Part shown: positions 1-49,096 of the stretch, one piece after another
Position numbering within the stretch: position 1 is the stretch's first letter
How the letters are laid out: the number at the start of each line of letters is the position of its first letter
Translations under genes and position numbers: made by a program
Origin: an uncultured Christensenella sp.
Lineage (GTDB): Bacteria > Bacillota > Clostridia > Christensenellales > CAG-138
Direction: 5' to 3'
DNA: 49,096 bases
NCBI GenBank assembly: GCA_964509485.1
Contig: CAZDXW010000001.1
Location: 1-49,096 of the forward strand
The notes under the pieces: generated by a model
Seen by the model: only the letters and a program-made list of their open reading frames with translations
Told to the model about the DNA's origin: nothing
The model's database searches: none

Positions 1-104
1 CTGTGGGCGATTTCGACTTCCGTAATGCCGATGTCGCGCCATGCAATGGAATCCCATACCGTCTCTACGGTCGGGACGTCGTCATCGACAATCAAAAGTC
101 GCAT
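1..104 (-). CDS. Response regulator, N-terminal receiver fragment (gene continues beyond window start)
   Basis: A minus-strand ATG at 104-102 is preceded by AAAGGAGG (113-120). The translation MRLLIVDDDVPTVETVWDS... is a typical receiver-domain start. The fragment lies immediately downstream of the YesM-type kinase. Confidence 0.6.
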   Translation of the reverse strand, partial: MRLLIVDDDVPTVETVWDSIAWRDIGITEVEIAH

Positions 105-138
105 CTGCCGCACCTCCTTTATAGAATCATAGTGGTTG

Positions 139-1857
139 TTATAACTCCGCGGGTTCGCCTTCCTCCGTAAACTCGTGCACCGGTTCCGCCGGCACCCAGA
201 TGCGGTTGAGACAGCCATGGGGCTCAATGTTCTTGAGCTCCAGCAGGTCGTCGCGCTCATACATCAGCGACATCATGCGCTTGACGCTCCAGAGCCCCAC
301 GCGGGAACCGTCCTCGGTGTGCGGTCTGCCGTGTCCGTTCATATAGCGCAGTACATCCCGCGGATACCCTTTGCCGTCATCCTCAATCTCGATGAGCAGC
401 ATCTCCTGCCCGCTCCGCTCGCTCAGGCTTACTTTGATGATCACCGTAAGCACGGTATCGACCGAGATCGCGTATTTAAACTCGTTTTCCACAAACGTCT
501 GAATCAACATCTGCGGAATGCGCCAGCCTTCCAGTTCGGCGGGCAGGTCGATGAAATAAAACGCGCAGTTGGGGTATTTGAACGCCTGCATATCGAAATA
601 GTTTTCAATATGGCGAATCTCCTCTTTGACCGTAACCGTGTGCAGGCCAGACTTAAACATATAGCGGATGTTCTTGCTCAACGCTTCCACATAGCCCTTG
701 ATTTGCTGGCCGCGACCCTGGCTGTTCATGCTGGAGAGCGTACTGATGGCGTTGAGAAAGAAATGCGGCTTGATCTGCAGGCGAATGCTGCGCAGCTCCA
801 TATCCTTGAGTGAAATGATCTTCTCATAGCTCTGGATCTTCAGGTTGACGATTTCGTCCATGAGCTTGTTGAAGGTCTCTTTCAAATGCGAAAACTCGCT
901 GGTCTCAAACTCGCCTTCAATACGAAGATCATATTCTCCCTTGTCGATGCGCTCCATGCCGCCGGTGATCACCTTCATCGGGTGAATCATTTGTTTGGTC
1001 ACGTAGCGAATCATCAAGAAACCGAAGAAAATCGTAAACACGATGGTCGCGAGCGCCACCGCCGTACTGCTGCGCACCTGCCGCCAGACGGAGAGGTTTT
1101 GCACCACCGAATGCAGATAAAGCTGGTTCGGATATATGGAATAGCTGACCACCAGTGTTCTGGGCGAGGAGACGATGCTCATCTCCTGCCCCGGCTCCAG
1201 CACCGGCAGCGGTTCGCCCGTCGCGTCCGCGACGATGTTTTTTGCGTCCGTGAGCACAAACGTCTGATCGCCGTAGTCGCCAGGCGGAATGGTCGCGAGC
1301 ACGTCATCCGTACTGGTGAACGCGCTGACCGCGCGGCCGTTATAAATATAGCTCCGGGTCAGAAACGTTTGGTTATTGAGCGTGAGAAACGTCCAGCCGG
1401 TCGGCGTCTCCTTCCCGTGCGCGCTGGCAAGGGTATATTCCCGCATCGCGTCGCGATCCCAGTAATTCAACGACGTAGCGGCGGCGTCCACACAGATGTC
1501 GAACCGCTCGTCCGCGACCACAATCGCGCCAACGGTGTCGTCGCTGCGCAATAGGTCCGCAATATAGCTCTTGATGTTCAACGCCGCGTAGACGCGCTTG
1601 GATTCCTCCGCCCCGCGGATGATCTGCAACTCCGAATAGTTCTGCACCAGCAGGTTTTGCAGAATGCGATCCATCTGCTGCACGCGGCTCTTAAGTTCGC
1701 CGCCATACACCTGCAGGAAATTTTCCGCGCTCTGTTCGATTTCGGTGCGCAAAATAGAATAAGACGACGCAGCGTAAACCACCAGCACCACGGTCAGCAG
1801 CATCACCAGCGCAGCCAGATAAAGTATGATTTGTCGGACGAATGCACGCTTTTTCAC
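139..1857 (-). CDS. Sensor histidine kinase, YesM/LytS-type (TM - extracellular domain - TM - HAMP - His_kinase - HATPase)
   Basis: 572-aa ORF with two TM segments. It carries the His_kinase box 'QIKPHFFLNAISTL' and C-terminal HATPase motifs (IEDDGKGYP, GLWSV). Confidence 0.85.
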   Translation of the reverse strand: MKKRAFVRQIILYLAALVMLLTVVLVVYAASSYSILRTEIEQSAENFLQVYGGELKSRVQQMDRILQNLLVQNYSELQIIRGAEESKRVYAALNIKSYIADLLRSDDTVGAIVVADERFDICVDAAATSLNYWDRDAMREYTLASAHGKETPTGWTFLTLNNQTFLTRSYIYNGRAVSAFTSTDDVLATIPPGDYGDQTFVLTDAKNIVADATGEPLPVLEPGQEMSIVSSPRTLVVSYSIYPNQLYLHSVVQNLSVWRQVRSSTAVALATIVFTIFFGFLMIRYVTKQMIHPMKVITGGMERIDKGEYDLRIEGEFETSEFSHLKETFNKLMDEIVNLKIQSYEKIISLKDMELRSIRLQIKPHFFLNAISTLSSMNSQGRGQQIKGYVEALSKNIRYMFKSGLHTVTVKEEIRHIENYFDMQAFKYPNCAFYFIDLPAELEGWRIPQMLIQTFVENEFKYAISVDTVLTVIIKVSLSERSGQEMLLIEIEDDGKGYPRDVLRYMNGHGRPHTEDGSRVGLWSVKRMMSLMYERDDLLELKNIEPHGCLNRIWVPAEPVHEFTEEGEPAEL

Positions 1858-2032
1858 GAAACAGCCTCCCCGTGATCGGATCGGATCGGCAAACAGAATG
1901 GGAAATTCAATCTAACATTAGAATAGCGCTTGAGACGGAGAAACACAATTTTACGCGATCATGATATCCCGTTTTGAAAACAGATTCACTTGTTTTCAAC
2001 AAACCAGCACCGGCTTTCGACTTCCTTGGCAT

Positions 2033-2680
2033 TCATTCCAGCTCGGCATAATGCGCAAAAACCTTTAAAAACAGCCCGCTGCCAAGATACGCCGGCAGCG
2101 AGATGCCGAGAAAGAACCATGCAAGTAAAATTGTCTGCGCCTGATAAGGGAATAGAAACATGCAAAACACCCATGCCGTTTGCATCACGAGCATCAGCAG
2201 CGTGACCGGGAAGTGACGAATGCTCATATAGAACGCGTTGACAATGGTCTTCTTCACGGTGTTTTCAAACTTAGCAAACAGCGGGAAGACAAACGTCATC
2301 GGAAAAAAGAACAGCGCGCCGATGGCGGCGACGGCGATCCATGCCCATGCGCGCTCCGCCGCGAGTTGCGGATAGAGCAGATAGAGATACGCGCCGTACG
2401 CGGCAAGCGTAACGAACGCGAGCAGCCCCAGCTGCAGCGCCGGGCGGAACTCCGCGCGGAACGTCTGCCAGAAGCCAATCACCGTGCGCCCTTTCTGCTG
2501 TCGGATATCGAAGAGTGTCTTGTAAAGCGCGGTCATTGCGGCGCCCGCCGTCACAATTGGAATACACAGCACCAGCGTCATGAGATTCAGCACGAGGATA
2601 TCAAACACGCGCTCCAGAAAGCGCATGATCGGGGAATTGTAGGAAAGAAGATTCAAACAGAATTCCACCTTTTCAATCAA
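2033..2680 (-). CDS. DUF624 (YesL-family) integral membrane protein
   Basis: 215-aa polytopic protein. Its N-terminus 'SYNSPIMRFLERVFDILVLNLMTLVLCIPIVTAGAA' matches the YesL/DUF624 signature, and it sits next to a YesM/YesN-type pair. Confidence 0.7.
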   Translation of the reverse strand: MIEKVEFCLNLLSYNSPIMRFLERVFDILVLNLMTLVLCIPIVTAGAAMTALYKTLFDIRQQKGRTVIGFWQTFRAEFRPALQLGLLAFVTLAAYGAYLYLLYPQLAAERAWAWIAVAAIGALFFFPMTFVFPLFAKFENTVKKTIVNAFYMSIRHFPVTLLMLVMQTAWVFCMFLFPYQAQTILLAWFFLGISLPAYLGSGLFLKVFAHYAELE

Positions 2681-3053
2681 ATTCCAATCGGCAAACGCTG
2701 CTTGCCAGACGTTACATCCACAAACAGCGCTTTCCTGCCTCCAATATAACTGCCTTTTGCAAAACCGTCAACTCGCACGCCGCGGTACCAGGTTGCTGGC
2801 GATCGGCTTCCGACACGGCCTGCGCGTATGGATCTACCCCCGTTATATGGTTCAGGAACAATGCTCGGAAATGAATCGTTCTCAGCAACAATTGGGATCA
2901 CGGTTTGAGGGACGGCGACCGCCCGCCAAGGCTCGAATGCAGCCTGGCCAGATTGGAGTAGCGCCCCCTCCTCGCTGCTTCAACACTTGTGTCTCATTCG
3001 ATTCTTCTGCGTATTCGCACAATTGCCAACGAAAAAAAGAGAAAGAAAAGGTC

Positions 3054-3081
3054 TTGACATTGGAGATTGTCGTTGTATATT
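3054..3081 (+). promoter_or_regulatory. Sigma-A-type promoter of the trp operon
   Basis: TTGACA (3054-3059), a 16-nt spacer, then TATATT (3076-3081), just upstream of the T-box leader. Confidence 0.45.
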
Positions 3082-3094
3082 ATATATAATCAAA

Positions 3095-3368
3095 ACCGAT
3101 GACGCGGAGATAACGGTGATTATGCTCCTACAGAGAGCCTGCGGCGCTGAGAGACAGGCGGAACACAAATCATCAAATGGACCGCTGAGGGTGCAGTCAA
3201 AGGGTTTATACCTGAGTATTCTGCAACGTATGGGCATACGTCAGTTGCCGGGGATATGATGGTATCCCGATAAGCGTACGGGTTCCCCGTAAATCAAGGT
3301 GGCACCGCGGATAAGAGATTATTCGTCCTTGACAGAACCGAAAGGTTTTGTCAGGGACGTTTTTTATT
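3095..3368 (+). promoter_or_regulatory. T-box riboswitch leader, tryptophan-specific
   Basis: AGAGAG box (about 3131) and a GCTGAGAGA distal motif are present. The specifier-loop candidate is 'AAA-UGG-A', with UGG at 3178-3180. The conserved T-box sequence is 'AATCAAGGTGGCACCGCG' (3292-3309). Its UGGC bulge would pair with the GCCA-3' end of tRNA-Trp. A terminator follows. Confidence 0.85.
3324..3367 (+). terminator. Intrinsic terminator of the T-box expression platform
   Basis: The stem CGTCCTTGACAGAACC / GGTTTTGTCAGGGACG is followed by TTTTTT. It competes with the T-box antiterminator. Confidence 0.75.
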
Positions 3369-3389
3369 GGAACGAAAGAAGGGCACGAT

Positions 3390-4853
3390 ATGCAAAAACC
3401 AACGTTGGAAGAACTGAAACGAATCGCGGCCGAGGGGTTCTATCAGACCGTACCGGTGTGTCAGGAGATCCTTTCGGACATCCGCACGCCGATTGAGGTG
3501 CTGCGCATCCTCAAAAGTGTGTCCACGCACTGCTTTCTGCTCGAATCCGTCGCGGATCATGAAAAGTGGGGGCGTTACACGTTTCTCGGTTACGACCCGA
3601 AGCTGGAGATCACCTGCCAAAACGGGCGGATGAAGATCGGCTCGGTCTCTTTTGAAACGACCGAACCTGGCAAATATATCCAGCAAATCATCGACGAACA
3701 CAAAAGCGCCAGCATGCCGGGGCTGCCGCCGTTCACCGGTGGGCTTGTCGGTTATTTTTCCTATGATTATCTAAAGTATTCCGAGCCGACGCTCCGCCTC
3801 GACGCTGCGGACACGGAGGGCTTCCACGACGTAGACCTGATGCTCTTTGACAAAGTAATCGCGTTTGACAACTTCCGTCAAAAGATCGTGCTCTGCGTCA
3901 ATATTTCGCTTCAAAACCTTGAAACGGAATATAATCGCGCGTTGCTGGAACTTCAGCAGATAGCCGCGCTGCTCAGAAGCGGAAAGCCCGCGGCGGCAAC
4001 CCCCGGCAGGTTGCTCTCGGAATTTCGTCCGCTGTTTGAAAAAGACACGTTCTGCAATATGGTCGAACGCGCGAAATACCACATCCGGGAGGGTGACATC
4101 TTCCAGATCGTGCTGTCAAACCGCCTTGAGGCAGCCTATGAGGGTTCGCTGCTCAACGCTTACCGCGTGCTGCGCACGATAAACCCCTCTCCCTATATGT
4201 TCTATTTTTCCAGCAGCGATATGGAGGTCGCCGGCGCATCCCCGGAGACGCTGGTCAAGCTGGAGGATGGCGTGTTGCATACCTTCCCGCTCGCGGGAAC
4301 CCGCCCGCGCGGCAGAACAGAGGAGGAGGACCTGGCGCTGGAGAAGGAGCTGCTTGCCGACCCGAAGGAGCTCGCCGAGCACAACATGCTGGTCGACCTC
4401 GGCCGAAACGACATCGGTAAAATCAGCCGTTTCGGTAGTGTAAAGGTAGAAAAATACCTTTCCATCGAGCGTTTTTCGCACGTGATGCACATCGGTTCGA
4501 CGGTGAGCGGCGAGATTGCCGAGCGGAAGACCGCGCTGGACGCCGTCGACGCGATCCTGCCCGCGGGCACGCTCTCCGGCGCGCCGAAAATCCGCGCTTG
4601 CCAGCTGATCAACGACCTGGAGAACAACAAGCGGGGCATCTATGGCGGCGCGATCGGGTATCTCGACTTTTCCGGAAACCTCGACACCTGTATCGCCATC
4701 CGCATCGCGTACAAGAAAAACGGTAAGGTATTTGTCCGCAGCGGCGCCGGTATTGTGGCCGATTCCGTACCGGAAAGCGAGCACCAGGAGTGCCTGAACA
4801 AAGCCGCCGCCATGATAAAGGCGATTCGGTTGGCAGAGGAGGAAACGTTATGA
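3390..4853 (+). CDS. trpE: Anthranilate synthase component I
   Basis: Chorismate-binding enzyme motifs are present (GDIFQIVLS, LSGAPK, GGAIGY, GAGIVADS). The start is taken at ATG 3390 (MQKPTLEEL), after a GAAAGAAGGG RBS and downstream of the leader terminator. The ORF-track start at 3348 lies inside that terminator. Confidence 0.93.
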   Translation: MQKPTLEELKRIAAEGFYQTVPVCQEILSDIRTPIEVLRILKSVSTHCFLLESVADHEKWGRYTFLGYDPKLEITCQNGRMKIGSVSFETTEPGKYIQQIIDEHKSASMPGLPPFTGGLVGYFSYDYLKYSEPTLRLDAADTEGFHDVDLMLFDKVIAFDNFRQKIVLCVNISLQNLETEYNRALLELQQIAALLRSGKPAAATPGRLLSEFRPLFEKDTFCNMVERAKYHIREGDIFQIVLSNRLEAAYEGSLLNAYRVLRTINPSPYMFYFSSSDMEVAGASPETLVKLEDGVLHTFPLAGTRPRGRTEEEDLALEKELLADPKELAEHNMLVDLGRNDIGKISRFGSVKVEKYLSIERFSHVMHIGSTVSGEIAERKTALDAVDAILPAGTLSGAPKIRACQLINDLENNKRGIYGGAIGYLDFSGNLDTCIAIRIAYKKNGKVFVRSGAGIVADSVPESEHQECLNKAAAMIKAIRLAEEETL

Positions 4854-5434
4854 TCCTATTGATCGACAACTACGACAGTTTCTCCTACAACCTCTATCAA
4901 CTCGTCGGCTCAATCGAGCCGGATATCCGCGTCGTACGCAACGACGTGATGAAGCCGGAGCAAATGCTGGCACTCTCCCCCAGCGGCATCATTATTTCGC
5001 CCGGTCCGGGCAGACCGGAGGACGCGGGCTACTGCATTGAGGCGATCAAACAACTCGGCGGCACCATCCCCATCCTCGGCGTGTGCCTTGGGCATCAGGC
5101 CATCTGCGCTGCGTACGGCGCAACCGTATCGTATGCAAAGCAGCTGATGCACGGTAAGCAATCCCAAACGGTGCTGGACACGGACTGCCCGTTGTTTGCG
5201 GGATGCCCGGAGACGGTTTCAGTCGGGCGGTATCACTCCCTCGCGGCTCTGGAGGACACGATACCGGACTTCCTATCGGTCACCGCGCGCACGCAGGACG
5301 GCGAGGTAATGGCCGTTAAGCACCTGCGTTACCATGTCTACGGGCTGCAGTTTCATCCCGAGTCAATCCTCACGCCGCAGGGGCCGAACATGGTGCAAAA
5401 CTTTATCCGCATAACAAAGGAGGCAAAAAAATGA
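4850..5434 (+). CDS. trpG: Anthranilate synthase component II (class I glutamine amidotransferase)
   Basis: [15 protein letters not shown] start, catalytic Cys in GVCLGHQ, and His/Glu in FHPES. An ATGA overlap joins it to the trpE stop. Confidence 0.92.
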
Positions 5435-6450
5435 TCCGAGAAGCGATTGTAAAAATTGTAGACAAGCAGGATCTTTCCTACGACGAGGCATACGCCGTCA
5501 TCAACGAGATCATGGGCGGCGAAACGAGCGCGACGCAGAACGCCGCGTTTCTTGCCGCCCTCTCGACCAAAAGCACCAAGTCGGAGACTATAGACGAAAT
5601 TTCCGGCTGCGCGGCGGCGATGCGCGCCCACGCGCTGAAAGTGCCGCATGATCTGCAGGTGATGGACATCGTCGGCACGGGCGGCGACGGCGCGCACACG
5701 TTCAACATCTCCACAACCGCGGCGCTGATTGCGGCGGCAGGCGGCATCAAGGTCGCCAAGCACGGCAACCGCGCGGCGTCCTCTAAATGCGGCACGGCGG
5801 ATTGCCTGGAAGCACTGGGTGTAAAGATCGACCAGTCGCCGGAGCTTTGCGTTTCGCTCTTAAAGAACGTCGGCATCTGCTTTTTCTTCGCGCAGAAATA
5901 CCACACCTCCATGAAGCACGTCGGCCCGATTCGAAAAGAGCTCGGCATCCGAACGGTCTTTAATATCCTCGGCCCCCTGACGAACCCCGCTTCCCCGCAG
6001 CTGCAGCTGCTCGGCGTCTACAGCGAGTCTCTGGTTGAGCCGCTGGCCCGCGTGCTCAACAGCCTCGGTGTGCAGCGCGGCATGGTGGTTTATGGGCAGG
6101 ACAAGATGGACGAGTTCTCGCTCAGCGCGCCGACTATGGTCTGCGAGTTTGAGAATGGCGAATACCGCTCCTATACGATTACGCCGGAGGATGTTGGACT
6201 GACGCGCTGCGAAAAAAGCGACCTCGCCGGCGGCACGCCGGAGGAGAACGCCGCCATCACGCGCGCGATACTGGGCGGATCGGATCGCGGGCCGAAGCGT
6301 GACGCGGTGCTGCTCAACGCGGGCGCGGCGCTCTATATCGGCGGTAAAGCGGATTCCCTGCAGGACGGTGTGTTGCTTGCAGCAAGCCTGATCGACTCCG
6401 GTGCGGCGCGAAACAAGCTCGAAGAATTCCGCGCCGCGTCGCAGGCGTAA
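5431..6450 (+). CDS. trpD: Anthranilate phosphoribosyltransferase
   Basis: [15 protein letters not shown] and KHGNRA motifs. ATGA overlap with trpG. Confidence 0.93.
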
Positions 6451-6455
6451 AGCGT

Positions 6456-7250
6456 ATGGCTACGATACTCGATCAGCTGGCGGCGTACGCGCGCGAGCGC
6501 GTATGGGCGGACAAAGATCGAATTCCGCTGGATGAGCTGAAGCGGCTTATATCCGCGGGCGATATCCCGCTGCGTGAGCCGTTTGCCTTTGAGACGGCGC
6601 TGAGAAAAACCGGTTTCTCCTTTATCTGCGAGGTTAAAAAAGCGTCTCCCTCGAAAGGTGTGATTTCGGAGTCGTTTCCCTATCTGGACATCGCGCGCGA
6701 ATACGAGGCGGCAGGCGCGGACTGCATCTCTTGTCTCACCGAGCCGAAGTGGTTTCTCGGCAGCAACGCAATCTTCACAGAAATTCGCGATGCAGTGTCC
6801 GTCCCCATGCTGCGCAAGGATTTTACCGTCGACGAGTACCAGATCTATCAGGCAAAGTGTATGGGCGCAGACGCAGTGCTGCTCATCTGTGCCATTCTGG
6901 ATGTGGAAACGATCCGTCGATATATCCTTCTATGCGACAGCCTTGGCATGTCCGCACTGGTAGAGGCACACGACGGGGATGAATTGCGTGCCGCGCTGGA
7001 CGCGGGCGCGCGCATCATCGGCGTGAACAACCGAAATCTGAAAGACTTTTCCGTCGACACGCTCAACAGCAGGCGGCTCCGTGCGCTCACGCCCGAGGGC
7101 GTCCTGTTCGTTTCGGAGAGCGGAGTATGTTCGGCGGAGGATGTGCGAGCGGTTGCACAAAGCGGAGCGAATGCAGTGCTGATCGGCGAAGCGCTCATGC
7201 GCGCGCCTGACATAAAAGCGATGCTGGAGAGCTTTCGGAGCGTGTTATGA
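6456..7250 (+). CDS. trpC: Indole-3-glycerol-phosphate synthase
   Basis: FICEVKKASPSKG, LTEPKWF and IGVNNRNL motifs. Confidence 0.93.
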   Translation: MATILDQLAAYARERVWADKDRIPLDELKRLISAGDIPLREPFAFETALRKTGFSFICEVKKASPSKGVISESFPYLDIAREYEAAGADCISCLTEPKWFLGSNAIFTEIRDAVSVPMLRKDFTVDEYQIYQAKCMGADAVLLICAILDVETIRRYILLCDSLGMSALVEAHDGDELRAALDAGARIIGVNNRNLKDFSVDTLNSRRLRALTPEGVLFVSESGVCSAEDVRAVAQSGANAVLIGEALMRAPDIKAMLESFRSVL

Positions 7251-7852
7251 CAAAGATAAAGGTATGCGGACTCCGGCGGGCGGAGGACATTGCGTTTGCC
7301 AATGAACTCCAGCCGGATTATATCGGGTTTGTGTTTGCCAAGGCGAGCAAACGGTATGTGTCTGCGGAGCAGGCGGCCGAATTACGGCGCGCGCTCTCGC
7401 GGGAGATCAAAGCGGTCGGTGTATTCGTCGACGAGCCCATAGAACATATTCTCGCGCTACTGAACAGCGGCGTGATCGACGCGGCGCAGCTGCACGGCGG
7501 CGAAAGCATGGAAGACGTTCTGTCGCTCAAGCAGCGGACGGATCGCAAGGTGATTCAGGCGTTTCGCGTGGAGTCACGGCAGGATGTCGCGCGGGCGGCG
7601 GAGTCTCCGGCGGACTTTATCCTGCTCGACCACGGCGGCGGCGGAACCGGGGAAACGTTCGACTGGTCGCTGATTGAGCACATCGACAGGCCGTTTTTTC
7701 TCGCGGGCGGTTTGTCGGCGGAAAACGTCGGCGCGGCGGTTCTTCGCTGCCGTCCGTTCGCGGTAGACTCCAGCTCCAAGCTGGAGACAGACGGCATCAA
7801 GGACTACGAAAAAATGAAAGCGTTTGTCGAAGCGGTACGGCAGAAAGGCTGA
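7247..7852 (+). CDS. trpF: Phosphoribosylanthranilate isomerase
   Basis: KVCGL N-terminus, QLHG and LAGGL motifs. ATGA overlap with trpC. Confidence 0.9.
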
Positions 7853-7863
7853 ATGGAAAGTAT

Positions 7864-9054
7864 ATGGAACAGAAAAATGGTCGATTCGGCATTTACGGCG
7901 GGCAATACATCCCCGAGACGCTGATGAACGCGGTCATCGAGCTGGATGAAGCGTACCGGCATTATAAAAACGACCCCGCATTTCAAGGCGAGCTGAAAGA
8001 ACTGCTCAACGAGTACGCGGGGCGGCCCAGCAGGCTCTATCGCGCCGATCATATGACGCGCGATCTGGGCGGCGCAAGAATTTATCTCAAGCGTGAAGAC
8101 CTTAACCACACAGGCGCACATAAGATCAACAACGTGCTTGGTCAGGCGCTGCTGGCAAAAAGGATGGGCAAGACGCGCCTGATCGCCGAAACAGGCGCGG
8201 GGCAGCACGGCGTCGCGACCGCGACGGCAGCTGCGCTGATGGGGTTGGAGTGCGTCGTCTACATGGGTCGGGAGGACACCGTCCGCCAAGCGCTGAACGT
8301 ATACCGCATGCGCCTGTTAGGCGCGGAGGTGATCCCGGTCGACAGCGGTACGGCGACGCTGAAGGACGCGGTGTCCGAGGCGATGCGCGAGTGGACCCGG
8401 CGCATCGACGACACGCATTACTGCCTCGGCTCCGTCATGGGGCCGCATCCGTTTCCGACCATTGTGCGCGATTTTCAGGCAGTGATCTCGAAGGAGATCA
8501 AAGCGCAGCTGATTGAAAAGGAAGGTCGGCTGCCCGACGCGGTAATTGCCTGCGTTGGCGGCGGCAGTAACGCCATCGGTGCGTTTTACCACTTCATCGG
8601 CGATGCGTCCGTCCGGCTGATCGGCTGCGAGGCTGCGGGGCGCGGCGTCGATACACCGGAAACGGCGGCGACGCTGACCGTAGGCCGAACGGGCATCTTT
8701 CACGGTATGAAGTCGATATTCTGTCAGGACGAGTTCGGGCAGATTGCGCCTGTCTACTCCATTTCGGCTGGGCTGGACTACCCCGGCATCGGGCCGGAGC
8801 ACGCGCACCTAAGGGATACGGGCCGCGCGGAATACGTGGCGGTCACGGATGAAGAGGCCGTCGCTGCGTTTGAGTATCTCAGCCGCACGGAGGGGATCAT
8901 TCCCGCCATCGAGTCCGCGCATGCGGTTTCATATGCCATGCGCCTCGCGCCGCAGATGGACCCGAATCAGATCATCGTCGTCTGCCTCTCCGGGCGCGGC
9001 GATAAGGACTGCGCGGCAATCGCGCGATACAGAGGAGAAACAATCCATGAGTAA
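7864..9054 (+). CDS. trpB: Tryptophan synthase beta chain
   Basis: GGQYIPE; HTGAHKINN, which contains the PLP lysine; and GGGSNAIG. Confidence 0.95.
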
Positions 9055-9826
9055 GATAAAAGAAGCGTTTCAGCACGGAAAAGCGTTCATTCCGTTCATC
9101 ACATGCGGCGACCCCGACTTGCTCACCACGGCAGCAATCATACGCGAGATGGCAAACGCAGGTGCGGATCTCATTGAACTCGGAATCCCTTTTTCCGACC
9201 CTACGGCGGAGGGCCCGGTCATCCAGGCGGCAAACGCCCGGGCGCTCTCCGGCGGCGTGACCACAGACCGAATCTTCGATATGGTTCTCAGGCTTCGGCA
9301 GGACGTTTCGGTGCCGCTGGTGTTTATGACCTATGCCAACGTCGTGTTTTCCTATGGTACGGATCGGTTCATGAAATCCGCCGCCGATGCCGGGATTGAC
9401 GGACTGATCCTTCCCGACGTCCCGTTTGAGGAAAAAGCGGACTTTACACCCGCAAGTAAATCGTATGGTATCGACTTCATCAGCCTGATCGCGCCGACCT
9501 CGCGTGAGCGAATTGCCATGATCGCAAAAGAAGCGGAAGGGTTCCTCTACTGCGTATCGTCGCTGGGCGTAACGGGCGAACGAGACAGTGTTACGACGGA
9601 CGTCGGCACGATGGTGCGCCAAGCGCGCGAAGCGAACCCGGAGATTCCTTGCGCGGTCGGTTTCGGCATTTCAACACCGGATCAGGCAAAAGAGATGGCG
9701 CGCTTTGCCGACGGCGTGATCGTCGGCTCCGCGATCGTGCGGCTAACCGAGCAATACAAGACGGACGCCGCGCCGGTGATCGGGCGGTATGTCCGTCAAA
9801 TGAAGGAAGCGATTTCAGGGGTTTGA
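9047..9826 (+). CDS. trpA: Tryptophan synthase alpha chain
   Basis: MSKIKEAF...[19 protein letters not shown] and GFGIS motifs. The start is at ATG 9047, overlapping the trpB end by 8 nt. The ORF-track start at 8849 is an out-of-frame upstream extension inside trpB. Confidence 0.92.
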
Positions 9827-9867
9827 TTGCTATTAGAAAACAGTCCAGTAAAAAAGTAAATAGCAGC

Positions 9868-9987
9868 AAGACCAGAAGCGAGAACGAGCGCCGGCAGATG
9901 GACTACAACGAGTTCCGTCCGCACAGCGCTGCTAAATGCCTCACATCAGCTGAATTTGCCCGAAAAGCGGACATTGGAGCCGAATAA
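9868..9987 (+). pseudogene. C-terminal remnant of an rve-type (IS3/IS481-like) transposase
   Basis: The translation '...RRQMDYNEFRPHSAAKCLTSAEFARKA*' carries the YNxxRPHSxL...xEF tail typical of DDE/rve transposases. Nothing upstream corresponds to the rest of the enzyme, because trpA ends at 9826. Confidence 0.45.
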
Positions 9988-10055
9988 ACATAGATTTTTC
10001 TCATTCAAATGGACTGCTCTTTGGTGGATATCTCAGTCGCTGAACCCCGTTTTTT

Positions 10056-11681
10056 TTATTTGGATGAGCCCTTGGCCTCAATAATCGCCTTGCGCAATTC
10101 CAGTATGCTTCCGGGGGATACCGAGAGTTCGTCGATCCCAAGCGAGCAGTAAAAATCCGTGAGCCCGACGTCCGCAGCCGATTCGCCGCAGATATGCACC
10201 GATATCCCGTTTGCATGTGCATTCTTCGCCGTCATCTCAATCAACCGCAGAACGGCAGGATGCGCATAGTCAAACAACTCGTTGACGCGCGGATTCGTCC
10301 GGTCAACCGCCAGTGTATACTGCGTCAGGTCGTTGGTTCCGATTGAGAAGAAGTCCACCTCTTTCGCGAACTGATCCGAAAGCATCGCGGCGGCAGGCGT
10401 TTCAATCATGATGCCGATCTGGATATCCTTCGAAAACGGCACGCCTTCGTCAGCCAGCTCGCGCCGCACCTCGTCCAGTATGCCCCGAACCGAGCGGAGC
10501 TGGTCCATATGGCTGATCATTGGAATCAAGATCGAGAGTTTGCCGTATACGGAGGCGCGAAGCAGCGCGCGCAATTGCGTTTTAAAAATACCGGGCTGTT
10601 TTAAGCAGATACGGATCGCGCGATAACCCAAGGCCGGATTCTCTTCGTCGCCAATCGAAAAATAGGTTGCCTGCTTGTCGCTTCCCAAATCCAGCGTGCG
10701 TATGACCACAGGTTTTGGCGTGAGCGTCTCCAGCACCGCGCGATAAGCGCGAAATTGCGCTTCTTCGGATGGGAAATCGGTGCCGTTGAGATACAAAAAC
10801 TCACTTCGAAACAGCCCGACGCCGTCCGCGTTGTTTTCCAATACGGCGGCACAGTCCTCCGGTGCGCCGATATTCGCGCAGACAAGTACGCGTTTTCCGT
10901 CCGGCGTGATTGCCGGCAAATCGCGGTATTGCTTCAAAAGCAGTTGGTGTTGCAGGAACCGCTCTTGCAACTGCAGAAATTCTTCCCGCTCCTGCTCCCC
11001 CGGATCCACCACAATTTGGCCGGTCTCGCCGTCCATGGCGATTCGGCCCGTTTGCGGAATACTCGAAAACTTATCTCCGACGCCAATAATACAGGGAATG
11101 CCCATCGTGCGCGCGAGAATCGCCGCGTGCGAAGCATAGGAACCGTCTCTCGTCACAAAGCCCTTGACCTTTGAACGGTCGAATCGCACGGTTTGGCTGG
11201 GAAGCAGGTCATCCGCAACGATGATTCCGGTATCCTGTATGTCTGCCGATTGGTTGGCGCCCATAATGCGGCAAATTACCCGCAGCGCGATATCTTCCAC
11301 ATCCGCCGCGCGTGCCTGAAAATATGGGTCGTCGTACGACTCCAGCTGCGCCTTCAGCCGATCCGCTGTCTGGCGAACAGCCCACTGTGCCGTCCATCCC
11401 GCGGAGAGCTCCGCTTGGACGCACTCCGTAAAGTCAGGGTCGGAGAGCATCAGCTGGTGTACCTCGAAAATCGCAGCAGCCTTGGGGTCCGTTTCGCTTG
11501 CGGATGCGTAGAGCGCCTGCAGTTCTTCCTGCGCTGTTTCCACCGCTTTGAGGAACTTTTGCCGCTCCATGGCAGCATCTTCGGCTTTCTCTTGTGCAAT
11601 CTCGTTGCAGACGGGCTGAAACCGAATGATGCTCTCGATTGCAATGCCCTTGGATGCCCCGATTCCTTGTAAACGCAACAT
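10056..11681 (-). CDS. ptsI: Phosphoenolpyruvate-protein phosphotransferase (PTS Enzyme I)
   Basis: 541 aa. It has the active-site His region 'GSYASHAAILARTMGIPCI' and C-terminal PEP-utilising motifs (GIMIETPAA, FFSIGTNDLTQY). Confidence 0.93.
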   Translation of the reverse strand: MLRLQGIGASKGIAIESIIRFQPVCNEIAQEKAEDAAMERQKFLKAVETAQEELQALYASASETDPKAAAIFEVHQLMLSDPDFTECVQAELSAGWTAQWAVRQTADRLKAQLESYDDPYFQARAADVEDIALRVICRIMGANQSADIQDTGIIVADDLLPSQTVRFDRSKVKGFVTRDGSYASHAAILARTMGIPCIIGVGDKFSSIPQTGRIAMDGETGQIVVDPGEQEREEFLQLQERFLQHQLLLKQYRDLPAITPDGKRVLVCANIGAPEDCAAVLENNADGVGLFRSEFLYLNGTDFPSEEAQFRAYRAVLETLTPKPVVIRTLDLGSDKQATYFSIGDEENPALGYRAIRICLKQPGIFKTQLRALLRASVYGKLSILIPMISHMDQLRSVRGILDEVRRELADEGVPFSKDIQIGIMIETPAAAMLSDQFAKEVDFFSIGTNDLTQYTLAVDRTNPRVNELFDYAHPAVLRLIEMTAKNAHANGISVHICGESAADVGLTDFYCSLGIDELSVSPGSILELRKAIIEAKGSSK

Positions 11682-11693
11682 GTCTCTCCCTCT

Positions 11694-11957
11694 CTACAGG
11701 TTTTCGGTCACAAATACCTGCCGAATCGCGTCCGCAACCAAGGCTTCTTCGCCGCCTTCTATCAGAACCGATATCGTGTCGCCCTGCCGTGCCTGCAGCG
11801 CCATCATCGCAAAAATCCGCTTGGCGTCCGCCGTTTGAGCTCCGCTGGAAATCGTAACCTGCGTGTCCATATATGGGGCAATCGCCTTTGCAATCATGCC
11901 GATCGGACGCGCATGCAGTCCGATTTTATCTTGAATTGTATAATCGAAGGTAATCAT
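11694..11957 (-). CDS. ptsH: Phosphocarrier protein HPr (variant lacking the regulatory Ser46)
   Basis: 87 aa starting at ATG 11957 (MITFDYTIQDKIGLHARP), with His15 in GLHARP. The ORF-track start at 12074 would overlap the upstream gene. A GAGGA RBS precedes 11957. Confidence 0.85.
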   Translation of the reverse strand: MITFDYTIQDKIGLHARPIGMIAKAIAPYMDTQVTISSGAQTADAKRIFAMMALQARQGDTISVLIEGGEEALVADAIRQVFVTENL

Positions 11958-12060
11958 ACTCTTATCCTCAATCTGAATATAAAATTTTAACTCTCGATTC
12001 CATCTTCTGAAACATAATCGAAACGAGTTCCAACCGAATCGAGATTCACGGTCGCGCGGC

Positions 12061-12945
12061 TTATTCGACAGCAAATACGTCCGAAATCACCGCCGCGAAG
12101 CCATCGTCGCGTACATCCGGAGCGATCCTGCCCGCGCGTTGCAGCACGGCGGGTTCGGCGTTTCCCATCGCGACAAACAGCGCGACGAATTCCGCCATTG
12201 ACAAATCGTTTCCACTGTCGCCAAACGCAATCGCGTCCTGCGCCGTATACCCGATCCGTTCGTAAAGCCGATTCAATCCGGCACCTTTTGTGCAGCTCTG
12301 AACGGTGATCTCCAGATATCGCGGCGACTCGGCCACTTCGAAATTTCCGTCCTCTCGCAGCAAGCGCACCGCGTCGTTTGTCCGTTCATCGTCGTCGAAA
12401 AATGCGTCGATCTTCTGGACCCCGGCATTCGGATGCGCGATTAAATATTCTGCAGCATCCGCCATCAGCGAGGACGCCGTAATCATCTTCAAGAGCCGCA
12501 GTACCTGCTTAACGGATGTCTTCCCTTTCTCTTTTCCTCTGACGGCGGAACTCTTCACGAACGATTGGAATGCCGCTTTCTCCGCCAGCGCGCGCTCCCG
12601 GGTCACAAGATTCAGCCTCGCGCCCAGGCGCTTGCAGCAATCGACGGCGAGCTGCGCCTGTTCGTTCGTCATCTGGCACAGGTGCGTCATTTCGCACGTT
12701 CTAACGTTATAGATCGACGATCCCGTCACGCAGATGATATAGTCGATGCCCTTGTTCCGGCGAATCGACGCAGGGATTAAGGAGATATGCCGCCCGGTCG
12801 CGGCGACGGTGATCACGCCATGTTTCCGGAGCGCCAGTAGCGCCCGTTTTGTCGAAGCAGACATCTCGCCGCGGTAGAGCGTCGTATTGTCCAGATCAAA
12901 TGCTACCAGCCGATACGGAAGTTTCGCTTTCAAAAAGTCCTCCAA
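12061..12945 (-). CDS. Cof-type HAD-IIB sugar-phosphate phosphatase
   Basis: The DxD motif 'AFDLDNTTL', 'TGR', and the C-terminal 'GDSGNDLSM'. Confidence 0.8.
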   Translation of the reverse strand: MEDFLKAKLPYRLVAFDLDNTTLYRGEMSASTKRALLALRKHGVITVAATGRHISLIPASIRRNKGIDYIICVTGSSIYNVRTCEMTHLCQMTNEQAQLAVDCCKRLGARLNLVTRERALAEKAAFQSFVKSSAVRGKEKGKTSVKQVLRLLKMITASSLMADAAEYLIAHPNAGVQKIDAFFDDDERTNDAVRLLREDGNFEVAESPRYLEITVQSCTKGAGLNRLYERIGYTAQDAIAFGDSGNDLSMAEFVALFVAMGNAEPAVLQRAGRIAPDVRDDGFAAVISDVFAVE

Positions 12946-12951
12946 ATGTGC

Positions 12952-13470
12952 TTATTCTTTGCGCAAATTGTTATAATGCCCGATTGCCTCCGAGCGGTGG
13001 ATCTCCGCCTTTGCCTCGAACGTAATCTCATTATACTGCGCAGAATTGGTCAATACGACAAGAACGGTCGTTCCGTGCCCCGCCTCGCGAATCTTGTCAA
13101 GGTCAAACCGCATCAAACACTGACCAAGAGAAACGCTTTGATTCTGCTGTACGAGGCATTGAAAACCGTTTCCGTTCATCTCTACCGTATCAAGCCCGAT
13201 ATGGAGCAGCAGTTCCGCTCCGTCCGGAGTGGTAATGCCGATCGCGTGCTTCGTCTTGGCAATCAGAGTAACAATGCCATCCGCAGGCGCGTACAAGACA
13301 CCGCGTTGCGGCTCAATACCAATTCCCTTGCCCAGCATTCCGCTGGAAAACACCGGGTCGGCAACCTCTTCTAGCGGTATATATCTCCCGTCCAGAGGCG
13401 CATATATCGTTCCCGATACGTAGTTCGCTGTTTCTTTCTTGAATAACTCTTTCAATAATCCCATAAACAC
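12952..13470 (-). CDS. PTS EIIA component, glucose family
   Basis: 172 aa with GIGIEP...APADG...HAIGI...LLHIGLDTV, which contains the two conserved His residues of EIIA-Glc. Confidence 0.88.
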   Translation of the reverse strand: MFMGLLKELFKKETANYVSGTIYAPLDGRYIPLEEVADPVFSSGMLGKGIGIEPQRGVLYAPADGIVTLIAKTKHAIGITTPDGAELLLHIGLDTVEMNGNGFQCLVQQNQSVSLGQCLMRFDLDKIREAGHGTTVLVVLTNSAQYNEITFEAKAEIHRSEAIGHYNNLRKE

Positions 13471-13476
13471 CTGATT

Positions 13477-14223
13477 TTATAAGTCGTAGTAAGTTACGCG
13501 TTGAATATTCTGATCGTTGAGCCACCGTTCCACTTCGGGGTCGGTCAGCATCGCAACCTCGCGCGGGCGCGGCGTCGTGAGAGAGGAGTGCCGGAGTATG
13601 TAATCGTCCAGATAACCCGGATGACAAACAAATACCACGCAATCGCCGTCCTGCGCTTCCAGCAGATTTCGCTTCAGCGACGACGTCGGATCATAATCGT
13701 TGTTCATGCTCTCCATCGTCATCCAAACGTCCGTGCTGCCGACGCGCATTGGTTTTCCCTTCTCCGGCAAGCCGGAATAGGTTGCGCCGTGGCGTTTGGC
13801 GACCTGCTCCAGACACGTAAGAAAGACCGGGTGAAACACCGCGTGGCCTTCCAGGTACCCCGGCGTCATGCCCGTTAACTCGAAAAAGCGCTCATACTGC
13901 GCTTCGATCTCCAGCGTCACCTCATTCGGATCGATCACAGCACCCGGTGCAAAGTAAGCCCGCGTCGGTTTAAAACAGCCGTCCTCCCCCATCAGGCTCG
14001 GGATATCCTTTGGGTTGCAAAGCGGTTTCCCCGAACTGATGTTGGTGTGCTGTCCAAGGCAGACGCCTGCCGTCTTCAGCATACGTAGGCCGTTCTCCAC
14101 CTCCGGCATGTTAACCATGACGCCAACCGAACGGATGATGCCTTGGTTAACGCTCCGCGCGATGCCGCAGTTCACTCCGTCGGAGTATCCCAAATCGTCC
14201 GCACGAATCAACAATCGTTTCAT
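13477..14223 (-). CDS. YdjC/ChbG-family carbohydrate deacetylase
   Basis: The N-terminus 'LLIRADDLGYSDGVNCGI' is the YdjC metal-binding motif. The protein is 248 aa. Confidence 0.8.
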   Translation of the reverse strand: MKRLLIRADDLGYSDGVNCGIARSVNQGIIRSVGVMVNMPEVENGLRMLKTAGVCLGQHTNISSGKPLCNPKDIPSLMGEDGCFKPTRAYFAPGAVIDPNEVTLEIEAQYERFFELTGMTPGYLEGHAVFHPVFLTCLEQVAKRHGATYSGLPEKGKPMRVGSTDVWMTMESMNNDYDPTSSLKRNLLEAQDGDCVVFVCHPGYLDDYILRHSSLTTPRPREVAMLTDPEVERWLNDQNIQRVTYYDL

Positions 14224-14299
14224 ACGCTCTATCCTATCTCATTTTCCGGTGTATGTCGACGCCGCGTTGACAGCACGGCGCCGACACATCCAACTGCCT

Positions 14300-15718
14300 T
14301 TACTGTTTCAGTGCTTTCACCGCGGGCTCATTCTTCTTGAACCCCCAGAAATAAGTGGCGACCGCCGAGACGGCAAAGGCGATAACAGCCGTGATGATCG
14401 CGTTGACGATGTTGGCCGTATTGCCGCCGACATAGCCCGTGAGCGCGATGAAGCTCGCGACCGGGACGATGGCATATGCGGTGACATGCATGATGCCGCC
14501 ATAGATGCCCGCGACAGCCGCGCCGATCATCATGCCGAGGAACGGACGTCTGTACTTCATGCCAAGACCGTAGAGGCCGGGCTCCGTGATGCCGCCGATG
14601 AGGCCGGCGACCAGATAGCTATACGCAAGGCTGCGCTCTTCTTTGTCCTTGAGCCGGAGCGCTGCGCCAAGCGCCATGCCGGAAACCGCGATGCTCGCCG
14701 CCAGCGCAGCAGGGCTGACAAAGGATTCGCTGCCCGTCGCGCCAAAGTTGGAGATCAGGAACATGATGAACACCATGTGCATGCCGGTCATGACGAAGAA
14801 CTCCCACAGCGCCGCAACAACCGCGATCATGAGAATCTGCAGCACGCCGCCGATCGAACCCAGCGAGAACAGGCCCGCGCCGAGATATTTGCCGAGGAAT
14901 GCGCCCGCAGGCCCAAGGATTAAGAGCGAAATCGGGAGCATCACGAGGATCGTTAAGCCGGGAACGAAAACCGTTTTCAATGTCTGCGGCAGGATCTTTT
15001 TGAAGAATTTCTCCACATACACGAGCACCACCGAGGAGAGCAACACCGGCAGGATGGTGGAGTTATACGCCTGCGGAATGGTGGAGATGCCAAACACCTT
15101 GAATGCGGTTCCCGCGGATGCCAATCCAATCAGCGTCGGATGAATCAAAATCGCGCCCAGCACGGCGCCGACCATTGGATTCGCACCGAGTTTCTTCGCG
15201 GAGGTGTAGCCCAGCAGAACCGGGATAAAGTAGAACGGCGCGTCGCCGACGAACGTGAAAAGTTTATACAGATCAGACGTTGCAGGAATCCAGCCGAGCA
15301 TGTCGCCGCAGACAGCCGTCAGCATCTTGAAGATCACGGCGATCATCAGCGCGGGAATCAGCGGCGTAATCGATCCGGCGAGGTAATCGAGAATGTTGCC
15401 GCCGAGCTTTTTCAGCGTAAACTTTTCTTTCGGCGCGTCGAGGTTTTCGTCGATCGCAGCCTCTTCGGCCAGACCGCTGATCTGACAGAGTTCCTTGTAG
15501 ACTTCGTCCACGTTGTTACCGATGACGATCTGGTACTGGCCGCCCGTTTTCACCACGCCCAGTACGCCAAGGATCGACTGAACGCGATCGAGATTCGCAA
15601 GGCTTTGGTCTTTGAGATTCAGGCGCAGCCTCGTCATGCAGTGCGTCGCCCTCGTTACGTTGTCCTTACCGCCAACTGCGGCCAGGACGTCTTCCGCGAT
15701 TTGTTTGTTGTTTGCCAT
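14300..15718 (-). CDS. PTS EIIBC permease, glucose/beta-glucoside family
   Basis: Start at ATG 15718 (MANNKQIAEDVLAAVGGKDNVTRATHCMTRLRL), with the EIIB phospho-Cys in CMTRLR. A polytopic EIIC domain follows. The ORF-track start at 15991 would run through the RAT/terminator and the licT 3' end. Confidence 0.88.
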   Translation of the reverse strand: MANNKQIAEDVLAAVGGKDNVTRATHCMTRLRLNLKDQSLANLDRVQSILGVLGVVKTGGQYQIVIGNNVDEVYKELCQISGLAEEAAIDENLDAPKEKFTLKKLGGNILDYLAGSITPLIPALMIAVIFKMLTAVCGDMLGWIPATSDLYKLFTFVGDAPFYFIPVLLGYTSAKKLGANPMVGAVLGAILIHPTLIGLASAGTAFKVFGISTIPQAYNSTILPVLLSSVVLVYVEKFFKKILPQTLKTVFVPGLTILVMLPISLLILGPAGAFLGKYLGAGLFSLGSIGGVLQILMIAVVAALWEFFVMTGMHMVFIMFLISNFGATGSESFVSPAALAASIAVSGMALGAALRLKDKEERSLAYSYLVAGLIGGITEPGLYGLGMKYRRPFLGMMIGAAVAGIYGGIMHVTAYAIVPVASFIALTGYVGGNTANIVNAIITAVIAFAVSAVATYFWGFKKNEPAVKALKQ

Positions 15719-15784
15719 AGAATAATCCCCTTCCATTTTCATTGCCTGATCGGCAAATTTTCTCGTCCCACGAGCAAGGATATG

Positions 15785-15854
15785 AAAAAACCTCCAGAAA
15801 CCGCGCGGTACCTGCACGGTCTCTGAAGGTAATGCCCGAAATCGGTAACAATCC
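15785..15854 (-). promoter_or_regulatory. RAT (ribonucleic antiterminator) overlapping an intrinsic terminator, leader of the EIIBC gene
   Basis: The minus-strand sequence GGATTGTTACCGATTTCGGGCATTACCT (15854-15827) matches the LicT/SacY RAT consensus. It overlaps the hairpin CCTTCAGAGACCG...CGGTTTCTGGAGG followed by TTTTTT. Confidence 0.8.
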
Positions 15855-15915
15855 TTCTGAATGAAATGAAATCTGAATAACGAAAGCTTTCTATTTCGCC
15901 CACCAACAGGAGCAG

Positions 15916-16764
15916 CTAAATCTCCTGATTCGCGCTGATTCGGTTGATGTGCAAAATAAGGTAAAGCTTTTCTTCGTCGGAGACCCTGCATTGGAGTTCC
16001 CGCTCCAGGAATGTCTTAATCTTCTCTGCGCACTCGTCAATCTGCGGATATTCCTTCTTCAATGTCAGGTACATCCTGCTGTTTTCGGTTGCGACCTCTT
16101 CCCCGCTGGTCAGGCGCTCGCAAAGGTGCTGCAGGTGTGTCGAGAAGCGCGCGAACCCAAATGACGTTCGATCCACCGCAAAGCGAAACTCGCGCTCAAT
16201 CATGCGGGTGACCTCTTCCTGAATATAGTCAAAATGCTTTTGGTTCAGCTCGCTGTTTTCTGCGTCCGGCGACTTTGCGTCCACGCGGGCGTTGATAATG
16301 CTCAGTGCGATGCCGGATGCTTCCCGCGGGTTCAGTTTTACGGCGAATTCCTTTTCCAACTCGCGCAGGATATACTGCGCAATCTTTAGCTCCAGCGGGT
16401 AAGTTTGCGATATTTCGTACACCAGCGGCATCCGCACATAGATGCCCCTTCTGTGACGTTCCAGACAGAACGCGATATGATCCGCCAGCGTCAAAATCAG
16501 GTTCGGCATCAGTTCGTACGGGAGGATTGCCCGCGCGGAGTCCAACATCCGGGCGGTGAAGCGAATCACATCCTCGGGGATGTCGTTGATCATGTCAACA
16601 TAATTCCCGCTGATGTCGTAGAACGTGCGTTCCACTTGTTTAAGGTCCGTCAGGTCATAAGGCATCGGCGGGAAACCGATTCCTCTGCCAAAGGCAACCA
16701 ATTGATTCCCGTTTCCATCGATACAGATCGCAACATTGTTGTTGATTTTTTTAATTGCTCGCAT
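15916..16764 (-). CDS. licT: BglG/LicT-family PRD transcription antiterminator
   Basis: CAT domain 'MRAIKKINNNVAICIDGNGNQLVAFGRGIGF' followed by two PRD domains. Start at ATG 16764 with a GGGAG RBS. The ORF-track start at 16776 is a TTG. Confidence 0.88.
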   Translation of the reverse strand: MRAIKKINNNVAICIDGNGNQLVAFGRGIGFPPMPYDLTDLKQVERTFYDISGNYVDMINDIPEDVIRFTARMLDSARAILPYELMPNLILTLADHIAFCLERHRRGIYVRMPLVYEISQTYPLELKIAQYILRELEKEFAVKLNPREASGIALSIINARVDAKSPDAENSELNQKHFDYIQEEVTRMIEREFRFAVDRTSFGFARFSTHLQHLCERLTSGEEVATENSRMYLTLKKEYPQIDECAEKIKTFLERELQCRVSDEEKLYLILHINRISANQEI

Positions 16765-16800
16765 TTCGGCTCCCAATTTCGAATCGACCGGTATGGACGT

Positions 16801-16870
16801 GAAAAATAAAAAGCTCTTCCTGTATCACCGCAGAAACCAAGCGGGTGATGCCTCGGAAGAGTTGCAATCC
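16801..16870 (-). promoter_or_regulatory. Second RAT/terminator switch, leader of licT itself
   Basis: The minus-strand sequence GGATTGCAACTCTTCCGAGGCATCACCC (16870-16843) is RAT-like. It overlaps a compound hairpin (CTCTTCC...GGAAGAG enclosing ATCACCCGC...GCGGTGAT) followed by CTTTTTATTTTT. Confidence 0.65.
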
Positions 16871-16883
16871 CAATTACGAATTT

Positions 16884-16912
16884 AATTTAACATTCACAGG
16901 TCTGTCTGTCAA
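16884..16912 (-). promoter_or_regulatory. Sigma-A-type promoter for the licT-PTS operon
   Basis: On the minus strand, TTGACA (16912-16907), a 17-nt spacer, then TAAATT (16889-16884). This places the transcript start just before the RAT. Confidence 0.5.
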
Positions 16913-17037
16913 TATATTTTTTCTACATCCGGGAATTTGGGGAAGGATGATTAAAACTTTATTACAATACTTCGCATTAATACGCACTCATAGCTTGGAG
17001 GTCGTTGGTTCAAGTTCACCCCCGTAACCAAAGAAGA

Positions 17038-17064
17038 ACCGCCCGATTCGGGCGGTTTTTGCGT
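17038..17064 (+). terminator. Intrinsic terminator-like hairpin with no obvious upstream gene
   Basis: AACCGCCCG-ATTC-GGGCGGTT followed by TTTTGCG. An A-rich tract on the 5' side would let it work in both directions. Confidence 0.55.
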
Positions 17065-17691
17065 ATCTCGAGAACTCCATTCCGGCACAGAATTGGCTCA
17101 AAATTGGTCCGCTCTTTCAGTCAGTGATCCCGATTGCCCGGATGTTCTCCGAAGTATCAGTCTCTAAGATGAATCAAACCACTCCATCTGCGAACATATC
17201 GAAAATGAAAGCGTTATTGGGTCAATAGCTCCTTTTTGTTTCCATATATACATTTTTGTTGACATATCGCTTTTTACGATGTACATTATTGCCATATTCG
17301 TTTCCTATGTTTCCATTATTGTTTCTATTACGGCAATTTAGTTGACTCCAGTTAAGTTTCTTATCATTGTTCCATTGAACAATCGCAGCTTGAATCAGCA
17401 GAACTCTATCAATATGGATTGATAAAGGAGGTGAGCATTGAGCGAATTCTATCTTTTTACATTGCCATTCCTTCAGTAGTCTATCAATACACGTATCATA
17501 AATTCCCATTGTTGATTGAACGAAACCACATATGAAATTCCATTGTAGAGTCCTTGGCTGATATCCCGTTGACTATGCGCAACCATTGTAACTGTTCGCC
17601 TTTCATTGATCCGTTTTACTCTTCTTGAAACAACAATCGAAAATTTCAATCCATTCTTATCAAAATCAAAACTGTATTGGGAGGAAGAATC

Positions 17692-19473
17692 ATGAAAAAA
17701 GCAAAACTAGTTTTGGCCCTTGCTCTCGCTATTACGCTGATCGGAGCGTTTCTCGCATCCGGCATACAAACAGTGGGCGGAACGGTCAATGTCAGCAACA
17801 TCACCCTGGCGGCGGAGGATGGCAGAACGATTAGCGCACAGTTATTCGTTCCTGATTCGGCAACCGACAGTACTCCCGCGCCAGCGGTTCTGCTCAATCA
17901 CGGATATCTGAATACAAAGGAGCATATGACGGACATTGCTCTGGAACTTGCCAGAAGAGGATATGTTGTCCTTTCGCCGGACATGTCCGGACATGGATAT
18001 TCACAGCAGCTCGCCGTGGAGGGTCAGTTCTTCGGGCTTGAATCATCCGCAGGCGTAAACGCCGCTTTATTGTCCCTCTACGGCATGAGTATCGTCGACA
18101 ACAGTAATATCTCCGTTGTCGGGCACTCGCTGGGCGGCCACAACAGTGCTATAACCGAATTGAAATCGCCGGACAAGATTAAAGCGCTTGTTTTGCTGGG
18201 GTATTCTCCGTTCTTTGAATATACCTCCAGCTGCAATACCGCGGTTGTCATCAGCGAGTATGACGAGTTCCCGGGATTCTGGTTCGGCACTTCGAAAATC
18301 ACGGATGGCGGCAACTCGGCAAATCTCAAAATGCTGTTCAACACCGATGAAACGATCGTTGCGGGTCAGCTCTATGGCTCTTTCGAGGATGGAACCGCCA
18401 GAGAATGGTTCATGCCGGCAAACACGCACCCCGCCGATCTCTACCGTACGCAGCCGATTGCCGACACCATCAGCTTTATCCAAAGCTCGTCTCCCGCGCC
18501 GAACCCCATCGACCCGAACAGCCAAATCTGGCAGTGGCACCAGTTGGGAACCCTGATTGCGCTGCTGGGTTTTGCGTTCAGCATTTTCGCTTCGGCGTCG
18601 CTGCTCTTCAAAACTAAGTTCTTCGGCACCCTTGTTCAATCCTCGCAGAAGACTTCCGGGCTAAAAGGAATCCGCTGGTGGATTATGGCTGTTGTCGTTA
18701 CGACAATTCCCGCGCTTACGCTGTTTACGCTTGGCAATCTCGGCGCAAAAATCCCGCTTTCCACCTTACTCCCCGTGAAGTACTCGAATATCACGTTTAC
18801 CTGGGCGGTTGGCAACGGAATCATTTTCCTTGCTATGTTCCTGGTCTGGCACTTCGTCTCTGCAAAGATGGCGAAGGGCAGAGATTCCGTGTCCTATGGC
18901 CTGTCGACGAACGCCGAAACGCCTGCGTTCCAGTGGGCATCCATTGGAAAATCTCTCCTGCTTGCAATCTGCACTCTTGGCATTCCATACATCCTGCTTT
19001 GCCTTGTGTTCAGCGTGCTGAAGGTTGACTACCGGTTCATCGTTGTCATGTTCCACCCGATGGATTTTGTTCACTTCAAGGTGTTCCTGGTCTATATGAT
19101 TCCGTCAATTCTATTCTTTTTCGCATCGTCTCTGATCTCTTATTCCTGGTTCAGGACGAAAGAGTTTTCGGGAATCAAAGCGATCATTCCTTATCTTGCG
19201 AATGCATTGATCGTTGTTGTCGGCCTCGTCGTACTCAACCTGATGCAGTACGTTACCCTGTTCAATACCGGCTCCGTAAAATTCCCTGATGTGGTGTCCA
19301 GCTTGCTGGCAATCGCAGAATGGCAGCTGATTCCTCTGCTTGCGCTTGCGAGCGGTATCGCGACATACCTCAACAAGAAGACATCCAATATTTATGCCGG
19401 AGTGTTCACCAGCGCGGCACTTGTAGCATGGTACTCCATCTGCATCAATGCAATTGAAGTCGTTCTGAAATAG
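17692..19473 (+). CDS. Alpha/beta-hydrolase domain fused to a polytopic membrane domain
   Basis: Start at ATG 17692 (GGGAGGAAG RBS) with signal/anchor MKKAKLVLALALAITLIG. The nucleophile elbow is 'VVGHSLGG'. The C-terminal half of about 300 aa contains roughly 8 hydrophobic helices. Confidence 0.75.
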   Translation: MKKAKLVLALALAITLIGAFLASGIQTVGGTVNVSNITLAAEDGRTISAQLFVPDSATDSTPAPAVLLNHGYLNTKEHMTDIALELARRGYVVLSPDMSGHGYSQQLAVEGQFFGLESSAGVNAALLSLYGMSIVDNSNISVVGHSLGGHNSAITELKSPDKIKALVLLGYSPFFEYTSSCNTAVVISEYDEFPGFWFGTSKITDGGNSANLKMLFNTDETIVAGQLYGSFEDGTAREWFMPANTHPADLYRTQPIADTISFIQSSSPAPNPIDPNSQIWQWHQLGTLIALLGFAFSIFASASLLFKTKFFGTLVQSSQKTSGLKGIRWWIMAVVVTTIPALTLFTLGNLGAKIPLSTLLPVKYSNITFTWAVGNGIIFLAMFLVWHFVSAKMAKGRDSVSYGLSTNAETPAFQWASIGKSLLLAICTLGIPYILLCLVFSVLKVDYRFIVVMFHPMDFVHFKVFLVYMIPSILFFFASSLISYSWFRTKEFSGIKAIIPYLANALIVVVGLVVLNLMQYVTLFNTGSVKFPDVVSSLLAIAEWQLIPLLALASGIATYLNKKTSNIYAGVFTSAALVAWYSICINAIEVVLK

Positions 19474-19570
19474 GATCCCTTGCGGAAAGATCCGAAATCC
19501 GTTATGTCGCTCGTTTCGGCTAAGTTATCTACAATCCATTCCAGATAACAGCTTTAGCGCGTAACAATCA

Positions 19571-19628
19571 AACAACAGCAAGCGTTGAGTAACCTGCAAT
19601 CGTTACCTGCGCTTGCTGTTGTTTTATA
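19571..19628 (+). terminator. Intrinsic terminator after the hydrolase gene
   Basis: 14-bp stem AACAACAGCAAGCG / CGCTTGCTGTTGTT followed by a T-rich tail. Confidence 0.65.
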
Positions 19629-19653
19629 TCGTGTTTTGTCAGTTATGCAATAA

Positions 19654-19681
19654 TTGACGCAGTCTTTTTCTATGATATAAT
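19654..19681 (+). promoter_or_regulatory. Sigma-A-type promoter of the MarR gene
   Basis: TTGACG (19654-19659), a 16-nt spacer, then TATAAT (19676-19681), in an AT-rich tract. Confidence 0.5.
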
Positions 19682-19740
19682 AAATTGGTCTATAATAGAA
19701 TCAACATGATTTATATATAATCGCTTTTTAGGAGAAAAAC

Positions 19741-20286
19741 ATGCAACTTGAGTGGATGAAACAATACCGTTCATTGGTAGAAAAGTTTATCCGGTATGCC
19801 AATACTTATGTACTTGCGCACAACAGGCAACAGAGCTTTGGCACTTCTATTAAATTTTCCGCAATACAGATTCAGACACTTGAGTATATTATGGAAAATG
19901 AAAATATGAAAATGTCCGACATCGCGCGGAAATTGGGTGTTACGAGAAGCGCCTTTTCGAAGAACGTTAAAGCGCTCCAGGAAAAAGGATTGTTGGAAAA
20001 ATACAGGCTCGAAGGCAACAACAAAGATATCTATGTCTTCGCAACGGACTTTGGCAAAGAAACCTACAATTTATACGTGAAATATGTCTACGATATTTGG
20101 TTTAAGGACATGTTCGAAATGGCGGACAGCCTGCCAGCCGAGAGTCTGGCGGTTTTTGAGGATATGATTGAGGGATTTGCAAACGCCTTTATCACCAGTG
20201 GGCATGTGCAAAACAAACTCGTATACAGACCATTGGATAAAAGCGCATCGTTGCGCAAGTCTTTGGAGAAACCGCAGGAAAAATAA
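19741..20286 (+). CDS. MarR-family transcriptional regulator
   Basis: Winged HTH 'MSDIARKLGVTRSAFSKNVKALQEKGLLEKYRLEGNNKDIYVFATDFG'. Confidence 0.8.
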   Translation: MQLEWMKQYRSLVEKFIRYANTYVLAHNRQQSFGTSIKFSAIQIQTLEYIMENENMKMSDIARKLGVTRSAFSKNVKALQEKGLLEKYRLEGNNKDIYVFATDFGKETYNLYVKYVYDIWFKDMFEMADSLPAESLAVFEDMIEGFANAFITSGHVQNKLVYRPLDKSASLRKSLEKPQEK

Positions 20287-20352
20287 CGCCCGGATATTTT
20301 CCTTTTCAGCGCAAATGTGAAAACTAACATCAGGCAATCAAGCTTACAAACA

Positions 20353-20396
20353 ATCAAAACAGATCGGCAGCCCGAAGGCTGCCGATCTGTTTTGAT
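20353..20396. terminator. Bidirectional intrinsic terminator shared by marR (+) and araD (-)
   Basis: Perfect 20-bp stem ATCAAAACAGATCGGCAGCC-CGAA-GGCTGCCGATCTGTTTTGAT. Confidence 0.8.
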
Positions 20397-20475
20397 CAAC
20401 GAACATGCGCTCTGTATGTTCGTTCATAGAGCTTGTATTTTTAAGGCAGTTTTACGGATATGAATGACGCTTTCT

Positions 20476-21189
20476 TCAAGGAAGTATTTCGATATCCTTT
20501 GGTTCTTGACCGTAATACGCCGATGCGCCATGCTTCCGAAGATAATGTTTGTCGAGTAAATACTGATCGATTGGCTTGACTTCGTGGTTTAGCTGTTCGG
20601 TCATACAAGCCATTTTTGCGCAATACTCCATTACCGCCGCATGATACACCGCCAGATCACAAGTTTTACCCCAGGAAAACGGTCCGTGTCCATGGACTAC
20701 ACAGGCCGGTATTGCCATATGGTCCAACGATGCAAATGTTTCCGCGATCACGCTCCCGGTATTGCGCTCATATGCCTCCACAACCTCGCTCTGCGTCATA
20801 GCCCGCGTACAAGGTATTTCTCCGTAAAAGTAGTCGGCATGTGTTGTGCCATATGCAGGGATCGCTCTGCCTGCTTGCGCAAAGACGGTTGCATATTGAC
20901 TGTGCGTGTGCGCTACGCCGCCAATCCCGGAGAACGCCTTGTACAGTTGGATATGCGTTTCAAGGTCGCTGGAAGGGTTCCATCTTCCCTCCACGACCTT
21001 GCCGGAATAATCCACAACAACCATATCATTTGCGCAAAGAGACTCATATTCAATCCCGCTGGGCTTGATGACAATCAATTCGCTTTTGCGGTCTATCGCG
21101 CTGACATTCCCCCAAGTAAATAGAACCAACCCCAAGCGAACAAGCTCGATGTTCGCCCGATAGACTTGTTCTTTCAATTCTTCTAACAT
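20476..21189 (-). CDS. araD: L-ribulose-5-phosphate 4-epimerase (class II aldolase fold)
   Basis: Close end-to-end resemblance to E. coli AraD: MLEELKEQV...TWGNVSAIDR...VIKPSG...GGVAHTHS...TTHADYFYGEIPCTR...LDKHYLRKHGA.AYYGQ. Confidence 0.88.
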   Translation of the reverse strand: MLEELKEQVYRANIELVRLGLVLFTWGNVSAIDRKSELIVIKPSGIEYESLCANDMVVVDYSGKVVEGRWNPSSDLETHIQLYKAFSGIGGVAHTHSQYATVFAQAGRAIPAYGTTHADYFYGEIPCTRAMTQSEVVEAYERNTGSVIAETFASLDHMAIPACVVHGHGPFSWGKTCDLAVYHAAVMEYCAKMACMTEQLNHEVKPIDQYLLDKHYLRKHGASAYYGQEPKDIEILP

Positions 21190-21301
21190 AATGTTTCAAC
21201 ATATCCTCTCGTTGAAGATTTGTACTGAAATGGTCTAAACATCAGCCAAAGAACCATGCCCTATAAACACGTGTCCTTTTTCATGATAATTTTGAGCGGA
21301 A

Positions 21302-21340
21302 AAGAACATTGACAACAAATCTCGTCAGTAATGTTCTCCA
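21302..21340 (-). terminator. Possible terminator between the small ORF and araD
   Basis: Imperfect hairpin AGAACATTACTGAC...GTCAATGTTCT followed by TTTTCC on the minus strand. Confidence 0.35.
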
Positions 21341-21351
21341 CCGCTCAAATG

Positions 21352-21660
21352 TTACTCGAGTTCTTTATATATTTCCGTGTATGTCTCAATCATACAGCCA
21401 ATCTGCTGATCCAGCAGAGCATCGTGCTCCGAGTTCCCTTCTATCACTTGCAGCGCAGCGATTGCCGCCTCCAGGCTTGGAAACTCTGCCTCCCATATCA
21501 ACGTGTTCGTTGGCTCCTTTGCCGATATCGGAAGAAACCGACGTCCGACGGGCATTTGCGGGTCTTTCTTCTCCAGTTCAATAAAGTTTTTTTCTAAAGT
21601 CAGAAATAGCTCCTGATCCGCTTTATGGAATTTCTGCACAAACCGAAGTTTATATGCCAT
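21352..21660 (-). CDS. Small hypothetical protein (102 aa), possibly a ferredoxin-like alpha+beta fold
   Basis: The ORF overlaps the PfkB kinase stop by 11 nt, which suggests translational coupling. No recognisable motif was found. Confidence 0.5.
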   Translation of the reverse strand: MAYKLRFVQKFHKADQELFLTLEKNFIELEKKDPQMPVGRRFLPISAKEPTNTLIWEAEFPSLEAAIAALQVIEGNSEHDALLDQQIGCMIETYTEIYKELE

Positions 21661-22669
21661 AATCTGCCTCTCCTCTCACCTTCAGATACTCCCGAACCGT
21701 CTCTTGCTCAAACGTATGCGAAATGGAGTGGATACTCTTCACGGATTCGGTGGCAAAAAAGTTACCAAGGTCGGTCGATCGCAGATCGTCAAGCCGTCTG
21801 TGCTGGAAGGGGAGCCCCATCGCAAACCCGCAAGTAACGCCGGATAAATAGGCATCCCCTGCGCCCGCCGTACTCACTACCTCCGTATCCATCGGCGCGA
21901 TGAACTCCACCACGCCTTTATGATAGGAGTAGCTTCCTTGAGAACCGCGGGTAATCACGATGTGAATGTCTGGATTCACTGCGGCAACCTTGGCGTAGCA
22001 TTGTTCCATTGCCACCTCATCGTCGTTCGTGTCAACACCGGCAACCGCTTTTGCTTCCGTTTCGTTCAGGGCGAGTAAATCCGTCAATTGCAGACCACCG
22101 TTTTCGATGAAAAACTGTGCCTCATCGACAACAAGCGATGCCACGCAAAACGCACCGTTTTTCTTGCCCAATTTGAGCAGATGCAACCGCGCCGCAACCG
22201 AAACCTCCGGCGCTGCGACGATGATTGTATGTTTATCAATCCGAACCCCGCTGCGATGGATCTGTTCATCGATAAACGCTTCGTTCACAAGAGCGCAGGC
22301 GCTGTTTCCCGACGTAACGTTGCACGAGGTATTGTCCGTGTATTGCAGGCATACGCTATACATCGTGGGGTACTGATCGGTCTCAACAACCATTGTGGTA
22401 TCGATTCCAGCCTCACGCATCTCTTCTTTCACGCGGTTGCCCTGCGCATCACTTCCGACCATTCCAATTGCGTATGCCTTCGCATGCCCGGAAAGCGTCT
22501 TTGCAATGTAATGCAGGATGATGTGCTGCTTGCAATAGTCACGCGCGCCGCTCAGCACTGCCTGACGGGATTCGTTTCTCTCCAGCGTGCGATCGCTGTC
22601 CATGAGAAATAGTACGCCCGTTCCAATGCCGCCTGTGCCTATGATTTTCGAATAACTCAGCTGCGTCAT
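21650..22669 (-). CDS. PfkB-family (ribokinase-like) sugar or sugar-phosphate kinase
   Basis: N-terminal GGIGTG and the C-terminal anion-hole motif 'TAGAGDAY'. ATGA overlap with the upstream gene. Confidence 0.8.
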   Translation of the reverse strand: MTQLSYSKIIGTGGIGTGVLFLMDSDRTLERNESRQAVLSGARDYCKQHIILHYIAKTLSGHAKAYAIGMVGSDAQGNRVKEEMREAGIDTTMVVETDQYPTMYSVCLQYTDNTSCNVTSGNSACALVNEAFIDEQIHRSGVRIDKHTIIVAAPEVSVAARLHLLKLGKKNGAFCVASLVVDEAQFFIENGGLQLTDLLALNETEAKAVAGVDTNDDEVAMEQCYAKVAAVNPDIHIVITRGSQGSYSYHKGVVEFIAPMDTEVVSTAGAGDAYLSGVTCGFAMGLPFQHRRLDDLRSTDLGNFFATESVKSIHSISHTFEQETVREYLKVRGEADYGI

Positions 22670-23556
22670 GCGTTTATTCCTTTAAACTCCCATTCCGGAT
22701 GCTCCGCAATCGGATGTCGCGCGGTTTCATACGTCGCCGTGATGACGGCATCCGGATGCTCCTGAAGCAACGTCAGAGGATACTCAACGTCCGGCTCAGA
22801 GAACAAGGCCACGCGAAGGGCGGTCTGCTTCCAAGCTCCTGTGTCGCTGAATACGCGCACTTTTCGCGCGCTTAAACACTCCTTGACGCCTAACGTAATC
22901 GACATAGGTGGCACGAATTGATACGCCGCGCCAAAGCTGCGCTGCCCCAGCGTCAAGATCGTGTCGATGTTGTTGTCCTGAATGCGGATCGATGCATTTC
23001 GCAGTTGATCCAGTGAGATTTTGCTGAACGGATGACGGCGGGACTGGTTATATGCAATGTGGCCATCCTGTCCCCAACCGCCAAGCGTGATATCAATCGG
23101 CGCTTCGTAAATCTTAATACGGATCTCCTCCATCGTTTCCGGAGAGAGGAAATACCGCTGCTCAACAGGCACTGCGAGCGCCTCGTCTACGCCGCCATAG
23201 AAATTCTTTTCCATAAACGTCCGGAAGTTATAGGGATCGTTTTTGGCAAGGGGTTGTCCTTCCCAATCCAGGCATTCATCCATATGGAAAACCACCAGAT
23301 TGTTCAGTGAAACACGTTGTTCGTTTACCATCCGCGTAAACGGCTCATACCAGCAAACCGGTCCGCACGGAATGATCGCACGGCACTTTCTGCCCTCTCG
23401 CTGCGCCTGCAATACGGATTCGATCAATTCTTCCGCCATCAGATCGCCCATCCGAGCGGAATCCTGTACAAGGCGAAACGGGGTTTTTAAGTCCGGGTGT
23501 CCCTCCAGCTTCTGCGCGTCTACGCTGCACCAGGTATATAGCATCTTTAAGTCCAT
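22666..23556 (-). CDS. NagB/6-phosphogluconolactonase-superfamily sugar-phosphate isomerase/deaminase-like protein (divergent)
   Basis: 'VVFHMDEC' and 'GGWGQDGHIAYNQS' align with the NagB motifs 'FNMDEY' and 'GGVGNDGHIAFNEP'. Start taken at ATG 23556 (MDLKMLY, AGAGGGA RBS), which avoids overlap with the upstream gene. Confidence 0.7.
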   Translation of the reverse strand: MDLKMLYTWCSVDAQKLEGHPDLKTPFRLVQDSARMGDLMAEELIESVLQAQREGRKCRAIIPCGPVCWYEPFTRMVNEQRVSLNNLVVFHMDECLDWEGQPLAKNDPYNFRTFMEKNFYGGVDEALAVPVEQRYFLSPETMEEIRIKIYEAPIDITLGGWGQDGHIAYNQSRRHPFSKISLDQLRNASIRIQDNNIDTILTLGQRSFGAAYQFVPPMSITLGVKECLSARKVRVFSDTGAWKQTALRVALFSEPDVEYPLTLLQEHPDAVITATYETARHPIAEHPEWEFKGINA

Positions 23557-23623
23557 GGTTTTGTCCCTCTTTATTCTTGTATTGAACTCCTGTTCTGTTT
23601 CAACGCTTCTTTCTAAGCGTCTC

Positions 23624-24634
23624 TCAGGGTTCGATAATCCCAATCTCTAGTTCGACTTTAATCGCTTCTCCCGCGCGAAGAATCGGCAGCTCACCTGCGT
23701 CGCGCAACGCTCGCCGTCCGATGCATCGCACGTTGGATGGCTCCAACGCAAGAACGTAGTCCACCGGGTTCTCCAGCTTCCAGTGATTCAGATATGGCAA
23801 CTGATCCATTTTCTGGCGAATATATACGCCCAACCCGCTTGGATGTCGAACCTCCGATTGGTTGTATCCCGAGCGATTCGTCAGCGTATGGATATAATTC
23901 TTTTCCCGCGCATTGGAGTCCGGTTTTGAGAATGTGAACAGACGGCTCGCATCCTCTGCTGAGTAGTCATCATACGGCTCTGTTTTCATCGCATCCACTG
24001 AAATCGTCGTGCCCTCGCACAGCAGCGGAAAGCCGAAGTTGATATGATAGAGCAGCAGCAACGGTTCATCTTTGATTCCATAGTTTTCAAACTCATCCGT
24101 CACTCGAATATGGTTCTCCCCGAACGCAGACGAAATCGTTCTCCTCGCCCTGATCTTTGCTCCAAAGCACACACTGTCTTCGATGTCTCCCGAGATCAAT
24201 ATATCGCCGCCCCGGGTTGATAGATCGCATACGTTCTTTGCCGGAATAACATTCTGTCGCCCATGGTGTCCGTAGGAACGTCCTTCATCGACGCACGCAT
24301 CTCCAACATTTTCATATCCGCAGGTCGTCAACAGCCCCGCAAAGAACGTGTGAAACCAGCCGTCTCCCACTGGATTATAAAAAGCCGCGTTTGTTTCCCC
24401 GTTGGGCGTGAGGTAGGTCAGGTTTTCGCCGCGATAGGATGCGAGCGAGATATCCAACCCCCTGTCCGGGAGGATGGTATATTCAAGCCCTCCTCCCGTT
24501 CGTACATCGATTGCGTTCACTCCGCGGCTAAACCCCTGTGTCAATGTATAATGCCGCGTTCCGCACACTTGGTATCCGTTGCCTACATATGGTTTCCAGT
24601 TCGCGAGGCGTGCCTCGCCGTTCAACATCTTCAT
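23624..24634 (-). CDS. Aldose-1-epimerase-like protein (DUF4432 type)
   Basis: 336 aa. The N-terminal pattern '...GVNAIDVRTGGGLEYTILPDRGLDISLASYRGENLTYL' is characteristic of the DUF4432 branch of the galactose-mutarotase-like fold. Confidence 0.6.
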   Translation of the reverse strand: MKMLNGEARLANWKPYVGNGYQVCGTRHYTLTQGFSRGVNAIDVRTGGGLEYTILPDRGLDISLASYRGENLTYLTPNGETNAAFYNPVGDGWFHTFFAGLLTTCGYENVGDACVDEGRSYGHHGRQNVIPAKNVCDLSTRGGDILISGDIEDSVCFGAKIRARRTISSAFGENHIRVTDEFENYGIKDEPLLLLYHINFGFPLLCEGTTISVDAMKTEPYDDYSAEDASRLFTFSKPDSNAREKNYIHTLTNRSGYNQSEVRHPSGLGVYIRQKMDQLPYLNHWKLENPVDYVLALEPSNVRCIGRRALRDAGELPILRAGEAIKVELEIGIIEP

Positions 24635-24709
24635 GTATGCCTTCCGTTCGCTCTTCTCTGCAGCAAACCCAAGTTCATCGTTTGAGTTTGATCGCTTCTC
24701 AACGAACCA

Positions 24710-25879
24710 TTACGCTTTCGATCTGCTCTTGGACAGAATGTCGAATGCTACGGCAAGCAGGAGGACCAGGCCTTTAATCGTCTGCTGCCAGTCAACGCTG
24801 ATGCCCAGGATGGACATTCCGTTGTTGAGAACACCCATGATCAGCGCGCCGATGATCACGCCAAAGACCGTGCCGATACCGCCGCTTGTTGAAGCGCCAC
24901 CGATATAGCAGGCGGCAATGGCATCCAGCTCAAATCCTGTGCCGGCCTTCGGCGAAGCTGCGTTCAGTCGTCCCGCAATGACGATTCCGGCAAGCGCGGA
25001 AAGCAGCGCCATGTTGACATATACGGCAAACAGCACTCGGCTCGTTTTAATACCGGAGAGCCTTGAGGCCTTTTCGTTGCCACCCATCGCATAGATATGC
25101 CGTCCGAAGGTTGAATGCTTCGTGATGACATAGTAAATCAGTACGAGCGTCATCAGGATGATCATGATGACCGAGATGCCTTTATAGGAGGCGATCACCC
25201 AGGAAATCCCGTTAATCAAGGCCAGCATGAGCACTATTTTGATCACCTGCAGTACAACCGACCCATTGTCAACGCCGTATTTCTTCGACTGGCGGCTTTT
25301 GCGAAGAGAGCTGAAGATATATGCAATCGAGAGAACAGCCCCCAGGCCAAGCGTGATGAAGTGCAGCTCGCCATCGTTGATATAGTCCGAGATGAACCCG
25401 GAACTGATCGCTTGAAATGAGTCCGGAAACGGGCCAATCGTTCTGCCGTTGAGGATTACCAGCGTCAAACCGCGGAAGACCAGCATGCCCGCGAGCGTTA
25501 CAATGAAGGAAGGAATCTTCACTACGGCAATCCAGAATCCCTGCCAGGCCCCGATTGCAAGGCCAACGAGGAGCGCAATTCCGATGCTGATCCAAACATT
25601 GATCCCCATGTTCACGATCAGATTGCCGCACAACGCGCCAATAAACGCGACGATGGAGCCAACGGACAGGTCGATATTGCCACCGGACAGAATGCAAAGG
25701 AGCATGCCCATTCCAAGAATGAACACATAGCTATTTTGCAAAACCAGGTTGGTAATGTTTAACGGCATAAACAGCATGCCATCCGTCAGGATCGCGAAAA
25801 ATATCATAATCGCGATCAATGCGAGGCCCATAGCGTATCCGCGCGTATTATTCTTAATGATTTTCCGAATGTTCAACAT
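24710..25879 (-). CDS. Monosaccharide ABC transporter permease (GguB/XylH-like)
   Basis: 389 aa with about 10 TM helices. It follows the ATPase gene by 5 nt. Confidence 0.85.
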   Translation of the reverse strand: MLNIRKIIKNNTRGYAMGLALIAIMIFFAILTDGMLFMPLNITNLVLQNSYVFILGMGMLLCILSGGNIDLSVGSIVAFIGALCGNLIVNMGINVWISIGIALLVGLAIGAWQGFWIAVVKIPSFIVTLAGMLVFRGLTLVILNGRTIGPFPDSFQAISSGFISDYINDGELHFITLGLGAVLSIAYIFSSLRKSRQSKKYGVDNGSVVLQVIKIVLMLALINGISWVIASYKGISVIMIILMTLVLIYYVITKHSTFGRHIYAMGGNEKASRLSGIKTSRVLFAVYVNMALLSALAGIVIAGRLNAASPKAGTGFELDAIAACYIGGASTSGGIGTVFGVIIGALIMGVLNNGMSILGISVDWQQTIKGLVLLLAVAFDILSKSRSKA

Positions 25880-25884
25880 ATACG

Positions 25885-27420
25885 TTACCCCTTATTGCTT
25901 TGTACAATACACTTCATAATCTTTTCCTGCGTCGCTTCACCTTTGTCGAGTTCACCGACGATTCTTCCCTCATTCATCACATAAATCCTGTCGCATAAAC
26001 CCAAAAGCTCAGCGAGTTCAGAAGAAATCAGCAGGATGAATTTGCCCTCGTTTGCAAGTTTGTTAATGATGGTGTAGATTTCGTATTTTGCGCCAACGTC
26101 GATCCCTCGCGTCGGTTCGTCGAGCAACAGTACCTCTGGGTTCGAGAAGATCCATTTGCCCAGAGCAACCTTCTGCTGATTTCCACCGGAAAGATTCCCA
26201 ACCGATTGAAACAAGCTCGCCGCTTTGATGCGAAATCGTTCCTGGAGTTTCCGGCACTCGCGTATCTCTTTTCCGTCATCGACAAAATAACGCGAGCCAA
26301 CTTTTTCCAGCCCGGCCATCGTTAGATTTGTTTTAATATCGTGAATCAGCACCAGACCTTCGCTTTTTCGGTCTTCTGACACATAAGCCAATCCGTTTTT
26401 AATCGCGTCGCTTATCTGATGGATATGCAACCGCTTTCCGCACTTATGGATCTCGCCGGAAATTCGAACGCCATACGCTTTTCCGAACACGCTCTTTGCA
26501 AACTCGGTGCGACCTGCGCCCATGAGGCCAGCCAGTCCGACAATCTCACCCTTGCGTATATTCAGGTTTACGTGGTCGACCATCACACGATCGCTGTCCA
26601 TTGGGTCATGCACAACCCAATCCTGCACCTCAAACAATTCATCCGCTTGGATGTTCGCATCCCTGTGTGGAAAACGGTTTGTCAGCTCCCGACCAACCAT
26701 CCCGCGAATAATCCGGTCTTCCGAAATTTCATCCACGCCCTGTACAAGCGTCTCGATTGTTGAGCCATCCCGAAGGATTGTTATTTCATCCGCAACTTTC
26801 AACACTTCATTGATCTTGTGCGAAATAATAATCGAAGTTATGCCTTCTTCTTTCAAGTGAATTAACAACTCTAGGAGTTTGTTCGATTCTTCATCATTCA
26901 GAGCAGCGGTTGGCTCATCCAGAATCAACAGTTTCACGTTCTTCGACAGCGCCTTTGCAATCTCGACCAACTGCTGTTTTCCTACGCCGATGTCCTTGAT
27001 CAGCGTCGATACATCAATCGACAAACCGACCTTTCCCAATAGACCCACGGTTTCCTGGTGCGTCTTATTCCAGTCAATCAACGATCCCTTCATCCGCTCG
27101 TTGCCTAAAAAAACATTCTCGGCAATCGAAAGGTAAGGCACCAACGCCAACTCCTGATGGATAATGACGATGCCTTCTTTCTCACTATCCGTAATGCTCT
27201 TAAAGCAGCACGGTTTGCCATGAAATATAATCTCACCGGTGAAGGTACCATGCTTATAGATTCCGCTGAGCACATTCATCAGTGTGGATTTTCCGGCGCC
27301 ATTTTCACCGACCAAAGCATGAATGTGGTGTTCTTCGACCCTGAAGTTCACATTGCTGAGCGCCTTCACACCCGGAAACTCTTTGGTGATGCCTTTCATC
27401 TCCAGAATTACGTTTGACAT
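25885..27420 (-). CDS. Monosaccharide ABC transporter ATP-binding protein, duplicated ATPase (GguA/XylG/RbsA-like)
   Basis: Two ABC cassettes with Walker [10 protein letters not shown], signature LSGGNQQK and Walker B LLLDEPT. Confidence 0.9.
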
Positions 27421-27443
27421 GTTATTTGCCCCCTGCTTGTTTT

Positions 27444-27482
27444 GGCCTTCTTAAGCGATTTGACTCATCGCTTAAGAAGGCC
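27444..27482 (-). other. Intercistronic hairpin after the binding-protein gene
   Basis: Perfect 16-bp stem GGCCTTCTTAAGCGAT / ATCGCTTAAGAAGGCC. Hairpins like this in ABC operons typically stabilise or attenuate the mRNA to raise binding-protein stoichiometry. Confidence 0.6.
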
Positions 27483-27496
27483 ATTCGCAAAATTCG

Positions 27497-28582
27497 TTAC
27501 TTCAGATCGTCTGCGGTATAATACCCGGAATCAATGAGCACTGCTTCGTAGGTGGCTTTGTCGACTACCTGCGCGTTGATCGCCATTGCGGAAACCTTTT
27601 TGACGCCGTTGTCATAGGCTTCCGGCTTGTTAACGACAACTTCCGCACCGCTGAGCGCCTGCGAAACGAGGTCGACTGCTACTTTTGCAAGTGCGCGAGT
27701 ATCGACAAACACGGACGATGTTTGCTCACCGGCGATGATGGACTTGATCGAGGGAACTTCGCAGTCCTGTCCGGTAATAATGGGGAACGGCAAATCCGCG
27801 GTCTTGCCATACCCAACCGCCTTCAGAGAAGCAAGAATACCAATCGAAAGGCCGTCGTAGGGAGATAGCACGGCGTCCACCTTGCTGCCGTCCGAGTAGT
27901 TCGCGGAGAGCAAGTTATCCATGCGCGCCTGCGCAATCTGGCCATCCCAGTTCTGGGTCGCTATCTGGTTGAGGTCCATCTGGCCGCTCTTTACAACAAG
28001 CATGCCGGAATCGATATAGGGCTGAAGCTCCATCATTGCGCCTTCGAAATACAGCGGAGCGTTATTATCGTCCAAGCTGCCTGCAAAGAGTTCGATGTTG
28101 AACGGACCTTTGCCATCCTTGAGACCCAGCTTGTTGACAATGTCGCCGCCTTGCAGCTGTCCGATTGCAATGCTGTCGAACGTGGCATAATAGTCGACGT
28201 CCGTCGTATTCATCAGCAGTCGGTCATATGCGACGATGACAGCCCCCTGCTCTTTGGCTTTTGCGCAGACATCCGTAAGCGTTGCGCCATCAATCGCCGC
28301 GATCACGAGCGCGTCTACGCCCTTCATGAGCATGTTCTCGATCTGGGAAACCTGCGCGTCGACAACATCCTCCGCAAACTGGAGATCGACTTCATAGCCA
28401 AGTGCTTCCAGTCCTGCTTTGATGCCTTCGCCATCGCGAATCCAACGCTCGGAGGACTTGGTGGGCATGGAAACACCAACGCGACCCTTGGTTTCTGTCG
28501 CTGCCGTTGGTTGTTTTGCTGTGCAAGCAATGGACGATAACACCAGGGCAACACACAGCAGCACAATGAATACTTTTTTCAT
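27497..28582 (-). CDS. Monosaccharide ABC transporter substrate-binding lipoprotein (ChvE/XylF-like, PBP type I)
   Basis: Lipobox LSSIAC. '[17 protein letters not shown]...[11 protein letters not shown]...IVAYDRL' is typical of ChvE-type multiple-sugar binding proteins. Confidence 0.88.
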
Positions 28583-28842
28583 TTTCTTTCTCCTTTTATT
28601 TTATGTATCAGGGCATCCGTTTCGGATGCCAACGTGATCGCCTTGTCTTACGGGGTTGTTTGATTTCGCTTTTCCGTTCTTCGTTGTCTTGCTGATTGTC
28701 TTACTATTGAATGTTGTTATATTTAATATTACTTATTAAACTTTCTTTATTATTAGGGGTAAAAAAGAGGCCTCTTGACTGTTAGGGATTTTTTAATTTT
28801 CGATCGTTTGTGTGATTAACGTATAAACGCCATATAGATGAT

Positions 28843-30030
28843 TTATGTTTTGGTAGGTTTATTCATGCCCAACGAAGAATAGTCACTGTGTAAATTTCGC
28901 AATGCGTATGCGACCGCGCCTAGCAGGTTCGCCTTCTCATCCAGAGACGGCGGGACAAGCAACGGCACATAGGGTACGTGAGCTGCGAGGAAGTCCTGAA
29001 AATAGTCGTGATACTTGATGGCAAGGTGCTTTCCAATGCCGCCACCGAGAATGATAATTTCCGGATTGATAACAGACACCAGATTGACGAGCAGCAATCC
29101 GATGTTCTTTTTAATTTCGTTCACCAGTTCCGTGCCTTGAACGCTCTGCTGCTCCTCGCGAGAGAGAAACTCCTTCACATCCGAATACGGCAGGTTGTTT
29201 TGCTTTCCGATTCTCCGCTCAAGTTCCAAGCCGGAAATGAGCTTCTCCATCACGCCTTCTTCATCAAACGTCGACCGTTGGTAGTCGATGCCCGGAAGCA
29301 TATATCCGACTTCACCGGCAGCGCCATTGAAGCCCGTATAGAGCTCTCCTCTGAGTATGATCGCGCAACCGATTCCAACTGCATAGCTGATGTATATAAT
29401 GTTCTGGTATTCCCGCCCTGCGCCTTTCCATTTCTCTCCAATTGCGCCAAAGTCCACGCTGTTGCCGCAAATGGTCGGAATACCGTATTTATCGCGCATG
29501 TACTGATCGAGGCGGATGTTCTCAAATGGAACCATGAACGGGGCTAAGCGGTGCCTGCCTTCCTTCTCGTCTACAATACCCGGAATGCCGATGCTGATGA
29601 TGAGAAGTTCTTCCTTTCGAATCCCCGCACCTTTCAGCACTCTCACAAACTCGATATCAATTTGATCCAAAATTCCTTGTACGGTCTGCTGCGTGCCTTT
29701 TTCACTGGTTGTTGAAAAGAGAATTCCCCCTGAAAGATCGCAGATCATCATGCGGATATAAGCGCGTCCTACGTCTACTCCAAGAACATAACCAATATTG
29801 GAATTGAACTCCAGCAACGTAGCTTTTCTGCCAATGCTGTTGTCACTAATGCCTGTTTCGATGATCATATTAGAATCGATCAAATCTCGAACGTTGGTGG
29901 AAACCGTCGGAAAACTCAAACCCAAAACACGCTTGATATCTGCGCGGGATTTCGGCCCGTTTTTTCGCAAATAGTCAAGAATGAGCGTCTTGTTCATTTC
30001 GCCCAAAAGTTCTGGTTTGCCTGTTTTCAT
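28843..30030 (-). CDS. ROK-family transcriptional regulator (XylR-like)
   Basis: N-terminal winged HTH (ILDYLRKNGPKSRADIKRVLGLSFPTVSTNV) followed by a ROK sugar-kinase-like domain. Confidence 0.85.
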   Translation of the reverse strand: MKTGKPELLGEMNKTLILDYLRKNGPKSRADIKRVLGLSFPTVSTNVRDLIDSNMIIETGISDNSIGRKATLLEFNSNIGYVLGVDVGRAYIRMMICDLSGGILFSTTSEKGTQQTVQGILDQIDIEFVRVLKGAGIRKEELLIISIGIPGIVDEKEGRHRLAPFMVPFENIRLDQYMRDKYGIPTICGNSVDFGAIGEKWKGAGREYQNIIYISYAVGIGCAIILRGELYTGFNGAAGEVGYMLPGIDYQRSTFDEEGVMEKLISGLELERRIGKQNNLPYSDVKEFLSREEQQSVQGTELVNEIKKNIGLLLVNLVSVINPEIIILGGGIGKHLAIKYHDYFQDFLAAHVPYVPLLVPPSLDEKANLLGAVAYALRNLHSDYSSLGMNKPTKT

Positions 30031-30319
30031 ACGTCCCTTTCATTAGTAAAGTTTCCTTTATAATTAAATTAGCAGCAATCTCTCACGGTGTCAATAGTTT
30101 TTTCCGTCGTTTCGCGGCTAATTTTCTTGCAGCGAACCAACCATGTAGTTATAATCCAACCCAACAAAAGAGCTGGTCCTGTTTTCGGGGGCCAGATCGC
30201 CCGCCAATAGATTCGGTTGTTTAAATGCCAGTTCGATCGCCAAGTGTGTTCAATGAGCTGCTCAAATTCAACTCTTCAAAGATACTGTTTGCTGTTTCAT
30301 GCTCACGCTTTGCTTGAGA

Positions 30320-30511
30320 TCATAAGCTCCGTTCAGTTTTTCTATCCTCCACAATCGGTCGACAATACTCTTCTTTCCATCGATAGTAGGTTGCTTTGCC
30401 GATTTCCGCCGCTTTGCAGGCTTCGTCAATCGTCATCCCCTGGTTGTATTTGAGCATCACCAAAGCGAGTTTTTCCAGAATCTGCTCGCGTGTGTAGCTT
30501 TTACGCGCCAT
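30320..30511 (-). CDS. Small HTH protein, IS3 OrfA-like (63 aa)
   Basis: 'MTIDEACKAAEIGKATYYRWKEEY' resembles the HTH of IS3-family OrfA (Transposase_8-like). No OrfB/DDE domain follows. Confidence 0.5.
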   Translation of the reverse strand: MARKSYTREQILEKLALVMLKYNQGMTIDEACKAAEIGKATYYRWKEEYCRPIVEDRKTERSL

Positions 30512-30599
30512 CTCTCTTCTCCTGCCAACATCATAATTGGTTCATTGCGCCGACTTTCGCAGGTACATGTACCCGTCCGTTCCGCGGAAAGCGGCGTTG

Positions 30600-30827
30600 T
30601 TACGATCCGACGTGCCGCTCCTGCTGGGATTCGAGCTGAACTCCCGCACGCCGCCACTTGTAGTAGGTATGCACGGAAATGCCCGCCGCCTTGCAGCACT
30701 TATTCAGCGGCAATCCGCTCTTGTATAGGGCCTCGATGTGCAGCAGCTTTACCATTGCCCATTCGTACTCTCCGCTGTTTGGCGTCATAACATTCCCCTT
30801 TTTCTCGATCATTTGATCAAATCTCAT
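30600..30827 (-). CDS. Small HTH protein, paralogue of the previous one (75 aa)
   Basis: 'LPLNKCCKAAGISVHTYYKWRRAG'. Its ATG (30827-30825) overlaps the TGA of the NlpC/P60 gene as an ATGA. Confidence 0.5.
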   Translation of the reverse strand: MRFDQMIEKKGNVMTPNSGEYEWAMVKLLHIEALYKSGLPLNKCCKAAGISVHTYYKWRRAGVQLESQQERHVGS

Positions 30828-32812
30828 TCTTCAAACAGTACCGGTCTGCGAATATACCGAAATCCCGTGCTCCATGCCTCCGTTACGACGACCCCGTTCT
30901 TTCGCGACGAGCAGTGCGCAACAAGATAGCTGCCGTCGTCGTCCACCGAGACAATGATTCCAACGTGGTTAAACTGCTTTTCCCCCGGTACCGAGTAGAA
31001 GGCCAGATCGCCCGGTTTTCCCTCGTCCCAGCCGATCGCCGTGGAATGCGACCACTGGCTCGACGACCCGTTGCCAATCGCTTCCAGTACGCTCGTGTCT
31101 CCGGTCGCGTTGACGAACGTCCAACTGACGAACCCGCTGCAGTCCAGCCCGCCGGTGCGTTCCACGACGACGGATTCCCCGTCCTGTTCCGTGCGAACCG
31201 AGCAGGGCAGCCCCCATTGCTCGTTCCAGCCAAGCTTGTTGTACTTCCCCCCCCAGAGGTAGGTCACCTTGCCGACCAGCGAAAACGCGGTTTCGACCAC
31301 ATCCTTGCGCCGGACATCAAGATCGGCGGGAAGCGCGGCGCGGATCTGCTCGAGATCGGCATCCGTCGCGTCGAGAAACGCGGCGTTCCCGGTCAGCGAC
31401 GCGAACGTACGCTGAAACTCCGGCTGCATCAGCTCATATAGAAAGCTTTCGCGCTTGGCGTCCATGTCGTACTCGCCGGCCATCTCGTCGTACGATTTCG
31501 AATCCAGCATGACATTCGTCACGCCGTCCATGCGGATCACGCTGACCGGGTTCATGCGCCAGAACACCTCGTCCAACCCGTCCAGCGAAATCGATCGCAG
31601 CTGCATCAGGTCCAGCGGATGATCCACGTCCAGACTGCTTTCGGCGATAAACGTCGCCAGCACGTCGGACCAGTTCTTCACCGCCGCTTCCTGCACCGGC
31701 GAGAATTCCGCCGGTGCGACGCTCTCCGCGTCCGTGTCGTTCTCCGTGGCCGACTGCGCCATGATCCGTACGCCTGTTTCGCCCGCGGTCATCGACTGAA
31801 CTTTCTCGGCATACTGCTGCGTCAAATCCGCAATCTTCGCCGTCAGCGCGTCGCAGATTTCGTTGCGATACGCCAACAACACCTCATATCGTTCCGCACT
31901 GCTGCCCGTTGGTTCCGCAACGGTTCCATCCACATCCTCGTCGCTCTCGCCGGTAACGTGAACCACCCGCGTCACGGTGATCAGTTCGCCATCCTGCATC
32001 GCGCCATAGGTCACGCGGTAGTCCCCCGCGAGATCCGCACAAAAACCCCCGTCGTCCACCACCCAAACCGCTATCGGTTCGCCGGATTCCGTCTGCGCGC
32101 TCACGCCTTCCAGCAGCACAAAGGACGTGTCTCCGGCGGGAATCGACGTGTCCGCCGCCGTAATCGTGACCTTGCCGGTCGCGCTCGTCGGCACCGGAAC
32201 CGGCGTCGGCGTCGGCTCCGTTTCGTCCGGTGCCGCCTCGCCTTTCGCCAGCACAATCGTCCTGCCTGCATCCTCCGAAAGGTTCGCTACGCTTGCGCCG
32301 CCGCTCTCGCGATAACCGTCCTTCTCGGCGTTCGCGCGGTAATCATGCCCAGTCGGCAGCAGCCAGAAGACACTCCCCTCCGCTCCCGTCACTTCGGAGT
32401 AGAGAAACTCGCCATCCATATAAAGCTTCACGCGCGCGCCGGAAAGCGCATTCCCGTCCGCATCCTGAACCAGAATGGTCAGTCGAGCGTCCGCCGGAAT
32501 GGGCGTTGCCTCCGGGTCTTCCGCTGCATCCGTGCCGTCGGGCGTTACCGAAGGTTCCGCCGACTGCGTCGCTTCGGGTGTCGGCGTACTCTCCGCCGGA
32601 GGCTCGCTTTGTTCGGATTCCTCCACCACCGCACTCTCTTCCGGCACGGCAGTTGCTTCCGGTTCGCACACCGCGTCGGTATACAGTTCATCCTCCAGCG
32701 TGTAATCCAGCGCGTGAACCGCCGGTTCGGCACAGGCGGACAAGGCAAGAAGCAGCATGCCCGTCATCAGCAGCAACGCCAGTTTTCCGAATTGTCCTCG
32801 ATTTCGTTTCAT
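30824..32812 (-). CDS. Secreted lipoprotein with Ig-like modules and a C-terminal NlpC/P60 peptidoglycan endopeptidase domain
   Basis: Start at ATG 32812 (AGGAGG RBS) and lipobox LLALSAC. A carboxypeptidase-regulatory-like segment (RLTILVQDADGNALSGARVKLY) and an Ig-like segment (GDYRVTYGA...VTRVVHV) are present. The catalytic Cys lies in GGLDCSGFVSW and the His in FNHVGI. Confidence 0.8.
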   Translation of the reverse strand: MKRNRGQFGKLALLLMTGMLLLALSACAEPAVHALDYTLEDELYTDAVCEPEATAVPEESAVVEESEQSEPPAESTPTPEATQSAEPSVTPDGTDAAEDPEATPIPADARLTILVQDADGNALSGARVKLYMDGEFLYSEVTGAEGSVFWLLPTGHDYRANAEKDGYRESGGASVANLSEDAGRTIVLAKGEAAPDETEPTPTPVPVPTSATGKVTITAADTSIPAGDTSFVLLEGVSAQTESGEPIAVWVVDDGGFCADLAGDYRVTYGAMQDGELITVTRVVHVTGESDEDVDGTVAEPTGSSAERYEVLLAYRNEICDALTAKIADLTQQYAEKVQSMTAGETGVRIMAQSATENDTDAESVAPAEFSPVQEAAVKNWSDVLATFIAESSLDVDHPLDLMQLRSISLDGLDEVFWRMNPVSVIRMDGVTNVMLDSKSYDEMAGEYDMDAKRESFLYELMQPEFQRTFASLTGNAAFLDATDADLEQIRAALPADLDVRRKDVVETAFSLVGKVTYLWGGKYNKLGWNEQWGLPCSVRTEQDGESVVVERTGGLDCSGFVSWTFVNATGDTSVLEAIGNGSSSQWSHSTAIGWDEGKPGDLAFYSVPGEKQFNHVGIIVSVDDDGSYLVAHCSSRKNGVVVTEAWSTGFRYIRRPVLFEE

Positions 32813-32848
32813 GTCCGCTCCTCCTTTCCCACCTGTTCGGCTCATTCG

Positions 32849-33748
32849 TCAGCCCACCCCGCGAACGACCATTCGCACTTCGCCGCAGATTGCGCTCATT
32901 GGAATCTGCCCGATTCGGACGTCCCGGCTGTCGATCGACTTCGCGCGGTTGTCTCCCATCAGAAACACCATGTCGTCCTGCACGGTCACACTCTCCATGC
33001 CGCTGTTGTGCAAATCATCCGCCTGGATGTAAGGCTCGTCGGTCAGCACCAGATTTCGCACGACGGTGCCGTCCGCGTTGACCTGAATCACGTCGCCCGG
33101 CAGCCCGATTACCCGTTTGACCACCAGGCCGTATGCATCTCCCGTATCGAAGATCACGATATCGCCGTAGGTCACGTCTTGTACGCTCGTGTAGTAGAGC
33201 TTGTCGCCCTCCATGAGCGTCGGCTGCATTGAGGTTCCGGTGACCGCGTACTCCCGAACCACCAGCAGCGCGCCAATCACCGCGAGCAGCGCAAACGCTA
33301 CCACCGCAAGCAGCACAATCAGGGATCGCTTCGCGTGCGGGTTCGATTGCGCGCGCTCTATTTTCTGTGGACTTGCAGCTAAGCTCTGCGGCTTTGCCTC
33401 TGGTTTTCGTTTCGGCTGCGGCAATTGCGGCTGCTTCGTCTTCTTTTTCTTGTGTTGTTTCGCCGGTTTTACACCCGTTTTCGGTCTGTTCTGTCCGGAA
33501 CCCTGGCGCGCACGCTCAATCGGGAACCGCAGCGGTTCCTTCTGCTTCGGCTTCTCCGTTTGCTGCGGCTGCGTCGGAACAAGCGTCCACTGCGGACGTT
33601 CATACGAGAATTCCGGCATCGCCTCCGGCCGGCTGTTCGGGTTGCACTCGTTTTCGCTCCGTTGTCGGATATACGTGTTTGGAGAACGTTTGATTGTTTT
33701 TCGGACGGTCTTATAGGTCTGTGTATATCCGGAAATCCGATTTTCCAT
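32849..33748 (-). CDS. Signal peptidase I (S26), catalytically intact, with a long basic N-terminal extension
   Basis: Box B 'GTSMQPTL' (Ser), box D 'VVKRVIGLPGD' (Lys) and box E 'GDNRAKSIDSR' are present. The single TM segment is LIVLLAVVAFALLAVIGALLVV. It is preceded by about 140 Lys/Pro/Gln-rich residues. Confidence 0.85.
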   Translation of the reverse strand: MENRISGYTQTYKTVRKTIKRSPNTYIRQRSENECNPNSRPEAMPEFSYERPQWTLVPTQPQQTEKPKQKEPLRFPIERARQGSGQNRPKTGVKPAKQHKKKKTKQPQLPQPKRKPEAKPQSLAASPQKIERAQSNPHAKRSLIVLLAVVAFALLAVIGALLVVREYAVTGTSMQPTLMEGDKLYYTSVQDVTYGDIVIFDTGDAYGLVVKRVIGLPGDVIQVNADGTVVRNLVLTDEPYIQADDLHNSGMESVTVQDDMVFLMGDNRAKSIDSRDVRIGQIPMSAICGEVRMVVRGVG

Positions 33749-33754
33749 GCTTCC

Positions 33755-34615
33755 TTACTTCCGTTTCGCCAGAATTACAAATCGTCCGTCGTTCGTGTGG
33801 TATGCGCAGGTGGACAGCGTAATCAGATCGTCCCCATAGCGGACCGCTATGCCTGTGTCGTACAGCGCCGCGCCCCGAATCCCGTCGAGAAAATCCTGAA
33901 AATCCGCCTCGTCCGTTGCGTTGAGAAACGTATAGCACCTTAGCGTCTTTGCCGCTCGAAGATCGGTTTCCATCGCGGCGAATATTTCGTAGTCGCCTTC
34001 GTCGTAGAGCGTGCTGAAATGAATGATCGGGTGTTCGCGCCAGAAGTCCTTGTCCTTGTACTTCACGATTGTTGCGAACATGCTTCCGTTCTTCATGTGG
34101 TGGCCGTAGAGCACGATGTTGTCGCTGCGCGGCCAAATCGTACAACCTTCCCCGACAAACGGAACTCCGCTCATGGATTTCTTCTTTGAAAACGCAAGAT
34201 GGATGTACCGTTCCGGCTCGTCCGGCGTGAACATCACGGGATAGTCGAGGTCGGTGTCGTCAATCTTGATCCACCCGCCCAAGTCGCTGTTTTGCGCGTA
34301 CAGCTCTGTAAACCGGCTTAAGATTTGCGCGTTCTTTGGTTCCTCTGCCGTTGGCTCCGGGCTGGCGGAGGAAGCGACTGTTTCACCAAGCGTTTCGGGC
34401 ACGGGCGTTGCCTGCGTAGCAGGTTCCGCATTCGACGTGGCCGCCAGCAGCGCGATCTCGCGAAACGCGTCTGCCTCCGCCGCCCGTTCGCGGTAGTCCG
34501 CCAGCAGCGCCGCGCCAGCGACCGAGATCAGCAGCAACCCCGTCATAGCGAGCAGCAGCCGGCGCAGGAACCGCTCCGCCTTGCTTTTGCACGTTTCGCG
34601 TCCGTTTCGTTCCAT
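33755..34615 (-). CDS. Class B sortase (second copy)
   Basis: N-terminal TM only. 'GWIKIDDTDLDYPVMF', 'VLYGHHMKNGSMF', 'TLSTC' and 'RFVILAKR' supply the His, Cys and Arg triad in SrtB-type context. There is no class C lid and no C-terminal TM. Confidence 0.82.
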   Translation of the reverse strand: MERNGRETCKSKAERFLRRLLLAMTGLLLISVAGAALLADYRERAAEADAFREIALLAATSNAEPATQATPVPETLGETVASSASPEPTAEEPKNAQILSRFTELYAQNSDLGGWIKIDDTDLDYPVMFTPDEPERYIHLAFSKKKSMSGVPFVGEGCTIWPRSDNIVLYGHHMKNGSMFATIVKYKDKDFWREHPIIHFSTLYDEGDYEIFAAMETDLRAAKTLRCYTFLNATDEADFQDFLDGIRGAALYDTGIAVRYGDDLITLSTCAYHTNDGRFVILAKRK

Positions 34616-34640
34616 GCAGCCCCCGTGTTTTTCTCAAGCG

Positions 34641-35636
34641 TTACTTCTTGTTCTTCTTCCCCGGCAGGAACGCCGCCACCAGGCAAATCAATCCCAGCGC
34701 GATGAGAATCCACCAAAGGTAGGCCTTCGATTCGTCCCCCGTCTTTGGTCCGTCCGGCTTGTCGTAGGCGTTCGTAAACACCAGCCCCGTCTGCGCTGCT
34801 CCCGATGCGTTGGTGATTGTCCGCGTTGCGGAGAGCTTCCCGTTCGTTTCCGTCACCACGACCGTCATGTGGTAGACCGTTGAATCATAGGTGTATCCGC
34901 TTGCCGAACCAACTTTTTCGTACACGGTATAGGTGTAGGTTCCTGCTTGCGTATACGTAATGTTCCCGAAATCTCCGCTTCCCGCGCCTGTGACGTTGAC
35001 CGTTTTGATCCCGCTCACGCTTCCTTCCGGCATGGGGTACGACGCATTGTCCGCCTTCATGTAAAACGTAAATACGCTGTTTGACGATGGCGTGTCGCCG
35101 CTGATTCGCTTCTCCACCGGAGGGTCGACGATCACATAGTCCGAGAGCACCGTGTTCGTAAACAGTGCCCGTTCCTGTTTCTCCGTCTGCCCGTGCTTCA
35201 CGAGATACATCACCGCCTGCAGCGTTCCGCCCGCCTGATCCTTCCAGGTTACCTGCACGGTCAGATCGTATACGGTTGTGTCGTATACGTAGTCTCCGCT
35301 GGTCCCGGCGACTTCGGAAATGGTGTAAAGGTAGTCGCCAACCGCCGTATACGTAATCGTTCCAAACGTCGTGTTTCCCGTTCCCGCAATCGTGGTTGTC
35401 TTCACCCCGTTGACGCTTCCGGCGGGCATTGGCGCGTTGTTGAGGGCGCTCAAACGAAACGTGAACGTCTCCGTCGTCGCCGGTATGCCGGAAACCACCT
35501 TGTAAACGGGTATGCTCAGCGTTGCCGGGGTGTCCGCCAGCGCGAGATTTCCCGCGGGAACCAACAGCGTTATCGTAAGCAGTAGCAAGCCCGCCATGAC
35601 TTTCTGTAGCAATCGAATTCGGTTTATAGATTTCAT
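34641..35636 (-). CDS. Pilin subunit with two FctA/Spy0128-like isopeptide domains and a GPKTG sorting signal (candidate basal or minor pilin)
   Basis: Start at ATG 35636, which overlaps the upstream sortase TGA. It has a signal peptide. The repeated motifs are 'PVYKVV...GDYLYTISE...YDTTVYDLTVQV...FTN' and 'VEKRISG...GTYTYTVYE...YDSTVYHMTVVV...FTNAY'. The C-terminus is 'GPKTGDES', a TM helix, then KKNKK. Confidence 0.8.
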   Translation of the reverse strand: MKSINRIRLLQKVMAGLLLLTITLLVPAGNLALADTPATLSIPVYKVVSGIPATTETFTFRLSALNNAPMPAGSVNGVKTTTIAGTGNTTFGTITYTAVGDYLYTISEVAGTSGDYVYDTTVYDLTVQVTWKDQAGGTLQAVMYLVKHGQTEKQERALFTNTVLSDYVIVDPPVEKRISGDTPSSNSVFTFYMKADNASYPMPEGSVSGIKTVNVTGAGSGDFGNITYTQAGTYTYTVYEKVGSASGYTYDSTVYHMTVVVTETNGKLSATRTITNASGAAQTGLVFTNAYDKPDGPKTGDESKAYLWWILIALGLICLVAAFLPGKKNKK

Positions 35637-36385
35637 CACGGTTCGCCTCCGGCTTGTTCTGTTTCGGTCATTCTTGCGACGAGAATCATTCTTCCGTTCG
35701 TCGTTCCTTCCGCGCAGGTGGACAAGGCGACGATCCGGTCCCGATCCGTCAGATCCGCCCCGCGGCGGAACGTTGCATCCTGCTGAATGTGCTTTGCCAG
35801 CGCATTCCAGCCGTCTGCCTCCAGCGGCAGATTGAAGAGCGGAGACGTGTACGCGTCCACTTCGAGAAACGCAATCATCTCCAGTTGATAGGTCTTGCCC
35901 GGCAGATACAGCCAGCCGGTTTGATGTTCGTCGAAATAGGTCTTGTCCGCAAATTTCTCCAAGTCGCCGAACATCATCCCGCCAGCCATGTGGTGCCCAT
36001 AGATCAGCGAATACTGATCCGAAAAGTCCTTGCTGCAGCGGTAGTCCAGAAAGATGCTGCCGCCGAGCGAATAGTCCCCGTAGATATCCTGGTTGAGATA
36101 CTTTGTGTTGTCGTCTGCCCGCAACACGGGGTAGTCGATGTTTGTGTCGTCCACCGTGAGCCACGCGCAGACCTCCGCGTTGATTGCCTGTAGCTCCGAA
36201 AGGGAGGGATTGGAAACGTCCGGTTTGAAGTGCATGACCTCGCTGGACACGCCCGCCTTGTTCAGAACCGAGTACGAGTCCCAGAGCGCGTACCCTGCAT
36301 AAAACAGGATGACGAGCAGCACCAGAATCAATGCCAGGTTCAGCAGCCTGTCCAGGCCGCGGATTAACCGGTCCGCCGTTTCCAA
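35636..36385 (-). CDS. Class B sortase (pilin polymerase candidate)
   Basis: N-terminal TM. Motifs 'AWLTVDDTNIDYPVLRADDNTKYL', 'LIYGHHMAGGMMF', 'ALSTC' and 'RMILVAR'. Confidence 0.82.
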   Translation of the reverse strand: METADRLIRGLDRLLNLALILVLLVILFYAGYALWDSYSVLNKAGVSSEVMHFKPDVSNPSLSELQAINAEVCAWLTVDDTNIDYPVLRADDNTKYLNQDIYGDYSLGGSIFLDYRCSKDFSDQYSLIYGHHMAGGMMFGDLEKFADKTYFDEHQTGWLYLPGKTYQLEMIAFLEVDAYTSPLFNLPLEADGWNALAKHIQQDATFRRGADLTDRDRIVALSTCAEGTTNGRMILVARMTETEQAGGEP

Positions 36386-36414
36386 TTCCCTTCCCTCCCG
36401 ACTTCATTATTTGG

Positions 36415-37752
36415 TTACTTGCGTTTCCTGAGCAGGATCACGACCAGGAGGATCGCAACCACGCCGAGCAGCGCATAGGGCAGGATGTTGAGCAGCACGC
36501 CCGTCGGCGTCACAGACTCCTTGTTGTTCGTGAAGTTCTGCTCGTTGACCGCACCCGCGCCCGTGAAGATTGTCTGCTGGTTGGTCGTTTTATTGGTCGT
36601 TACCGCCGTCTTAACCGTCGTCAGCACCGCCGGGGTAGCCGTATTGCCGTGTTCAACGGTGATCGTCGTGCGGTAATCCGCCGTTCCGCTCTCTGTCGTC
36701 GTCACGCGCTCGCCCGACGGCAGGCCGATGATCTGGATGTACTGGCTGTGCGTCAGCGTGAACGTTCCGGAGTTCGAAATGGTTCCGGTTCCGCCCGCCA
36801 CCGCGGTGTCCGCCGCCGTGCCCGTTCCGCCGATTGCGTTGTCGCTGCCCATCTCATACTTCTGATAGGTATAGCTTGCCGTGTCGGCGGCTCCCGCCGG
36901 CGTGACCAGTCCAAGCGTAAACGAGAATGCCAGGTTCGGGTCCGCGATGTCACCGGTGACCAGTTTCGTAACCGTCAGGGCTGCCGTGTTGTAGTCGTTG
37001 ACAAACGGGTAGCTGATGTTGCGAACGGCTCCGTCCGTAGCCGGAGGCAGCACGATGCCGATTTTACCGACGTCCTCTTCGCCCGGGTTGTTCGTGATCG
37101 GTCCCAGATTGCCGTTGTCCGGCCCGGTCAGGGTCAGGTTGCTGGTGTTGGTGGTTTCCCACGCCGTAATCGCGCTGACGTTTACCACCGGGTTGCCGCT
37201 CGCATCCAGTAAGGGCGTGCCGTCGTCATTCAACACGTTGGTGACGTAAACGTTGATGTAGTAGACCGTTTCGTCATAGTCCACACCGGAGATCGGGGAT
37301 CCCGGAACGGTACCCAGCGTATCGGTCGTGCCGGGGATGCGCTCGGTGAGCCGATAGGTGTAAATACCCGCTTGCGTATAGGTGATGTTCCCCGTCGTGG
37401 TGGTCTGCGTCTGCGTCGTGCCCGTTGCCGTCGCCGAGAAACCGCTCACAGTGATGAGCTGCGCACCGGTCGTTCCGCCCGGCATTGGCAGGTTCGCCGC
37501 GGTATACGCAATCGACCCTGCGCTCGTTGGCCCCGCCGTATAGCCCACCGGCTCCAGCAAAAAGCCAAAGCTCGTGACCGCCGGAAAGACCCCTGCCGTC
37601 GTCGCCGTCAGCGTCTTGCCAACGGTGATGTTTGCGCTGTTGTTGTGGCTCGCCGGATCATCCGCCATGGATGTGGTGAACGGTGCCATCACCAGTGCCA
37701 GAGCGAGCAGCATCATCAGCGCTCTTCCAAGTTTTCCGTAGTTGCGTTTCAT
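36415..37752 (-). CDS. Backbone pilin candidate, two-domain FctA/Spy0128-like, VTPTG sorting signal
   Basis: Signal peptide. Domain 1 reads 'ITVGKTL...GIYTYRLTE...YDETVYYINVYV...YPFVNDY'. Domain 2 reads 'LTVTKLVTGD...FSFTL...QNFTNNK'. The C-terminus is 'VTPTG-VLLNILPYALLGVVAILLVVILL-RKRK'. Its position relative to the SipA-like gene and the sortase mirrors fctA. Confidence 0.8.
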   Translation of the reverse strand: MKRNYGKLGRALMMLLALALVMAPFTTSMADDPASHNNSANITVGKTLTATTAGVFPAVTSFGFLLEPVGYTAGPTSAGSIAYTAANLPMPGGTTGAQLITVSGFSATATGTTQTQTTTTGNITYTQAGIYTYRLTERIPGTTDTLGTVPGSPISGVDYDETVYYINVYVTNVLNDDGTPLLDASGNPVVNVSAITAWETTNTSNLTLTGPDNGNLGPITNNPGEEDVGKIGIVLPPATDGAVRNISYPFVNDYNTAALTVTKLVTGDIADPNLAFSFTLGLVTPAGAADTASYTYQKYEMGSDNAIGGTGTAADTAVAGGTGTISNSGTFTLTHSQYIQIIGLPSGERVTTTESGTADYRTTITVEHGNTATPAVLTTVKTAVTTNKTTNQQTIFTGAGAVNEQNFTNNKESVTPTGVLLNILPYALLGVVAILLVVILLRKRK

Positions 37753-37849
37753 TGATTACCTCCATTTGTATTTTGTTTGTTTTTGTTATTGATAAAGCAG
37801 TCCTCAGCTTGCTTTTATAACCGTTGATCCAACCCGCGCCTGCGTTTGT

Positions 37850-38428
37850 TTATAGCCCGCGGTTTCGCAGCAGTGAAATCACTTTCCCTTTGATATCCCC
37901 TTTCGCAACCGGGCCAAAATCCCGGCTGTCCTGCGCGTACTCGCGGTTGTCCCCGAGGATGAACACCTCGTTTCCCGCGAGTGTAACCGGTAGAACGGTT
38001 GCCCGCCCTTCGGCGCTTGTCGCGGAAAACACCTCTTCCTGCTGAACGCTGCCGTTGACAATCAGCTGTCCATCCGCGTTGAGATCCACCGTGTCTCCGC
38101 CCATTGCGACAATGCGCCCGTAATACAGAACTCCGTTCTTTGCGTAGGCAACAACGTCGCTGACGTTTTGCTCCGCTTCCAGCCGGTAAAAAATCACCAT
38201 GTCTCCGTCCCGCAGGCGAGGATACATTCCCTCGCCGTTTACAATTCCGACTCCAAAGAGGAAGGAGAGCGCCAGATATCCGCATATCGCAATTGCGGCA
38301 ATCTTCTCCGCCAGTGCCCATGCACTGTGCCGGATCTCCAACCTTCGCCTGCGCGTCTGGAAAATCTGTACAACGCGTTCTTTATCGTCGACCTTGTGTT
38401 TCCCGCTCATTCTACTCGTTTGTTCCAT
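37850..38428 (-). CDS. SipA/LepA-like signal-peptidase-I homologue lacking the catalytic Ser and Lys (pilus assembly chaperone candidate)
   Basis: It has the S26 fold boxes, but box B reads 'GEGMYPRL' (Gly where Ser is expected). Box D reads 'YGRIVAMGGD' (Gly where Lys is expected). Box E 'GDNREYAQDSRDFGPV' is retained. Start taken at ATG 38428 (MEQTSRM). The alternative at 38461 overlaps the upstream gene by 32 nt. Confidence 0.8.
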   Translation of the reverse strand: MEQTSRMSGKHKVDDKERVVQIFQTRRRRLEIRHSAWALAEKIAAIAICGYLALSFLFGVGIVNGEGMYPRLRDGDMVIFYRLEAEQNVSDVVAYAKNGVLYYGRIVAMGGDTVDLNADGQLIVNGSVQQEEVFSATSAEGRATVLPVTLAGNEVFILGDNREYAQDSRDFGPVAKGDIKGKVISLLRNRGL

Positions 38429-38429
38429 C

Positions 38430-38897
38430 TCACTTGCCCGAGGCGCTCTTTCCTCCGCCATACAGCTTCAAGATTTGGTTGGCCGAGAATGCCTGCGCGG
38501 AAGCGGTCTCATCTTCGCGGCTCTGCCCAAACTGTCGCTGTTTCTGCTTTCGCGTTTGCGTCTCACTCGGAACAAGCGCCGCCGTCTGCTCTTGCCGCTC
38601 CTGAACTCTCATTGGTTCCTTCTGCATGGCCTCTTTCAGCTGATTCCACTCGTCCCGCATCCGCTTCACTTCCTCGTCGTTCTCGCGGATCATGTCCTGC
38701 AGCTGCAACGCGTAGTTGCGCCATTCGCCAACCGCCCCCTGCGAGTTTTGGTGCTGAACATCCAGCAGCTCGTCGTATTCCCCATGCAGTTTCTCGAATA
38801 CCCGCCAGACGTCCTCTTCGTCCACTCCGCCGATGATCCGATTCCGAAATTTTACGGAGTTCAAGTATCTCTCCAGTTGTTTGTAACTCTTTGCCAT
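38430..38897 (-). CDS. Coiled-coil protein with a DivIVA-like N-terminal motif
   Basis: 155 aa with no signal peptide. 'VKFRNRIIGGVDEEDVWRVFEKL' resembles the DivIVA/GpsB N-terminal 'F..GFRGYD..EVD.FL' motif. Heptad-rich Glu/Gln/Arg sequence follows. Confidence 0.55.
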   Translation of the reverse strand: MAKSYKQLERYLNSVKFRNRIIGGVDEEDVWRVFEKLHGEYDELLDVQHQNSQGAVGEWRNYALQLQDMIRENDEEVKRMRDEWNQLKEAMQKEPMRVQERQEQTAALVPSETQTRKQKQRQFGQSREDETASAQAFSANQILKLYGGGKSASGK

Positions 38898-38920
38898 TCC
38901 AATTCATCCCAATTCCTATT

Positions 38921-41900
38921 TCAGATTCTCTTCGCGTTTCGTTGCCTGCTTTGCTTTTTACGGTGCGCCAGAGAGAGCGACAACGTCAGCACTCCGCCGG
39001 CCAGAAGGATCATCAGAGCATATGGATAGATGTGCAGCAGAATCCCCGTTGGTACGGTGCCAATCAACGTGTTTGTAAACAGCAGATTGACGTCGCCTAG
39101 AACGGTGCTTCCCGCTCCGGCATTGCCAACTGCGGTAAAGCTGCCACCATTCGTCTCCGTGATCTCCAGTTGATACCCACTGAAGATCAGGATTTCGGAG
39201 ATCACATAGGAGGATCCAACCGGAACTTTGTCGATCGTGATGCTTTGTCCGTGCTTGAGCGGAATGATCGCAAACCCGCTCAGGATCGTTCCGTCCGCCG
39301 GAGCTTCCACGCCTGCAATGGTGGATGCGCCGGTGTAGGCCAGCGACGCTCCTGCGTCGTTGAGCACGATTCGGAAGTTGAACTCCTCCTTCGGATCGGC
39401 CAGATTGCCCTTCACGATCTTGGAGATCGTGATCGACTTGGTGCCGACGCGATGGTATGTTTCGTTTGTCAAAAGCGAATCCGTTCCCGTCGTCACGTTC
39501 GCGCTGTTCACATAGAATGTTTCGAGTGCCCCCGCGGTCACCATCTCAATGGTCACCTGAAACGCAAACTGGTGCTGCTCGCTGGTTACGGGAGCGTCCT
39601 CCCAGAAGACCGTGGTGACGCCGGTCGCCGTATCCGTTGACCAGGTCATTCCCGGCGTATAGGTTCCGCTGTCCTTGACCAGCGTTAACCCCGCCGGAAG
39701 TACATCCGTAATATCAACCGTTCCAATGTTCGCAAGCGCATAGGCGTCATTCCAATCGAGGTCGATTGAATAGGTAATCGTGTCGTTGATTGCCGCTTCC
39801 ACCGGTGCTGTTGGCGTTCCGTTGTTGATACTCCCCGCGTTTAGCCTTGCGTTTTTACTCGCTGACAACAGCACACCGTATCCGAAGTCCATGTTATCGA
39901 CGGACGCGGTTATCCCTGTCAAGGTTACGCCGCTCACGATGGCCCGGGTCCCCGTCTCTTCCGCGTCGTTATCGGTAGAGGCCGTCTTCAGCGTTATCTG
40001 CAATCCGTCCGGCGTGGTCATCACGATTTGGTAAGACCCCTGCGGGATTCCGTTCAGGTTGTATTCGCCGGCCGCATTGGTCGCCGCAATGAGAGGCGAA
40101 CCGTAGATTCCGTTGACCGGCGTCGTATACGTGGTATCCCCGGCGGCATAGAGTCCAACCGTCATGCCGGGAAGCCTGCTCTCGGCGGCGTCGATCATGC
40201 CGTTCCAGTTCGTATCCGCCCAAACCCGCCCGTTGACCGAACGAATGATGGCAAAGCCGATGTCCTGGTTGTTTACTGCCGTCGCCGTCGTGAGATCAAT
40301 CCCGCTGATCACGGCGTTTGCGCTCTCTGCCAATGCGTCGTTGTCGGTCGAAACCGTCTTTAACGTTACAATATGATTGTCCGGCGTGAGCGCAACCACT
40401 TTGTACGTGCCATATGGAATCTGAGCGAAGCTGTACGCGCCGTTTGCATCCGTCGTGGTTGTCAGCGGTGTACCGTTCAGGTTGTTCGCAGGCGTTGTAT
40501 AGGTTGTGCTCGTGCTTGGATACACGCCGACCGTAAGCCCGGATACGCGGGGTTCGCCGGTTTCCAGCATGCCGTCCCAATCGATATCCGTCCAGACGGT
40601 ACCGCTGATCGAGTGGCTGATCGTAAAGCCGAAATCTTTATGCACATAGGACGTCGCAGTCGTTAAATCAATGGAGTTGATAACAGCCCGTGTGCCGGAC
40701 GGTACGGCGTCGTTGTCATTCGCCAGCACCGTGACGACGTATCCGTTTGGTGTTGTCGTAACCACTTTGTATGTACCATACGGAATGGAGGATAATGTGT
40801 ATCCACCCGTCGAAGTGGTTGTTGTCGTCAGCGCGACCCCATATATATTGGTAACCGGGGTTGTATAGGTCGTATCCGTGCTGGCGTACAGACCCACCGT
40901 TAAGCCGGAGAGCAGCGTCTCGCCGCCTGTTCCGCTCATGCCGTCCATGGTTCCGTTTGCGTTAGCATCCAGCCAGGCGTTGCCGGTTACTCTTCGATCC
41001 GGCGCAAAGCCGAAGTCCATGTTACTAGCAGACGTTGCAGTGGTCAGCCCAACGTTGCTAATCAAAGCCCGTGTACCGGAGGGACTTGCATCATTATCAT
41101 TCGCCAATCTTGTTACGATATACCCGCTTGGCGTCGTAATTACGACCTTATAGGTTCCGTAAGGGATCAGCGAGAAGCTGTAGGTTCCGGTCGCACTCGT
41201 TGTCGTCGTCAACGATTGGCCATATAGATTCGTCAGAGGAGTGGAATAGGTGTTATCCGTATTTGCGTAGATTCCAACCGTCAAACCAGAGATTCTGCTC
41301 TCTCCTGTGTCGATTGTGCCGTCCGTGTCCGTGTCATACCAGACGCGGCCGGCAATCGTGCGATTTGAAGTAAGCCCGAAATCGATGTTTGTCACAGCCG
41401 GAGTTGTGGTCGAAACCGAAACATTTCCCGTCCGCGCAATCGTCTGTGGGGAAAGCATGGTCGGCGACGCATCGTTGTCATTCACCAACCGAGTCATCAC
41501 ATAACCGCCCGGTATGGAAATCTGAAGGATATATACGGTAGCATCAATAGACGAGAACGAATAATCGCCAGATGCATTTGTAACCGCAGTTGCGATTGGG
41601 TTGGTAAAGAAATAGTCGTCGTTCCGGTAGGCTGTTACCGTGATTCCGGGCATTCTGGTTTCGCTGGTGTCGATTGTTCCGTCGGAATCCGCATCGTTCC
41701 AGATTCTGCCGCTGATCGATCCACCGACAATCGTAAAGCGGTTCACATAGGACGTTTCGTCCCCCGAATTAACCGTCCGCCCGGTCACGCTGGAGTAGCT
41801 CGTGAAATCGCTTGCATTGTATCCTTCGTAGTTGCGGTCGTTATAGGTAACGCTCGCCTGATTCTTTACGACCATTCCAACGGGACCCGTTACGCGAGCC

Positions 41901-43000
41901 TGATACGAAATGGTGTGGGTCATACCTTCGCCGTAAGCAAGGTTAATGCCAATGGTGTTTCGGGAGCCCCACGTCACGCCGCCGTTCGTATTGGACGTGC
42001 CCGCGGTTGCCCCGTCGCCAAAGTTGACGCGTAGTTCGTCCGTCGTGCTGTTAAACGTCGCAAGGCTTCCCGCTTGATAACCGTCAATCGTTACGCTGCC
42101 GGAGACGAAGTCGAGTCCGTCGCTCAGGATGTCCCGAAACACACAGCGGGATGCATCGGACTCACCCCAGTTCGTAATGTTGACTGTGACGGTAACAACC
42201 TGGCCTCGCCATGCGGTTGTGCTGCCAGACTGCAGCGTTGTGATGCTTTTTTTTGCAATCAGTTTAGAGCCGGTCTGAAACGCAACGTCGTCTAGGAAGT
42301 TACCGTTCTGTACGTTTCCAGTCCAGGAAGAAACGGCTGCAAAGTCAAATTCTGTACTGGTTTGGCCTGCTGGCACTGTATATGCGCCGCGGTAGTAGTA
42401 CCATTGGGTTCCGTTGTTGTTTGCCGTTTGGATTAGCTGCGAACCGGAAGGCGCGGTCGTTGGTGAACCGGAAGGCCGCAGATAGAAGTTCATTTGATCG
42501 TATTTTGTCGAACTGTTCCCAATCGCCCGATGGGCGAACTGCCAATATACTCTGGAACTAGGTGTAGTAGAAACAACCTGATACAAACGCCCTGGAAAGA
42601 GGCAATTCAGCTCAGCATACTGATTTCCATCCGCCTGCGTTGTAGCGAAGGTATATGGAACACCGGAATTCCCAGTCGGATCGACAACTTGCAACTCGAT
42701 TAAGTAAGCATTTGGATTCGTACCATAAGCCGCATAGTCGACAGGGCAGGTTGACCAGCTCGCCATTTGAGCAATCGTATAGCCGTCAAATCGAGCGCCG
42801 TCACTGGCACGAACGCGGGTAACCGTTGGAGATTGGAAACTACCGTTAAGAAAATTAATCGGCAGCGGCTTCGTTTCGTTGGGCACATAGTAAACCTGTG
42901 TCCCGGCCTGTGCCGACTTCACAGGGAGCAACAATGCCAACGCTCCAATCACCAAGGCGACACCAATAAAAGACAGAGCTCTATTCTTACGTTTCTTCAT
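38921..43000 (-). CDS. Large sortase-anchored tip-adhesin candidate (1359 aa)
   Basis: Start at ATG 43000 (MKKRKNRALSFIGVALVIGALALLLPVKSAQA). The inferred architecture, N- to C-terminal, is as follows. First an N-terminal jelly-roll/lectin-like domain (NGSFQSP...GNFLDDVAF). Then a DUF11-like domain and five SdrD-B/CnaB-like repeats. Then a second DUF11-like domain and a SpaA/FctA-type isopeptide domain (ITISKIVKGN...FNFRIVL...LLFTNT). The sorting signal is 'TVPTG-ILLHIYPYALMILLAGGVL-...HRKK'. Confidence 0.85.
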   Translation of the reverse strand: MKKRKNRALSFIGVALVIGALALLLPVKSAQAGTQVYYVPNETKPLPINFLNGSFQSPTVTRVRASDGARFDGYTIAQMASWSTCPVDYAAYGTNPNAYLIELQVVDPTGNSGVPYTFATTQADGNQYAELNCLFPGRLYQVVSTTPSSRVYWQFAHRAIGNSSTKYDQMNFYLRPSGSPTTAPSGSQLIQTANNNGTQWYYYRGAYTVPAGQTSTEFDFAAVSSWTGNVQNGNFLDDVAFQTGSKLIAKKSITTLQSGSTTAWRGQVVTVTVNITNWGESDASRCVFRDILSDGLDFVSGSVTIDGYQAGSLATFNSTTDELRVNFGDGATAGTSNTNGGVTWGSRNTIGINLAYGEGMTHTISYQARVTGPVGMVVKNQASVTYNDRNYEGYNASDFTSYSSVTGRTVNSGDETSYVNRFTIVGGSISGRIWNDADSDGTIDTSETRMPGITVTAYRNDDYFFTNPIATAVTNASGDYSFSSIDATVYILQISIPGGYVMTRLVNDNDASPTMLSPQTIARTGNVSVSTTTPAVTNIDFGLTSNRTIAGRVWYDTDTDGTIDTGESRISGLTVGIYANTDNTYSTPLTNLYGQSLTTTTSATGTYSFSLIPYGTYKVVITTPSGYIVTRLANDNDASPSGTRALISNVGLTTATSASNMDFGFAPDRRVTGNAWLDANANGTMDGMSGTGGETLLSGLTVGLYASTDTTYTTPVTNIYGVALTTTTTSTGGYTLSSIPYGTYKVVTTTPNGYVVTVLANDNDAVPSGTRAVINSIDLTTATSYVHKDFGFTISHSISGTVWTDIDWDGMLETGEPRVSGLTVGVYPSTSTTYTTPANNLNGTPLTTTTDANGAYSFAQIPYGTYKVVALTPDNHIVTLKTVSTDNDALAESANAVISGIDLTTATAVNNQDIGFAIIRSVNGRVWADTNWNGMIDAAESRLPGMTVGLYAAGDTTYTTPVNGIYGSPLIAATNAAGEYNLNGIPQGSYQIVMTTPDGLQITLKTASTDNDAEETGTRAIVSGVTLTGITASVDNMDFGYGVLLSASKNARLNAGSINNGTPTAPVEAAINDTITYSIDLDWNDAYALANIGTVDITDVLPAGLTLVKDSGTYTPGMTWSTDTATGVTTVFWEDAPVTSEQHQFAFQVTIEMVTAGALETFYVNSANVTTGTDSLLTNETYHRVGTKSITISKIVKGNLADPKEEFNFRIVLNDAGASLAYTGASTIAGVEAPADGTILSGFAIIPLKHGQSITIDKVPVGSSYVISEILIFSGYQLEITETNGGSFTAVGNAGAGSTVLGDVNLLFTNTLIGTVPTGILLHIYPYALMILLAGGVLTLSLSLAHRKKQSRQRNAKRI
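39878..41719 (-). repeat. Five tandem repeats of about 120 codons each (SdrD B-repeat / CnaB-like) inside the adhesin gene
   Basis: Each unit starts with the (I/V)xG(R/T/N)(I/V/A)W.D...(D/N)G pattern: ISGRIWNDADSDGTID, IAGRVWYDTDTDGTID, VTGNAWLDANANGTMD, ISGTVWTDIDWDGMLE, VNGRVWADTNWNGMID. Each ends in (D/M)(F/I)GF. Units 2-4 share IPYGTYKVV. Confidence 0.85.
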
Positions 43001-43016
43001 ACATCCGTTCCTTACC

Positions 43017-44327
43017 TTAGTCGATGACTTGTATAGCGTTACTGTCGCCTTCTTCGCCCGGCGTACTGTTCGTCTTTGCCGTTTGCGACGCATCCTTCAG
43101 AACGACGATTTCCGCGGTTACCCGCCCTCCGCCGCCAAATCCATCCTCGACATGCATACTCAATTTGTAAGTGCCCGCCGAATCCGTATCGTACCTCCCA
43201 CTCCATGAGATGGGGATGTTCCGGTAACCGCCGTCTCGCATGAACGCGCCCGTTTGGCTTGGCAGATGTACGCTTTCGCCTTCCAGAACAACAAAGCGCA
43301 TCAGAAGTCCGTCCTCGGATATGCCACAGAAACTTTGAATCTCGTTGCAGTCCGCAATGCGTACGCTTGCCGTCACCGGTTCGCCCGCGTAGGTATAGGC
43401 GGTGGAGGGAGTGCTCACCTCTGGCGTTTGCACCGGTTCTTCCGTTTGATCGGGCACAGGGCTCTCTTCGATTTGCTCCGTCGTCTCCACCGTCTCGGAG
43501 GAGGGATTCAGTATCGACGCCGTGAACACCCAGGGGCCATAGCCATACCGGCTCTCGATTGCATAAATCGTCTCATTCTCGTAGAGCTCGTTTGCTTCGT
43601 CCGCAACGCTGGCCCAAGTAACCGGAACCTCAATCGGTACCCCGTTGCCGTTGATTGCGGTAAGCGTCGCAGGCAGCGGGATATTCTCCTCCGAAGTGCC
43701 GCGCTCCACGAAGATTTCGATCGGTTCGTTCACAAAGGAAGTAATCACAGAATCGAGCGCGGGATCGGGCGTCGGGGTGATCTCCGGCGAAGCGCTTCCA
43801 TCCGGCGTTAAGCTCGGTTCCGGCGTTTCGGAAGCATCCGGCGTAGCGAAAGGCTCCGCTTCCTCTGCCGCCTGCACCTCAACCTCAATAGTTGGCAGCG
43901 TTCCTTCGTATATGTATCCCGGCTGAAGTACCGCGGCGAAGAGGTATGTGCCAATGGAATCCGGCGTATAATCCTCGCTCACCCAGGCAACGGGCACGTC
44001 GCGCAGTTCCAGTATCTCGGTCGGCGCTTCGCTTTGCTCCGCATCCTGCGAAGGTTCCTGAGGAATCACAACGCTTGCGGGGAGCGTATCCGGCAGCCCG
44101 ATTTCTTCCGCCGCTGTTCCAAGCGGCACAACCAGCTTTGCTGTGCGCTCCTCGGAAAACGAAGCGATAGCGACTTCTCCGTCCGCCAGAGCGCGTACTG
44201 TTTTCGTGCCGCAGGCGGTAGCAAAGAGGCAAAGCACCAGCAGCATGCAGGTGAATATCCGTGCCCTGCTTAACCCGGTATGCGTCGTACCCATGTTTCT
44301 TTGGCTCTCGCCTGATTTCTGATTCAA
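43017..44327 (-). CDS. Lipoprotein with three Big_4-like Ig modules; first gene of the pilus operon
   Basis: TTG start at 44327, placed 7 nt after AGGAGG. An alternative ATG lies at 44294. Lipobox LFATAC. Three 'V(P)V.W....Y...S.GTY' modules are present (VPVAWVSEDYTPDSIGTYLF, VPVTWASVADE, IPISWSGRYDTDSAGTYKL), separated by Pro/Glu/Thr linkers. Confidence 0.7.
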   Translation of the reverse strand: MNQKSGESQRNMGTTHTGLSRARIFTCMLLVLCLFATACGTKTVRALADGEVAIASFSEERTAKLVVPLGTAAEEIGLPDTLPASVVIPQEPSQDAEQSEAPTEILELRDVPVAWVSEDYTPDSIGTYLFAAVLQPGYIYEGTLPTIEVEVQAAEEAEPFATPDASETPEPSLTPDGSASPEITPTPDPALDSVITSFVNEPIEIFVERGTSEENIPLPATLTAINGNGVPIEVPVTWASVADEANELYENETIYAIESRYGYGPWVFTASILNPSSETVETTEQIEESPVPDQTEEPVQTPEVSTPSTAYTYAGEPVTASVRIADCNEIQSFCGISEDGLLMRFVVLEGESVHLPSQTGAFMRDGGYRNIPISWSGRYDTDSAGTYKLSMHVEDGFGGGGRVTAEIVVLKDASQTAKTNSTPGEEGDSNAIQVID

Positions 44328-44560
44328 GTGGATTCCTCCTCATTTGCGTCATATCTTTATATTGGAGTTTTGCACTGTGCCCATTGTGTTCTCGTTCGCA
44401 GCTCGGCGATAGCGTCTTATCCTGTGCCGTTGGACTCCCCGAATCGCCGTTTTCGGTTTCGCTTTTCCAGCGTCTTTTCGAAAAAATGTTTTAAAGATTT
44501 CTTTATTCACGATTTATGTTGTTTTCCACAGTTTCATTTCTAACACTTCGTAAACCACTC

Positions 44561-44583
44561 CACAATGTACGGAAATACAGTTT
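44561..44583 (-). promoter_or_regulatory. Conserved box, copy A (upstream of the pilus operon)
   Basis: The plus-strand sequence CACAATGTACGGAAATACAGTTT is nearly identical to copy B at 45398-45420. It lies directly after the terminator of the second response-regulator gene. Confidence 0.45.
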
Positions 44584-44590
44584 GGACATA

Positions 44591-44628
44591 AAATTAAGTA
44601 CAGTTCAGCGAACTAAACTGTACTTAAA
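44591..44628 (-). terminator. Intrinsic terminator after response regulator 2
   Basis: Hairpin AAGTACAGTT...AACTGTACTT followed by a T-run on the minus strand. Confidence 0.65.
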
Positions 44629-44656
44629 GTCGTGCTGCTATTGCTCTTTTTAGGCT

Positions 44657-45328
44657 CTACTTCCTGTCCTCCATCCATCCCATCTTCGCTGCGTACGCGA
44701 TTACTTGTGACTTGTTCTCCATTTGCAGTTGCTCCATGATCGAAGCCATGTGATATTTTACGGTTCGTTCGGTGATTCCAAGAAGATCGCCCGTTTCTTT
44801 ATAGGTCGTTCCTTTTGCTACCGCTTCCAGTACTTCCATTTGTCGTTCAGTGAGCCCGCTGCCGATGTGTGTGTTCGCCCCCGAGAGGAACACACGATTT
44901 TTCAGATCGCTGCTACTGATCTCCCGGAGCAGCCGCGCCGCCAGCCTGGGCGAGAGCGGAGCGCCTCCGTTTTCCAAGTCCAACAGCATATCAACCAGCT
45001 CCGCTCCGTTCATGCTCTTGAGCAGATAGCCGGATGCGCCCAGTTTAATTGCCTGGAACAAATCTTCGTCGTCCTCGGACGTGGTCAGCATAATGATTTT
45101 TATCCCCGGCATCCGCCCCTTGATCTGACGGAGGGCTTCAATCCCGTCGCATTCCGGCATGCGGACATCCATTAAAATAATATCCGGTGTAAGCGTTTCG
45201 GCTTTCTGCACCGCTTCCCTTCCGTTGCAAGCCACACCGACAACCTCTACGCCATAGGTTCCCAATAAAAACTGCAAACTGTCGGTAAACAGTTTATGAT
45301 CGTCTGCCAGCAGTATTCTCGGCGCCAT
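44657..45328 (-). CDS. NarL/LuxR-family response regulator (copy 2)
   Basis: Start at ATG 45328 (MAPRILLADDHKLF). Receiver domain (DIILMDVRMP, IIMLTTS, GASGYLLK) followed by a LuxR HTH (LTERQMEVLEAVAKGTTYKETGDLLGITERTVKYHM). Confidence 0.88.
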   Translation of the reverse strand: MAPRILLADDHKLFTDSLQFLLGTYGVEVVGVACNGREAVQKAETLTPDIILMDVRMPECDGIEALRQIKGRMPGIKIIMLTTSEDDEDLFQAIKLGASGYLLKSMNGAELVDMLLDLENGGAPLSPRLAARLLREISSSDLKNRVFLSGANTHIGSGLTERQMEVLEAVAKGTTYKETGDLLGITERTVKYHMASIMEQLQMENKSQVIAYAAKMGWMEDRK

Positions 45329-45397
45329 GTCCCATCCCTCGTTTCCCAATTCCTTTTACATCGTTCCCCCTTTATTTAACACTGATTGTAACTATTT

Positions 45398-45420
45398 CAC
45401 AATGTACCGATATACAGTCC
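45398..45420 (-). promoter_or_regulatory. Conserved box, copy B (upstream of response regulator 2)
   Basis: The plus-strand sequence is CACAATGTACCGATATACAGTCC. It shares CACAATGTAC and ATACAGT with copy A, and ACCGATATACA with copy C. Confidence 0.45.
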
Positions 45421-45430
45421 AGCAAAATGA

Positions 45431-45465
45431 AAAAAGTACAGTCGGCTTCTTTCGACTGTACTTTT
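45431..45465. terminator. Intrinsic terminator after response regulator 1
   Basis: AAAAGTACAGTCG-GCTTCTT-TCGACTGTACTTTT, with A and T runs on the two sides. Confidence 0.7.
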
Positions 45466-45487
45466 CAAAAACTGTACTCTGAGTTCT

Positions 45488-46153
45488 CTATTTTTGATGG
45501 ATCCATCCCATCTTCGTCGCGTAGGCGATCGCCTGCGCTTTGTTTTCTGTTTGGAGTATCTCCATAATGGTCGCCATATGATACTTCACGGTTCGTTCGG
45601 TGATGTGCAGCTGGCTACCAACCTCCTTATAGGTCGCGCCTCGAGCCACCGCTTCCAGCACCTCAATCTGACGTTGTGTCAACGGGTCATCATTTGCTGC
45701 ATCCACCTGCGCAACAACGGCGTTTGTCGGCTCTCCACCACGGCGAAACTCATTGAGCAGACGCGTTGCCAGCTTCGGCGCGAGCGGAGCGCCGCCTTTC
45801 TCGATATTGAGCAGCATTTCGACCAGTTCATTCCCGTTCATGCTTTTCAGCAGATAACCGGACGCCCCCAGCTTGATTGCCTGAAACAGGTTCTCGTCTT
45901 CATCGGACGTGGTCAGCATGACCACCTTGACGTCCGGCATCTTGCTCTTGATTCGCTTCAGTGTCTGAATTCCATTGCTCCCCGGCATCATAATGTCCAT
46001 CAGAATCACGTTTGGCTTCAGTTCTTCGGCTTTTTGCAGTGCTTCAAACCCGTTTTCCGCTACACCGAGAACCTCGATCCCATAGGTTCCCAACAGAAAC
46101 TTCAAACTATCGGTAAACAGCTTATGGTCATCGACAAGAAGTATTTTTAACAT
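45488..46153 (-). CDS. NarL/LuxR-family response regulator (copy 1, cognate position after the kinase)
   Basis: MLKILLVDDHKLF..., receiver domain plus LuxR HTH. It is a paralogue of copy 2, sharing long identical runs (LFQAIKLGASGYLLKSMNG, TERTVKYHMA). Confidence 0.9.
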   Translation of the reverse strand: MLKILLVDDHKLFTDSLKFLLGTYGIEVLGVAENGFEALQKAEELKPNVILMDIMMPGSNGIQTLKRIKSKMPDVKVVMLTTSDEDENLFQAIKLGASGYLLKSMNGNELVEMLLNIEKGGAPLAPKLATRLLNEFRRGGEPTNAVVAQVDAANDDPLTQRQIEVLEAVARGATYKEVGSQLHITERTVKYHMATIMEILQTENKAQAIAYATKMGWIHQK

Positions 46154-46165
46154 ATGCTATCCTCT

Positions 46166-47848
46166 CTATTCCAACGGAAGAAACAGTTGGATCTGGGTTC
46201 CTTTTCCGGGTTTTGACTCGATGCTCAGCTCCGCACCCATTTCCGCCGCGCGCTCACGCATAATGTTTAATCCAAAGTGATTCTCAATGGAAATATCCGG
46301 GTCAAACCCGCATCCATCGTCGCGTAGAAAAATCCAGAGGGCGTCTTTTGTTTGTCGCATCGTCAACGCAACCTGCTTTGCGCCTGTGGCGTGTTTACGA
46401 ACGTTGTTCAACGCCTCTTTTAAGATATAGTAAAGGTTCACCCGGGCTCTATTGTTCAATCGACTGACGACATTCGCTCCAGTAATATTCTCGGAAACGG
46501 CAATGCCAGTCTGCCTATGAAATTCTTCCAAGGTCTCTCTGGTCACGGCGAATGGGTCTTTTTCCACCGATTGCGCCTCGCGCACGCTGTGGATGTAGTC
46601 CCGTATCTCACGGTGTGCTGTTTGCGAAATATCGACCAGTCTCGAAAGATCCCGATATACCTTTTCGGTTTCCTCATACTTGAGCTCGTTGCAGATTCCC
46701 TGCGCCTGCATGCTAATCGACGCCAGCACCTGCGCGAGATTATCGTGCAGGTCTCTGGCCAGCTTCTCGCGTTCTCTGCTGGCAACGACCGCTGTGGTTT
46801 GCTGCAGCGTGCGCTGCTGTTCCATTCGCATTTCCGTAATATCGGAAATCAGAACGACATATCCGGCGTCAACGCCTTTTTTACTCGTAATCGGCATCCT
46901 TTGCGCGCGAAGATACTTCCTGGCGCCCGCGTTCTCCTCCAACAGAATTTCGGTGGAATCACCGTTTTGCAGGTCGCACAGTTCGCGGCTCAGGCTCGAC
47001 AGAACACTCACCGCCGACATGCCGAGCAGCGACCTCTTGTTTTTCTCAAACATCAATTGAGCCGCGTGATTTACATCCGCTATGTTCCCGTAGTTGTTTA
47101 TCACGAGAATTGCAACGTTGATGTTGTCCACCGCCGCCCCTCTGGCAATTGGCGCTGAAACAAACAAGTGATAGCCGCCCGCCGCTGCGAGCACGGATGC
47201 AACGCTCAAAAAAACACCGGTAATGTCGTATCCCTTGGTCAGCCAAAACGACATCAGATAAAGCAGGCTCGGACAAATACTGATGACTGGCCCCAGTAAA
47301 AACGAAGACATTTTCATTCCGTAAATGGATTTATAGAACAGCGATTTTTGAAAGACCAGTATCATTGCAATGGCGTCCAGCGTATATGTGTAAATTGGAT
47401 TGAGCAAAAAAACCCAGGCGAAGGATCGAGAAGTGGCCGGCAGTCGCACCCCGGCGTCTATGGAAAACCCATAATACACCAATCCGGAGAAGTGCTTTGT
47501 CCAGACTAGAATCATCGATAGAATCGGAAGGATAAGAAGAAGGATGAGCGTTTTTGATTTCAGCCATTCCCGCTTGCCTCCAAACTGAAGCACCATAATA
47601 AACCAGATTGTATGCAAAGCCGTATACAAACAGAATGTAGCGTTTTCCCAGAAATTCTGCGTGTAAAAGTCTGCGCTCAGGATCGAGAGTCCCTTGCAGA
47701 CGATCCAGCCGCCTAGAAAAAGCATGCTAAGGCCAAACAGTTTTGCACCCCTGACTCTGTAATAGATCACCGAAAACAAACCCTGCATCATGACGATAAA
47801 AAACGATATCACCATGGACCATATGCCAGGAATGTACTTGAAATACAT
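46166..47848 (-). CDS. Sensor histidine kinase: N-terminal 7TM domain - PAS - HisKA_3 - HATPase (NarL-type partner)
   Basis: About 7 hydrophobic helices in the first 230 aa, then a PAS-like segment. The H-box is 'LARDLHDNLAQVL' (HisKA_3), followed by 'LKEALNNVRKHA' and 'DDGCGF...GLNIMRERA'. Confidence 0.88.
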   Translation of the reverse strand: MYFKYIPGIWSMVISFFIVMMQGLFSVIYYRVRGAKLFGLSMLFLGGWIVCKGLSILSADFYTQNFWENATFCLYTALHTIWFIMVLQFGGKREWLKSKTLILLLILPILSMILVWTKHFSGLVYYGFSIDAGVRLPATSRSFAWVFLLNPIYTYTLDAIAMILVFQKSLFYKSIYGMKMSSFLLGPVISICPSLLYLMSFWLTKGYDITGVFLSVASVLAAAGGYHLFVSAPIARGAAVDNINVAILVINNYGNIADVNHAAQLMFEKNKRSLLGMSAVSVLSSLSRELCDLQNGDSTEILLEENAGARKYLRAQRMPITSKKGVDAGYVVLISDITEMRMEQQRTLQQTTAVVASREREKLARDLHDNLAQVLASISMQAQGICNELKYEETEKVYRDLSRLVDISQTAHREIRDYIHSVREAQSVEKDPFAVTRETLEEFHRQTGIAVSENITGANVVSRLNNRARVNLYYILKEALNNVRKHATGAKQVALTMRQTKDALWIFLRDDGCGFDPDISIENHFGLNIMRERAAEMGAELSIESKPGKGTQIQLFLPLE

Positions 47849-47917
47849 ATGCTTGAACCTTCCTAGTCCTTTTCTTCTTGCGGCACCGAATTCAATTCGT
47901 CTAGCATTTTGTTATCC

Positions 47918-49003
47918 CTATCGAATATAGGGATTCACCGTATAATACGACGGCTCTCTTCCATACTCCAACTGATCGGCAACAGCCATCACGCAGAAAT
48001 AAGCTGTTTCACTAAAATGATAATAGCTATACCAAATCGATTCGTCTTTCGGGGTTGTTTGCGGGTCACTTACATCCGATTCGTATGCGTAGCAATACGC
48101 TGCTCCCGTATAGCCGACCTGGTCGAGTGCCCGCAGTGCGTCCGGCACGATGTCCGGATCCAGAATGAACATCGTGCGGATTTGCGGAAACGTGTTCAAC
48201 GCGTCCGTTACCGCCTGTTTAGCCGTTCGATTCTCGTCTACATAGGCAATGCCACACAAGCCGGATGCTCCGTCTCGGGCAATTCCATAGTGTGCGTCTC
48301 GCAGCAGCCCTTCTTCCAGCCAACCGGTTGTCAGGCTGTCGGGATTGCTGCCAATTGCATAGGCGGGGCCAGTTTCGCTTGCATGCGCCATTTCCGTCCC
48401 CAGGTATTGAAAATCAAACCACACCGAAGAGCTGCAACAGTCGTACCGTTCCCCTTCGTTGAGCAGCATGACACAGGGAACGCCTGCATCCTTACATCGG
48501 TTATCAAATGCCTGAATCGCCTTCTCGTCCAAACCATCCGGATCAATGATGATTGCATCCACGTTCTGTTGAAGCAATTGTTCCAGCGACTCCTGTGCGT
48601 TTTTAGCAGCGCTGTTTGGTACAACATCGACCAGCCACTCGTAATAGTCCGCCTCGTCAACAAAAGCTTGCGCAAGATTTTTATAATATGTCGTGTCCAG
48701 TGTTGGCAGAATAACACCGATTGTATTCGGAGTAAGCTTGGAATCGTCTGTTCTCAGAAGCATTTCGCCGGAACCATCCGGCCCTAAAACCGCATAAAGA
48801 AGGAATATGGACAACGCAAGCAAAACCAAAGTACCCGCTGCAAACAGCAGCAACTTTGTTTTGGGATGTTGCTGTTTCGGCGTATCCACCGGTTGATCCA
48901 ATTGTGTCGGAGGCTTCGGCGTCATACATTCTGTATGCAATCCACGCCGAATGCTTTCATCTGCGCTTGTCGGAATACTCCCATCATCATTTGGGTTAGT
49001 CAT
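47918..49003 (-). CDS. Membrane-anchored periplasmic-binding-protein (type I sugar-binding) homologue; sensor accessory candidate
   Basis: N-terminal cytoplasmic tail followed by one TM helix (LLLFAAGTLVLLALSIFLLYAVL). The PBP-I pattern 'IGVILPTLDTTYYKNLAQAF...NVDAIIIDPDG...GVPCVMLL' follows. No ABC permease or ATPase is adjacent; it is followed instead by the kinase. Confidence 0.7.
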   Translation of the reverse strand: MTNPNDDGSIPTSADESIRRGLHTECMTPKPPTQLDQPVDTPKQQHPKTKLLLFAAGTLVLLALSIFLLYAVLGPDGSGEMLLRTDDSKLTPNTIGVILPTLDTTYYKNLAQAFVDEADYYEWLVDVVPNSAAKNAQESLEQLLQQNVDAIIIDPDGLDEKAIQAFDNRCKDAGVPCVMLLNEGERYDCCSSSVWFDFQYLGTEMAHASETGPAYAIGSNPDSLTTGWLEEGLLRDAHYGIARDGASGLCGIAYVDENRTAKQAVTDALNTFPQIRTMFILDPDIVPDALRALDQVGYTGAAYCYAYESDVSDPQTTPKDESIWYSYYHFSETAYFCVMAVADQLEYGREPSYYTVNPYIR

Positions 49004-49023
49004 ATTCTACCTCTGAACTATCT

Positions 49024-49043
49024 CGACACCGATATACAAAATC
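49024..49043 (-). promoter_or_regulatory. Conserved box, partial copy C (upstream of the binding-protein/kinase operon)
   Basis: The plus-strand sequence CGACACCGATATACAAAATC contains the same 11-mer, ACCGATATACA, as copy B. It lies just upstream of the GAGGT RBS. Confidence 0.35.
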
Positions 49044-49096
49044 TACGAATATCATACATGATTTGTATTGGTTTTGTCACGGTACAACCTGGAATG

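Follow-up and report, generated by a model that had tools for sequence, protein, structure and literature searches.

A probable SipA/class B sortase-type pilus locus with a clade-specific accessory gene set in an uncultured Christensenella species

Our analysis concerns a 49,096-nt stretch of DNA from an uncultured gut bacterium, a Christensenella sp. (GCA_964509485.1 CAZDXW010000001.1:1-49096), hereafter the window, in which a pilus cluster occupies positions 30600-44327. The cluster comprises 11 closely packed ORFs, all on the minus strand (Table 1), and a terminator scan found no strong terminators between its two ends. ORF calls and Pfam/NCBIfam assignments confirm the gene list given in the original prediction, with names amended in places; the tight minus-strand packing described there also stands, while the several ATGA overlaps reduce to a single true one. 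IS fragments and a shift in GC content are present in the stretch.

Table 1. Features of the pilus locus and its upstream region, listed in the direction of transcription; a negative junction denotes an overlap with the following gene.
Feature	Coordinates	Strand	Junction to next gene (nt)	Basis and remarks
Sensor histidine kinase (7TM, PAS, HisKA_3, HATPase)	46166..47848	-		Pfam
LuxR/NarL-type response regulator 1	45488..46153	-		Pfam
LuxR/NarL-type response regulator 2, paralogue of regulator 1	44657..45349	-		Pfam, relatives
Conserved leader element AAACTGTATTTCCGTACATTGTG	44561..44583	-		Core invariant in the window, L007 and L001
Big_4 Ig-like lipoprotein, first operon gene	43017..44327	-	16	Pfam Big_4, 46 bits
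Tip adhesin, 1359 aa	38921..43000	-	23	Five SdrD_B domains, DUF11, C-terminal DUF7601, TVPTG sorting signal
Small cytoplasmic protein, 155 aa	38430..38897	-	-32, or +19 with the 186-aa start of an independent gene call	Alignments; partner of the SipA-like gene
SipA/LepA-type catalytically dead S26 homologue	37850..38461	-	97	Catalytic residues, PDB match
Backbone pilin, 445 aa, two Ig-like domains	36415..37752	-	29	DUF7601, VTPTG sorting signal, AF2 model
SrtB1, class B sortase, pilin-polymerase type	35636..36385	-	-1 (GTGATG)	TIGR03064, 181 bits (cut-off 153.75)
Basal pilin, 331 aa, two FctA isopeptide domains	34641..35636	-	25	Pfam FctA 4e-40, TIGR03786 x2, GPKTGD signal
SrtB2, 286 aa, class B sortase, cell-wall-anchoring type	33755..34615	-	6	PDB matches
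Active signal peptidase I (S26), 299 aa	32849..33748	-	3	TIGR02227, 103.9 (cut-off 47)
NlpC/P60-CHAP lipoprotein, 673 aa, Ig-like domains, C-terminal peptidoglycan endopeptidase domain	30824..32845	-	-4 (ATGA)	Pfam
IS3-type transposase HTH fragment	30600..30827	-		HTH_Tnp_1 match

The last of these ORFs, which has a paralogue at 30320-30511, had been counted among the pilus genes as a small HTH protein. This assignment has to be withdrawn, as the HTH_Tnp_1 match identifies the fragment as an IS remnant and it is absent from all of the related loci compared. In its place the relatives carry an EAL gene, which is the end of their locus and was overlooked in the original prediction; because this gene has been lost here, the copy of the locus in the window may be altered.

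The five core genes follow the order seen in the FCT-2/3/4 loci of S. pyogenes, and the proposed correspondence with cpa-sipA-fctA-srtC-fctB is borne out by homology at the level of the individual proteins. The best PDB match of the SipA-like protein, extending over its full length, is S. pyogenes SipA (4N31, E = 3.7e-23), while true signal peptidases score only about 1e-7 in the same search. Its catalytic serine and lysine are both replaced by glycine (in GEGMYPRL and YGRIVA respectively), and both positions are replaced family-wide; a dead S26 chaperone with the Lys to Gly exchange is shared with the S. pyogenes loci, as is a class B polymerase sortase. The catalytic His, Cys and Arg of SrtB1 can be read off its sequence, and its closest structural relatives in the PDB are SrtG1 (4Y4Q, 1.4e-46) and Spy0129 (3PSQ, 5.5e-45). 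The basal pilin matches FctB 3KLQ and 8K6T.

The AF2 model of the backbone pilin (pLDDT 86) has the Ig-like fold that had been anticipated, and its top Foldseek matches are Spy0128, the T-antigens and PitB (E 1e-18 to 1e-15), with E = 2e-18 and a TM-score of 0.61-0.67 on the target for Spy0128. Each of its two Ig-like domains is predicted to contain a Lys-Asn isopeptide triad (K46/E137/N252 and K263/E354/N409); across 30 homologues, conservation of the triad residues is either complete or at least 90%. A two-domain backbone pilin with two such triads is likewise a property of the S. pyogenes FCT system. The sorting signals read off the sequences are TVPTG in the adhesin, VTPTG in the backbone pilin and GPKTG in the basal pilin, and the match to the sorting-signal model TIGR03065 is sub-threshold (17.4 against 21.35). 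The combination of a QVPTG-class signal on tip and shaft with a different basal signal is kept across 27 loci and resembles the xVPTG-type tip and shaft signals and distinct basal signal of S. pyogenes FCT; the xPKTGD form of the basal signal is itself conserved across loci.

These observations bear on the possibility that the proteins are individually wall-anchored adhesins which form no polymer, the two sortases anchoring different substrates. Such an arrangement would fit the absence of the canonical YPKN motif from the pilins, and the fact that a linking lysine is not assignable by homology; that of the backbone pilin does not lie at the position of Spy0128 K161. However, FCT-type pilins also lack YPKN and SipA has been reported solely as a pilus-assembly factor (PMC7900414); furthermore, the best fold matches of the backbone pilin are shaft pilins, and SrtB1 groups with the pilin polymerases. 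We consider the individual-adhesin explanation improbable.

Despite its resemblance to the S. pyogenes FCT loci, the cluster departs from them in several respects. The basal pilin has two FctA domains and a GPKTG signal as opposed to the LPxTG/LPLAG signals of FCT, and the adhesin is built from SdrD_B repeats with no Cpa-like thioester domain detected. Anchoring is presumably performed by a locus-encoded SrtB in place of the housekeeping SrtA, and the locus carries in addition the DivIVA-like protein, the active signal peptidase, and the NlpC/P60 and Big_4 lipoproteins. Regulation probably also differs, with a two-component system here and RofA/Nra in S. pyogenes FCT (PMC7900414).

The putative anchoring enzyme, SrtB2, is only 31% identical to SrtB1 and belongs to a different SrtB subgroup. 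It scores 144 bits against TIGR03064, just under the 153.75 cut-off, and all 15 of its PDB matches are class B sortases; the best of these are the SrtB enzymes of B. anthracis, Listeria and C. difficile, with pilus-type sortases scoring worst. Orthologues are found in five related loci (L001, L004, L007, L008 and L010). As basal pilins with an xPKTG signal are also present in loci without SrtB2, the enzyme is not strictly needed for this signal, which a housekeeping sortase could handle instead.

The remaining accessory genes encode envelope proteins. The Big_4 lipoprotein has no sequence relative in the PDB, and orthologues are found at the corresponding place in L001, L004, L007, L008 and, in part, L009. 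In the active S26 protein the Ser/Lys dyad is intact (SMQP, VKRVIG), as it is in all four orthologues; the basic tail that had been noted on this peptidase is real, but it is an N-terminal cytoplasmic extension of about 145 residues and is found in this genome alone among the orthologues. The NlpC/P60-CHAP lipoprotein scores above the cut-offs of both models (NLPC_P60 30.8 against 23, CHAP 33.8 against 26) and retains the catalytic Cys (DCSGF) and His (HVGI); its orthologues lie 3' of the S26 gene in L001, L004 and L008. A part in the pilus for the Big_4, S26 and NlpC genes is proposed from gene linkage.

This linkage to the sortase/pilin core, which the original prediction had singled out for a neighbourhood check, holds in relatives at 53-74% SipA identity. 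L001, L004 and L008 (53-63% SipA identity) keep the full accessory set in colinear order, and L007 and L010 match this order as far as their contig ends. It is nonetheless conceivable, if unlikely, that only the core is a pilus operon, and that Big_4, SrtB2, the active S26 protein and NlpC/P60 are general envelope genes which travel with the island and have no specific part in assembly. Most of the SipA-type loci surveyed are without these four genes, xPKTG basal pilins occur with no local SrtB2, and the NlpC/P60 domain is similar to generic hydrolases. Against this, the order and tight spacing of the accessory genes are strictly kept over the whole range of divergence despite different flanks, and no strong internal terminator divides the cluster.

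An origin as the remnant of a conjugative element, in which the adhesin, sortase, TraF-like peptidase and NlpC/P60 protein served mating-pair formation, appears highly implausible. The S26 proteins do match TraF, albeit weakly and far under the cut-offs; the best plasmid matches of the NlpC/P60 domain are SLT or NlpC proteins of clostridial plasmids, and the IS fragments and GC shift would suit a mobile origin. Nevertheless, a Pfam scan of the window ORFs revealed no coupling protein, VirB4-type ATPase, relaxase or integrase, and the genes flanking the cluster are those for sugar transport, for a ROK regulator and for a two-component system.

The sensor kinase and two LuxR-type regulators of this two-component system are part of the pilus locus, and were overlooked in the original prediction. 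The system is conserved in both L001 and L007; the kinase is kept upstream of the pilus genes in each (47% and 67% identity respectively), and response regulator 1 is 70-79% identical in the two loci. A strong terminator follows each response-regulator gene, with a 14-bp stem at 45466-45431 for regulator 1 and a 15-bp stem at 44627-44594 for regulator 2. The pilus operon itself is preceded by a 329-nt leader, within which AAACTGTATTTCCGTACATTGTG sits beside a weak -35 and an extended -10; from its conservation and position we propose this element as a candidate operator for the regulators.

The protein encoded directly upstream of SipA was originally termed DivIVA-like. It belongs to a family for which we found 204 representatives. 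About 45 N-terminal residues form a conserved module (F..x..GGVDExDVW..L..EY) that leads into a long helix; the model places a helix at residues 5-14, a loop at 15-26 and the long helix at 27-93. In DivIVA, the lipid-binding domain at the N terminus comprises a short helix, a loop exposing one hydrophobic and one basic residue, and a coiled coil. The DivIVA label is not established. The window protein has no match to the DivIVA profile PF05103 at E values up to 10, and neither a PDB profile search nor Foldseek returned DivIVA. Matches in 36 of 83 family members are sub-threshold (best E 5e-5; one example scores 18.3 bits against a 28-bit cut-off), and an hhalign comparison of lFGGVDExDVW..L..eY with SFRGYDEDEVNEFL..V..DY of DivIVA gave only E = 0.0018 at 15% probability. 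The gene is closely associated with that of SipA: in 15 of 16 contexts examined the gene lies directly upstream of the SipA-like gene, and in the sixteenth the two are fused (P0189, assembled from two sequencing runs). We tentatively suggest that SipA has, in this small DivIVA-N-terminal-like protein, a dedicated partner in the cytoplasm, separate in most loci and fused in some, which might tether or position the SipA/sortase site at the membrane and, together with the active signal peptidase and the NlpC/P60 protein, form a spatially organized assembly station of the kind that the original prediction envisaged. If true, this would provide a first handle on the role of SipA and on the positioning of sortase pili.

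Taken as a whole, the locus probably specifies a pilus with three components that is assembled by sortase and belongs to the SipA/class B sortase type, as in FCT-2/3/4, PI-2 and VR-10B, with a presumably co-transcribed, clade-specific accessory set; this reading, drawn from sequence and structure comparisons, suggests a model for its assembly. The operon is probably expressed from a promoter in the leader, which may be under the control of the adjacent kinase and LuxR-type regulators. The adhesin and backbone pilin would be secreted, matured by the dedicated signal peptidase, which may process the pilin precursors, and held at the membrane through their sorting signals. SrtB1, aided by the inactive SipA homologue, would cut after the threonine and couple the adhesin to the pilin, and pilin subunits to one another, via a pilin lysine, for which the nearly invariant K230 of the backbone pilin is a candidate. 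Growth would stop once the FctB-like basal pilin is built in, and the anchoring-type SrtB2 may handle the GPKTGD signal of this pilin and attach the fibre to peptidoglycan. The NlpC/P60-CHAP lipoprotein would open peptidoglycan locally. The small protein may work alongside SipA at its cytoplasmic or membrane portion, perhaps to position or scaffold it.

Parts of this arrangement have counterparts in known systems. The B. subtilis tapA-sipW-tasA fibre operon has its own active signal peptidase and shares with the present locus the logic of a dedicated peptidase within a fibre operon; SipW, however, is an ER-type peptidase, TasA fibres form without sortases, and the homology goes no further than the S26 clan. 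The S. pneumoniae PI-2 islet (pitA-sipA-pitB-srtG1-srtG2) combines SipA with a class B sortase, and supplies both the best solved relative of SrtB1 (SrtG1) and one of the top fold matches of the backbone pilin (PitB). It too has two sortase genes, though SrtB1 and SrtB2 here fall into separate subgroups, and to our knowledge it has no basal pilin and no accessory genes of this set. According to a review (PMC7900414), the PI-2 pili of S. pneumoniae and the PI-2b pili of S. agalactiae likewise depend on signal peptidase I homologues for their assembly.

The closest clostridial precedent is the C. perfringens VR-10B pilus, which has been visualized by immunogold EM and is encoded by cnaA, fimA, fimB, a signal peptidase gene and srtB1, accompanied by a two-component system and, close by, srtB2 (PMC8088525). 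Like the Christensenella locus, it combines a class B sortase pilus and a signal-peptidase gene with three pilins, of which the basal one bears a sortase-B-type signal, and with a two-component system and an adjoining second SrtB (PMC8088525); neither the pairing of such a pilus with a signal-peptidase gene in Clostridia nor the second sortase is therefore novel, as had been supposed. The accessory set of Big_4 lipoprotein, small protein, anchoring-type SrtB2, active S26 and NlpC/P60-CHAP lipoprotein nevertheless seems undescribed for such pili. Compared by its description (PMC8088525), VR-10B consists of seven ORFs, none of which encodes a DivIVA-like protein, a second peptidase, a peptidoglycan hydrolase or a Big_4 lipoprotein, and its srtB2 is divergent and lies outside the operon, whereas SrtB2 is encoded within the operon here.

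The pilus gene block of the window consists of eleven open reading frames, all on the minus strand, which are separated by intergenic distances of -32 to +97 nt. Tight packing of these genes had been described in the original prediction and is borne out; of the several ATGA overlaps that it mentioned, however, only that at the NlpC/HTH junction is present, together with a 1-nt overlap at the junction of SrtB1 and the basal pilin. Its domain assignments were all confirmed by Pfam and NCBIfam, the "DivIVA-like" label of the small protein being treated separately below. No strong terminator was detected within the block, and two strong hairpin terminators lie immediately upstream, one after each response-regulator gene; the sequence thus makes it plausible that the block is one long operon with the Big_4 gene first.

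Features of the pilus locus in the window and of related loci
Feature	Contig	Position	Strand	Length	Content and source
Pilus block	window	30600-44327	-		eleven ORFs
Big_4 lipoprotein	window		-		Big_4; Pfam/NCBIfam
Adhesin	window		-	1359 aa	five SdrD_B, DUF11, DUF7601; Pfam/NCBIfam
Adhesin N-terminal region	window	42200-42900	-	~230 residues (~30-260)	
Small protein	window	38430-38897	-	155 aa	DUF6115, marginal match only; Pfam/NCBIfam
SipA-like protein	window	37850-38461	-	203 aa	S26 homologue; Pfam/NCBIfam
Backbone pilin	window		-	445 aa	DUF7601; C-terminal signal VTPTG
SrtB1	window	35636-36385	-		class B sortase, 181 bits
Basal pilin	window		-	331 aa	two FctA/TIGR03786 isopeptide domains; C-terminal signal GPKTG
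SrtB2	window	33755-34615	-		second sortase, 144 bits, slightly below class B cut-off
Active S26	window	32849-33748	-		signal peptidase I, 104 bits
NlpC lipoprotein	window		-		NlpC/P60 and CHAP; Pfam/NCBIfam
IS3-type fragments	window	30320-30827			two tandem HTH_Tnp_1
Leader element	window	44561-44583	-	23 nt	AAACTGTATTTCCGTACATTGTG
Regulator terminators	window	45431-45466, 44594-44627			strong hairpins
PTS EI	window	10056-11681			
PTS EIIBC	window	14300-15991			
PRD antiterminator	window	15916-16776			
EAL gene	L001	17436-18251			c-di-GMP phosphodiesterase
EAL gene	L004	18672-19490			c-di-GMP phosphodiesterase
EAL gene	L008	16468-17259			c-di-GMP phosphodiesterase
P0189 fusion gene	L029	809-1513			small-protein module and SipA-like domain
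P0189 fusion gene	L030	598-1302			second sequencing run
Identical pilin copies	L002	1874-3226, 10611-11963			backbone pilin

By sequence comparison, the core of this locus is orthologous to the SipA/SrtB pilus of streptococci, in agreement with its predicted likeness to FCT loci. The SipA-like protein has glycine in place of both the catalytic serine (GEGMYPRL) and the catalytic lysine (YGRIVA), replacements common to a family of ~190-aa proteins. Its best solved relative is SipA/LepA of S. pyogenes (4N31, E 3.7e-23), in an alignment that reaches the last residue, and true signal peptidases match the same query at E ~1e-7. Both of the pilin-polymerising class B sortases with known structures, SrtG1 (4Y4Q, 1.4e-46) and Spy0129 (3PSQ, 5.5e-45), rank first as relatives of SrtB1, and the third-ranked match is sixteen orders of magnitude weaker. 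An AF2 model of the backbone pilin, built with 30 homologues (pLDDT 86), retrieves Spy0128, other T-antigens and PitB as the top 25 Foldseek matches in the PDB (E 8e-19 to 6e-15). The register of the T-antigen alignment predicts two isopeptide triads, K46/E137/N252 and K263/E354/N409, and each of their six residues is either invariant among the 30 homologues or conserved in 90% or more of them; the N252-K263 spacing of 11 residues is the same as that of the aligned Asn-Lys pair, which we take to be N168-K179 in Spy0128 numbering. The basal pilin matches FctB (3KLQ and 8K6T, ~3e-10) and the T-antigen N-domain. Thus, at the level of models, the pilins are predicted to fold as isopeptide-type Ig domains, as the original prediction required of them.

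No Cpa-type thioester domain was detected in the adhesin, and its N-terminal region has no sequence match in Pfam or the PDB; by eye, this region resembles a jelly-roll, lectin-like module. A separate observation concerns a more distant core-only locus (L002), in which the backbone pilin gene is present twice, as identical copies on either side of the genes for the sortase, basal pilin, adhesin and SipA.

The two sortases share only 31% identity, and the PDB ranking of SrtB2 is reversed relative to that of SrtB1, with the SrtB enzymes of B. anthracis, Listeria and C. difficile at the top and the pilus sortases at the bottom. Over 27 related loci two classes of sorting signal recur: one, on tip and shaft proteins, is x(V/T/M/P)PTG with a conserved hydrophobic segment behind it, and the other, on basal pilins of the FctA type, is xPKTGD. 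On the simplest interpretation, SrtB1 would polymerise the pilins and SrtB2 would anchor them. The basal-pilin signal does not covary with SrtB2 in these loci; xPKTG is found both with and without a local SrtB2, so that a sortase encoded elsewhere can evidently serve.

The pilus core is ordinary in itself. The VR-10B pilus locus of C. perfringens has cnaA, fimA, fimB, a signal-peptidase gene and srtB1; it is accompanied by a two-component system, and a second SrtB gene lies beside it, two features that the window locus shares. The VR-10B pili have been visualised and proved necessary for necrotic enteritis (PMC8088525). The assembly of PI-2 and PI-2b pili also requires signal peptidase I homologues (reviewed in PMC7900414). 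In light of these precedents, neither a SipA/SrtB pilus in Clostridia, nor a second sortase, nor a linked two-component system is new. The locus originally predicted is real and was largely read correctly, but the claim that an FCT-like SrtB pilus in Clostridia was undescribed does not stand. The novelty is in the conserved accessory layer, above all in a family of small proteins coupled to SipA.

SipA-like neighbourhoods were gathered from metagenome contigs and from a scan of one genome per species, for which the query alignment consisted of SipA-like sequences only, and the loci were compared through a tblastn/blastp table. Of the 21 loci from the genome scan, the majority come from records titled as Clostridia MAGs, and a Christensenella sp. 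MAG carries the closest (74% SipA identity). The ten-gene set of Big_4, adhesin, small protein, SipA, pilin, SrtB1, basal pilin, SrtB2, active S26 and NlpC/P60-CHAP is present in the same order in L001, L004 and L008 (63%, 53% and 62% SipA identity, respectively), and L007 (74%) and L010 (59%) show the same arrangement as far as their contigs reach, which establishes the linkage of accessory genes to the core on which the prediction had been staked. L001 and L007 also keep the kinase and both LuxR-type regulators upstream. Loci at a greater distance, with 34-52% SipA identity, have the core alone, indicating that the extended set is clade-specific.

The active S26 peptidase retains its serine and lysine in all four orthologues; its basic N-terminal cytoplasmic extension of ~145 residues, rich in lysine, proline and glutamine, is peculiar to the window and has no counterpart in L001, L004 or L008. 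Among plasmid-encoded proteins, the NlpC/P60-CHAP domain is closest to SLT or NlpC hydrolases from plasmids of clostridia and Paenibacillus, and PDB sequence searches with this protein and with the Big_4 lipoprotein gave no matches. Our literature search found no description of a sortase-pilus operon with its own active signal peptidase and peptidoglycan endopeptidase. An EAL gene closes the locus in L001, L004 and L008 (~55% identity to one another). A search of the window for such a gene or its remnant found none, and its place is taken by two IS3-type transposase fragments; the "small HTH protein" of the original prediction is thus an IS remnant, and this arrangement suggests that the EAL gene was lost through IS activity.

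The small-protein family is conserved over its first ~45 residues, aligned as MAKS..EI...L....F+.+.fGGVDExDVW...E.L..EY, beyond which lies a coiled coil that varies in length. When 1.84 billion representatives were searched exhaustively with the family profile, 204 proteins were recovered at E <=1e-3; among the matches listed, most are 50-130 aa, with similarity confined to the N-terminal module. In all 16 contexts examined (ten survey loci and six picked across the E-value range, down to 3e-4), the gene is either directly upstream of the SipA-like gene, which it usually overlaps, or fused to it. In the fusion protein P0189 the N-terminal module is followed by a dead SipA-like domain (GEGMYPRM, FARVVA); its gene, recovered by independent assemblies of two sequencing runs, is placed between an adhesin-like and a pilin-like ORF. 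No literature on this family was found.

A relationship to DivIVA, as the original label implied, is hinted at by sub-threshold Pfam DivIVA matches in 36 of 83 members, with no other family recurring, by the AF2 model, in which a loop joins a short first helix to a long second one, and by hhalign, which pairs the family motif with SFRGYDEDEVNEFL..V..DY in B. subtilis DivIVA (E 0.0018). Against this, the window protein does not match the Pfam DivIVA profile, a PDB profile search with the family found generic coiled coils only and neither DivIVA nor GpsB, and the hhalign comparison with GpsB was not meaningful (E 0.052). Foldseek likewise found no match for the AF2 model. The label is not established, and nothing relevant was found in the literature on Christensenella pili, on DUF6115 or on DivIVA in connection with sortase pili.

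Alongside the observed homology, conserved catalytic and dead sites, synteny, adjacency and fusion data, we propose a model in which core assembly would proceed by analogy with FCT and VR-10B pili and SrtB2 would anchor the fibre. K230 is predicted to be the lysine of the backbone pilin through which subunits are linked. The active S26 may mature pilin precursors, the NlpC/P60-CHAP lipoprotein could remodel peptidoglycan locally, and the small protein may act together with the cytoplasmic side of SipA. This last coupling offers a testable lead: does it convey a cytoplasmic positioning or scaffolding signal to SipA? The presence of a dedicated signal peptidase and endopeptidase would suggest that, to build pili, some gut Clostridia need means of their own for maturing the precursors and for remodelling the wall locally. 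To our knowledge, the adhesion structures of the carriers, Christensenella-like and other uncultured gut Clostridia, are essentially unstudied.

The leader of the pilus operon contains an element that barely varies between the window, L007 and L001, loci whose proteins are only 45-80% identical, and that adjoins a weak -35 and extended -10. Its half-site, ACTGTAC, recurs as the stems of both response-regulator terminators, and this recurrence makes the element a candidate operator at which the LuxR-type regulators may act. Comparison with Rfam, at gathering thresholds for the entire window and also with the operon leader by itself, revealed no riboswitch, including those for c-di-GMP, no T-box and no other RNA family; the genome had been described as bearing T-box and PTS elements, and of these the PTS genes are present, while the T-box is not confirmed.

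A conjugative element was considered and rejected, because the scanned ORFs of the window include no T4SS or relaxase gene. The GC content of the pilus block (31000-44000) is 55-63%, compared with ~48-51% in the adjoining sugar-transport and regulator genes, and its downstream neighbours differ between the window and L001; both features are consistent with an island gained or rearranged by a horizontal route.

Follow-up and report, generated by a model that had tools for sequence, protein, structure and literature searches.

The window, the whole 49,096-nucleotide stretch of Christensenella DNA analysed here, contains an FCT-type sortase-pilus operon, the products of which are a tip adhesin, two pilins, two class B sortases, a coiled-coil protein and a SipA-like protein. 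A gene for a type I signal peptidase (SPase) with a long N-terminal extension (hereafter referred to as the tail) lies at the 3' end of this operon, and no internal promoter or terminator was found between the two on the minus strand. The genes relevant to this analysis are the following:

38430–38897, minus strand: 155-aa cytoplasmic coiled-coil protein, a candidate docking partner (DUF6115, borderline)
37850–38461, minus strand: homologue of the dead, SipA/LepA-type SPase (PDB 4N31, SipA, E 3.7e-23)
33755–34615, minus strand: upstream class B sortase, 286 aa (TIGR03064, 144 bits)
32849–33748, minus strand: type I SPase gene, 299 aa, stop codon included (ORF, PF10502, TIGR02227)
30824–32845, minus strand: downstream partner, a 673-aa CHAP/NlpC-P60 protein (Pfam CHAP and NLPC_P60)

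The score of the upstream sortase is just under the TIGR03064 cut-off of 153.75. The SipA-like protein possesses Gly at both the Ser and the Lys position of the catalytic dyad, in agreement with an earlier, sequence-only reading of this DNA, which had described a dead SPase paired with a live one.

From ATG to stop, the SPase ORF encodes 299 amino acids, with an S26 domain at residues 146–295 (Pfam PF10502, E 6e-30, 104.8 bits against a threshold of 22.9) and a TIGR02227 (sigpep_I_bact) score of 103.9 bits, for a cut-off of 47. It does not reach the cut-offs for the ER/archaeal-type SPases (TIGR02228, 30.9 bits against 51.85) or the conjugative TraF peptidases (TIGR02771, 32.5 bits against 100.25). 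In the PDB it matches 4ME8, 4NV4 and SpsB, with no match to SipA at E <= 1e-3. Alignment to the solved SPases 4ME8 and 4NV4 matches all the catalytic boxes, namely GTSMQPTL with Ser173, VVKRVIGLPGD with Lys211, and box E, GDNRAKSIDSR. Ser173, Lys211 and the box E residues are invariant in an alignment of 16 homologues, and the earlier description of a catalytically intact enzyme is thereby upheld. Judged on its sequence, the protein looks like a bacterial type I signal peptidase (MEROPS S26A) with its catalytic residues in place, and it is predicted to be enzymatically active. Its membrane-proximal and catalytic features are:

32852–33253, minus strand: extracytoplasmic S26 catalytic domain, residues 166–299 (invariant columns; alignments to 4ME8 and 4NV4)
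33116–33118, minus strand: codon of Lys211, in the VVKRVIGLPGD box
33230–33232, minus strand: codon of Ser173, in the GTSMQPTL box
33254–33322, minus strand: single transmembrane (TM) anchor, residues 143–165 (hydrophobic stretch SLIVLLAVVAFALLAVIGALLVV; AlphaFold2 helix 137–163)

The AlphaFold2 helix has a pLDDT of 84–87, in a model built on a shallow alignment of 16 sequences. The segment preceding it has a net charge of +22, which agrees with the positive-inside rule.

This segment, residues 1–142, contains 19 Lys, 19 Pro, 16 Gln and 14 Arg, and has a pI of 10.7. Among 115 homologues the median number of residues ahead of the catalytic Ser is 63 (interquartile range 61–66), from which I estimate that a typical homologue has roughly 35–40 cytoplasmic residues, more than the few that had been attributed to housekeeping SPases in the earlier reading. 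In this comparison the clade of tailed SPases has 143–254 residues ahead of the Ser; across the clade as a whole the range is 73 to 254. Residues 1–134 are modeled by AlphaFold2 with a pLDDT of about 34 and without secondary structure, and the tail is predicted to be intrinsically disordered and cytoplasmic. No Pfam domain was found in the tail alone (best E 0.14), and a DUF1180 match obtained with the full SPase (18.6 bits against 27.7) was rejected as a low-complexity artefact. An exhaustive search of 1.84 billion (1.84e9) representatives with an 84-position tail profile retrieved 3 representative clusters, all from the SPase's own clade, and did not find the tail module in other proteins. 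A metagenome scan returned Tad-type and generic SPases but no further tailed loci, so the tailed clade is a rare one.

By comparison across orthologous loci, the extension is translated and under purifying selection. The SPase ATG lies 7 nt past the stop of the class B sortase in the window, 2–7 nt past it when L001, L008, L026 and L028 are included, and 44 nt past it in L002. It is preceded by a candidate ribosome-binding site:

33758–33762, minus strand: SD-like GGAAG, 9 nt 5' of the SPase ATG (read from the sequence)

The site lies within the sortase's final codons (its stop codon is 33755–33757). It is kept in L001, L008, L028 and L030, with AAAGGGA at the equivalent position in L026. In most of the loci with the spacings given above, it is found 9–12 nt 5' of the ATG. 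All 142 extension codons are open and in frame at all orthologous loci, and every indel is in frame, which is more than chance would preserve. The dN/dS of the tail is 0.22 between the window and L001, 0.32–0.36 against L028, and 0.26 between L002 and L009; that of the catalytic domain is lower, at 0.15–0.18, and that of the long spacer reaches 0.54 (against L026). Tail differences between the window and L001 are distributed 22/20/46 over the three codon positions, an excess at the third.

I consider it scarcely credible that the extension is untranslated, with the true start near the TM helix and the open frame accidental, and the comparative sequence data already contradict it. One gene caller did choose an internal Met as the start of the orthologue P0010, which shortened it to 170 aa, but that locus possesses a 297-aa ORF, located 3 nt past the sortase stop and with the same N-terminal motif. 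In the window, the internal start candidates are limited to Met44, TTG109 and GTG145/149, the last two within the TM helix. Met44, considered earlier as a possible alternative start, does exist in the window SPase, but orthologues have Ala or Thr at this position. Together with the open frames and the dN/dS values of 0.22–0.36, this leaves the first ATG as the start.

Mapping the alignments on the tail revealed two conserved motifs and a variable linker:

33701–33733, minus strand: N-terminal motif SGYTQTYKTVR, residues 6–16, with the core Y8-T9-x-T11-Y12 (alignment)
33512–33538, minus strand: second conserved motif EPLRFPIER, residues 71–79 (alignments A3 and A2)
33323–33493, minus strand: Lys/Pro/Gln-rich basic linker, residues 86–142 (net +15, pI 11.7)

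In the first motif Y8, T9, T11 and Y12 never vary, and the conservation of S6, V15 and R16 is 90% or higher. In alignment A3 the second motif has F75, E78 and R79 without exception, with P76 at 90% or more; in the 11-sequence alignment A2, to which L008 is added, F75 falls to at least 90%. The Lys/Pro/Gln-rich linker is the least conserved part of the tail and varies in length. It is missing from the basal FCT-type relative L030 (217 aa), as is EPLRFPIER, and L030 retains the N-terminal motif as FMQYTSTYQK. The conserved part is thus a stretch of about 10 residues at the extreme N-terminus, and on the best reading of these data the tail's function centres there, on the short linear motif [F/S]-x(1,2)-Y-T-[Q/N/S]-T-Y; the FPxER motif and the basic spacer are best explained as later additions. 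The 142-aa extension reported in the sequence-only reading is thus real and kept, but the Lys/Pro/Gln-rich stretch that had drawn attention to it is the part that evolution holds least. No tandem repeats were found in the window linker with TRF. By eye, the orthologue P0011 shows repeats of the type (T/A)DK(K/R)QP.

Since the spacer evolves fast and is dispensable in L030, the features by which the tail was noticed may largely be near-neutral. The tail may have no specific partner, and be a fast-evolving disordered spacer that supplies charge for the N-in topology or affinity for anionic lipids, with the N-terminal conservation arising from translation initiation or coupling, or from protein stability (e.g. 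an N-terminal degron). The predicted disorder, the concentration of the net +22 charge beside the TM helix, the large variation in length, the loss of the spacer in L030 and a dN/dS above that of the catalytic domain all fit such a role. I nonetheless regard it as unlikely. The YTxTY residues are kept across proteins that are only ~50% identical, while their codons differ synonymously between loci (TAT/TAC, ACA/ACG), so that it is the amino acids that are retained. The FPxER motif is also conserved, ~70 residues from the start, and Tad-type paralogues (see below) hold a different, equally conserved N-terminal motif, which suggests system-specific recognition.

Basic tails can also contact ribosomes, as do the C-terminal tails of the YidC2/Oxa1-type insertases. 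The linker, being basic, disordered and membrane-proximal, might bind ribosomes or nucleic acid in a similar manner, and so couple translation and secretion of the operon products to cleavage. This seems very unlikely, as residues 86–142 are the least conserved and are missing in L030, no nucleic-acid-binding domain was detected by Pfam in the SPase or its tail, and SPases are not known to associate with ribosomes.

As to genomic context, each orthologue with a YTxTY-type N-terminus is encoded directly 3' of a class B sortase gene and shares the pilus operon with it, so the association with sortase-B pilus genes that the sequence-only reading had raised holds for every such orthologue. The invariant neighbour is found on the other side: a CHAP/NlpC-P60 orthologue lies directly 3' of the SPase in 25 of the 25 loci L001–L025, and in the later loci wherever the sequence is long enough. 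Short-tailed SPase-CHAP pairs are located upstream of Tad/Flp pilus loci, and trees of SPase and of CHAP both divide into FCT and Tad branches in the same way; the metagenome-assembled genome UBA8911 holds both pairs (L009 and L015). The N-terminus of the Tad-type SPases has the conserved motif (S/P)-A-(E/D)-x-W-A-Y-E. SPase I and a ~670-aa CHAP/NlpC-P60 hydrolase are a two-gene cassette beside pilus loci in Christensenellales. A literature search on an SPase-CHAP cassette, Christensenella pili and N-terminally extended Gram-positive SPases found nothing relevant. As CHAP is the invariant neighbour in both the FCT-type and the Tad-type context, the live SPase belongs to a separate cassette appended to the pilus operon, and the earlier view of a peptidase dedicated to pilus substrates is not supported.

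A less probable alternative is that the dedicated clients of the SPase are the CHAP/NlpC-P60 protein or the sortase signal-anchors and not the pilins, in which case the SPase would mature or release the hydrolase, and the cassette would open the wall locally for any pilus. In addition to the pairing and co-divergence of the two genes in both contexts, an A24 prepilin peptidase is encoded near the Tad loci and cuts the Tad pilins, such that a Tad-context SPase needs a different client. In the 673-aa protein an LSAC resembling a lipobox is found along with a conserved VxA|LDY, and in all CHAP orthologues the (V/I)-x-A|LDY site is retained, 6 residues after an invariant Cys; SPase cleavage of a sortase anchor is itself documented, in A. 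oris (PMC9282373). On the other hand, this same invariant lipobox-like Cys favours lipoprotein processing, and CHAP may be a client of SPase II rather than SPase I. Ordinary sites for SPase I are present in all three pilus precursors (AQA|G, SMA|D and ALA|D), which are thus still plausible clients. A change of substrate would also leave the tail unexplained.

If the tail has a partner, the most economical candidate, by inference, is the coiled-coil protein encoded at 38430–38897. As read from the translations, it lacks any hydrophobic segment, and no other product of the operon is evidently cytoplasmic. It carries the signature F-R ... G-x-D-E-E-D-V ... E-Y-D, with F17 and R18 conserved. The coiled-coil and SipA-like genes are present in 6 of the 6 loci with a full upstream region (window, L001, L026, L028, L030 and L031), but the co-occurrence of tail and coiled-coil protein is confounded, since the whole FCT-type operon co-occurs with the tail. 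The protein had been labeled DivIVA-like. Residues G24–D46 align to G19–R41 of Bacillus subtilis DivIVA (hhalign E 0.07) and G24–D42 to G24–E42 of B. subtilis GpsB (E 0.19); these matches are weak but register-consistent. Pfam DivIVA matches 3 of 15 family members, at E >= 0.2, and sequence and profile searches of the PDB and Foldseek gave no hit. Homology is thus not significant by any of these searches, and the label holds at the level of a motif only. The idea that other extended SPases have a DivIVA-like domain fused to them was rejected, as P0036 showed no similarity to the coiled-coil protein.

GpsB binds envelope enzymes by short cytoplasmic mini-domains that contain Arg (PMC6335420). 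Membrane-proximal client motifs of the SRxxR(R/K) or TRxxYR type, as defined in that study, were not found in the SPase tail, and the sole conserved Arg among residues 1–30 is R16 (in TVRKTIKR), ~125 residues from the TM helix. The resemblance to GpsB/DivIVA clients is one of architecture: a one-TM extracytoplasmic envelope enzyme with a basic, Arg-containing, unstructured N-terminal cytoplasmic segment, and a small coiled-coil protein encoded in the same operon. Unlike in those clients, the conserved motif is YTxTY, and is up to about 130 residues off the membrane.

Taking these observations together, I favour, with a probability of roughly 0.55, an active SPase with a motif-docked tail, forming one half of a cassette appended to the FCT-type pilus operon. 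The older, short-tailed copy of the cassette would be that upstream of Tad/Flp, and a paralogous copy would have been added 3' of the FCT-type operon. There, translation of the SPase begins at the first ATG, in coupling with the upstream sortase, and the enzyme would be anchored in the membrane in an N-in topology with its catalytic domain outside the cell. The YTxTY motif would dock onto a cytoplasmic partner specific to the system, while the basic spacer would lie along the anionic membrane. The docked tail would then hold the SPase, and thereby the hydrolase, where the secreted precursors of the operon emerge, so that their signal peptides would be cut off there. The three pilins, with their xA|x sites, are candidate substrates, to which the CHAP protein and the sortase anchors might be added. 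The docking function of the tail and the identity of its partner are what I infer, along with enzymatic activity and the substrates. An extended version of this proposal, in which the SPase-CHAP pair is a portable "envelope-passage" cassette, exchangeable short motifs (YTxTY for sortase pili, xWAYE for Tad pili) direct the peptidase to where these mechanistically unrelated pili are assembled, and the small DivIVA-like coiled-coil protein is the landmark that reads YTxTY, is quite improbable; if true, sortase-pilus assembly would be positioned from the cytoplasm through the tail of an SPase.

How Gram-positive bacteria bring secretion, the cleavage of signal peptides, the action of sortases and the remodelling of the wall together at one spot to assemble a pilus is the wider question here, as is the positioning of the dedicated (A. 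oris LepB2) and inactive (SipA) SPase paralogues known to matter for it. In this clade the motif is conserved and specific to the system, sits on the disordered tether of an apparently active SPase, and comes with a constant wall-hydrolase partner beside two unrelated kinds of pilus machinery. Should the motif prove to be a docking site, it would offer a simple, mutable handle on the spatial coupling of secretion and pilus assembly, and the pair would be a new accessory cassette serving the Tad and sortase pili of Christensenellales. If instead the tail is a near-neutral spacer, the finding shrinks to an ordinary extra signal peptidase.

Several known systems share part of this arrangement. 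SipW of Bacillus subtilis, encoded within the tapA-sipW-tasA operon, is an SPase that serves fibre proteins exclusively, and its extra C-terminal segment is credited with a second function. SipW is of the ER/archaeal type, whereas the window SPase scores 30.9 bits on TIGR02228, against 51.85, and has its extra segment at the N-terminus. SpsA and SpsB of Staphylococcus aureus are an adjacent pair of inactive and active SPases; unlike the window SPase, they are tandem genes, unrelated to pili and without long tails. Actinomyces oris LepB2, from another phylum, is one of several SPase I paralogues and is specifically needed for sortase-pilus assembly. Its gene is not known to lie in the pilus operon, and neither a CHAP partner nor a conserved N-terminal docking motif is known for it. 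LepB2 cleaves SrtA, the housekeeping sortase, at its signal peptide (PMC9282373). Both properties show that SPase paralogues can specialise for the pilus/sortase pathway.

The FCT loci of S. pyogenes, like the window operon, hold an SPase fold (SipA/LepA; PDB 4N31, 4K8W) inside a class B sortase pilus operon, and the true homologue of this protein in the window is the product of 37850–38461. S. pyogenes SipA lacks the Ser/Lys dyad, with Asp48 and Gly85 instead, and its homologues in the S. suis and S. agalactiae pilus loci have an apparently intact dyad (PMC4049620), and active SPases in pilus loci are therefore not without precedent. Unlike SipA, the 299-aa SPase retains Ser173 and Lys211 and carries a long cytoplasmic tail, and its gene, part of the SPase-CHAP cassette, is at the opposite end of the operon. 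Actinobacterial LepB proteins, e.g. that of M. tuberculosis, have N-terminal extensions, and long cytoplasmic segments on SPase I also occur among Clostridial SPases, with N-terminal regions of 35–100 aa. The sequences of these other extended SPases are unrelated to the window tail, whose profile is confined to its own clade. In the homologue search used here, P0036 (261 aa) and P0060 (223 aa) likewise have extended N-termini.

The ORF carrying the long N-terminal extension is, judged by family models, a bona fide bacterial type I signal peptidase (SPase I).

32849-33748 (-), SPase I gene, ATG to stop, 299 amino acids

Its Peptidase_S26 match spans residues 146–295 (E 6e-30), and the whole ORF scores 103.9 bits against the NCBIfam bacterial signal peptidase I model (cut-off 47), falling below the cut-offs of the NCBIfam archaeal/ER-type SPase and TraF models. 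A SipA-type identity was considered for this ORF and ruled out. The three motifs quoted in the sequence-only reading of this DNA are all present. Ser173, Lys211 and the GDNRxxSIDSR box show no variation among 16 aligned homologues, and the catalytic boxes line up with their equivalents in the solved enzymes 4ME8 and 4NV4. The enzyme is apparently active, as predicted from these intact residues. Its hydrophobic stretch consists of 23 residues (143–165), and is preceded by 142 residues rich in Lys, Pro, Gln and Arg, with a net charge of +22, matching the basic extension that the same reading had described.

The gene belongs to an operon, entirely on the (-) strand, that runs from a 1390-residue SdrD-B/DUF7601 tip adhesin through a 155-residue coiled-coil protein, a SipA-like protein, a DUF7601 pilin, a class B sortase, an FctA/Spy0128-type pilin and a second class B sortase to the SPase, followed by a 673-residue CHAP/NlpC-P60 protein (hereafter CHAP protein) and two small HTH proteins. 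This order is conserved in all related loci from other genomes and metagenomes with enough sequence (L001, L026, L028, L030 and L031, and partly L002 and L008). Two of the neighbours are of particular relevance here:

37850-38461 (-), "dead" SPase, SipA/LepA homologue (4N31, E 3.7e-23), Gly at both dyad positions
38430-38897 (-), coiled-coil protein, 155 amino acids, DUF6115 (borderline)

FCT-type pili have a known SPase-like factor without activity, SipA (PMC4049620), and the pairing of a dead with a live SPase first suspected at this locus is borne out, with a Gly/Gly dyad in the SipA-like protein and Ser173/Lys211 in the SPase. The pilins bear xPTG/PKTG sorting signals, and three pilus precursors possess ordinary SPase I sites (AQA/G, SMA/D and ALA/D, the slash marking cleavage). 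The SPase is co-transcribed with the pilus genes, and probably translationally coupled to them.

Other features of the operon can be noted. If read from its first ATG (38461), the SipA-like ORF shares 32 nt with the end of the coiled-coil gene (38428-38461 (-)), and a second ATG lies 1 nt past the coiled-coil stop (TGAGATG); a protein starting there would be ∼11 residues shorter and translationally coupled. The two HTH_Tnp_1-like ORFs after the CHAP gene (30600-30827 (-) and 30320-30511 (-), 75 and 63 residues), whose position is conserved in L001, L002, L008 and L028, could be operon regulators or mobile-element remnants. Upstream of the tip adhesin, 43017-47848 (-) encodes a Big_4 surface protein, two LuxR-type response regulators and a 7TM-PAS histidine kinase. 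L030 has the same genes ahead of its FCT-type operon (L030:1-4737), and the island may therefore include a two-component system.

The suggestion that the tail may be untranslated, raised along with the original observation, is contradicted by the comparative data, namely the conserved start context, the in-frame indels and the dN/dS ratios. The SPase ATG lies 7 nt downstream of the stop codon of the preceding sortase, with GGAAG 9 nt before it, within the final sortase codons. Orthologous loci repeat this arrangement; five loci have a gap of 2–7 nt and one has 44 nt. Met44 is the only other in-frame ATG, and is Ala or Thr in orthologues; other possible internal starts are TTG109 and two GTGs within the TM helix. 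Nine protein clusters (47–84% identity) span all 299 residues, and all indels among orthologues are in frame. The homologue P0010, publicly called as 170 residues from an internal Met, is really a 297-residue ORF (L008:4159-5052) that begins 3 nt past the sortase stop and possesses the conserved N-terminal motif. On this evidence its short form is a gene-calling error and not an exception to the tail, illustrating that automatic annotation can conceal the extension. Nei-Gojobori dN/dS values for the extension are 0.22 (window versus L001), 0.32–0.36 (window versus L028) and 0.26 (L002 versus L009), against 0.15–0.18 for the catalytic domain, and differences between the window and L001 extensions show a third-position excess (22/20/46 by codon position). 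By these measures the extension is protein-coding sequence on which purifying selection acts, though less strictly than on the enzyme domain.

The extension forms a cytoplasmic tail, predicted to be disordered, that is under selection and in which conservation centres on the terminal motif. An AlphaFold2 model, indicative only since it was built on a shallow alignment, gives residues 1–134 a pLDDT of ∼34 and no secondary structure, followed by a confident TM helix (137–163) and the S26 fold. A Pfam search of the extension returned no match, and an 84-position profile of residues 1–85 retrieved three matches among 1.84 billion representative proteins, all within the same peptidase clade. Y8, T9, T11 and Y12 are invariant, S6, V15 and R16 nearly so, and a second conserved island is found at F75-P76-x-E78-R79. 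The Lys/Pro/Gln-rich stretch (residues 86–142) shows little conservation and its length varies, the crown group having 143–254 residues ahead of the catalytic Ser. In L030 (217 residues, basal in the clade) the N-terminus FMQYTSTYQK is kept, without the basic linker or the FPxER motif. The codons of the terminal motif differ synonymously between loci, so that conservation operates at the protein level. Sequence comparison thus shows that what is conserved in the tail is a short linear motif right at its N-terminal end, and the uneven conservation together with the linker-less L030 marks the basic stretch as a late, fast-evolving spacer. The expectation of an extension conserved in orthologues holds for the YTxTY motif and the FPxER island, but not for the Lys/Pro/Gln stretch that had drawn attention. 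A mostly neutral, basic spacer is another possible reading of the tail, but the conserved motifs speak against full neutrality. A YTQ..TY pattern is shared between the tail (33701-33733 (-), GYTQTYKTV) and ITYTQAG(T/I)YTY strands of the pilins (34641-35636 (-) and 36415-37752 (-)); it is short and likely a coincidence, and the tail is predicted cytoplasmic.

I infer that the tail serves in localization: the terminal motif would dock onto a system-specific cytoplasmic partner and the basic spacer would rest on the anionic membrane, thereby holding the SPase and its hydrolase partner where the operon's precursors emerge. Binding to ribosomes or nucleic acid is a possible alternative role for the tail, but it would depend on the least conserved section. 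For the docking model, the most economical candidate partner is the coiled-coil protein, the only evidently cytoplasmic protein of the operon, with an acidic centre (net −8 over residues 20–93). F17 is invariant and R18 at least 90% conserved, the C-terminus has a conserved AFSANQLLKxYG, and the signature GGVDEEDVWRVFE..H.EYDEL recalls the DivIVA/GpsB N-terminal domain, although not at statistical significance. The "DivIVA-like" label previously given to this protein stands at the motif level (F17-R18; hhalign of G24-D46 on DivIVA G19-R41, E 0.07, and of G24-D42 on GpsB G24-E42, E 0.19), but Pfam, PDB sequence and profile searches and Foldseek gave no significant match. The family comprises just 16 clusters among 5.8 billion proteins, apparently all in FCT-type loci of the SPase clade. 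GpsB, a cytoplasmic adaptor binding short Arg-containing mini-domains of envelope enzymes (PMC6335420), offers a precedent for such docking; however, its client motif SRxxR(R/K) is absent from the SPase tail.

The constant neighbour of the SPase is the CHAP protein, found directly after it in 25/25 loci (L001-L025; 48–84% identity, full length) and in further metagenomic loci. The pair occurs in two contexts:

window 30824-33748 (-), SPase-CHAP cassette, FCT-type copy, ends the sortase-pilus operon
L004:10001-20576, L012-L025, L033 and L037, SPase-CHAP cassette, Tad-type loci, Christensenellales MAGs

The Tad-type SPases are short (∼190 residues), 50–55% identical to the ORF in the catalytic domain, and have no FCT-type operon upstream. 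Wherever the downstream flank suffices (18 loci, and two more), their pair lies directly upstream of a Tad/Flp (type IVb pilus) locus encoding A24 prepilin peptidase, Flp pilins, TadE, RcpC, CpaE, CpaF and TadB; a few also have a SpaA-type sortase pilus cluster upstream. Neighbour-joining trees of SPase and CHAP show an identical split into FCT-linked and Tad-linked clades, with L030 basal in the former, and one MAG, UBA8911, holds both pairs (L009 and L015). This indicates that the pair was duplicated as a unit, the sortase-pilus operon having gained one of the copies at its end. The Tad-linked SPases (L004, L012-L025, L032-L045) possess their own conserved motif, (S/P)-A-(E/D)-x-W-A-Y-E, ∼15–25 residues from the start and distinct from YTxTY, suggesting that a short, context-dependent N-terminal cytoplasmic motif is a general feature of the subfamily.

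Dedication to pilus substrates, as first proposed, is consistent with the ordinary cleavage sites of the precursors, but the gene that constantly accompanies the SPase does not belong to the pilus genes. The main client may instead be the CHAP protein, as the constant pairing favours, or the sortase anchors, for which A. oris LepB2, which cleaves SrtA, is a precedent (PMC9282373). CHAP N-termini (30824-32845 (-) in the window; L001-L028) possess an invariant Cys in lipobox-like context (LSAC, QFGC, LLGC and others), suggesting SPase II processing and so counting against CHAP as the client, and, 6 residues further, a conserved (V/I)-x-A/L-D-Y that resembles an SPase I site and favours CHAP as client. 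The protein might be lipidated, SPase I-cleaved, or both.

Pilus-locus homologues that appear to have an intact dyad are noted in S. suis and S. agalactiae (PMC4049620). Three features appear to be new: an orphan disordered tail in which a terminal motif is conserved, an FCT-type operon that encodes both a SipA homologue and an apparently active SPase, and an SPase-CHAP cassette common to Tad and sortase pilus loci, of which a literature search found no description. Operon-embedded or pathway-dedicated SPases (SipW, LepB2) and a dead/live pair (SpsA/SpsB) are known, and long N-terminal segments are seen in other SPase homologues also, including M. tuberculosis LepB. Unrelated extensions of 60–100 residues are present in the Clostridial homologues P0036 (261 residues), P0095 (212 residues) and P0060 (223 residues), and a conserved ELKRERNRxRF-type segment precedes the TM helix in most homologues; in this part of the SPase I family, a cytoplasmic region at the N-terminus is commonplace.

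Follow-up and report, generated by a model that had tools for sequence, protein, structure and literature searches.

A signal peptidase I homologue lacking the Ser/Lys dyad, probably a SipA-type pseudo-peptidase, in an FCT/PI-2-type pilus operon of Clostridia

Within the 49,096-nt stretch of Christensenella sp. DNA that was analyzed here (the window), the gene at 37850..38428 on the minus strand encodes a 192-aa homologue of signal peptidase I in which glycine occupies both catalytic positions. Its sequence, relatives, and neighbors make it likely that the protein is a pseudo-peptidase of the SipA/LepA family, acting as the noncatalytic partner of the class B sortase SrtB1 in a sortase-B pilus operon of the FCT/PI-2 type. 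The longest open reading frame over the gene spans 37850..38461 (minus strand, 203 aa), and position 38428 corresponds to its Met12. This Met is the conserved start, and the resulting 192 aa match the length and the N-terminal register of most homologues. Overlapping frames on both strands (minus-strand 37815..38321 and plus-strand 38168..38836, for instance) were set aside as the long spurious frames that are usual in GC-rich coding DNA. The GC content of the window is 53%.

The protein is a member of the S26 family. Pfam Peptidase_S26 (PF10502) matched it at an E value of 2e-19, the NCBIfam signal peptidase I model (TIGR02227) gave 89.5 bits compared to a cut-off of 47, and the protein has an N-terminal anchor as well as the conserved boxes C, D, and E. 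With E values of 1e-19 to 1e-25, the match to S26 and SipA proteins is not due to chance. Because the NCBIfam equivalog cut-off is exceeded, standard pipelines would call the protein "signal peptidase I."

Both residues of the catalytic dyad are replaced. The catalytic positions were read from HMMER alignments to four active enzymes, namely those of B. anthracis (4nv4), E. faecalis (4me8), and S. aureus (SpsB, 4wvh) and the signal peptidase encoded in the same operon (32849..33748). In the box B equivalent, GEGMYPRL (38213..38236, minus strand), GEG-MYPRL aligns with G.S-M.PTL of the active enzymes, and Gly67 (codon 38228..38230) stands in place of the nucleophilic Ser. In the box D equivalent, YGRIVAMGGD (38093..38122, minus strand), YG-RIVAMGGD aligns with V-K-R.IG.PGD, and Gly104 (codon 38117..38119) stands in place of the general-base Lys. 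The Ser nucleophile and the Lys general base of active signal peptidase I were thus absent from the protein when aligned with these four references, and it is therefore predicted to be unable to cut signal peptides. The earlier note had read glycine at the Ser of the SM.PT box and at the Lys of the KRV.G.PGD box, and it had asked for an alignment with active S26 peptidases and streptococcal SipA; its motif registration held, and no Ser/Lys dyad appeared.

The structural parts of the S26 design are retained. Box E, GDNREYAQDSRDFGPV (37907..37954, minus strand; core GDNREYAQDSRDFG), keeps the canonical S26 structural motif. The membrane anchor AIAICGYLALSFLFGVGIV (residues 45-63; 38240..38296, minus strand) is the best 19-aa Kyte-Doolittle window of the protein (mean, 2.29); since the basic cytoplasmic stretch RRRR precedes it, an N-in/C-out topology is indicated. 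The AlphaFold2 model (pLDDT 80) consists of one long N-terminal helix followed by a beta-rich domain. The S26 architecture with an N-terminal transmembrane helix and box E, as first proposed, is therefore borne out by the Pfam and NCBIfam matches, the hydrophobic anchor, and the canonical box E.

By both sequence and predicted fold, the protein is nearer to S. pyogenes SipA than to any active signal peptidase. In a phmmer search against solved structures, SipA (4n31) was matched at 3.7e-23 and LepA (4k8w) at 1e-19, compared to about 1e-7 for the active enzymes. Foldseek with the AlphaFold2 model placed 4n31 at the top (E value of 5e-12, TM score of 0.82 to 0.85, 39% identity); SpsB and LepB were also matched, the active SpsB at about 2e-6. 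Four residues, the Arg of the YRL motif, Thr137, Pro147, and Ala108, are near-invariant in the SipA-like family but variable in active signal peptidases, and the window protein shares them with S. pyogenes SipA. The C-terminal end R-x-R-G-[LI], also common to the window protein and SipA, is found in 178 of 193 members. Closer similarity to SipA goes together with a shared clade, the loss of the dyad, and a conserved gene order, as expected of a SipA/LepA protein.

Published work on S. pyogenes SipA gives Asp48 and Gly85 where the dyad would be, no peptidase activity, and a need for the protein in pilin polymerization in FCT-2 and FCT-3, in agreement with the earlier description of SipA/LepA as a protein that has lost the dyad and is no protease. 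SipA is confined to operons with a class B sortase. The window protein resembles SipA/LepA (4n31, 4k8w; FCT-2/3/4) in its S26 fold with a single N-terminal anchor, in the loss of the Ser nucleophile, and in the Lys-to-Gly swap (Gly104 here, Gly85 in SipA). Its gene likewise sits between those for the tip adhesin and the backbone pilin, and the class B sortase and basal pilin genes come next. The differences are a Gly rather than an Asp at the Ser position, a canonical GDNR in box E compared to NDYR in SipA, a cytoplasmic N terminus that is longer and basic, and the host, which belongs to the Clostridia and has 53% GC. Beyond the genes of the S. pyogenes cassette, the window operon encodes a CHAP hydrolase, another SrtB, a signal peptidase that is active, and a DUF6115 protein.

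This operon is about 13.5 kb long, and all of its genes lie on the minus strand. Upstream of it lies a response-regulator gene, and the terminator-like hairpin behind that gene (44594..44627, minus strand; a 15-pair stem and then a T run) likely marks the boundary of the operon. The block opens with a gene (43017..44327) that encodes a 436-aa putative lipoprotein with a Big_4 domain and is kept upstream of the adhesin in loci L001 to L003 and L016. It is followed by the gene for a tip-adhesin candidate (38921..43000; about 1359 aa from MKKRKNRAL) with five SdrD_B repeats, DUF11, a C-terminal DUF7601, and the sorting signal TVPTG, and then by that for a 155-aa cytoplasmic coiled-coil protein without a signal peptide (38430..38897), which Pfam assigned to DUF6115. 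The ATG of the SipA-like gene lies 1 nt past the stop codon of this DUF6115 gene, and in L001, L002, L004, and L010 the two genes are spaced just as closely or overlap by 8 to 20 nt; they are apparently translationally coupled. The DUF6115 gene is present in 8 of 11 clostridial loci and absent from the streptococcal ones. A DivIVA-like N terminus of the 155-aa protein is an impression gained by eye; Pfam at E≤1 found no DivIVA, and a PDB sequence search returned coiled-coil noise.

On the downstream side, 97 nt separate the end of the SipA-like gene from the gene for the predicted backbone pilin (36415..37752; 445 aa), which has a signal peptide, DUF7601, and the sorting signal VTPTGVLLNILPY of the QVPTGV class; its C-terminal segment includes KESVTPTGVLLNILPYALL. 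Next come the genes for SrtB1 (35636..36385; 249 aa; TIGR03064, 181 bits), a class B sortase and the predicted pilin polymerase, and for the pilin in the FctB position (34641..35636; 331 aa), which carries two Spy0128-like isopeptide domains (Pfam FctA, E value of 4e-40) and the sorting signal GPKTGDE. A second class B sortase-like gene, SrtB2 (33755..34615; 286 aa), precedes that for the catalytically intact S26 signal peptidase I (32849..33748; 299 aa), which shows GTSMQPTL and VVKRVIGLPGD, has an N-terminal extension of about 145 aa, and groups with active signal peptidases. The last gene of the conserved block (30824..32845) encodes a secreted 673-aa protein that combines Ig-like domains with a cell-wall hydrolase domain of the CHAP/NlpC_P60 type at its C terminus. 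A sigma-70 promoter scan gave fewer sites than shuffled sequences, none of them on the minus strand, and was uninformative for the host organism; Rfam detected no riboswitch or other RNA family in the whole window.

The gene thus lies directly upstream of the predicted backbone-pilin gene, as had been claimed, and it also occupies the SipA slot of FCT loci. The published FCT order, which is strictly kept, is cpa, sipA, fctA, srtC, and fctB; the window has adhesin, SipA-like gene, backbone pilin, class B sortase, and basal pilin, with the DUF6115 gene intervening after the adhesin.

The rest of the cassette was compared protein by protein with the S. pyogenes FCT locus L013. SipA was matched at 2e-31, the sortase at 6e-47, and the basal pilin at 3e-11, and the 445-aa pilin aligned with the S. 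pyogenes T-antigen over its full length (E value of 1e-11). SrtB1 had its best PDB matches, at about 1e-45, in 3psq, which we take to be the S. pyogenes pilus sortase Spy0129, and in 4y4q, a chain named "Sortase, SrtB family" in its entry; other SrtB-annotated chains, presumably SrtBs of the iron-uptake type, were matched at 1e-20 to 1e-30. The 331-aa pilin matched the T-antigen and FctB in the PDB. Among the NCBIfam models, TIGR03786 matched the cassette and TIGR03065 stayed below its cut-off (17.4 compared to 21.35). The sorting signal VTPTGVLLNILPY of the window backbone pilin was compared with QVPTGVVGTLAPF, and the extended signal x-PTG-[VI]-x5-P-[YF] occurs in nearly every pilin after a SipA-like gene, as it does in S. 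pyogenes. A pilus-type SrtB, pilins of the T-antigen and FctB kind, and a QVPTGV-class signal are therefore all present, and because the sortase and pilins too are homologous to S. pyogenes FCT proteins, the whole cassette is an FCT/PI-2-type pilus system. The backbone role of the 445-aa pilin and the basal role of the 331-aa pilin are predicted from position, homology, and the type of sorting signal.

The same arrangement recurs well beyond the window. In 17 of 17 loci, the SipA-like gene, the DUF7601 pilin, the sortase, and the FctA/FctB-type pilin follow one another in that order. Eleven of these loci came from the genome collection, and the others were L016 (a near-identical strain), those of S. 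pyogenes (L012/L013), E. raffinosus, and Faecalibacterium, and L017 and L018, taken from other clades of the tree. Their sources are Christensenella-like, Oscillospiraceae, and Lachnospiraceae metagenome-assembled genomes (MAGs), Mediterraneibacter hominis, Faecalibacterium, Enterococcus raffinosus, and S. pyogenes. The nearest species-representative genome is a Christensenella sp. MAG, with 74% identity for the SipA-like protein and 83 to 87% for the pilin and the sortase. The genome collection was scanned with a tight 10-sequence alignment, since the 30-sequence alignment A1 was too diverse.

The family is large. A word-indexed search returned 95 metagenomic relatives and a profile search 848, and an exhaustive HMMER profile scan of 1.84 billion cluster representatives (50%-identity clusters) returned 911 at E≤1e-30. 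Members are mostly from Clostridia, with Enterococcus and Streptococcus in addition; the named ones belong to Eubacteriales, Lachnospiraceae, and Oscillospiraceae MAGs, Faecalibacterium, Ruminococcus sp., Mediterraneibacter hominis, Enterococcus raffinosus, S. pyogenes, and S. dysgalactiae. Every named member is annotated as "signal peptidase I." This is a systematic misannotation, in that the family passes the NCBIfam equivalog threshold for that enzyme although its members are predicted not to be peptidases.

Loss of the general base is nearly universal. Among 194 members, the Lys column contains Gly in 127, Arg in 45, and Ala in 14, and Lys in none; in the Ser column, 86 have Gly, 45 have Ser, 39 have Asp, and the remainder have other residues. 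Among 146 further representatives, two (P0270 and P0301) have Lys, and both also have Ser, so that Lys is absent from about 338 of the 340 members checked overall. Nineteen columns are invariant across sequences that are 34 to 78% identical, and these are the usual structural S26 residues. Compared with the Christensenella-like locus L001, the SipA-like gene has a dN/dS of 0.18 (0.11 to 0.16 for neighboring genes), which shows that it is under purifying selection.

To place the family among signal peptidases, a neighbor-joining tree of 53 taxa, eight active enzymes among them, was built from 120 columns with 100 bootstraps. It was limited to the catalytic domain, since N-terminal columns would drop the PDB fragments. 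In 99 of 100 bootstraps, the active signal peptidases formed a group apart from the SipA-like family; streptococcal SipA was monophyletic in 99 replicates, and in 98 of these 99 it was nested among clostridial members rather than basal to them. Because of this nesting, a single origin with later spread is favored over convergence. The tree, a distance tree on 120 columns, therefore indicates one origin of the family and its later spread, with transfer between Clostridia and Lactobacillales. The earlier note had suggested that the SipA mechanism is either ancient and widespread or convergently recruited. Wide distribution with common descent stood up, given the 911 representatives and the nested streptococcal SipA, but convergent recruitment of an S26 paralogue was rejected in view of the 99/100 split and the common signature residues.

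Natural fusions join the two presumed partners. In seven 90%-identity clusters (P0246, P0338, and P0343-P0347), a class B sortase and a SipA-like domain are encoded together in one open reading frame. These clusters are divergent, with 37 to 54% mutual identity over the full length, and they are known from metagenomic contigs alone, each from one or a few. A Pfam scan found Sortase and Peptidase_S26 in one chain for P0246 and P0338, and precomputed Pfam assignments list both domains for four of the other five. The sortase part has its Cys (STC) in every cluster and the GHH motif in six of the seven; in the SipA-like part, no cluster has the S26 Lys, and one (P0345) has Ser at the nucleophile position. 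In each fusion, a sortase anchor comes first, then a return helix whose linker is basic, and then the SipA anchor; with these three hydrophobic segments, both domains are placed outside the membrane. In locus L020, the fusion gene comes after an adhesin-pilin and a small PKTG pilin; in L019, it lies on a short contig without pilin neighbors. The 588-aa P0255, with Listeria-Bacteroides repeats N-terminal to its SipA-like domain, has no signal peptide and was not counted as a fusion, being probably a truncated or miscalled adhesin run-on. By the Rosetta-stone argument, these fusions speak for a physical partnership in which the dead peptidase acts alongside the sortase.

Three other explanations of the gene were weighed. 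One is that the protein serves the active signal peptidase of the operon (32849..33748) as a pseudo-enzyme partner or regulator, holding pilin signal peptides or modulating their cleavage. Dead and active S26 genes do occur together in the window operon and its closest relatives (L002 and L016), SipA retains a signal peptidase-like peptide-binding cleft, and S. suis SipF, an active signal peptidase of a pilus cluster, adds modestly to polymerization. We nevertheless consider this unlikely, since L002 and L016 are the only ones of the 17 loci in which an operon-encoded active enzyme was found, whereas a pilin and a sortase adjoin the SipA-like gene in every case, and since the fusions link the SipA-like domain to a sortase and not to a signal peptidase.

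That the protein is still a hydrolase, with a noncanonical catalytic arrangement, is very improbable. Ser is retained as the nucleophile residue in 45 of 194 members, where Arg often replaces the Lys, and two high-scoring representatives have Ser and Lys together; these sequences could be read in that way. However, the window protein has Gly at both positions and therefore no side chain able to act, the invariant columns are those of the S26 structure, and S. pyogenes SipA has no peptidase activity and is unchanged by alteration of the Asp48/Lys83 equivalents. It is scarcely credible that a paralogue of signal peptidase I is decaying here without any function, even though both catalytic residues are gone and automatic annotation names that enzyme. 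Decay is at odds with the dN/dS of 0.18 and with nineteen invariant columns at 34 to 78% identity, and also with the recurrence of the same loss in hundreds of clusters, the strict synteny, the apparent translational coupling, and the retention of the domain in fusions. A SipA/LepA-type partner of the sortase accounts best for the gene.

Several known systems offer comparisons. SipA of S. pneumoniae PI-2 and of the Mitis group is, by its description in the literature, a pilus-islet signal peptidase homologue needed for assembly and is confined to streptococci. An S26 gene within a pilus cluster, as in the window, also encodes S. suis SipF (and S. agalactiae PI-2b Lep), but SipF keeps Ser and Lys, its sortase is of class C, and polymerization does not strictly depend on it; in catalytic status, it is closer to the active S26 gene of the operon (32849..33748) than to the SipA-like protein. 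Housekeeping signal peptidases (SpsB, LepB, and SipS) have the fold, membrane topology, and boxes C and E in common with the SipA-like protein, but they possess the Ser/Lys dyad, cleave signal peptides, and form a separate clade (99/100 bootstraps). Outside the streptococci, the necrotic-enteritis pilus locus of Clostridium perfringens VR-10B has been reported to contain a class B sortase and a "signal peptidase" and to be syntenic with streptococcal loci; in one figure legend, a gene of this region bears the name sipW. Since this locus was already reported, the idea of a nonstreptococcal SipA is less new than the earlier note assumed. The SipA concept is well known in streptococci, and the window gene adds a clostridial member to it. 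In the literature searched, there was no account of the size of the family in gut Clostridia, of the nested position of streptococcal SipA, or of sortase::SipA fusions.

These data suggest how the protein may work. It would be a single-pass protein with its N terminus inside the cell and its S26 domain on the outer face of the membrane, where the fold and peptide-binding scaffold appear to have been kept and catalysis lost. It may adjoin, and probably forms a complex with, SrtB1, and it could bind or position pilin precursors (sorting signals TVPTG and VTPTG) for polymerization by this sortase, after which the PKTG pilin and the second sortase would complete and anchor the fiber. A chaperone function and a need for the protein in polymerization in this organism are suggested by homology to SipA. 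In the reference system, S. pyogenes SipA showed no binding in vitro to pilin, to sorting-signal peptides, or to the sortase.

How SipA helps class B sortases has been a question since 2008, and the sole experimental system is streptococcal, with negative in vitro binding. On a wider scale, it may be, and we put this forward tentatively, that SipA-type dead peptidases are obligate extracytoplasmic partners of class B pilus sortases across the Firmicutes, and that streptococcal SipA is a minor branch, probably gained by horizontal transfer, of a radiation of ∼900 clusters centered in gut Clostridia. If so, the fusions would expose a SipA-sortase complex that the in vitro work with S. pyogenes missed, and the clostridial version would be a fuller, self-contained module that adds a coupled DUF6115 protein, an active signal peptidase of its own, and a CHAP hydrolase. 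With this family, covariation could be analyzed over hundreds of sets of matching SipA, sortase, and pilin sequences, and the natural fusions could be used to model or crystallize the complex. The value of the window gene is as an entry point to this comparative data set, and FCT-like pili are predicted in many gut commensal Clostridia, such as Christensenella-like bacteria, Faecalibacterium, and Lachnospiraceae.

The pilus operon that holds the SipA-like gene also carries a second S26 gene (32849..33748, minus strand), in which the Ser/Lys dyad is intact and which groups with the housekeeping-type signal peptidases. Its product has a Pro/Lys/Gln-rich N-terminal extension of ~145 aa, and the gene was found also in a clostridial relative locus (L002) and in the near-identical strain (L016). 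The operon thus encodes a dead signal peptidase as well as a live one.

Loss of the dyad was not uniform across the SipA-like family. Two high-scoring matches to the family profile, P0270 and P0301, keep both Ser and Lys (VDGNSMYPTL / RYIKRVVAREG) and may represent catalytically competent members close to the family root. In the family-wide census, the Lys position is Arg, not Gly, in about one-quarter of the members, several of which keep Ser. An example is P0186 of E. raffinosus (DDSMVPAV / LQLRRVVAIEGD). Residual or altered chemistry is conceivable in this subclade.

Natural fusions were also found. In seven proteins (P0246, P0338, and P0343 to P0347), a single ORF encodes a class B sortase and a SipA-like domain without the Lys; two such ORFs lie on metagenomic contigs, at 812..2377 of L019 and 7001..8437 of L020. 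The sortase Cys is intact in all seven and the GHH motif in six, pairwise identity among the fusions is 37 to 54%, and a three-helix topology is predicted for them.

Between the adhesin gene and the SipA-like gene lies a gene for a 155-aa DUF6115 protein (38430..38897, minus strand; Pfam E = 2e-6) without a signal peptide, and the SipA-like ATG starts 1 nt past its stop codon. The N-terminal ~50 residues (MAKS..LxSVKFR..GGVDEEDVW..FEKL) are kept in 8 of 11 clostridial loci, and dN/dS for the gene is 0.16; the cassettes of streptococci, enterococci, and Faecalibacterium lack the protein. On visual inspection, the N terminus resembles the DivIVA/GpsB N-terminal motif; Pfam detected no DivIVA domain in the protein.

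The conserved block ends with a gene (30824..32845, minus strand) for a secreted 673-aa protein that combines Ig-like domains with a CHAP/NlpC_P60 peptidoglycan-hydrolase domain at its C terminus; it may reshape the cell wall so that pili can be displayed. The L002 copy is 52% identical, and L016 has one too. The gene directly upstream of the tip adhesin (43017..44327, minus strand) encodes a 436-aa protein that has a Big_4 domain and a lipoprotein-like N terminus, an arrangement conserved in L001 to L003, the clostridial relatives, and in L016. Directly upstream of the pilus block are two LuxR-type response regulator genes and a 7TM-PAS histidine kinase gene (44657..47848, minus strand), with a strong terminator (44627..44594) between them and the block. 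The layout is identical in L016, and these proteins are candidate regulators of the pilus operon.

Finally, two of the SipA-type pilus cassettes have a phage-type integrase gene not far upstream, at 1743..2876 of L018, a locus from another tree clade, and at 1..91 of L020, which hints that the cassette is mobile.

What the first reader, a model, noticed from the sequence alone, without database searches (positions are those of the whole stretch)
38430..38897. Cytoplasmic DivIVA-like coiled-coil protein encoded between the adhesin and the SipA-like gene
The protein has no signal peptide or TM helix. Its N-terminus 'VKFRNRIIGGVDEEDVWRVFEKL' resembles the lipid-binding N-terminal motif of DivIVA/GpsB. 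About 100 residues of charged heptad-like sequence follow.

Its stop is 1 nt from the SipA-like start. Known sortase-pilus loci encode only secreted or membrane components.

A DivIVA-type scaffold would be a plausible way to place pilus assembly at poles, septa or curved membrane. This would be a new link between cytoskeletal positioning and sortase pili.
Basis: inference. Interest (0 to 1): 0.7.

Follow-up and report, generated by a model that had tools for sequence, protein, structure and literature searches.

The report
Cytoplasmic partner of pilus chaperone SipA
The small gene is real and belongs to an unannotated family of cytoplasmic proteins, with a distant DivIVA/GpsB-like N-terminal domain, that in gut Clostridia is almost always encoded directly upstream of, or fused to, the SipA pilus-assembly chaperone, which points to a cytoplasmic component of sortase-pilus assembly not reported in the papers I could search.

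Summary
The ORF at 38430-38897 (-) is a real 155-aa cytoplasmic protein under purifying selection. It has no TM helix.

Its first ~45 residues define a family of more than 390 unannotated small proteins. In 80 genome loci across Clostridia the gene lies directly upstream of an S26-like gene in 72 cases and is fused in frame to it in 3. In 4 more the contig ends there.

All 75 partners lack the catalytic Lys and 71 lack the catalytic Ser. This is the signature of S. pyogenes SipA, and the window's partner matches SipA (4n31) at E 3e-23.

Searching from SipA instead, 67 of 71 informative metagenome loci carry the domain, and 26 of these are fusions.

The DivIVA/GpsB resemblance is reproducible but sub-threshold:
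- hhalign probability is 29-64% in a constant register, with score 27.5 against 8.9±2.1 for shuffles.
- Pfam DivIVA is the commonest weak hit (62 of 128 members).
- No curated cut-off is reached, and Foldseek finds nothing.

The SipA tails carry a conserved Arg-rich motif about 21 residues before the TM helix.

Best reading: a GpsB-like cytoplasmic adaptor or oligomeriser for SipA. The link to SipA is shown. The mechanism is inferred.

The parts
38430..38897 (-). 155-aa cytoplasmic protein, the SipA-associated DivIVA/GpsB-like protein that is the subject of the finding
   Evidence: ORF. 16 close homologues. No TM helix. dN/dS 0.09-0.25 over residues 1-92. Conserved gene order.
38763..38897 (-). 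N-terminal domain (residues 1-45): short helix, hairpin loop FRNRIIGGVDEEDVW, and the start of the long helix. This is the family-defining module.
   Evidence: 204 profile hits match positions 1 to ~50 only. Invariant F17, G23, G24, V25, E27, W31 and Y41. hhalign to DivIVA/GpsB N-domains. AF2 secondary structure H5-14, bridge 19/25, helix from residue 27.
38622..38819 (-). Long acidic helix (residues 27-92, net charge -9) with a heptad-like pattern; a putative dimeric coiled coil
   Evidence: AF2 models. Heptad and charge analysis.
38490..38621 (-). Variable Q/E/R-rich linker (residues 93-136)
   Evidence: Low column conservation. dN about 0.66-1.8. The first AF2 model gives pLDDT <50 and no helix over 94-133. 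The second model extends the helix to 119 with block means of 36-55.
38454..38489 (-). Conserved C-terminal short helix FSANQ(I/L)LKxYG (residues 137-148), found only in the long (~150-175 aa) subfamily
   Evidence: Invariant F137, S138, A139, Q141, L143 and Y146. Helix 139-146. Also present in P0017-P0019.
37850..38428 (-). SipA-type pseudo-signal-peptidase (192 aa), translationally coupled to the ORF above. Ser to Gly67 (GEGMYP) and Lys to Gly (YGRIVAMGGD).
   Evidence: Pfam S26. Best PDB hits are S. pyogenes SipA 4n31 at E 3e-23 and LepA 4k8w, with true SPases only at ~1e-7. Catalytic columns. SipA Asp48/Gly85 precedent (PMC4049620).
38333..38374 (-). Arg-rich motif VVQIFQTRRRRLEI (SipA residues 19-32) in the cytoplasmic tail before the TM helix; a candidate docking site
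   Evidence: Related motif (L)TPEEVIxxRRxRL, median 21 residues before the TM helix, in 62 of 76 partner tails by strict regex. The window's own tail is one of the 14 that miss the regex and carries this variant. Retained in fusions.
38921..43093 (-). 1390-aa tip-adhesin-like surface protein (SdrD_B repeats, DUF7601) ending in a TVPTG sorting signal; its stop lies 23 nt before the ORF
36415..37752 (-). DUF7601 pilin (445 aa) with a VTPTG sorting signal
35636..36385 (-). Pilus sortase 1 (249 aa)
34641..35639 (-). FctA/Spy0128-type pilin (~331 aa) with a GPKTG sorting signal
33755..34615 (-). Sortase 2 (286 aa)
32849..33748 (-). Second S26 peptidase (299 aa) with an intact Ser/Lys dyad (TSMQPT, VKRVIGLPGD); a presumably active signal peptidase

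Best explanation
The ORF encodes the cytoplasmic partner subunit of the SipA-type pseudo-signal-peptidase that chaperones sortase-pilus polymerisation.

**Shown**
- The gene is real, conserved and cytoplasmic.
- Its N-terminal ~45 residues define an unannotated family that is almost exclusively encoded immediately upstream of SipA-type genes in FCT-like pilus operons of Clostridia, overlapping them or lying 1 nt away.
- In several independent lineages the domain is fused in frame to the N-terminus of SipA, ahead of SipA's TM helix. This places the domain on the cytoplasmic face of the membrane, next to SipA.

**Inferred**
- The domain is a divergent DivIVA/GpsB-type module: a short helix, a hairpin carrying basic and hydrophobic residues, and a coiled coil.
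- It dimerises through the long helix and sits at the inner membrane surface.
- Like GpsB with PBP mini-domains, it docks on the conserved Arg-rich juxtamembrane helix of the SipA tail. It thereby oligomerises or positions SipA, and with it the sortase and pilin precursors, into assembly centres.
- In the window's long subfamily, a flexible linker and a short conserved C-terminal helix may add higher-order oligomerisation, as the GpsB C-terminal helix does.
For: **Gene adjacency**
- Of the 80 genome loci, 71 have an S26-like gene directly downstream on the same strand, usually overlapping by 4-20 nt. L042 is one more pair.
- 3 loci are in-frame fusions, and in 4 the contig ends right after the gene. 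Only L019 differs.
- The loci span Lachnospiraceae, Oscillospiraceae, Gemmiger, Faecalibacterium, Anaerobutyricum, Proteiniclasticum, Pseudoramibacter and others.

**Partner identity**
- In the 75 partners the catalytic Lys column is G71/A3/S1. The Ser column is D42/G13/E7/A5/N3/Q1/S4.
- This matches S. pyogenes SipA, which has Asp48 and Gly85 (PMC4049620).
- The window's partner hits SipA 4n31 at E 3e-23.

**Reverse test**
- Of 71 metagenome SipA loci with enough upstream sequence, 41 have the N-domain ORF upstream. 26 have it in the same reading frame and 4 lack it.

**Fusions**
- At least five distinct fusion sequences exist: L018, L033/L095/P0261, L053, P0057 and the L133 group. The L133 group recurs in ~25 independent assemblies.

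**DivIVA/GpsB likeness**
- hhalign of A2 against seven PDB N-domains gives probability 63.7%, P 6.7e-5 and score 27.5. 200 column shuffles give 8.9±2.1 with a maximum of 17.4.
- The register is the same against a deeper GpsB set, with probability 29-45%.
- The structural family's invariant F13, G19 and V25 of B. subtilis DivIVA, and its Y36, fall on the new family's near-invariant F17, G24, V30 and Y41.
- PF05103 is hit by 62 of 128 members. The next family has 18.
- NCBIfam gives weak GpsB, TIGR03544 and MAG0865-DivIVA hits.
- The AF2 secondary structure H5-14, hairpin, long helix fits this topology.

**Docking site**
- A conserved tail motif (L)TPEEVIxxRRxRL lies a median 21 residues (range 14-23) before the TM helix in 62 of 76 tails.
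- GpsB binds helical SRxxR(R/K) motifs close to the membrane (PMC6335420).
Against: - No curated DivIVA or GpsB model passes its threshold. The window ORF has no DivIVA hit at E<=10. Relatives score 13-18.6 bits against a cut-off of 28, and TIGR03544 scores 15.1 against 22.
- hmmsearch of the family profiles against PDB sequences finds no DivIVA or GpsB chain.
- Foldseek of both AF2 models finds nothing. The models are of low confidence (pLDDT 54 and 64) and monomeric.
- The GpsB client-binding residues Tyr25, Asp31 and Asp35 align to V25, W31 and E35, so the binding groove is not conserved in detail.
- The Arg-rich tail could simply reflect the positive-inside rule plus lineage conservation.
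- A few SipA genes of the same subfamily lack the partner (L098, L130, L170), so it is not strictly essential.
- No physical interaction, localisation or phenotype data exist.
Confidence: 0.5

Rival explanations
1. DivIVA-type positional scaffold. The protein senses negative membrane curvature at poles or septa through its hairpin loop and oligomeric coiled coil, and so places pilus assembly at those sites.
For: - Remote DivIVA-domain similarity.
- A hydrophobic residue (I22; family consensus F/L/I) aligns with the membrane-inserting F17 of B. subtilis DivIVA and is flanked by basic residues.
- How pilus assembly is organised in space is an open question (PMC7900414).
Against: - There is no DivIVA C-terminal tetramerisation domain.
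- The family core is only ~45-80 aa, and typical members are 60-100 aa long. From general knowledge of DivIVA, this is too short for the long end-to-end oligomers thought to sense curvature.
- In the fusions the domain is tethered to SipA's own TM helix, so it cannot roam to curved membrane independently.
- R18 of DivIVA aligns to Gly.
Confidence: 0.15
2. Client-capture adaptor. The acidic N-domain and helix, held at the membrane by SipA, bind the basic cytoplasmic tails of pilin or adhesin sorting signals, or of the sortases. They concentrate these substrates around SipA rather than binding SipA's own tail.
For: - All three surface proteins in the window end in basic tails after their hydrophobic segment (…LLRKRK, …PGKKNKK, …AHRKKQSRQRNAKRI).
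- The helix at residues 27-92 has net charge -9, and the invariant loop GGVDEEDVW is acidic.
- The extracellular domain of SipA showed no detectable binding to pilins or sortase in vitro (PMC7900414), so the missing contacts could be cytoplasmic.
Against: - The unfused protein still needs a way to associate with SipA.
- The strongly conserved SipA tail motif at a near-constant distance from the TM helix is better explained as the docking site.
- There are no interaction data.
Confidence: 0.15
3. A lineage-specific SipA accessory domain unrelated to DivIVA. The fold is a generic helix-loop-helix that stabilises, inserts or regulates SipA, for example by controlling its oligomeric state or turnover. 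The DivIVA resemblance is convergent or due to chance.
For: - All DivIVA evidence is sub-threshold, with hhalign probability 29-64%.
- Nothing is found by HMM against PDB sequences or by Foldseek.
- The GpsB binding residues are not conserved.
Against: - The register is constant across independent methods, and it includes the structural family's conserved positions (F13, G19, V25 and Y36).
- The score lies about 9 SD above shuffled controls.
- DivIVA is by far the commonest weak Pfam hit among 24,736 models.
Confidence: 0.18
4. A spurious or non-functional ORF, or merely a translational-coupling leader for sipA.
For: - It is annotated only as 'hypothetical protein', or not called at all, in public records.
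- Its stop and the sipA start are coupled.
Against: - Amino-acid conservation reaches across families of Clostridia, with invariant residues.
- dN/dS is 0.09-0.25.
- In-frame fusions to SipA are maintained in many samples.
Confidence: 0.02

Closest known systems
GpsB (Bacillota cell-cycle adaptor; PDB 4UG3, 4UG1, 6GQA)
   Same: - Both are small cytoplasmic proteins.
- The N-terminal domain has the DivIVA type: a short helix, a hairpin and a dimeric coiled coil. The profile-profile match holds the same register.
- The window's long form shares the N-domain, flexible linker and short C-terminal helix architecture.
- GpsB's clients are single-pass membrane proteins with a helical Arg-rich motif close to the membrane (PMC6335420). 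The SipA tails carry such a motif.
   Different: - It fails the GpsB equivalog model (14.6 bits against 91).
- Tyr25, Asp31 and Asp35 are not conserved; the aligned residues are V25, W31 and E35.
- The family has its own invariant signature, F-x5-GGV(D)E-x-DVW.
- It is encoded inside a pilus operon and dedicated to one client, to which it is sometimes fused. It is not a housekeeping hub for PBPs.
- Most members lack any C-terminal domain.
DivIVA / Wag31 (PF05103; PDB 2WUJ, 6LFA)
   Same: - It is the best-matching known family for the N-terminal ~40 residues.
- A hydrophobic residue sits at the position of F17 in the hairpin.
- A coiled coil follows the domain.
   Different: - All scores are sub-threshold.
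- There is no C-terminal tetramerisation domain.
- R18 is replaced by Gly, and the basic residues lie before the hydrophobic tip instead of after it.
- The context is a pilus operon, not cell division.
S. pyogenes FCT-2/3/4 pilus operon (cpa-sipA-fctA-srtC-fctB)
   Same: - The order is adhesin, SipA pseudo-peptidase, pilin, sortase, FctA-type pilin.
- The window's SipA is a clear homologue of GAS SipA.
   Different: - The described GAS operon has no gene between the adhesin and sipA, and no cytoplasmic assembly factor (PMC7900414).
- In T9 SipA the residue at the Ser position is Asp48. In the window's SipA it is Gly67. The clostridial tails are therefore ~20 residues longer and carry the Arg-rich motif.
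Pfam DUF6115 (PF19610)
   Same: - It is the only Pfam model above its cut-off for the window ORF: 28.5 bits against 27, residues 64-152.
- The match includes the C-terminal LY..G.SAS-like motif.
   Different: - The hit is marginal. Only the two closest homologues carry it in the precomputed annotation.
- It covers the coiled coil and tail, not the family-defining N-domain.
- It misses the first 25 and last 21 model positions.
- The function of DUF6115 is unknown, and no paper mentions it.

Membership tests
DivIVA (Pfam PF05103; NCBIfam TIGR03544 DivIVA domain) | Score at or above the curated cut-off of the family model | tested here: not met
   The window ORF has no DivIVA hit at E<=10. Relatives score 13-18.6 bits against a cut-off of 28. 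The best E among 128 members is 1.6e-4. TIGR03544 scores 15.1 bits against 22.
DivIVA (Pfam PF05103; NCBIfam TIGR03544 DivIVA domain) | N-terminal helix-hairpin-helix module with the conserved F, G, V, hydrophobic pair and Y positions | tested here: inconclusive
   hhalign probability is 63.7% (P 6.7e-5) against 7 PDB N-domains and 29-45% against 127 sequences, always in the same register. Shuffled controls score 8.9±2.1 against 27.5. F13/G19/V25/Y36 align to F17/G24/V30/Y41. The AF2 secondary structure is compatible.
DivIVA (Pfam PF05103; NCBIfam TIGR03544 DivIVA domain) | Structural similarity to the crossed-loop N-domain dimer (2WUJ) | tested here: inconclusive
The models are monomeric with pLDDT 54 and 64.
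DivIVA (Pfam PF05103; NCBIfam TIGR03544 DivIVA domain) | Exposed hydrophobic plus basic pair at the hairpin tip (F17/R18 in B. subtilis) for membrane binding | tested here: inconclusive
   I22 (family consensus F/L/I) aligns to F17, and G23 aligns to R18. The basic residues R18 and R20 (consensus RKK) lie just before the tip.
DivIVA (Pfam PF05103; NCBIfam TIGR03544 DivIVA domain) | C-terminal coiled-coil tetramerisation domain | tested here: not met
   The weak Pfam matches listed cover only profile positions ~5-71 of 131. Typical family members are 60-100 aa long.
DivIVA (Pfam PF05103; NCBIfam TIGR03544 DivIVA domain) | Localisation to poles or septa (negative curvature) | not testable with these tools
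   Needs fluorescence microscopy.
GpsB (NCBIfam NF010725) | Equivalog model score | tested here: not met
   14.6 bits against a cut-off of 91 for P0257. Nothing for the window ORF.
GpsB (NCBIfam NF010725) | Client-binding residues Tyr25, Asp31 and Asp35 (B. subtilis numbering) | tested here: not met
   In the hhalign register these are V25, W31 and E35. Residue roles come from PMC6335420.
GpsB (NCBIfam NF010725) | Binds Arg-rich helical motifs next to the membrane in the cytoplasmic tails of membrane proteins | not testable with these tools
   Only the prerequisite is seen. Partner SipA tails carry (L)TPEEVIxxRRxRL a median 21 residues before the TM helix in 62 of 76 cases. The window's tail misses the strict pattern and has the variant VVQIFQTRRRRLEI.
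SipA/LepA pilus chaperone (for the downstream gene 37850-38428) | S26 signal-peptidase fold without the Ser-Lys dyad, encoded inside a sortase-pilus operon | tested here: met
   Pfam S26. Gly67 at the Ser position and Gly at the Lys position. Best PDB hits are SipA 4n31 at E 3e-23 and LepA 4k8w. The operon order is adhesin, ORF, SipA, pilin, sortase, pilin. The defining features come from PMC4049620.
Pfam DUF6115 (PF19610) | Score above the gathering threshold over most of the model | tested here: inconclusive
   28.5 bits against 27, covering positions 26-113 of 134. 10 of 16 close homologues hit at E<=10, but only 2 are annotated in the precomputed data. The match does not include the N-domain.

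The most novel reading that the evidence does not exclude
Sortase-pilus assembly in a large part of the Clostridia has a dedicated cytoplasmic component. A GpsB-like adaptor docks on the SipA tail, or is fused to it. It couples the extracellular SipA, sortase and pilin assembly centre to the cytoplasmic face of the membrane. Through the DivIVA-type domain it may also couple the centre to sites of cell-wall growth or division. SipA's long-unexplained chaperone role would then be that of a transmembrane organiser controlled from inside the cell.
Probability: 0.3. Interest if true: 0.8.

Novelty: new variant of a known kind. Interest (0 to 1): 0.65.

Why it matters
SipA/LepA is essential for polymerisation of FCT-type pili. 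Its mechanism and partners are still unknown after more than 15 years. In vitro, no binding to pilins or sortase was found, and how assembly is organised in space is an open question (PMC4049620, PMC7900414).

An obligate, sometimes fused, cytoplasmic partner in hundreds of gut Clostridia gives this problem a concrete handle. It predicts that the SipA cytoplasmic tail matters, and it names specific residues to mutate on both sides. It also extends the DivIVA/GpsB adaptor principle from peptidoglycan synthases to surface-appendage assembly.

On the practical side, it defines an unannotated protein family, currently labelled 'hypothetical' or not called at all. That family is a precise marker for SipA-dependent pilus operons in gut commensals such as Anaerobutyricum, Gemmiger, Faecalibacterium and Lachnospiraceae.

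Tried and rejected
1. Direct HMM tests for DivIVA or GpsB membership, using Pfam, NCBIfam and phmmer/hmmsearch against PDB sequences. Nothing was significant, so membership was rejected and only remote similarity kept.
2. AF2 followed by Foldseek against PDB, run twice (and 44/52/55). The models have pLDDT 54 and 64 and gave no usable matches. A monomeric long helix is a poor query, so this is uninformative rather than negative.
3. A deeper GpsB-rich template did not raise the hhalign probability. It fell from 64% to 29-45%.
4. The DUF6115 lead. The hit is marginal and there is no literature. This was kept as a note only.
5. A conjugative-element or phage context was considered because of the NlpC/P60-CHAP gene. 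It was rejected because that gene is a conserved last gene of this pilus operon type.
6. Plasmid collection. There is no N-domain homologue, and the SipA query finds only ordinary lepB genes.
7. Exact look-up of the window protein's own contig found nothing on record.
A narrower alignment worked.
9. The long opposite-strand ORFs over the region (38199-39029 + and 38168-38836 +) were treated as GC-rich shadows of the real gene.
Full report
**1. The observation**

The window holds an ATG-to-TGA ORF of 155 aa at 38430-38897 on the minus strand. It lies 23 nt downstream of a 1390-aa SdrD_B/DUF7601 adhesin gene (38921-43093). The junction with the next gene reads TGA-g-ATG: the stop is at 38430-32 and an ATG is at 38426-28.

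The longest possible ORF of the downstream gene starts at 38461. Gene calls in homologous loci use the start 1 nt after the stop (L002: 7496 and 7498).

The protein has no hydrophobic segment. Its maximum Kyte-Doolittle 19-residue mean is 0.15, against 2.3-3.2 for the TM helices of the neighbouring signal-peptidase-like proteins (SPases) and sortases.

Its parts are as follows:
- residues 1-26 are basic (net +4);
- residues 27-92 form a predicted acidic helix (net -9) with a moderate heptad pattern;
- residues 93-136 are a fast-evolving, low-confidence linker;
- residues 137-148 are a short conserved helix, FSANQLLKxYG.

**2. The gene is real**

Sixteen homologues with 51-100% identity are all 153-157 aa long. 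In their alignment residues 1-91 are highly conserved and the linker is variable. Where dS is not saturated, dN/dS for residues 1-92 is 0.09-0.25.

In every contig that could be read, the gene sits in the same operon:

Big_4 protein – SdrD_B adhesin – this ORF – S26 peptidase-like – DUF7601 pilin – sortase – FctA pilin – sortase – second S26 peptidase – NlpC/P60+CHAP hydrolase.

**3. A much larger family, defined by the N-terminal ~45 residues**

An exhaustive profile search of 1.84 billion representatives gave 204 hits at E<=1e-3. Nearly all match only profile positions 1 to ~50, and they are proteins of 55-120 aa.

The consensus is MxAKxMEDIAxxLKxxxFRKKLxGGVDEADVWRQLExLQxEY. F17, G23, G24, V25, E27, W31 and Y41 are invariant in 128 sequences.

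A second search with this alignment found 393 clusters. None carries a Pfam domain. The few that have a name are called 'hypothetical protein'.

**4. The family is tied to SipA**

A scan of one genome per GTDB species returned 80 loci in Clostridia. They include cultured strains: Anaerobutyricum hallii DSM 3353, Frisingicoccus caecimuris DSM 28559, Gemmiger gallinarum DSM 109015, Faecalicatena contorta, Proteiniclasticum aestuarii, Pseudoramibacter faecis and Zhenpiania hominis.

I analysed the neighbourhoods with my own ORF calling and phmmer, using the window's proteins as queries:

| Situation in the 80 genome loci | Loci |
|---|---|
| S26-like gene immediately downstream, same strand (mostly overlapping by 4-20 nt) | 71 |
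| Further pair (L042) | 1 |
| In-frame fusion: N-domain – linker – TM helix – S26 domain (L018, L033, L053) | 3 |
| Contig ends right after the gene | 4 |
| Followed by a pilin gene instead (L019) | 1 |

A pilin, a sortase and an FctA-type pilin follow in nearly all loci that extend far enough. Independent public gene calls show the same cassette.

The 75 partner S26 proteins all lack the catalytic Lys; that column is G71/A3/S1. Seventy-one lack the catalytic Ser; that column is D42/G13/E7/A5/N3/Q1/S4. This is the diagnostic feature of S. pyogenes SipA/LepA, in which Asp48 and Gly85 replace Ser and Lys. SipA is the peptidase-like chaperone essential for pilus polymerisation (PMC4049620).

The window's partner (37850-38428) reads GEGMYP and YGRIVAMGGD at these two sites. 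Its best PDB matches are SipA 4n31 (E 3e-23) and LepA 4k8w. True signal peptidases reach only ~1e-7.

The second S26 gene of the locus (32849-33748) keeps TSMQPT and VKRVIGLPGD. It is presumably an active peptidase.

**5. Reverse test and fusions**

I started from SipA-like genes of the Lachnospiraceae type in metagenomes. Of the 80 loci returned, 71 had enough upstream sequence to judge:

| Situation in the 71 informative SipA loci | Loci |
|---|---|
| N-domain ORF directly upstream | 41 |
| N-domain in the same stop-free reading frame (fusion) | 26 |
| No N-domain | 4 |

Three of the four without an N-domain (L098, L130, L170) clearly run straight from the adhesin gene into sipA. The fourth (L161) has a long Pro/Ala-rich extension upstream that runs to the contig end.

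One fusion is a 246-aa protein beginning MASKNMKDISNLLKNLKFRKKMFGGIDEKDVW. It recurs with small sequence differences in about 25 independent assemblies, many of them human-gut metagenomes. It is therefore not an assembly error.

At least five distinct fusion sequences exist: L018, L033/L095/P0261, L053, P0057 and the L133 group. Type I signal peptidases of Gram-positive bacteria are N-in single-pass proteins (established knowledge). The fusions therefore place the N-domain in the cytoplasm, next to SipA's TM helix. This is a classical Rosetta-stone argument for a physical partnership.

**6. Is it DivIVA-like?**

Evidence against membership:
- No DivIVA or GpsB hit for the window ORF in Pfam or NCBIfam at E<=10.
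- No DivIVA or GpsB chain when the family profiles are searched against all PDB sequences.
- No Foldseek match for either AF2 model, which have pLDDT 54 and 64 and are monomeric.

Evidence for remote similarity:
- I built an alignment of seven solved N-domains: DivIVA 2wuj and 7o39, Wag31 6lfa, and GpsB 4ug3, 4ug1, 6gqa and 9pv2. The sequences were taken and aligned.
- hhalign of the 120-sequence family alignment against it gives probability 63.7%, P 6.7e-5 and score 27.5 over 40 columns.
- 200 column shuffles of the template give 8.9±2.1 with a maximum of 17.4. The reversed template gives 12.9.
- A deeper, GpsB-dominated template gives the same register with probability 29-45%.
- In that register the invariant F13, G19 and V25 of the structural family (B. 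subtilis DivIVA numbering), and its Y36, fall on F17, G24, V30 and Y41. These are exactly the near-invariant columns of the new family. The membrane-inserting F17 of DivIVA aligns with I22 (family consensus F/L/I), which is preceded by basic residues.
- When 128 members are scanned one by one against Pfam, DivIVA is hit by 62 of them (best E 1.6e-4). The next most frequent family has 18.
- NCBIfam gives weak GpsB, TIGR03544 and MAG0865-DivIVA hits.
- The AF2 secondary structure (H5-14, bridge 19/25, long helix from residue 27) fits the topology.

My reading is that the N-domain is probably a divergent DivIVA-type domain; I put this at about 60%. It is not a member of DivIVA or GpsB by any curated criterion. 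It lacks the DivIVA C-terminal domain. It also does not conserve GpsB's Tyr25/Asp31/Asp35 client-binding residues, which align to V25/W31/E35.

**7. A candidate docking site**

The cytoplasmic tails of the partner SipA proteins carry a conserved motif, (L)TPEEVIxxRRxRL. It lies a median 21 residues (range 14-23) before the TM helix in 62 of 76 tails by a strict pattern, and recognisable variants occur in most of the rest. The window's own tail is one of those variants, VVQIFQTRRRRLEI. The motif is retained in the fusions.

GpsB recognises helical SRxxR(R/K) motifs close to the membrane in the tails of PBPs and other single-pass proteins (PMC6335420).

In S. pyogenes T9 SipA the residue at the Ser position is number 48. 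In the window's SipA it is number 67. The clostridial tails are therefore about 20 residues longer. That this is the docking site is an inference, not a shown fact.

**8. Mechanism and rivals**

*Best explanation (0.5).* The protein is a GpsB-like cytoplasmic adaptor or oligomeriser dedicated to SipA. The partnership with SipA is shown, and I would put that part alone at about 0.9. The DivIVA-type fold, dimerisation, docking on the Arg-rich tail and organisation of assembly centres are inferred.

*Rivals.*
- A DivIVA-type curvature or pole-targeting scaffold (0.15). This is disfavoured by the missing C-terminal domain, by the small size of most members and by the tethered fusions.
- An adaptor that captures the basic cytoplasmic tails of pilins or sortases (0.15).
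- A SipA accessory domain unrelated to DivIVA (0.18).
- A spurious ORF or mere coupling leader (0.02).

**9. Novelty**

Full-text searches found no paper that links SipA or sortase pili with a DivIVA/GpsB-like protein. They also found no paper that describes a gene between the adhesin gene and sipA.

The GAS pilus operon is described as pilins, sortase(s) and SipA/LepA. SipA's function and partners are still called unknown (PMC7900414).

I rate this as a new variant of a known kind: a DivIVA/GpsB-type adaptor with a new client, pilus assembly. Interest is 0.65. The gene-context result is robust and gives a testable handle on an open question. The mechanism rests on inference, and the homology to DivIVA lies in the twilight zone.

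Noticed in passing
window 32849-33748 (-): The locus carries a second S26 peptidase (299 aa) with an intact Ser/Lys dyad (TSMQPT, VKRVIGLPGD). It has a ~140-residue Lys/Pro/Gln-rich cytoplasmic extension before its TM helix. The operon therefore pairs one pseudo-peptidase (SipA) with one presumably active signal peptidase. The same pairing is seen in L001-L006.
   Followed up: partly
window 30824-32845 (-); L001 15799-17856, L003 6284-8314, L005 14582-16510: A 640-690-aa NlpC/P60+CHAP cell-wall hydrolase is the conserved last gene of this pilus operon type. It may open the peptidoglycan for pilus assembly or anchoring.
   Followed up: no
window 38921-43093, 36415-37752, 34641-35639 (all -): The three surface proteins use non-LPXTG sorting motifs (TVPTG, VTPTG, GPKTG). 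Each is followed by a hydrophobic segment and a basic tail.
   Followed up: no
window 38333-38374 (-) and partner SipA genes in L006-L085: The SipA cytoplasmic tails carry a conserved motif, (L)TPEEVIxxRRxRL, a median 21 residues before the TM helix. I did not find it described in the papers I searched.
   Followed up: partly
L133-L169 (for example L133, L135, L140), L095/L033, L018, L053: Natural in-frame fusions of the N-domain to SipA exist. One 246-aa form recurs in about 25 independent metagenome assemblies, many of them human gut, which suggests an abundant species.
   Followed up: partly
L087 3273-3974, L088 3263-3964, L089 3879-4913, L090 3595-4629: A tyrosine recombinase (Phage_integrase) gene lies just upstream of the pilus operon in two unrelated species. 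This could indicate phase-variable (invertible) control or mobility of the cassette. L087 and L088 also have a TnpB/Cas12f-like gene right after the operon.
   Followed up: no
window 44657-45349 (-) and ORFs at 45488-46153 and 46166-47848; L001 1-3120: A LuxR/GerE-type response regulator lies upstream of the pilus operon in the window. By comparison with L001, there is also a second response regulator and a 7TM histidine kinase. Other loci have MalT-like LuxR regulators instead (L002, L005).
   Followed up: partly
window 30320-30827 (-) and the GC profile around 30 kb: Small HTH_Tnp_1-like ORFs (transposase fragments) lie directly downstream of the operon, as in L003 and L005. GC content drops from ~0.55-0.62 in the pilus locus to ~0.48 beyond it. 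This hints that the locus is an acquired island.
   Followed up: no
window 38430-38489 (-), residues 137-155: The C-terminal QILKLYGGGKSAS resembles the start of the C-terminal HTH-like element of DUF6115/SwrB-like proteins (QVIELYEQGYSAS). The ORF stops within the element in all 16 homologues.
   Followed up: partly
window 43017-44327 (-): A Big_4-domain protein with a probable lipoprotein-like or signal N-terminus is conserved immediately upstream of the adhesin gene in L001, L002, L005 and L006. Its role in the pilus locus is unknown.
   Followed up: no

Follow-up and report, generated by a model that had tools for sequence, protein, structure and literature searches.

A putative sensor module of an anchored binding-protein homologue, a 7TM histidine kinase and two NarL-type regulators linked to a sortase pilus operon

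Analysis of the window, i.e. the whole 49,096-nucleotide stretch of DNA examined here, supports a functional tie between a four-gene sensor module and a sortase pilus operon. The module, composed of genes encoding a binding-protein homologue, a histidine kinase and two response regulators (RR1 and RR2), very probably controls pilus production, judging from its co-inheritance with the pilus operon and from a conserved DNA switch common to both. We lean, by a small measure, towards a fuller reading in which the module is dedicated to the pilus, the kinase has the binding protein as its co-sensor, and the two regulators act as a cascade. All four ORFs lie on the minus strand where the initial annotation had placed them, and features of the locus are summarized in Table 1.

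Table 1. Coordinates of the sensor module, its intergenic elements and the pilus operon
Feature	Coordinates	Strand	Description	Evidence
Binding-protein homologue gene	47918..49003	minus	361 aa, TM-anchored, type-I fold	Pfam, hydropathy, AF2, Foldseek, alignments
Spacer, binding-protein gene to kinase gene	47849..47917	minus	69 nt	
Histidine kinase gene	46166..47848	minus	560 aa, HisKA_7TM-PAS-HisKA_3-HATPase_c	Pfam, hydropathy, ortholog alignment
RR1 gene	45488..46153	minus	221 aa, REC + GerE/LuxR HTH	
Terminator-like hairpin, IR1 copy 1	45431..45466	minus	GAAAAGTACAGTCG...CGACTGTACTTTTT + T-run; fold -19 kcal/mol, z -7.05	
Operator/promoter copy 1 (putative)	45373..45417	minus	ahead of RR2	
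RR2 gene	44657..45328	minus	223 aa from ATG 45328; REC + GerE	
Terminator-like hairpin, IR1 copy 2	44594..44627	minus	TTAAGTACAGTT...AACTGTACTTAA + T-rich tail; fold -18.4 kcal/mol, z -6.44	
Operator/promoter copy 2 (putative)	44537..44580	minus	ahead of pilus operon	
Pilus-operon leader	44328..44536	minus	~200 nt	
Pilus operon (probable target)	30824..44327	minus	10 genes, sortase type	
Big_4 lipoprotein	43017-44327	minus		
SdrD_B/DUF7601 tip adhesin	38921-43000/43093	minus	sorting signal TVPTG	
DUF6115	38430-38897	minus		
S26 peptidase	37850-38461	minus		
DUF7601 pilin	36415-37752	minus	sorting signal VTPTG	
Sortase	35636-36385	minus		
FctA-type pilin	34641-35636	minus	sorting signal GPKTG	
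Class B sortase	33755-34615	minus		
S26 peptidase	32849-33748	minus		
CHAP/NlpC hydrolase	30824-32845	minus		

The first gene of the module encodes a protein with a type-I (cluster B, CUT2-like) periplasmic binding-protein fold. It matches the Pfam families Peripla_BP_4 (51.3 bits, cut-off 35.1) and Peripla_BP_1 (29.5 bits), its PDB profile match is 7e7m (8e-12), and the top Foldseek matches in the PDB are the ribose-binding proteins 2ioy, 7e7m and 1drj (E 1e-12 to 1e-13; TM 0.68-0.76 on the target; 14-18% identity). AlphaFold predicts a two-lobe fold with high confidence, with pLDDT >90 for most of the type-I domain (aa 93-361). As the initial annotation had described, this domain is held in the membrane by an N-terminal helix, the only hydrophobic one in the protein (aa 51-69, Kyte-Doolittle mean 2.74); neither a lipobox cysteine nor an AXA site was found. 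The helix follows an unconserved cytoplasmic tail (aa 1-48; 0-15% identity, or absent, in relatives) and precedes a GPxGSG juxtamembrane motif, while the motif NEGERYDCCSSS (aa 182-193) is invariant across the subfamily. The anchor helix shows 38-50% identity versus 36-45% for the globular domain, a figure inflated by the hydrophobic composition of the helix. The family is tiny and divergent: phmmer recovered 22 representatives among 1.84 billion sequences, and the divergence was too great for the search to reach ordinary sugar-binding proteins.

The binding-protein and kinase genes are likely co-transcribed, since no terminator-like site was found within the short spacer between them. This spacing was correctly noted in the initial annotation, as was the class of the genes that follow. 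The kinase (HisKA_3 and HATPase_c) and the regulators (REC and GerE) constitute a NarL/LuxR-class two-component system; among NCBIfam models they most resemble NarQ/NarL, and no equivalog threshold was attained. The N-terminal part of the kinase matches HisKA_7TM (PF16927; 96.8 bits, cut-off 28.6, aa 12-224), hydropathy indicates seven TM helices (approximately residues 9-27, 39-57, 72-90, 99-117, 146-164, 183-201 and 212-230), and a cytoplasmic PAS domain, also recognized by Pfam, occupies residues 238-340. No extracytoplasmic domain was found in the kinase by Pfam or hydropathy: the outside loops comprise 14, ~28 (the largest, residues 118-145) and 10 aa, preceded by an 8-aa outside N-terminus. 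This N-terminus, MYFKYIPG, is invariant in the window and in the related loci L001, L002 and L003, and near-identical in L021 (MYYKYIPG) and L023 (MHFKYIPY). The outside loops are the fastest evolving part of the kinase (48-50% identity versus 70-78% for the TM helices and inside loops), which matches the fast-evolving binding protein, such loop speed being common in membrane proteins generally.

The RR1 gene starts 12 nt past the kinase stop codon. For RR2 the ORF list gives a TTG start at 45349 (span 44657-45349); the ATG at 45328 is more likely, and the same start is called in L001 and L002. Both regulators retain D8, D9, D53, T81 and K103, and their recognition helix (ITERTVKYHM) and alpha-1 segment (HKLFTDSLxFLLGTYG) are the same. 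Identity is higher among RR1 orthologues (77-79%) than between the RR1/RR2 paralogues (63-67%), which marks the pair as ancient and maintained. Long antisense ORFs running across the sensor region gave no Pfam match.

The ten genes downstream, in the same orientation as had been reported, form a bona fide sortase pilus operon of the FCT type with a class B sortase. FctA scores 134.9 bits and strep_pil_rpt 108.9 bits, and the class B sortase scores 144 bits, slightly below the equivalog cut-off of 153.75. As in the FCT pili of Streptococcus pyogenes, there are a SipA/LepA-like S26 peptidase, a class B-type pilin sortase, Spy0128/FctA isopeptide pilin domains and xVPTG-type sorting signals. The S. 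pyogenes pili are governed by stand-alone regulators (RofA/Nra, MsmR), and not by a dedicated module of binding protein, kinase and two regulators. [quoted passage not shown] That locus has one regulator and a binding-protein component was not reported for it (PMC8088525), whereas the window contains two regulators and a binding protein.

The order binding protein-kinase-RR-RR-lipoprotein-tip adhesin is kept in L001, L002 and L003 as far as the contigs reach, despite a binding-protein identity of only 41-43% in L002 and L003 and despite dissimilar upstream flanks. The same 7TM kinase follows the binding-protein gene in all seven close members of the family whose downstream DNA is readable (the window, L001, an ENA contig, L002, L003, L021 and L023), after gaps of 56-105 nt in L001, L021 and L023. 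The continuation into RR-RR-lipoprotein-adhesin was observed in 4/4 loci of sufficient length, which represent effectively two to three independent lineages, L002 and L003 being close kin.

These four long loci have a further feature in common. A composite element, consisting of a terminator hairpin, CTGTAT-N4-GTACATTGTG and an extended -10, occurs exactly twice in each of them, at orthologous places ahead of RR2 and of the pilus operon. The first hairpin is predicted to close the transcription unit of the binding-protein, kinase and RR1 genes, and the second that of RR2. The base of the hairpin stem, AAGTACAGT/ACTGTACTT, is invariant in all copies; conservation of a terminator stem sequence is a feature outside what the proposed model accounts for. 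In copy 1 the operator CTGTATATCGGTACA (45403-45417, TGTA-N6-TACA) is followed by TTGTGA (45397-45402), an 18-nt spacer and TGtTAAATA with the -10 at 45373-45378, from which we infer a promoter. Copy 2 has the operator CTGTATTTCCGTACA (44566-44580; centre approximately -42.5), TTGTGG (44560-44565), a 17-nt spacer and TGtTAGAAA with the -10 at 44537-44542. The exact 19-nt motif has two matches in the 49-kb window versus 0.04 expected, at these two sites only. Between the window and L002 the operator block before the pilus operon is 78% identical, compared with 37% for the remaining leader and 51% for the third-codon positions of RR2 in the same lineages. Within the leader the first ~45 nt and the RBS (AGGAGGAATCCA) are conserved and the middle is variable; an Rfam search of the leader returned no family. 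Upstream of the binding-protein gene no complete operator was found, only CTGTAY half-sites, and a similar -10 block is present there in L002 and L003. The synteny and the conserved operator/promoter block together support the proposed linkage of the sensor module to the pilus operon.

To assess the ligand pocket, the contacts of ribose-binding protein (N13, F15, F16, N64, D89, R90, R141, N190, D215 and Q235) were taken as the reference. At a reliably aligned position, R90 is replaced by E183. R141 aligns with either E231 or L229 according to the method used, never with an arginine, in an alignment-dependent and less reliable mapping. N64 corresponds to D154, D89 to N182 and N190 to D282, with the C-lobe positions lacking a reliable alignment; the aromatic pair (Y106, Y107) and several acidic positions are retained. 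By this mapping the cleft appears acidic and unlike a canonical sugar pocket, although the ligand may be a carbohydrate.

This departure from sugar binders (R90 to E183, no arginine at R141) would also suit a binding-protein-fold subunit that acts on the kinase independently of any ligand, as a scaffold, inhibitor or stabiliser, with the 7TM bundle or the PAS domain sensing and the pilus still as the output. Candidate sensor modules are present within the kinase itself, namely HisKA_7TM and PAS, and sensing could in fact reside in the cytoplasmic PAS domain; the tiny, atypical family and the conserved anchor helix point the same way. Precedents for an accessory subunit are LiaF-LiaS and YycH/YycI-WalK. 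In BceS-BceAB, LiaS-LiaF and WalK-YycH/YycI a kinase without an extracellular sensor relies on a separately encoded membrane protein; the WalK-YycHI contact is made via TM helices, and LiaS is a HisKA_3 kinase with a NarL-type regulator, like the pair in the window. The BceS, LiaS and WalK kinases have two TM helices, whereas the window kinase has seven and a PAS domain, and to our knowledge none of BceAB, LiaF and YycH/YycI has a binding-protein fold, unlike the accessory protein described here. The ligand-independent role is rather unlikely, given the high-confidence two-lobe prediction and the invariance, throughout the subfamily, of Y106, D154, E185-S193 and an LDP motif (281-283), where counterparts of ribose-contact residues lie, as would be expected of a working cleft.

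The two-component system might instead merely be co-inherited with the pilus genes, e.g. on a shared island, and regulate other genes, the intergenic blocks serving another regulator. The upstream flanks differ between syntenic loci and the placement of the locus relative to a PTS cluster is not the same in L001 as in the window, both of which are compatible with a mobile block; phage-like genes adjoin the locus in L002. The two-component system beside the C. perfringens VR-10B pilus has a likewise unproven role (PMC8088525). However, rr2 and the pilus operon are headed by the same operator, which is absent from the rest of the 49 kb; it abuts the -35 element in the position of an activator site, and the conserved block contains no other regulator gene. 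We consider simple co-inheritance improbable.

The initial annotation had drawn an analogy with the XylFII-LytS-YesN sensor (C. beijerinckii; PDB 5XSJ), in which case the binding protein, once loaded with sugar, would engage the kinase through an extracytoplasmic docking domain. XylFII-LytS-YesN and CuaD-CuaS-CuaR (R. cellulolyticum) resemble the window module in their Firmicute (Clostridia) background and in having the binding-protein gene by kinase and regulator genes rather than by a transporter, and XylFII is likewise a Peripla_BP_4 protein. The nearest relatives of the type-I fold are CUT2 sugar binders, and PTS and GH31 carbohydrate genes lie upstream in some related loci. The reported absence of adjacent ABC genes, also in keeping with such a sensor, holds downstream, where no permease or ATPase gene adjoins the module; upstream, the view is limited by the window edge, 93 nt above the start codon, and the upstream genes of related loci are PTS, GH31 or phage-like, never ABC components. 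Nevertheless, the analogy fails as a mechanism, because the window kinase has seven TM helices, no outside loop larger than ~28 aa and hence no docking domain. The kinases of the known clostridial sensors of this type carry a large extracytoplasmic domain between two TM helices, of 267 residues in CuaS (PMC10384115), and in characterised pairs every binding protein docks on such a domain (review PMC8050422). Furthermore, XylFII and the lipoprotein CuaD are made with a signal sequence that can be cleaved off, in contrast to the TM-anchored window protein, and the LytS/HAMP kinases (LytS/YesM = His_kinase PF06580) with AraC-type YesN differ from the HisKA_3 kinase and duplicated NarL-type regulators found here. 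With a non-canonical pocket and a pilus rather than a transporter downstream, sugar sensing of this type is very improbable. In LuxP-LuxQ, TorT-TorS, ChvE-VirA and HptA-HptS, a type-I or related binding protein likewise serves as the ligand receptor of a kinase (PMC8050422), a role that the window protein may have. All these kinases have a periplasmic sensor domain for docking; none is of the HisKA_7TM type or dedicated to a sortase pilus.

That the protein is an orphan substrate-binding protein without a signalling role, serving an importer elsewhere such as the CUT2 sugar ABC transporter (21650-28582) that lies with a ROK regulator 16 kb downstream, is hardly credible, given that this transporter comes with a canonical binding protein of its own (Peripla_BP_4, 190.8 bits) unrelated pairwise to the anchored one (E 0.033 over 64 aa), that a TM anchor replaces the lipobox, and that the gene is always beside a kinase gene and in none of the relatives examined beside ABC genes.

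In the favoured reading of a pilus-dedicated module, a type-II membrane protein with an extracellular, divergent type-I domain would serve as co-sensor; the architecture is evident from the sequence. Without any domain outside the membrane, the kinase would receive the signal by way of the anchor helix and juxtamembrane segment and of its own N-terminus and short outside loops, and not by sideways docking as in XylFII-LytS. The kinase would phosphorylate both paralogous NarL-type regulators, as suggested by their common specificity residues and recognition helix. The sequence layout shows RR1 to be produced along with the sensor, and RR2 from a transcription unit of its own, with predicted terminators on both sides and the putative operator ahead. 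A phosphorylated regulator would therefore activate rr2, in a feed-forward or positive feedback loop, together with the 10-gene pilus operon, since each has the TGTA-N6-TACA operator in front, with its centre near -42.5 relative to an extended -10 promoter. While the output of known clostridial three-component systems is the transporter or catabolic operon of their ligand, the apparent target of the module described here would be a pilus operon.

In the initial annotation the sensor genes were described as a type-I binding-protein fold held in the membrane by an N-terminal helix, followed after 69 nt by a NarL-type kinase and two regulators (RR1 and RR2), in the orientation of a pilus operon. 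The ORF and Pfam results agree with this description in domains, order, gap and strand (see the table), and no terminator-like site was found in the 69-nt spacer. For RR2, translation more probably begins from the ATG at 45328, which the gene calls of the related loci L001 and L002 also use. Long antisense ORFs over the region gave no Pfam match, exact-sequence look-ups of the binding protein and the kinase returned nothing, and neither an RNA family (Rfam, window) nor tRNA genes (window and L002) were detected.

Features of the sensor module, the pilus operon and other annotated regions
Feature	Coordinates	Strand	Domains and remarks
Binding-protein homologue, 361 aa	47918-49003	-	Peripla_BP_4 51.3 bits (cut-off 35.1) and Peripla_BP_1 (Pfam thresholds passed)
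Binding-protein/kinase spacer	47849-47917		69 nt
Kinase, 560 aa	46166-47848	-	HisKA_7TM 96.8 bits, PAS, HisKA_3, HATPase_c (Pfam)
RR1	45488-46153	-	REC and GerE; start 12 nt from kinase stop codon
RR2	44657-45349 (ORF list)	-	REC and GerE; 134-159 nt after RR1
Terminator stem-loops	45435-45462, 44597-44624		
Pilus operon	44327-30824	-	
Big_4 lipoprotein		-	first gene of pilus operon
Adhesin, 1,359-1,390 aa			SdrD_B x5, DUF11, DUF7601; sorting signal TVPTG
DUF6115 protein		-	pilus operon
S26 signal-peptidase homologue	37850-38461	-	
Pilin-like protein			DUF7601; sorting signal VTPTG
Sortase	35636-36385	-	Pfam Sortase 34.1 bits; masked in ORF list by spurious 588-aa ORF
FctA/Spy0128-type pilin, 331 aa	34641-35636	-	normal signal peptide, GPKTG
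Class B sortase		-	pilus operon
Second S26 peptidase	32849-33748	-	
CHAP/NlpC hydrolase		-	last gene of pilus operon
Sugar-utilisation cluster	20476-30030	-	ROK regulator, canonical CUT2 binding protein (190.8 bits), ABC ATPase, permease; DUF4432, unannotated 325-aa ORF, PfkB kinase, class II aldolase
PTS cluster	9986-13995		EIIA, HAD hydrolase, HPr, Enzyme I
LytS/YesM-type kinase, 572 aa	139-1857	-	His_kinase (PF06580)

The genes downstream of the module are tightly packed, and their content, that of an FCT-like sortase pilus locus, bears out the name pilus operon. The 588-aa ORF (34641-36407) was rejected as a single gene: its first 257 codons are spurious, and the region holds the sortase, in another frame, and the FctA pilin, the sortase stop codon overlapping the pilin ATG at 35636. 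FCT-type loci usually have one SipA/LepA-like chaperone; two S26 signal-peptidase homologues and one DUF6115 protein are encoded here. Elsewhere in the window, a LytS/YesM-type kinase, the class found in classical XylFII-type three-component systems, is encoded beside a DUF624 membrane protein at the left edge, its partners falling outside the window. The sugar-utilisation cluster is separate; it contains no operator motif of the kind described below, and its CUT2 binding protein shows no relationship to the anchored protein.

The anchored protein has one hydrophobic helix (aa 51-69, by hydropathy) after a 48-residue tail and carries neither a lipobox cysteine nor an AXA site, so its N-terminus is likeliest a type-II signal anchor. 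Its assignment to the type-I binding-protein fold holds on Pfam, on structure matches of an AlphaFold model and on profile matches to the PDB. The model (13 family members as input) has pLDDT above 90 over most of aa 93-361, and in the PDB it most resembles ribose-, xylose- and glucose-binding proteins, together with LacI/CcpA cores (at 14-18% identity, with E about 1e-12 and a TM of 0.68-0.76 on the target); the family sequence profile agrees (7e7m 8e-12, CcpA 3e-11). Within this fold the protein is an outlier. Only five relatives were found in an index of 5.8 billion proteins, and only 22 cluster representatives among 1.84 billion (E <= 1e-3), a search that did not reach ordinary sugar binders.

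Several distant relatives consist of an N-terminal cytoplasmic zinc ribbon, a transmembrane segment, sometimes a long linker, and a C-terminal binding-protein domain. The order zinc ribbon, transmembrane segment, long linker or DUF4179, binding-protein domain occurs in many relatives (P0005, P0011, P0013, P0016, P0018, P0021 and P0025; loci L022 and L023). P0005 (43% identical to the window protein) carries a CxxC...CxxC ribbon, which the tail of the window protein has apparently either lost or never had. A kinase gene adjoins the gene of P0005, and none adjoins that of P0011. The zinc-ribbon proteins seem to make up a family of one-pass receptors that is as yet uncharacterised.

Cleft residues were mapped from E. 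coli ribose-binding protein (reference sequence identical to 2DRI/1URP), using its ligand-contact residues. N13, F15, F16, N64, D89, R90 and N190 correspond to T104, Y106, Y107, D154, N182, E183 and D282, respectively; in the C-lobe, where the alignment is unreliable, methods place either E231 or L229 at R141, and none places an arginine there. Neither the mapped positions nor the neighbouring loop NEGERYDCCSSS (aa 182-193) varies among members of the close subfamily, which suggests a functional cleft with acidic, non-canonical chemistry; a sugar is a possible ligand. This invariance also counts against the alternative that the binding protein is a ligand-independent accessory of the kinase. 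Within the same loop (48425-48460), the close subfamily has an invariant pair of vicinal cysteines; at this site, relatives further off share (D/N)EGE but lack CC. Four more cysteines (C170, C177, C304 and C337) are invariant. Such residues are unusual in an extracellular domain of an anaerobe, and their role could lie in redox chemistry or metal binding, or they could pair in a vicinal disulfide.

Six loci encode close relatives of the binding protein: L001 (85% identity), an ENA contig (59%), L002 and L023 (43% each), L003, a Christensenella sp. MAG (41%), and L021 (37%). A genome search seeded with the family alignment A1 returned one related locus only. In all six the next gene encodes the same 7TM kinase, with the N-terminus MYFKYIPG, MYYKYIPG or MHFKYIPY, and in the three that are long enough (L001-L003) RR1, RR2, a Big_4-type lipoprotein and a giant SdrD_B/DUF7601 adhesin follow. 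The flanks 5′ of the binding-protein gene vary (PTS EIIA/HPr/EI, phage-like genes or GH31) and contain no ABC genes, in line with the absence of an adjoining transporter remarked on earlier. No kinase gene lies beside the more distant family members (24-34% identity). Comparison of these sequences establishes the architecture, and shows that binding protein and 7TM kinase are obligately adjacent and are inherited together with the pilus operon. Of the components compared between the window and L002/L003, the binding protein has changed fastest by amino acid identity (41-43%), against 66% for the kinase, 77-79% for RR1, 77-78% for RR2, 60-61% for the lipoprotein and 75% over the first 1,045 aligned residues of the adhesin.

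Differences in position were seen for a PTS cluster that the window and L001 (1-4001) share at 93% identity. In L001 it lies directly upstream of the binding-protein gene, and in the window about 35 kb away, past the pilus operon, with the trp operon coming next; either the order was rearranged between these close relatives or the sensor-pilus block is mobile. In L004 (5110-9047), the gene of P0017, a distant lipoprotein member (24% identity), is divergent beside that of a MalT-like AAA/TPR/GerE regulator, with arabinose-catabolic and GH31 genes in the vicinity; this hints, if faintly, at a tie between the wider family and carbohydrate genes.

The kinase contains seven hydrophobic segments, in agreement with the Pfam 7TM model. 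If the PAS and catalytic domains are cytoplasmic, its outward parts are the N-terminus (8 aa) and loops 58-71, 118-145 and 202-211, the largest of about 28 aa; Pfam and hydropathy revealed no extracytoplasmic sensor domain. In the literature consulted, HisKA_7TM is named only as a catalogued sensor domain. A structure model from the single sequence was uninformative (pLDDT 43). Neither kinase peptide patterns, scanned against metagenomes, nor the 7TM region, used in a word-indexed search, yielded a relative, and few independent sequences are therefore available for comparison. Among these, the outside loops evolve fastest (48-50% identity versus 70-78%), and the outside N-terminus does not vary among the kinases of the four long loci and is almost unchanged in L021 and L023. 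The anchor helix of the binding protein is as conserved as its globular domain (38-50% versus 36-45%); its tail is not conserved. All three features fit a route in which the binding-protein domain would sense an extracellular ligand and signal to the kinase via the anchor helix, the juxtamembrane segment and the short outside elements of the kinase. Alternatively, the stimulus may be sensed by the PAS or 7TM part of the kinase itself. The cytoplasmic tail was ruled out as the signalling part, being unconserved, and short in P0006 and P0008.

The same composite element is found 3′ of both regulator genes. It comprises a hairpin with a T-tail, AAGTACAGT-N10-12-ACTGTACTT (-16 to -20 kcal/mol, z about -6 to -7), then, 15-17 nt past it, an operator-like palindrome, CTGTAT-N4-GTACATTGTG (i.e. 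TGTA-N6-TACA), and AGTGTTA(A/G)A. Exactly two copies occur per locus, at orthologous positions, in all four loci (window and L001-L003), which rules out a mobile repeat. The 19-nt motif has two exact matches in the window (0.04 expected), and a relaxed search of the window gave no further convincing site. The 100-nt operator/promoter block shares 78% of its nucleotides with L002, compared with 37% for the remaining pilus leader and 51% for rr2 third-codon positions. A metagenome scan with the operator pattern (18 specified bases) gave 15 matches, none with related proteins or an upstream hairpin, and these were attributed to chance.

The pilus copy can be read as a promoter (TTGTGG-17 nt-TGtTAGAAA), with the predicted palindrome centre near -42.5, where a class II activator, for instance of LuxR type, would sit; in the rr2 copy the spacer is 18 nt. 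These copies point to three putative transcription units: binding protein-kinase-RR1 with a terminator at its end; rr2 with operator, promoter and terminator; and the pilus operon, which has its own operator and promoter and a leader of about 200 nt. Ahead of the binding-protein gene, where the window stops after 93 nt, no complete operator was found; CTGTAY half-sites are present, and L002 and L003 also have a similar -10 block. The stem base of the terminators (AAGTACAGT/ACTGTACTT) is invariant in 8/8 copies, while the inner stem and loop differ with compensating changes, and the operator half-site GTACAG/CTGTAC recurs in the stem arms, reversed in orientation. A plain terminator does not need an invariant stem base, so this stem may be a second protein-binding site.

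The main kinase-specificity surface of two-component regulators is helix alpha-1. This helix (HKLFTDSLxFLLGTYG) and the recognition helix (ITERTVKYHM) are identical in RR1 and RR2, and the phosphorylation residues D8, D9, D53, T81 and K103 are kept in both at all four loci. Most simply, the one kinase would phosphorylate both regulators, and both would recognise the same operator. Their 63-67% identity indicates a duplication older than the split of these lineages. Activation of rr2 and the pilus operon by a phosphorylated regulator would give feed-forward or positive-feedback amplification. RR2 might instead be an antagonist, or the two-component system might merely hitch-hike with the pilus genes, which are preceded by one of the two conserved operator copies.

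We propose, as a tentative and on balance rather doubtful reading, that membrane-anchored receptors of binding-protein fold convey ligand occupancy to a 7TM kinase without an extracytoplasmic domain, and from there through a cascade of two NarL-type paralogues to the pilus. Occupancy would pass by helix-helix and short-loop contacts inside the membrane, RR1 would turn on rr2 and the pilus operon by way of the shared operator, and Christensenellales-like gut anaerobes could as a result express pili in a switch-like, heterogeneous manner.

What this module has in common with XylFII-LytS-YesN, CuaDSR, HptASR, LuxPQ and TorTS is a binding protein that works for a kinase; its kinase and regulators are of other classes, and it has a pilus as output where those systems have a transporter. 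The likeness to XylFII-LytS-YesN suggested at first does not extend to mechanism, as the kinase lacks the defining docking domain. LiaFS, BceS-BceAB and WalK-YycHI are intramembrane-sensing kinases with membrane partners, none of which, to our knowledge, has a binding-protein fold; the working principle is nearer to theirs than to that of XylFII-type systems. All solved or dissected binding-protein-assisted kinases use an outside domain of the kinase (PMC8050422). In C. perfringens VR-10B, a two-component system beside an FCT-like pilus locus was noted, with no role established yet (PMC8088525).

The signalling architecture, if real, would be previously undescribed. A purely membrane-embedded kinase working with a binding protein would widen the ways in which such signals cross the membrane, and the uncharacterised HisKA_7TM domain would gain its first concrete partner. 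The two regulators, with the second copy separately controlled, would form a compact natural circuit of feed-forward or positive-feedback type. The module also offers an operator-level hypothesis for when one poorly studied group of gut Clostridia builds adhesive pili, a timing that bears on colonisation and on host or glycan sensing.
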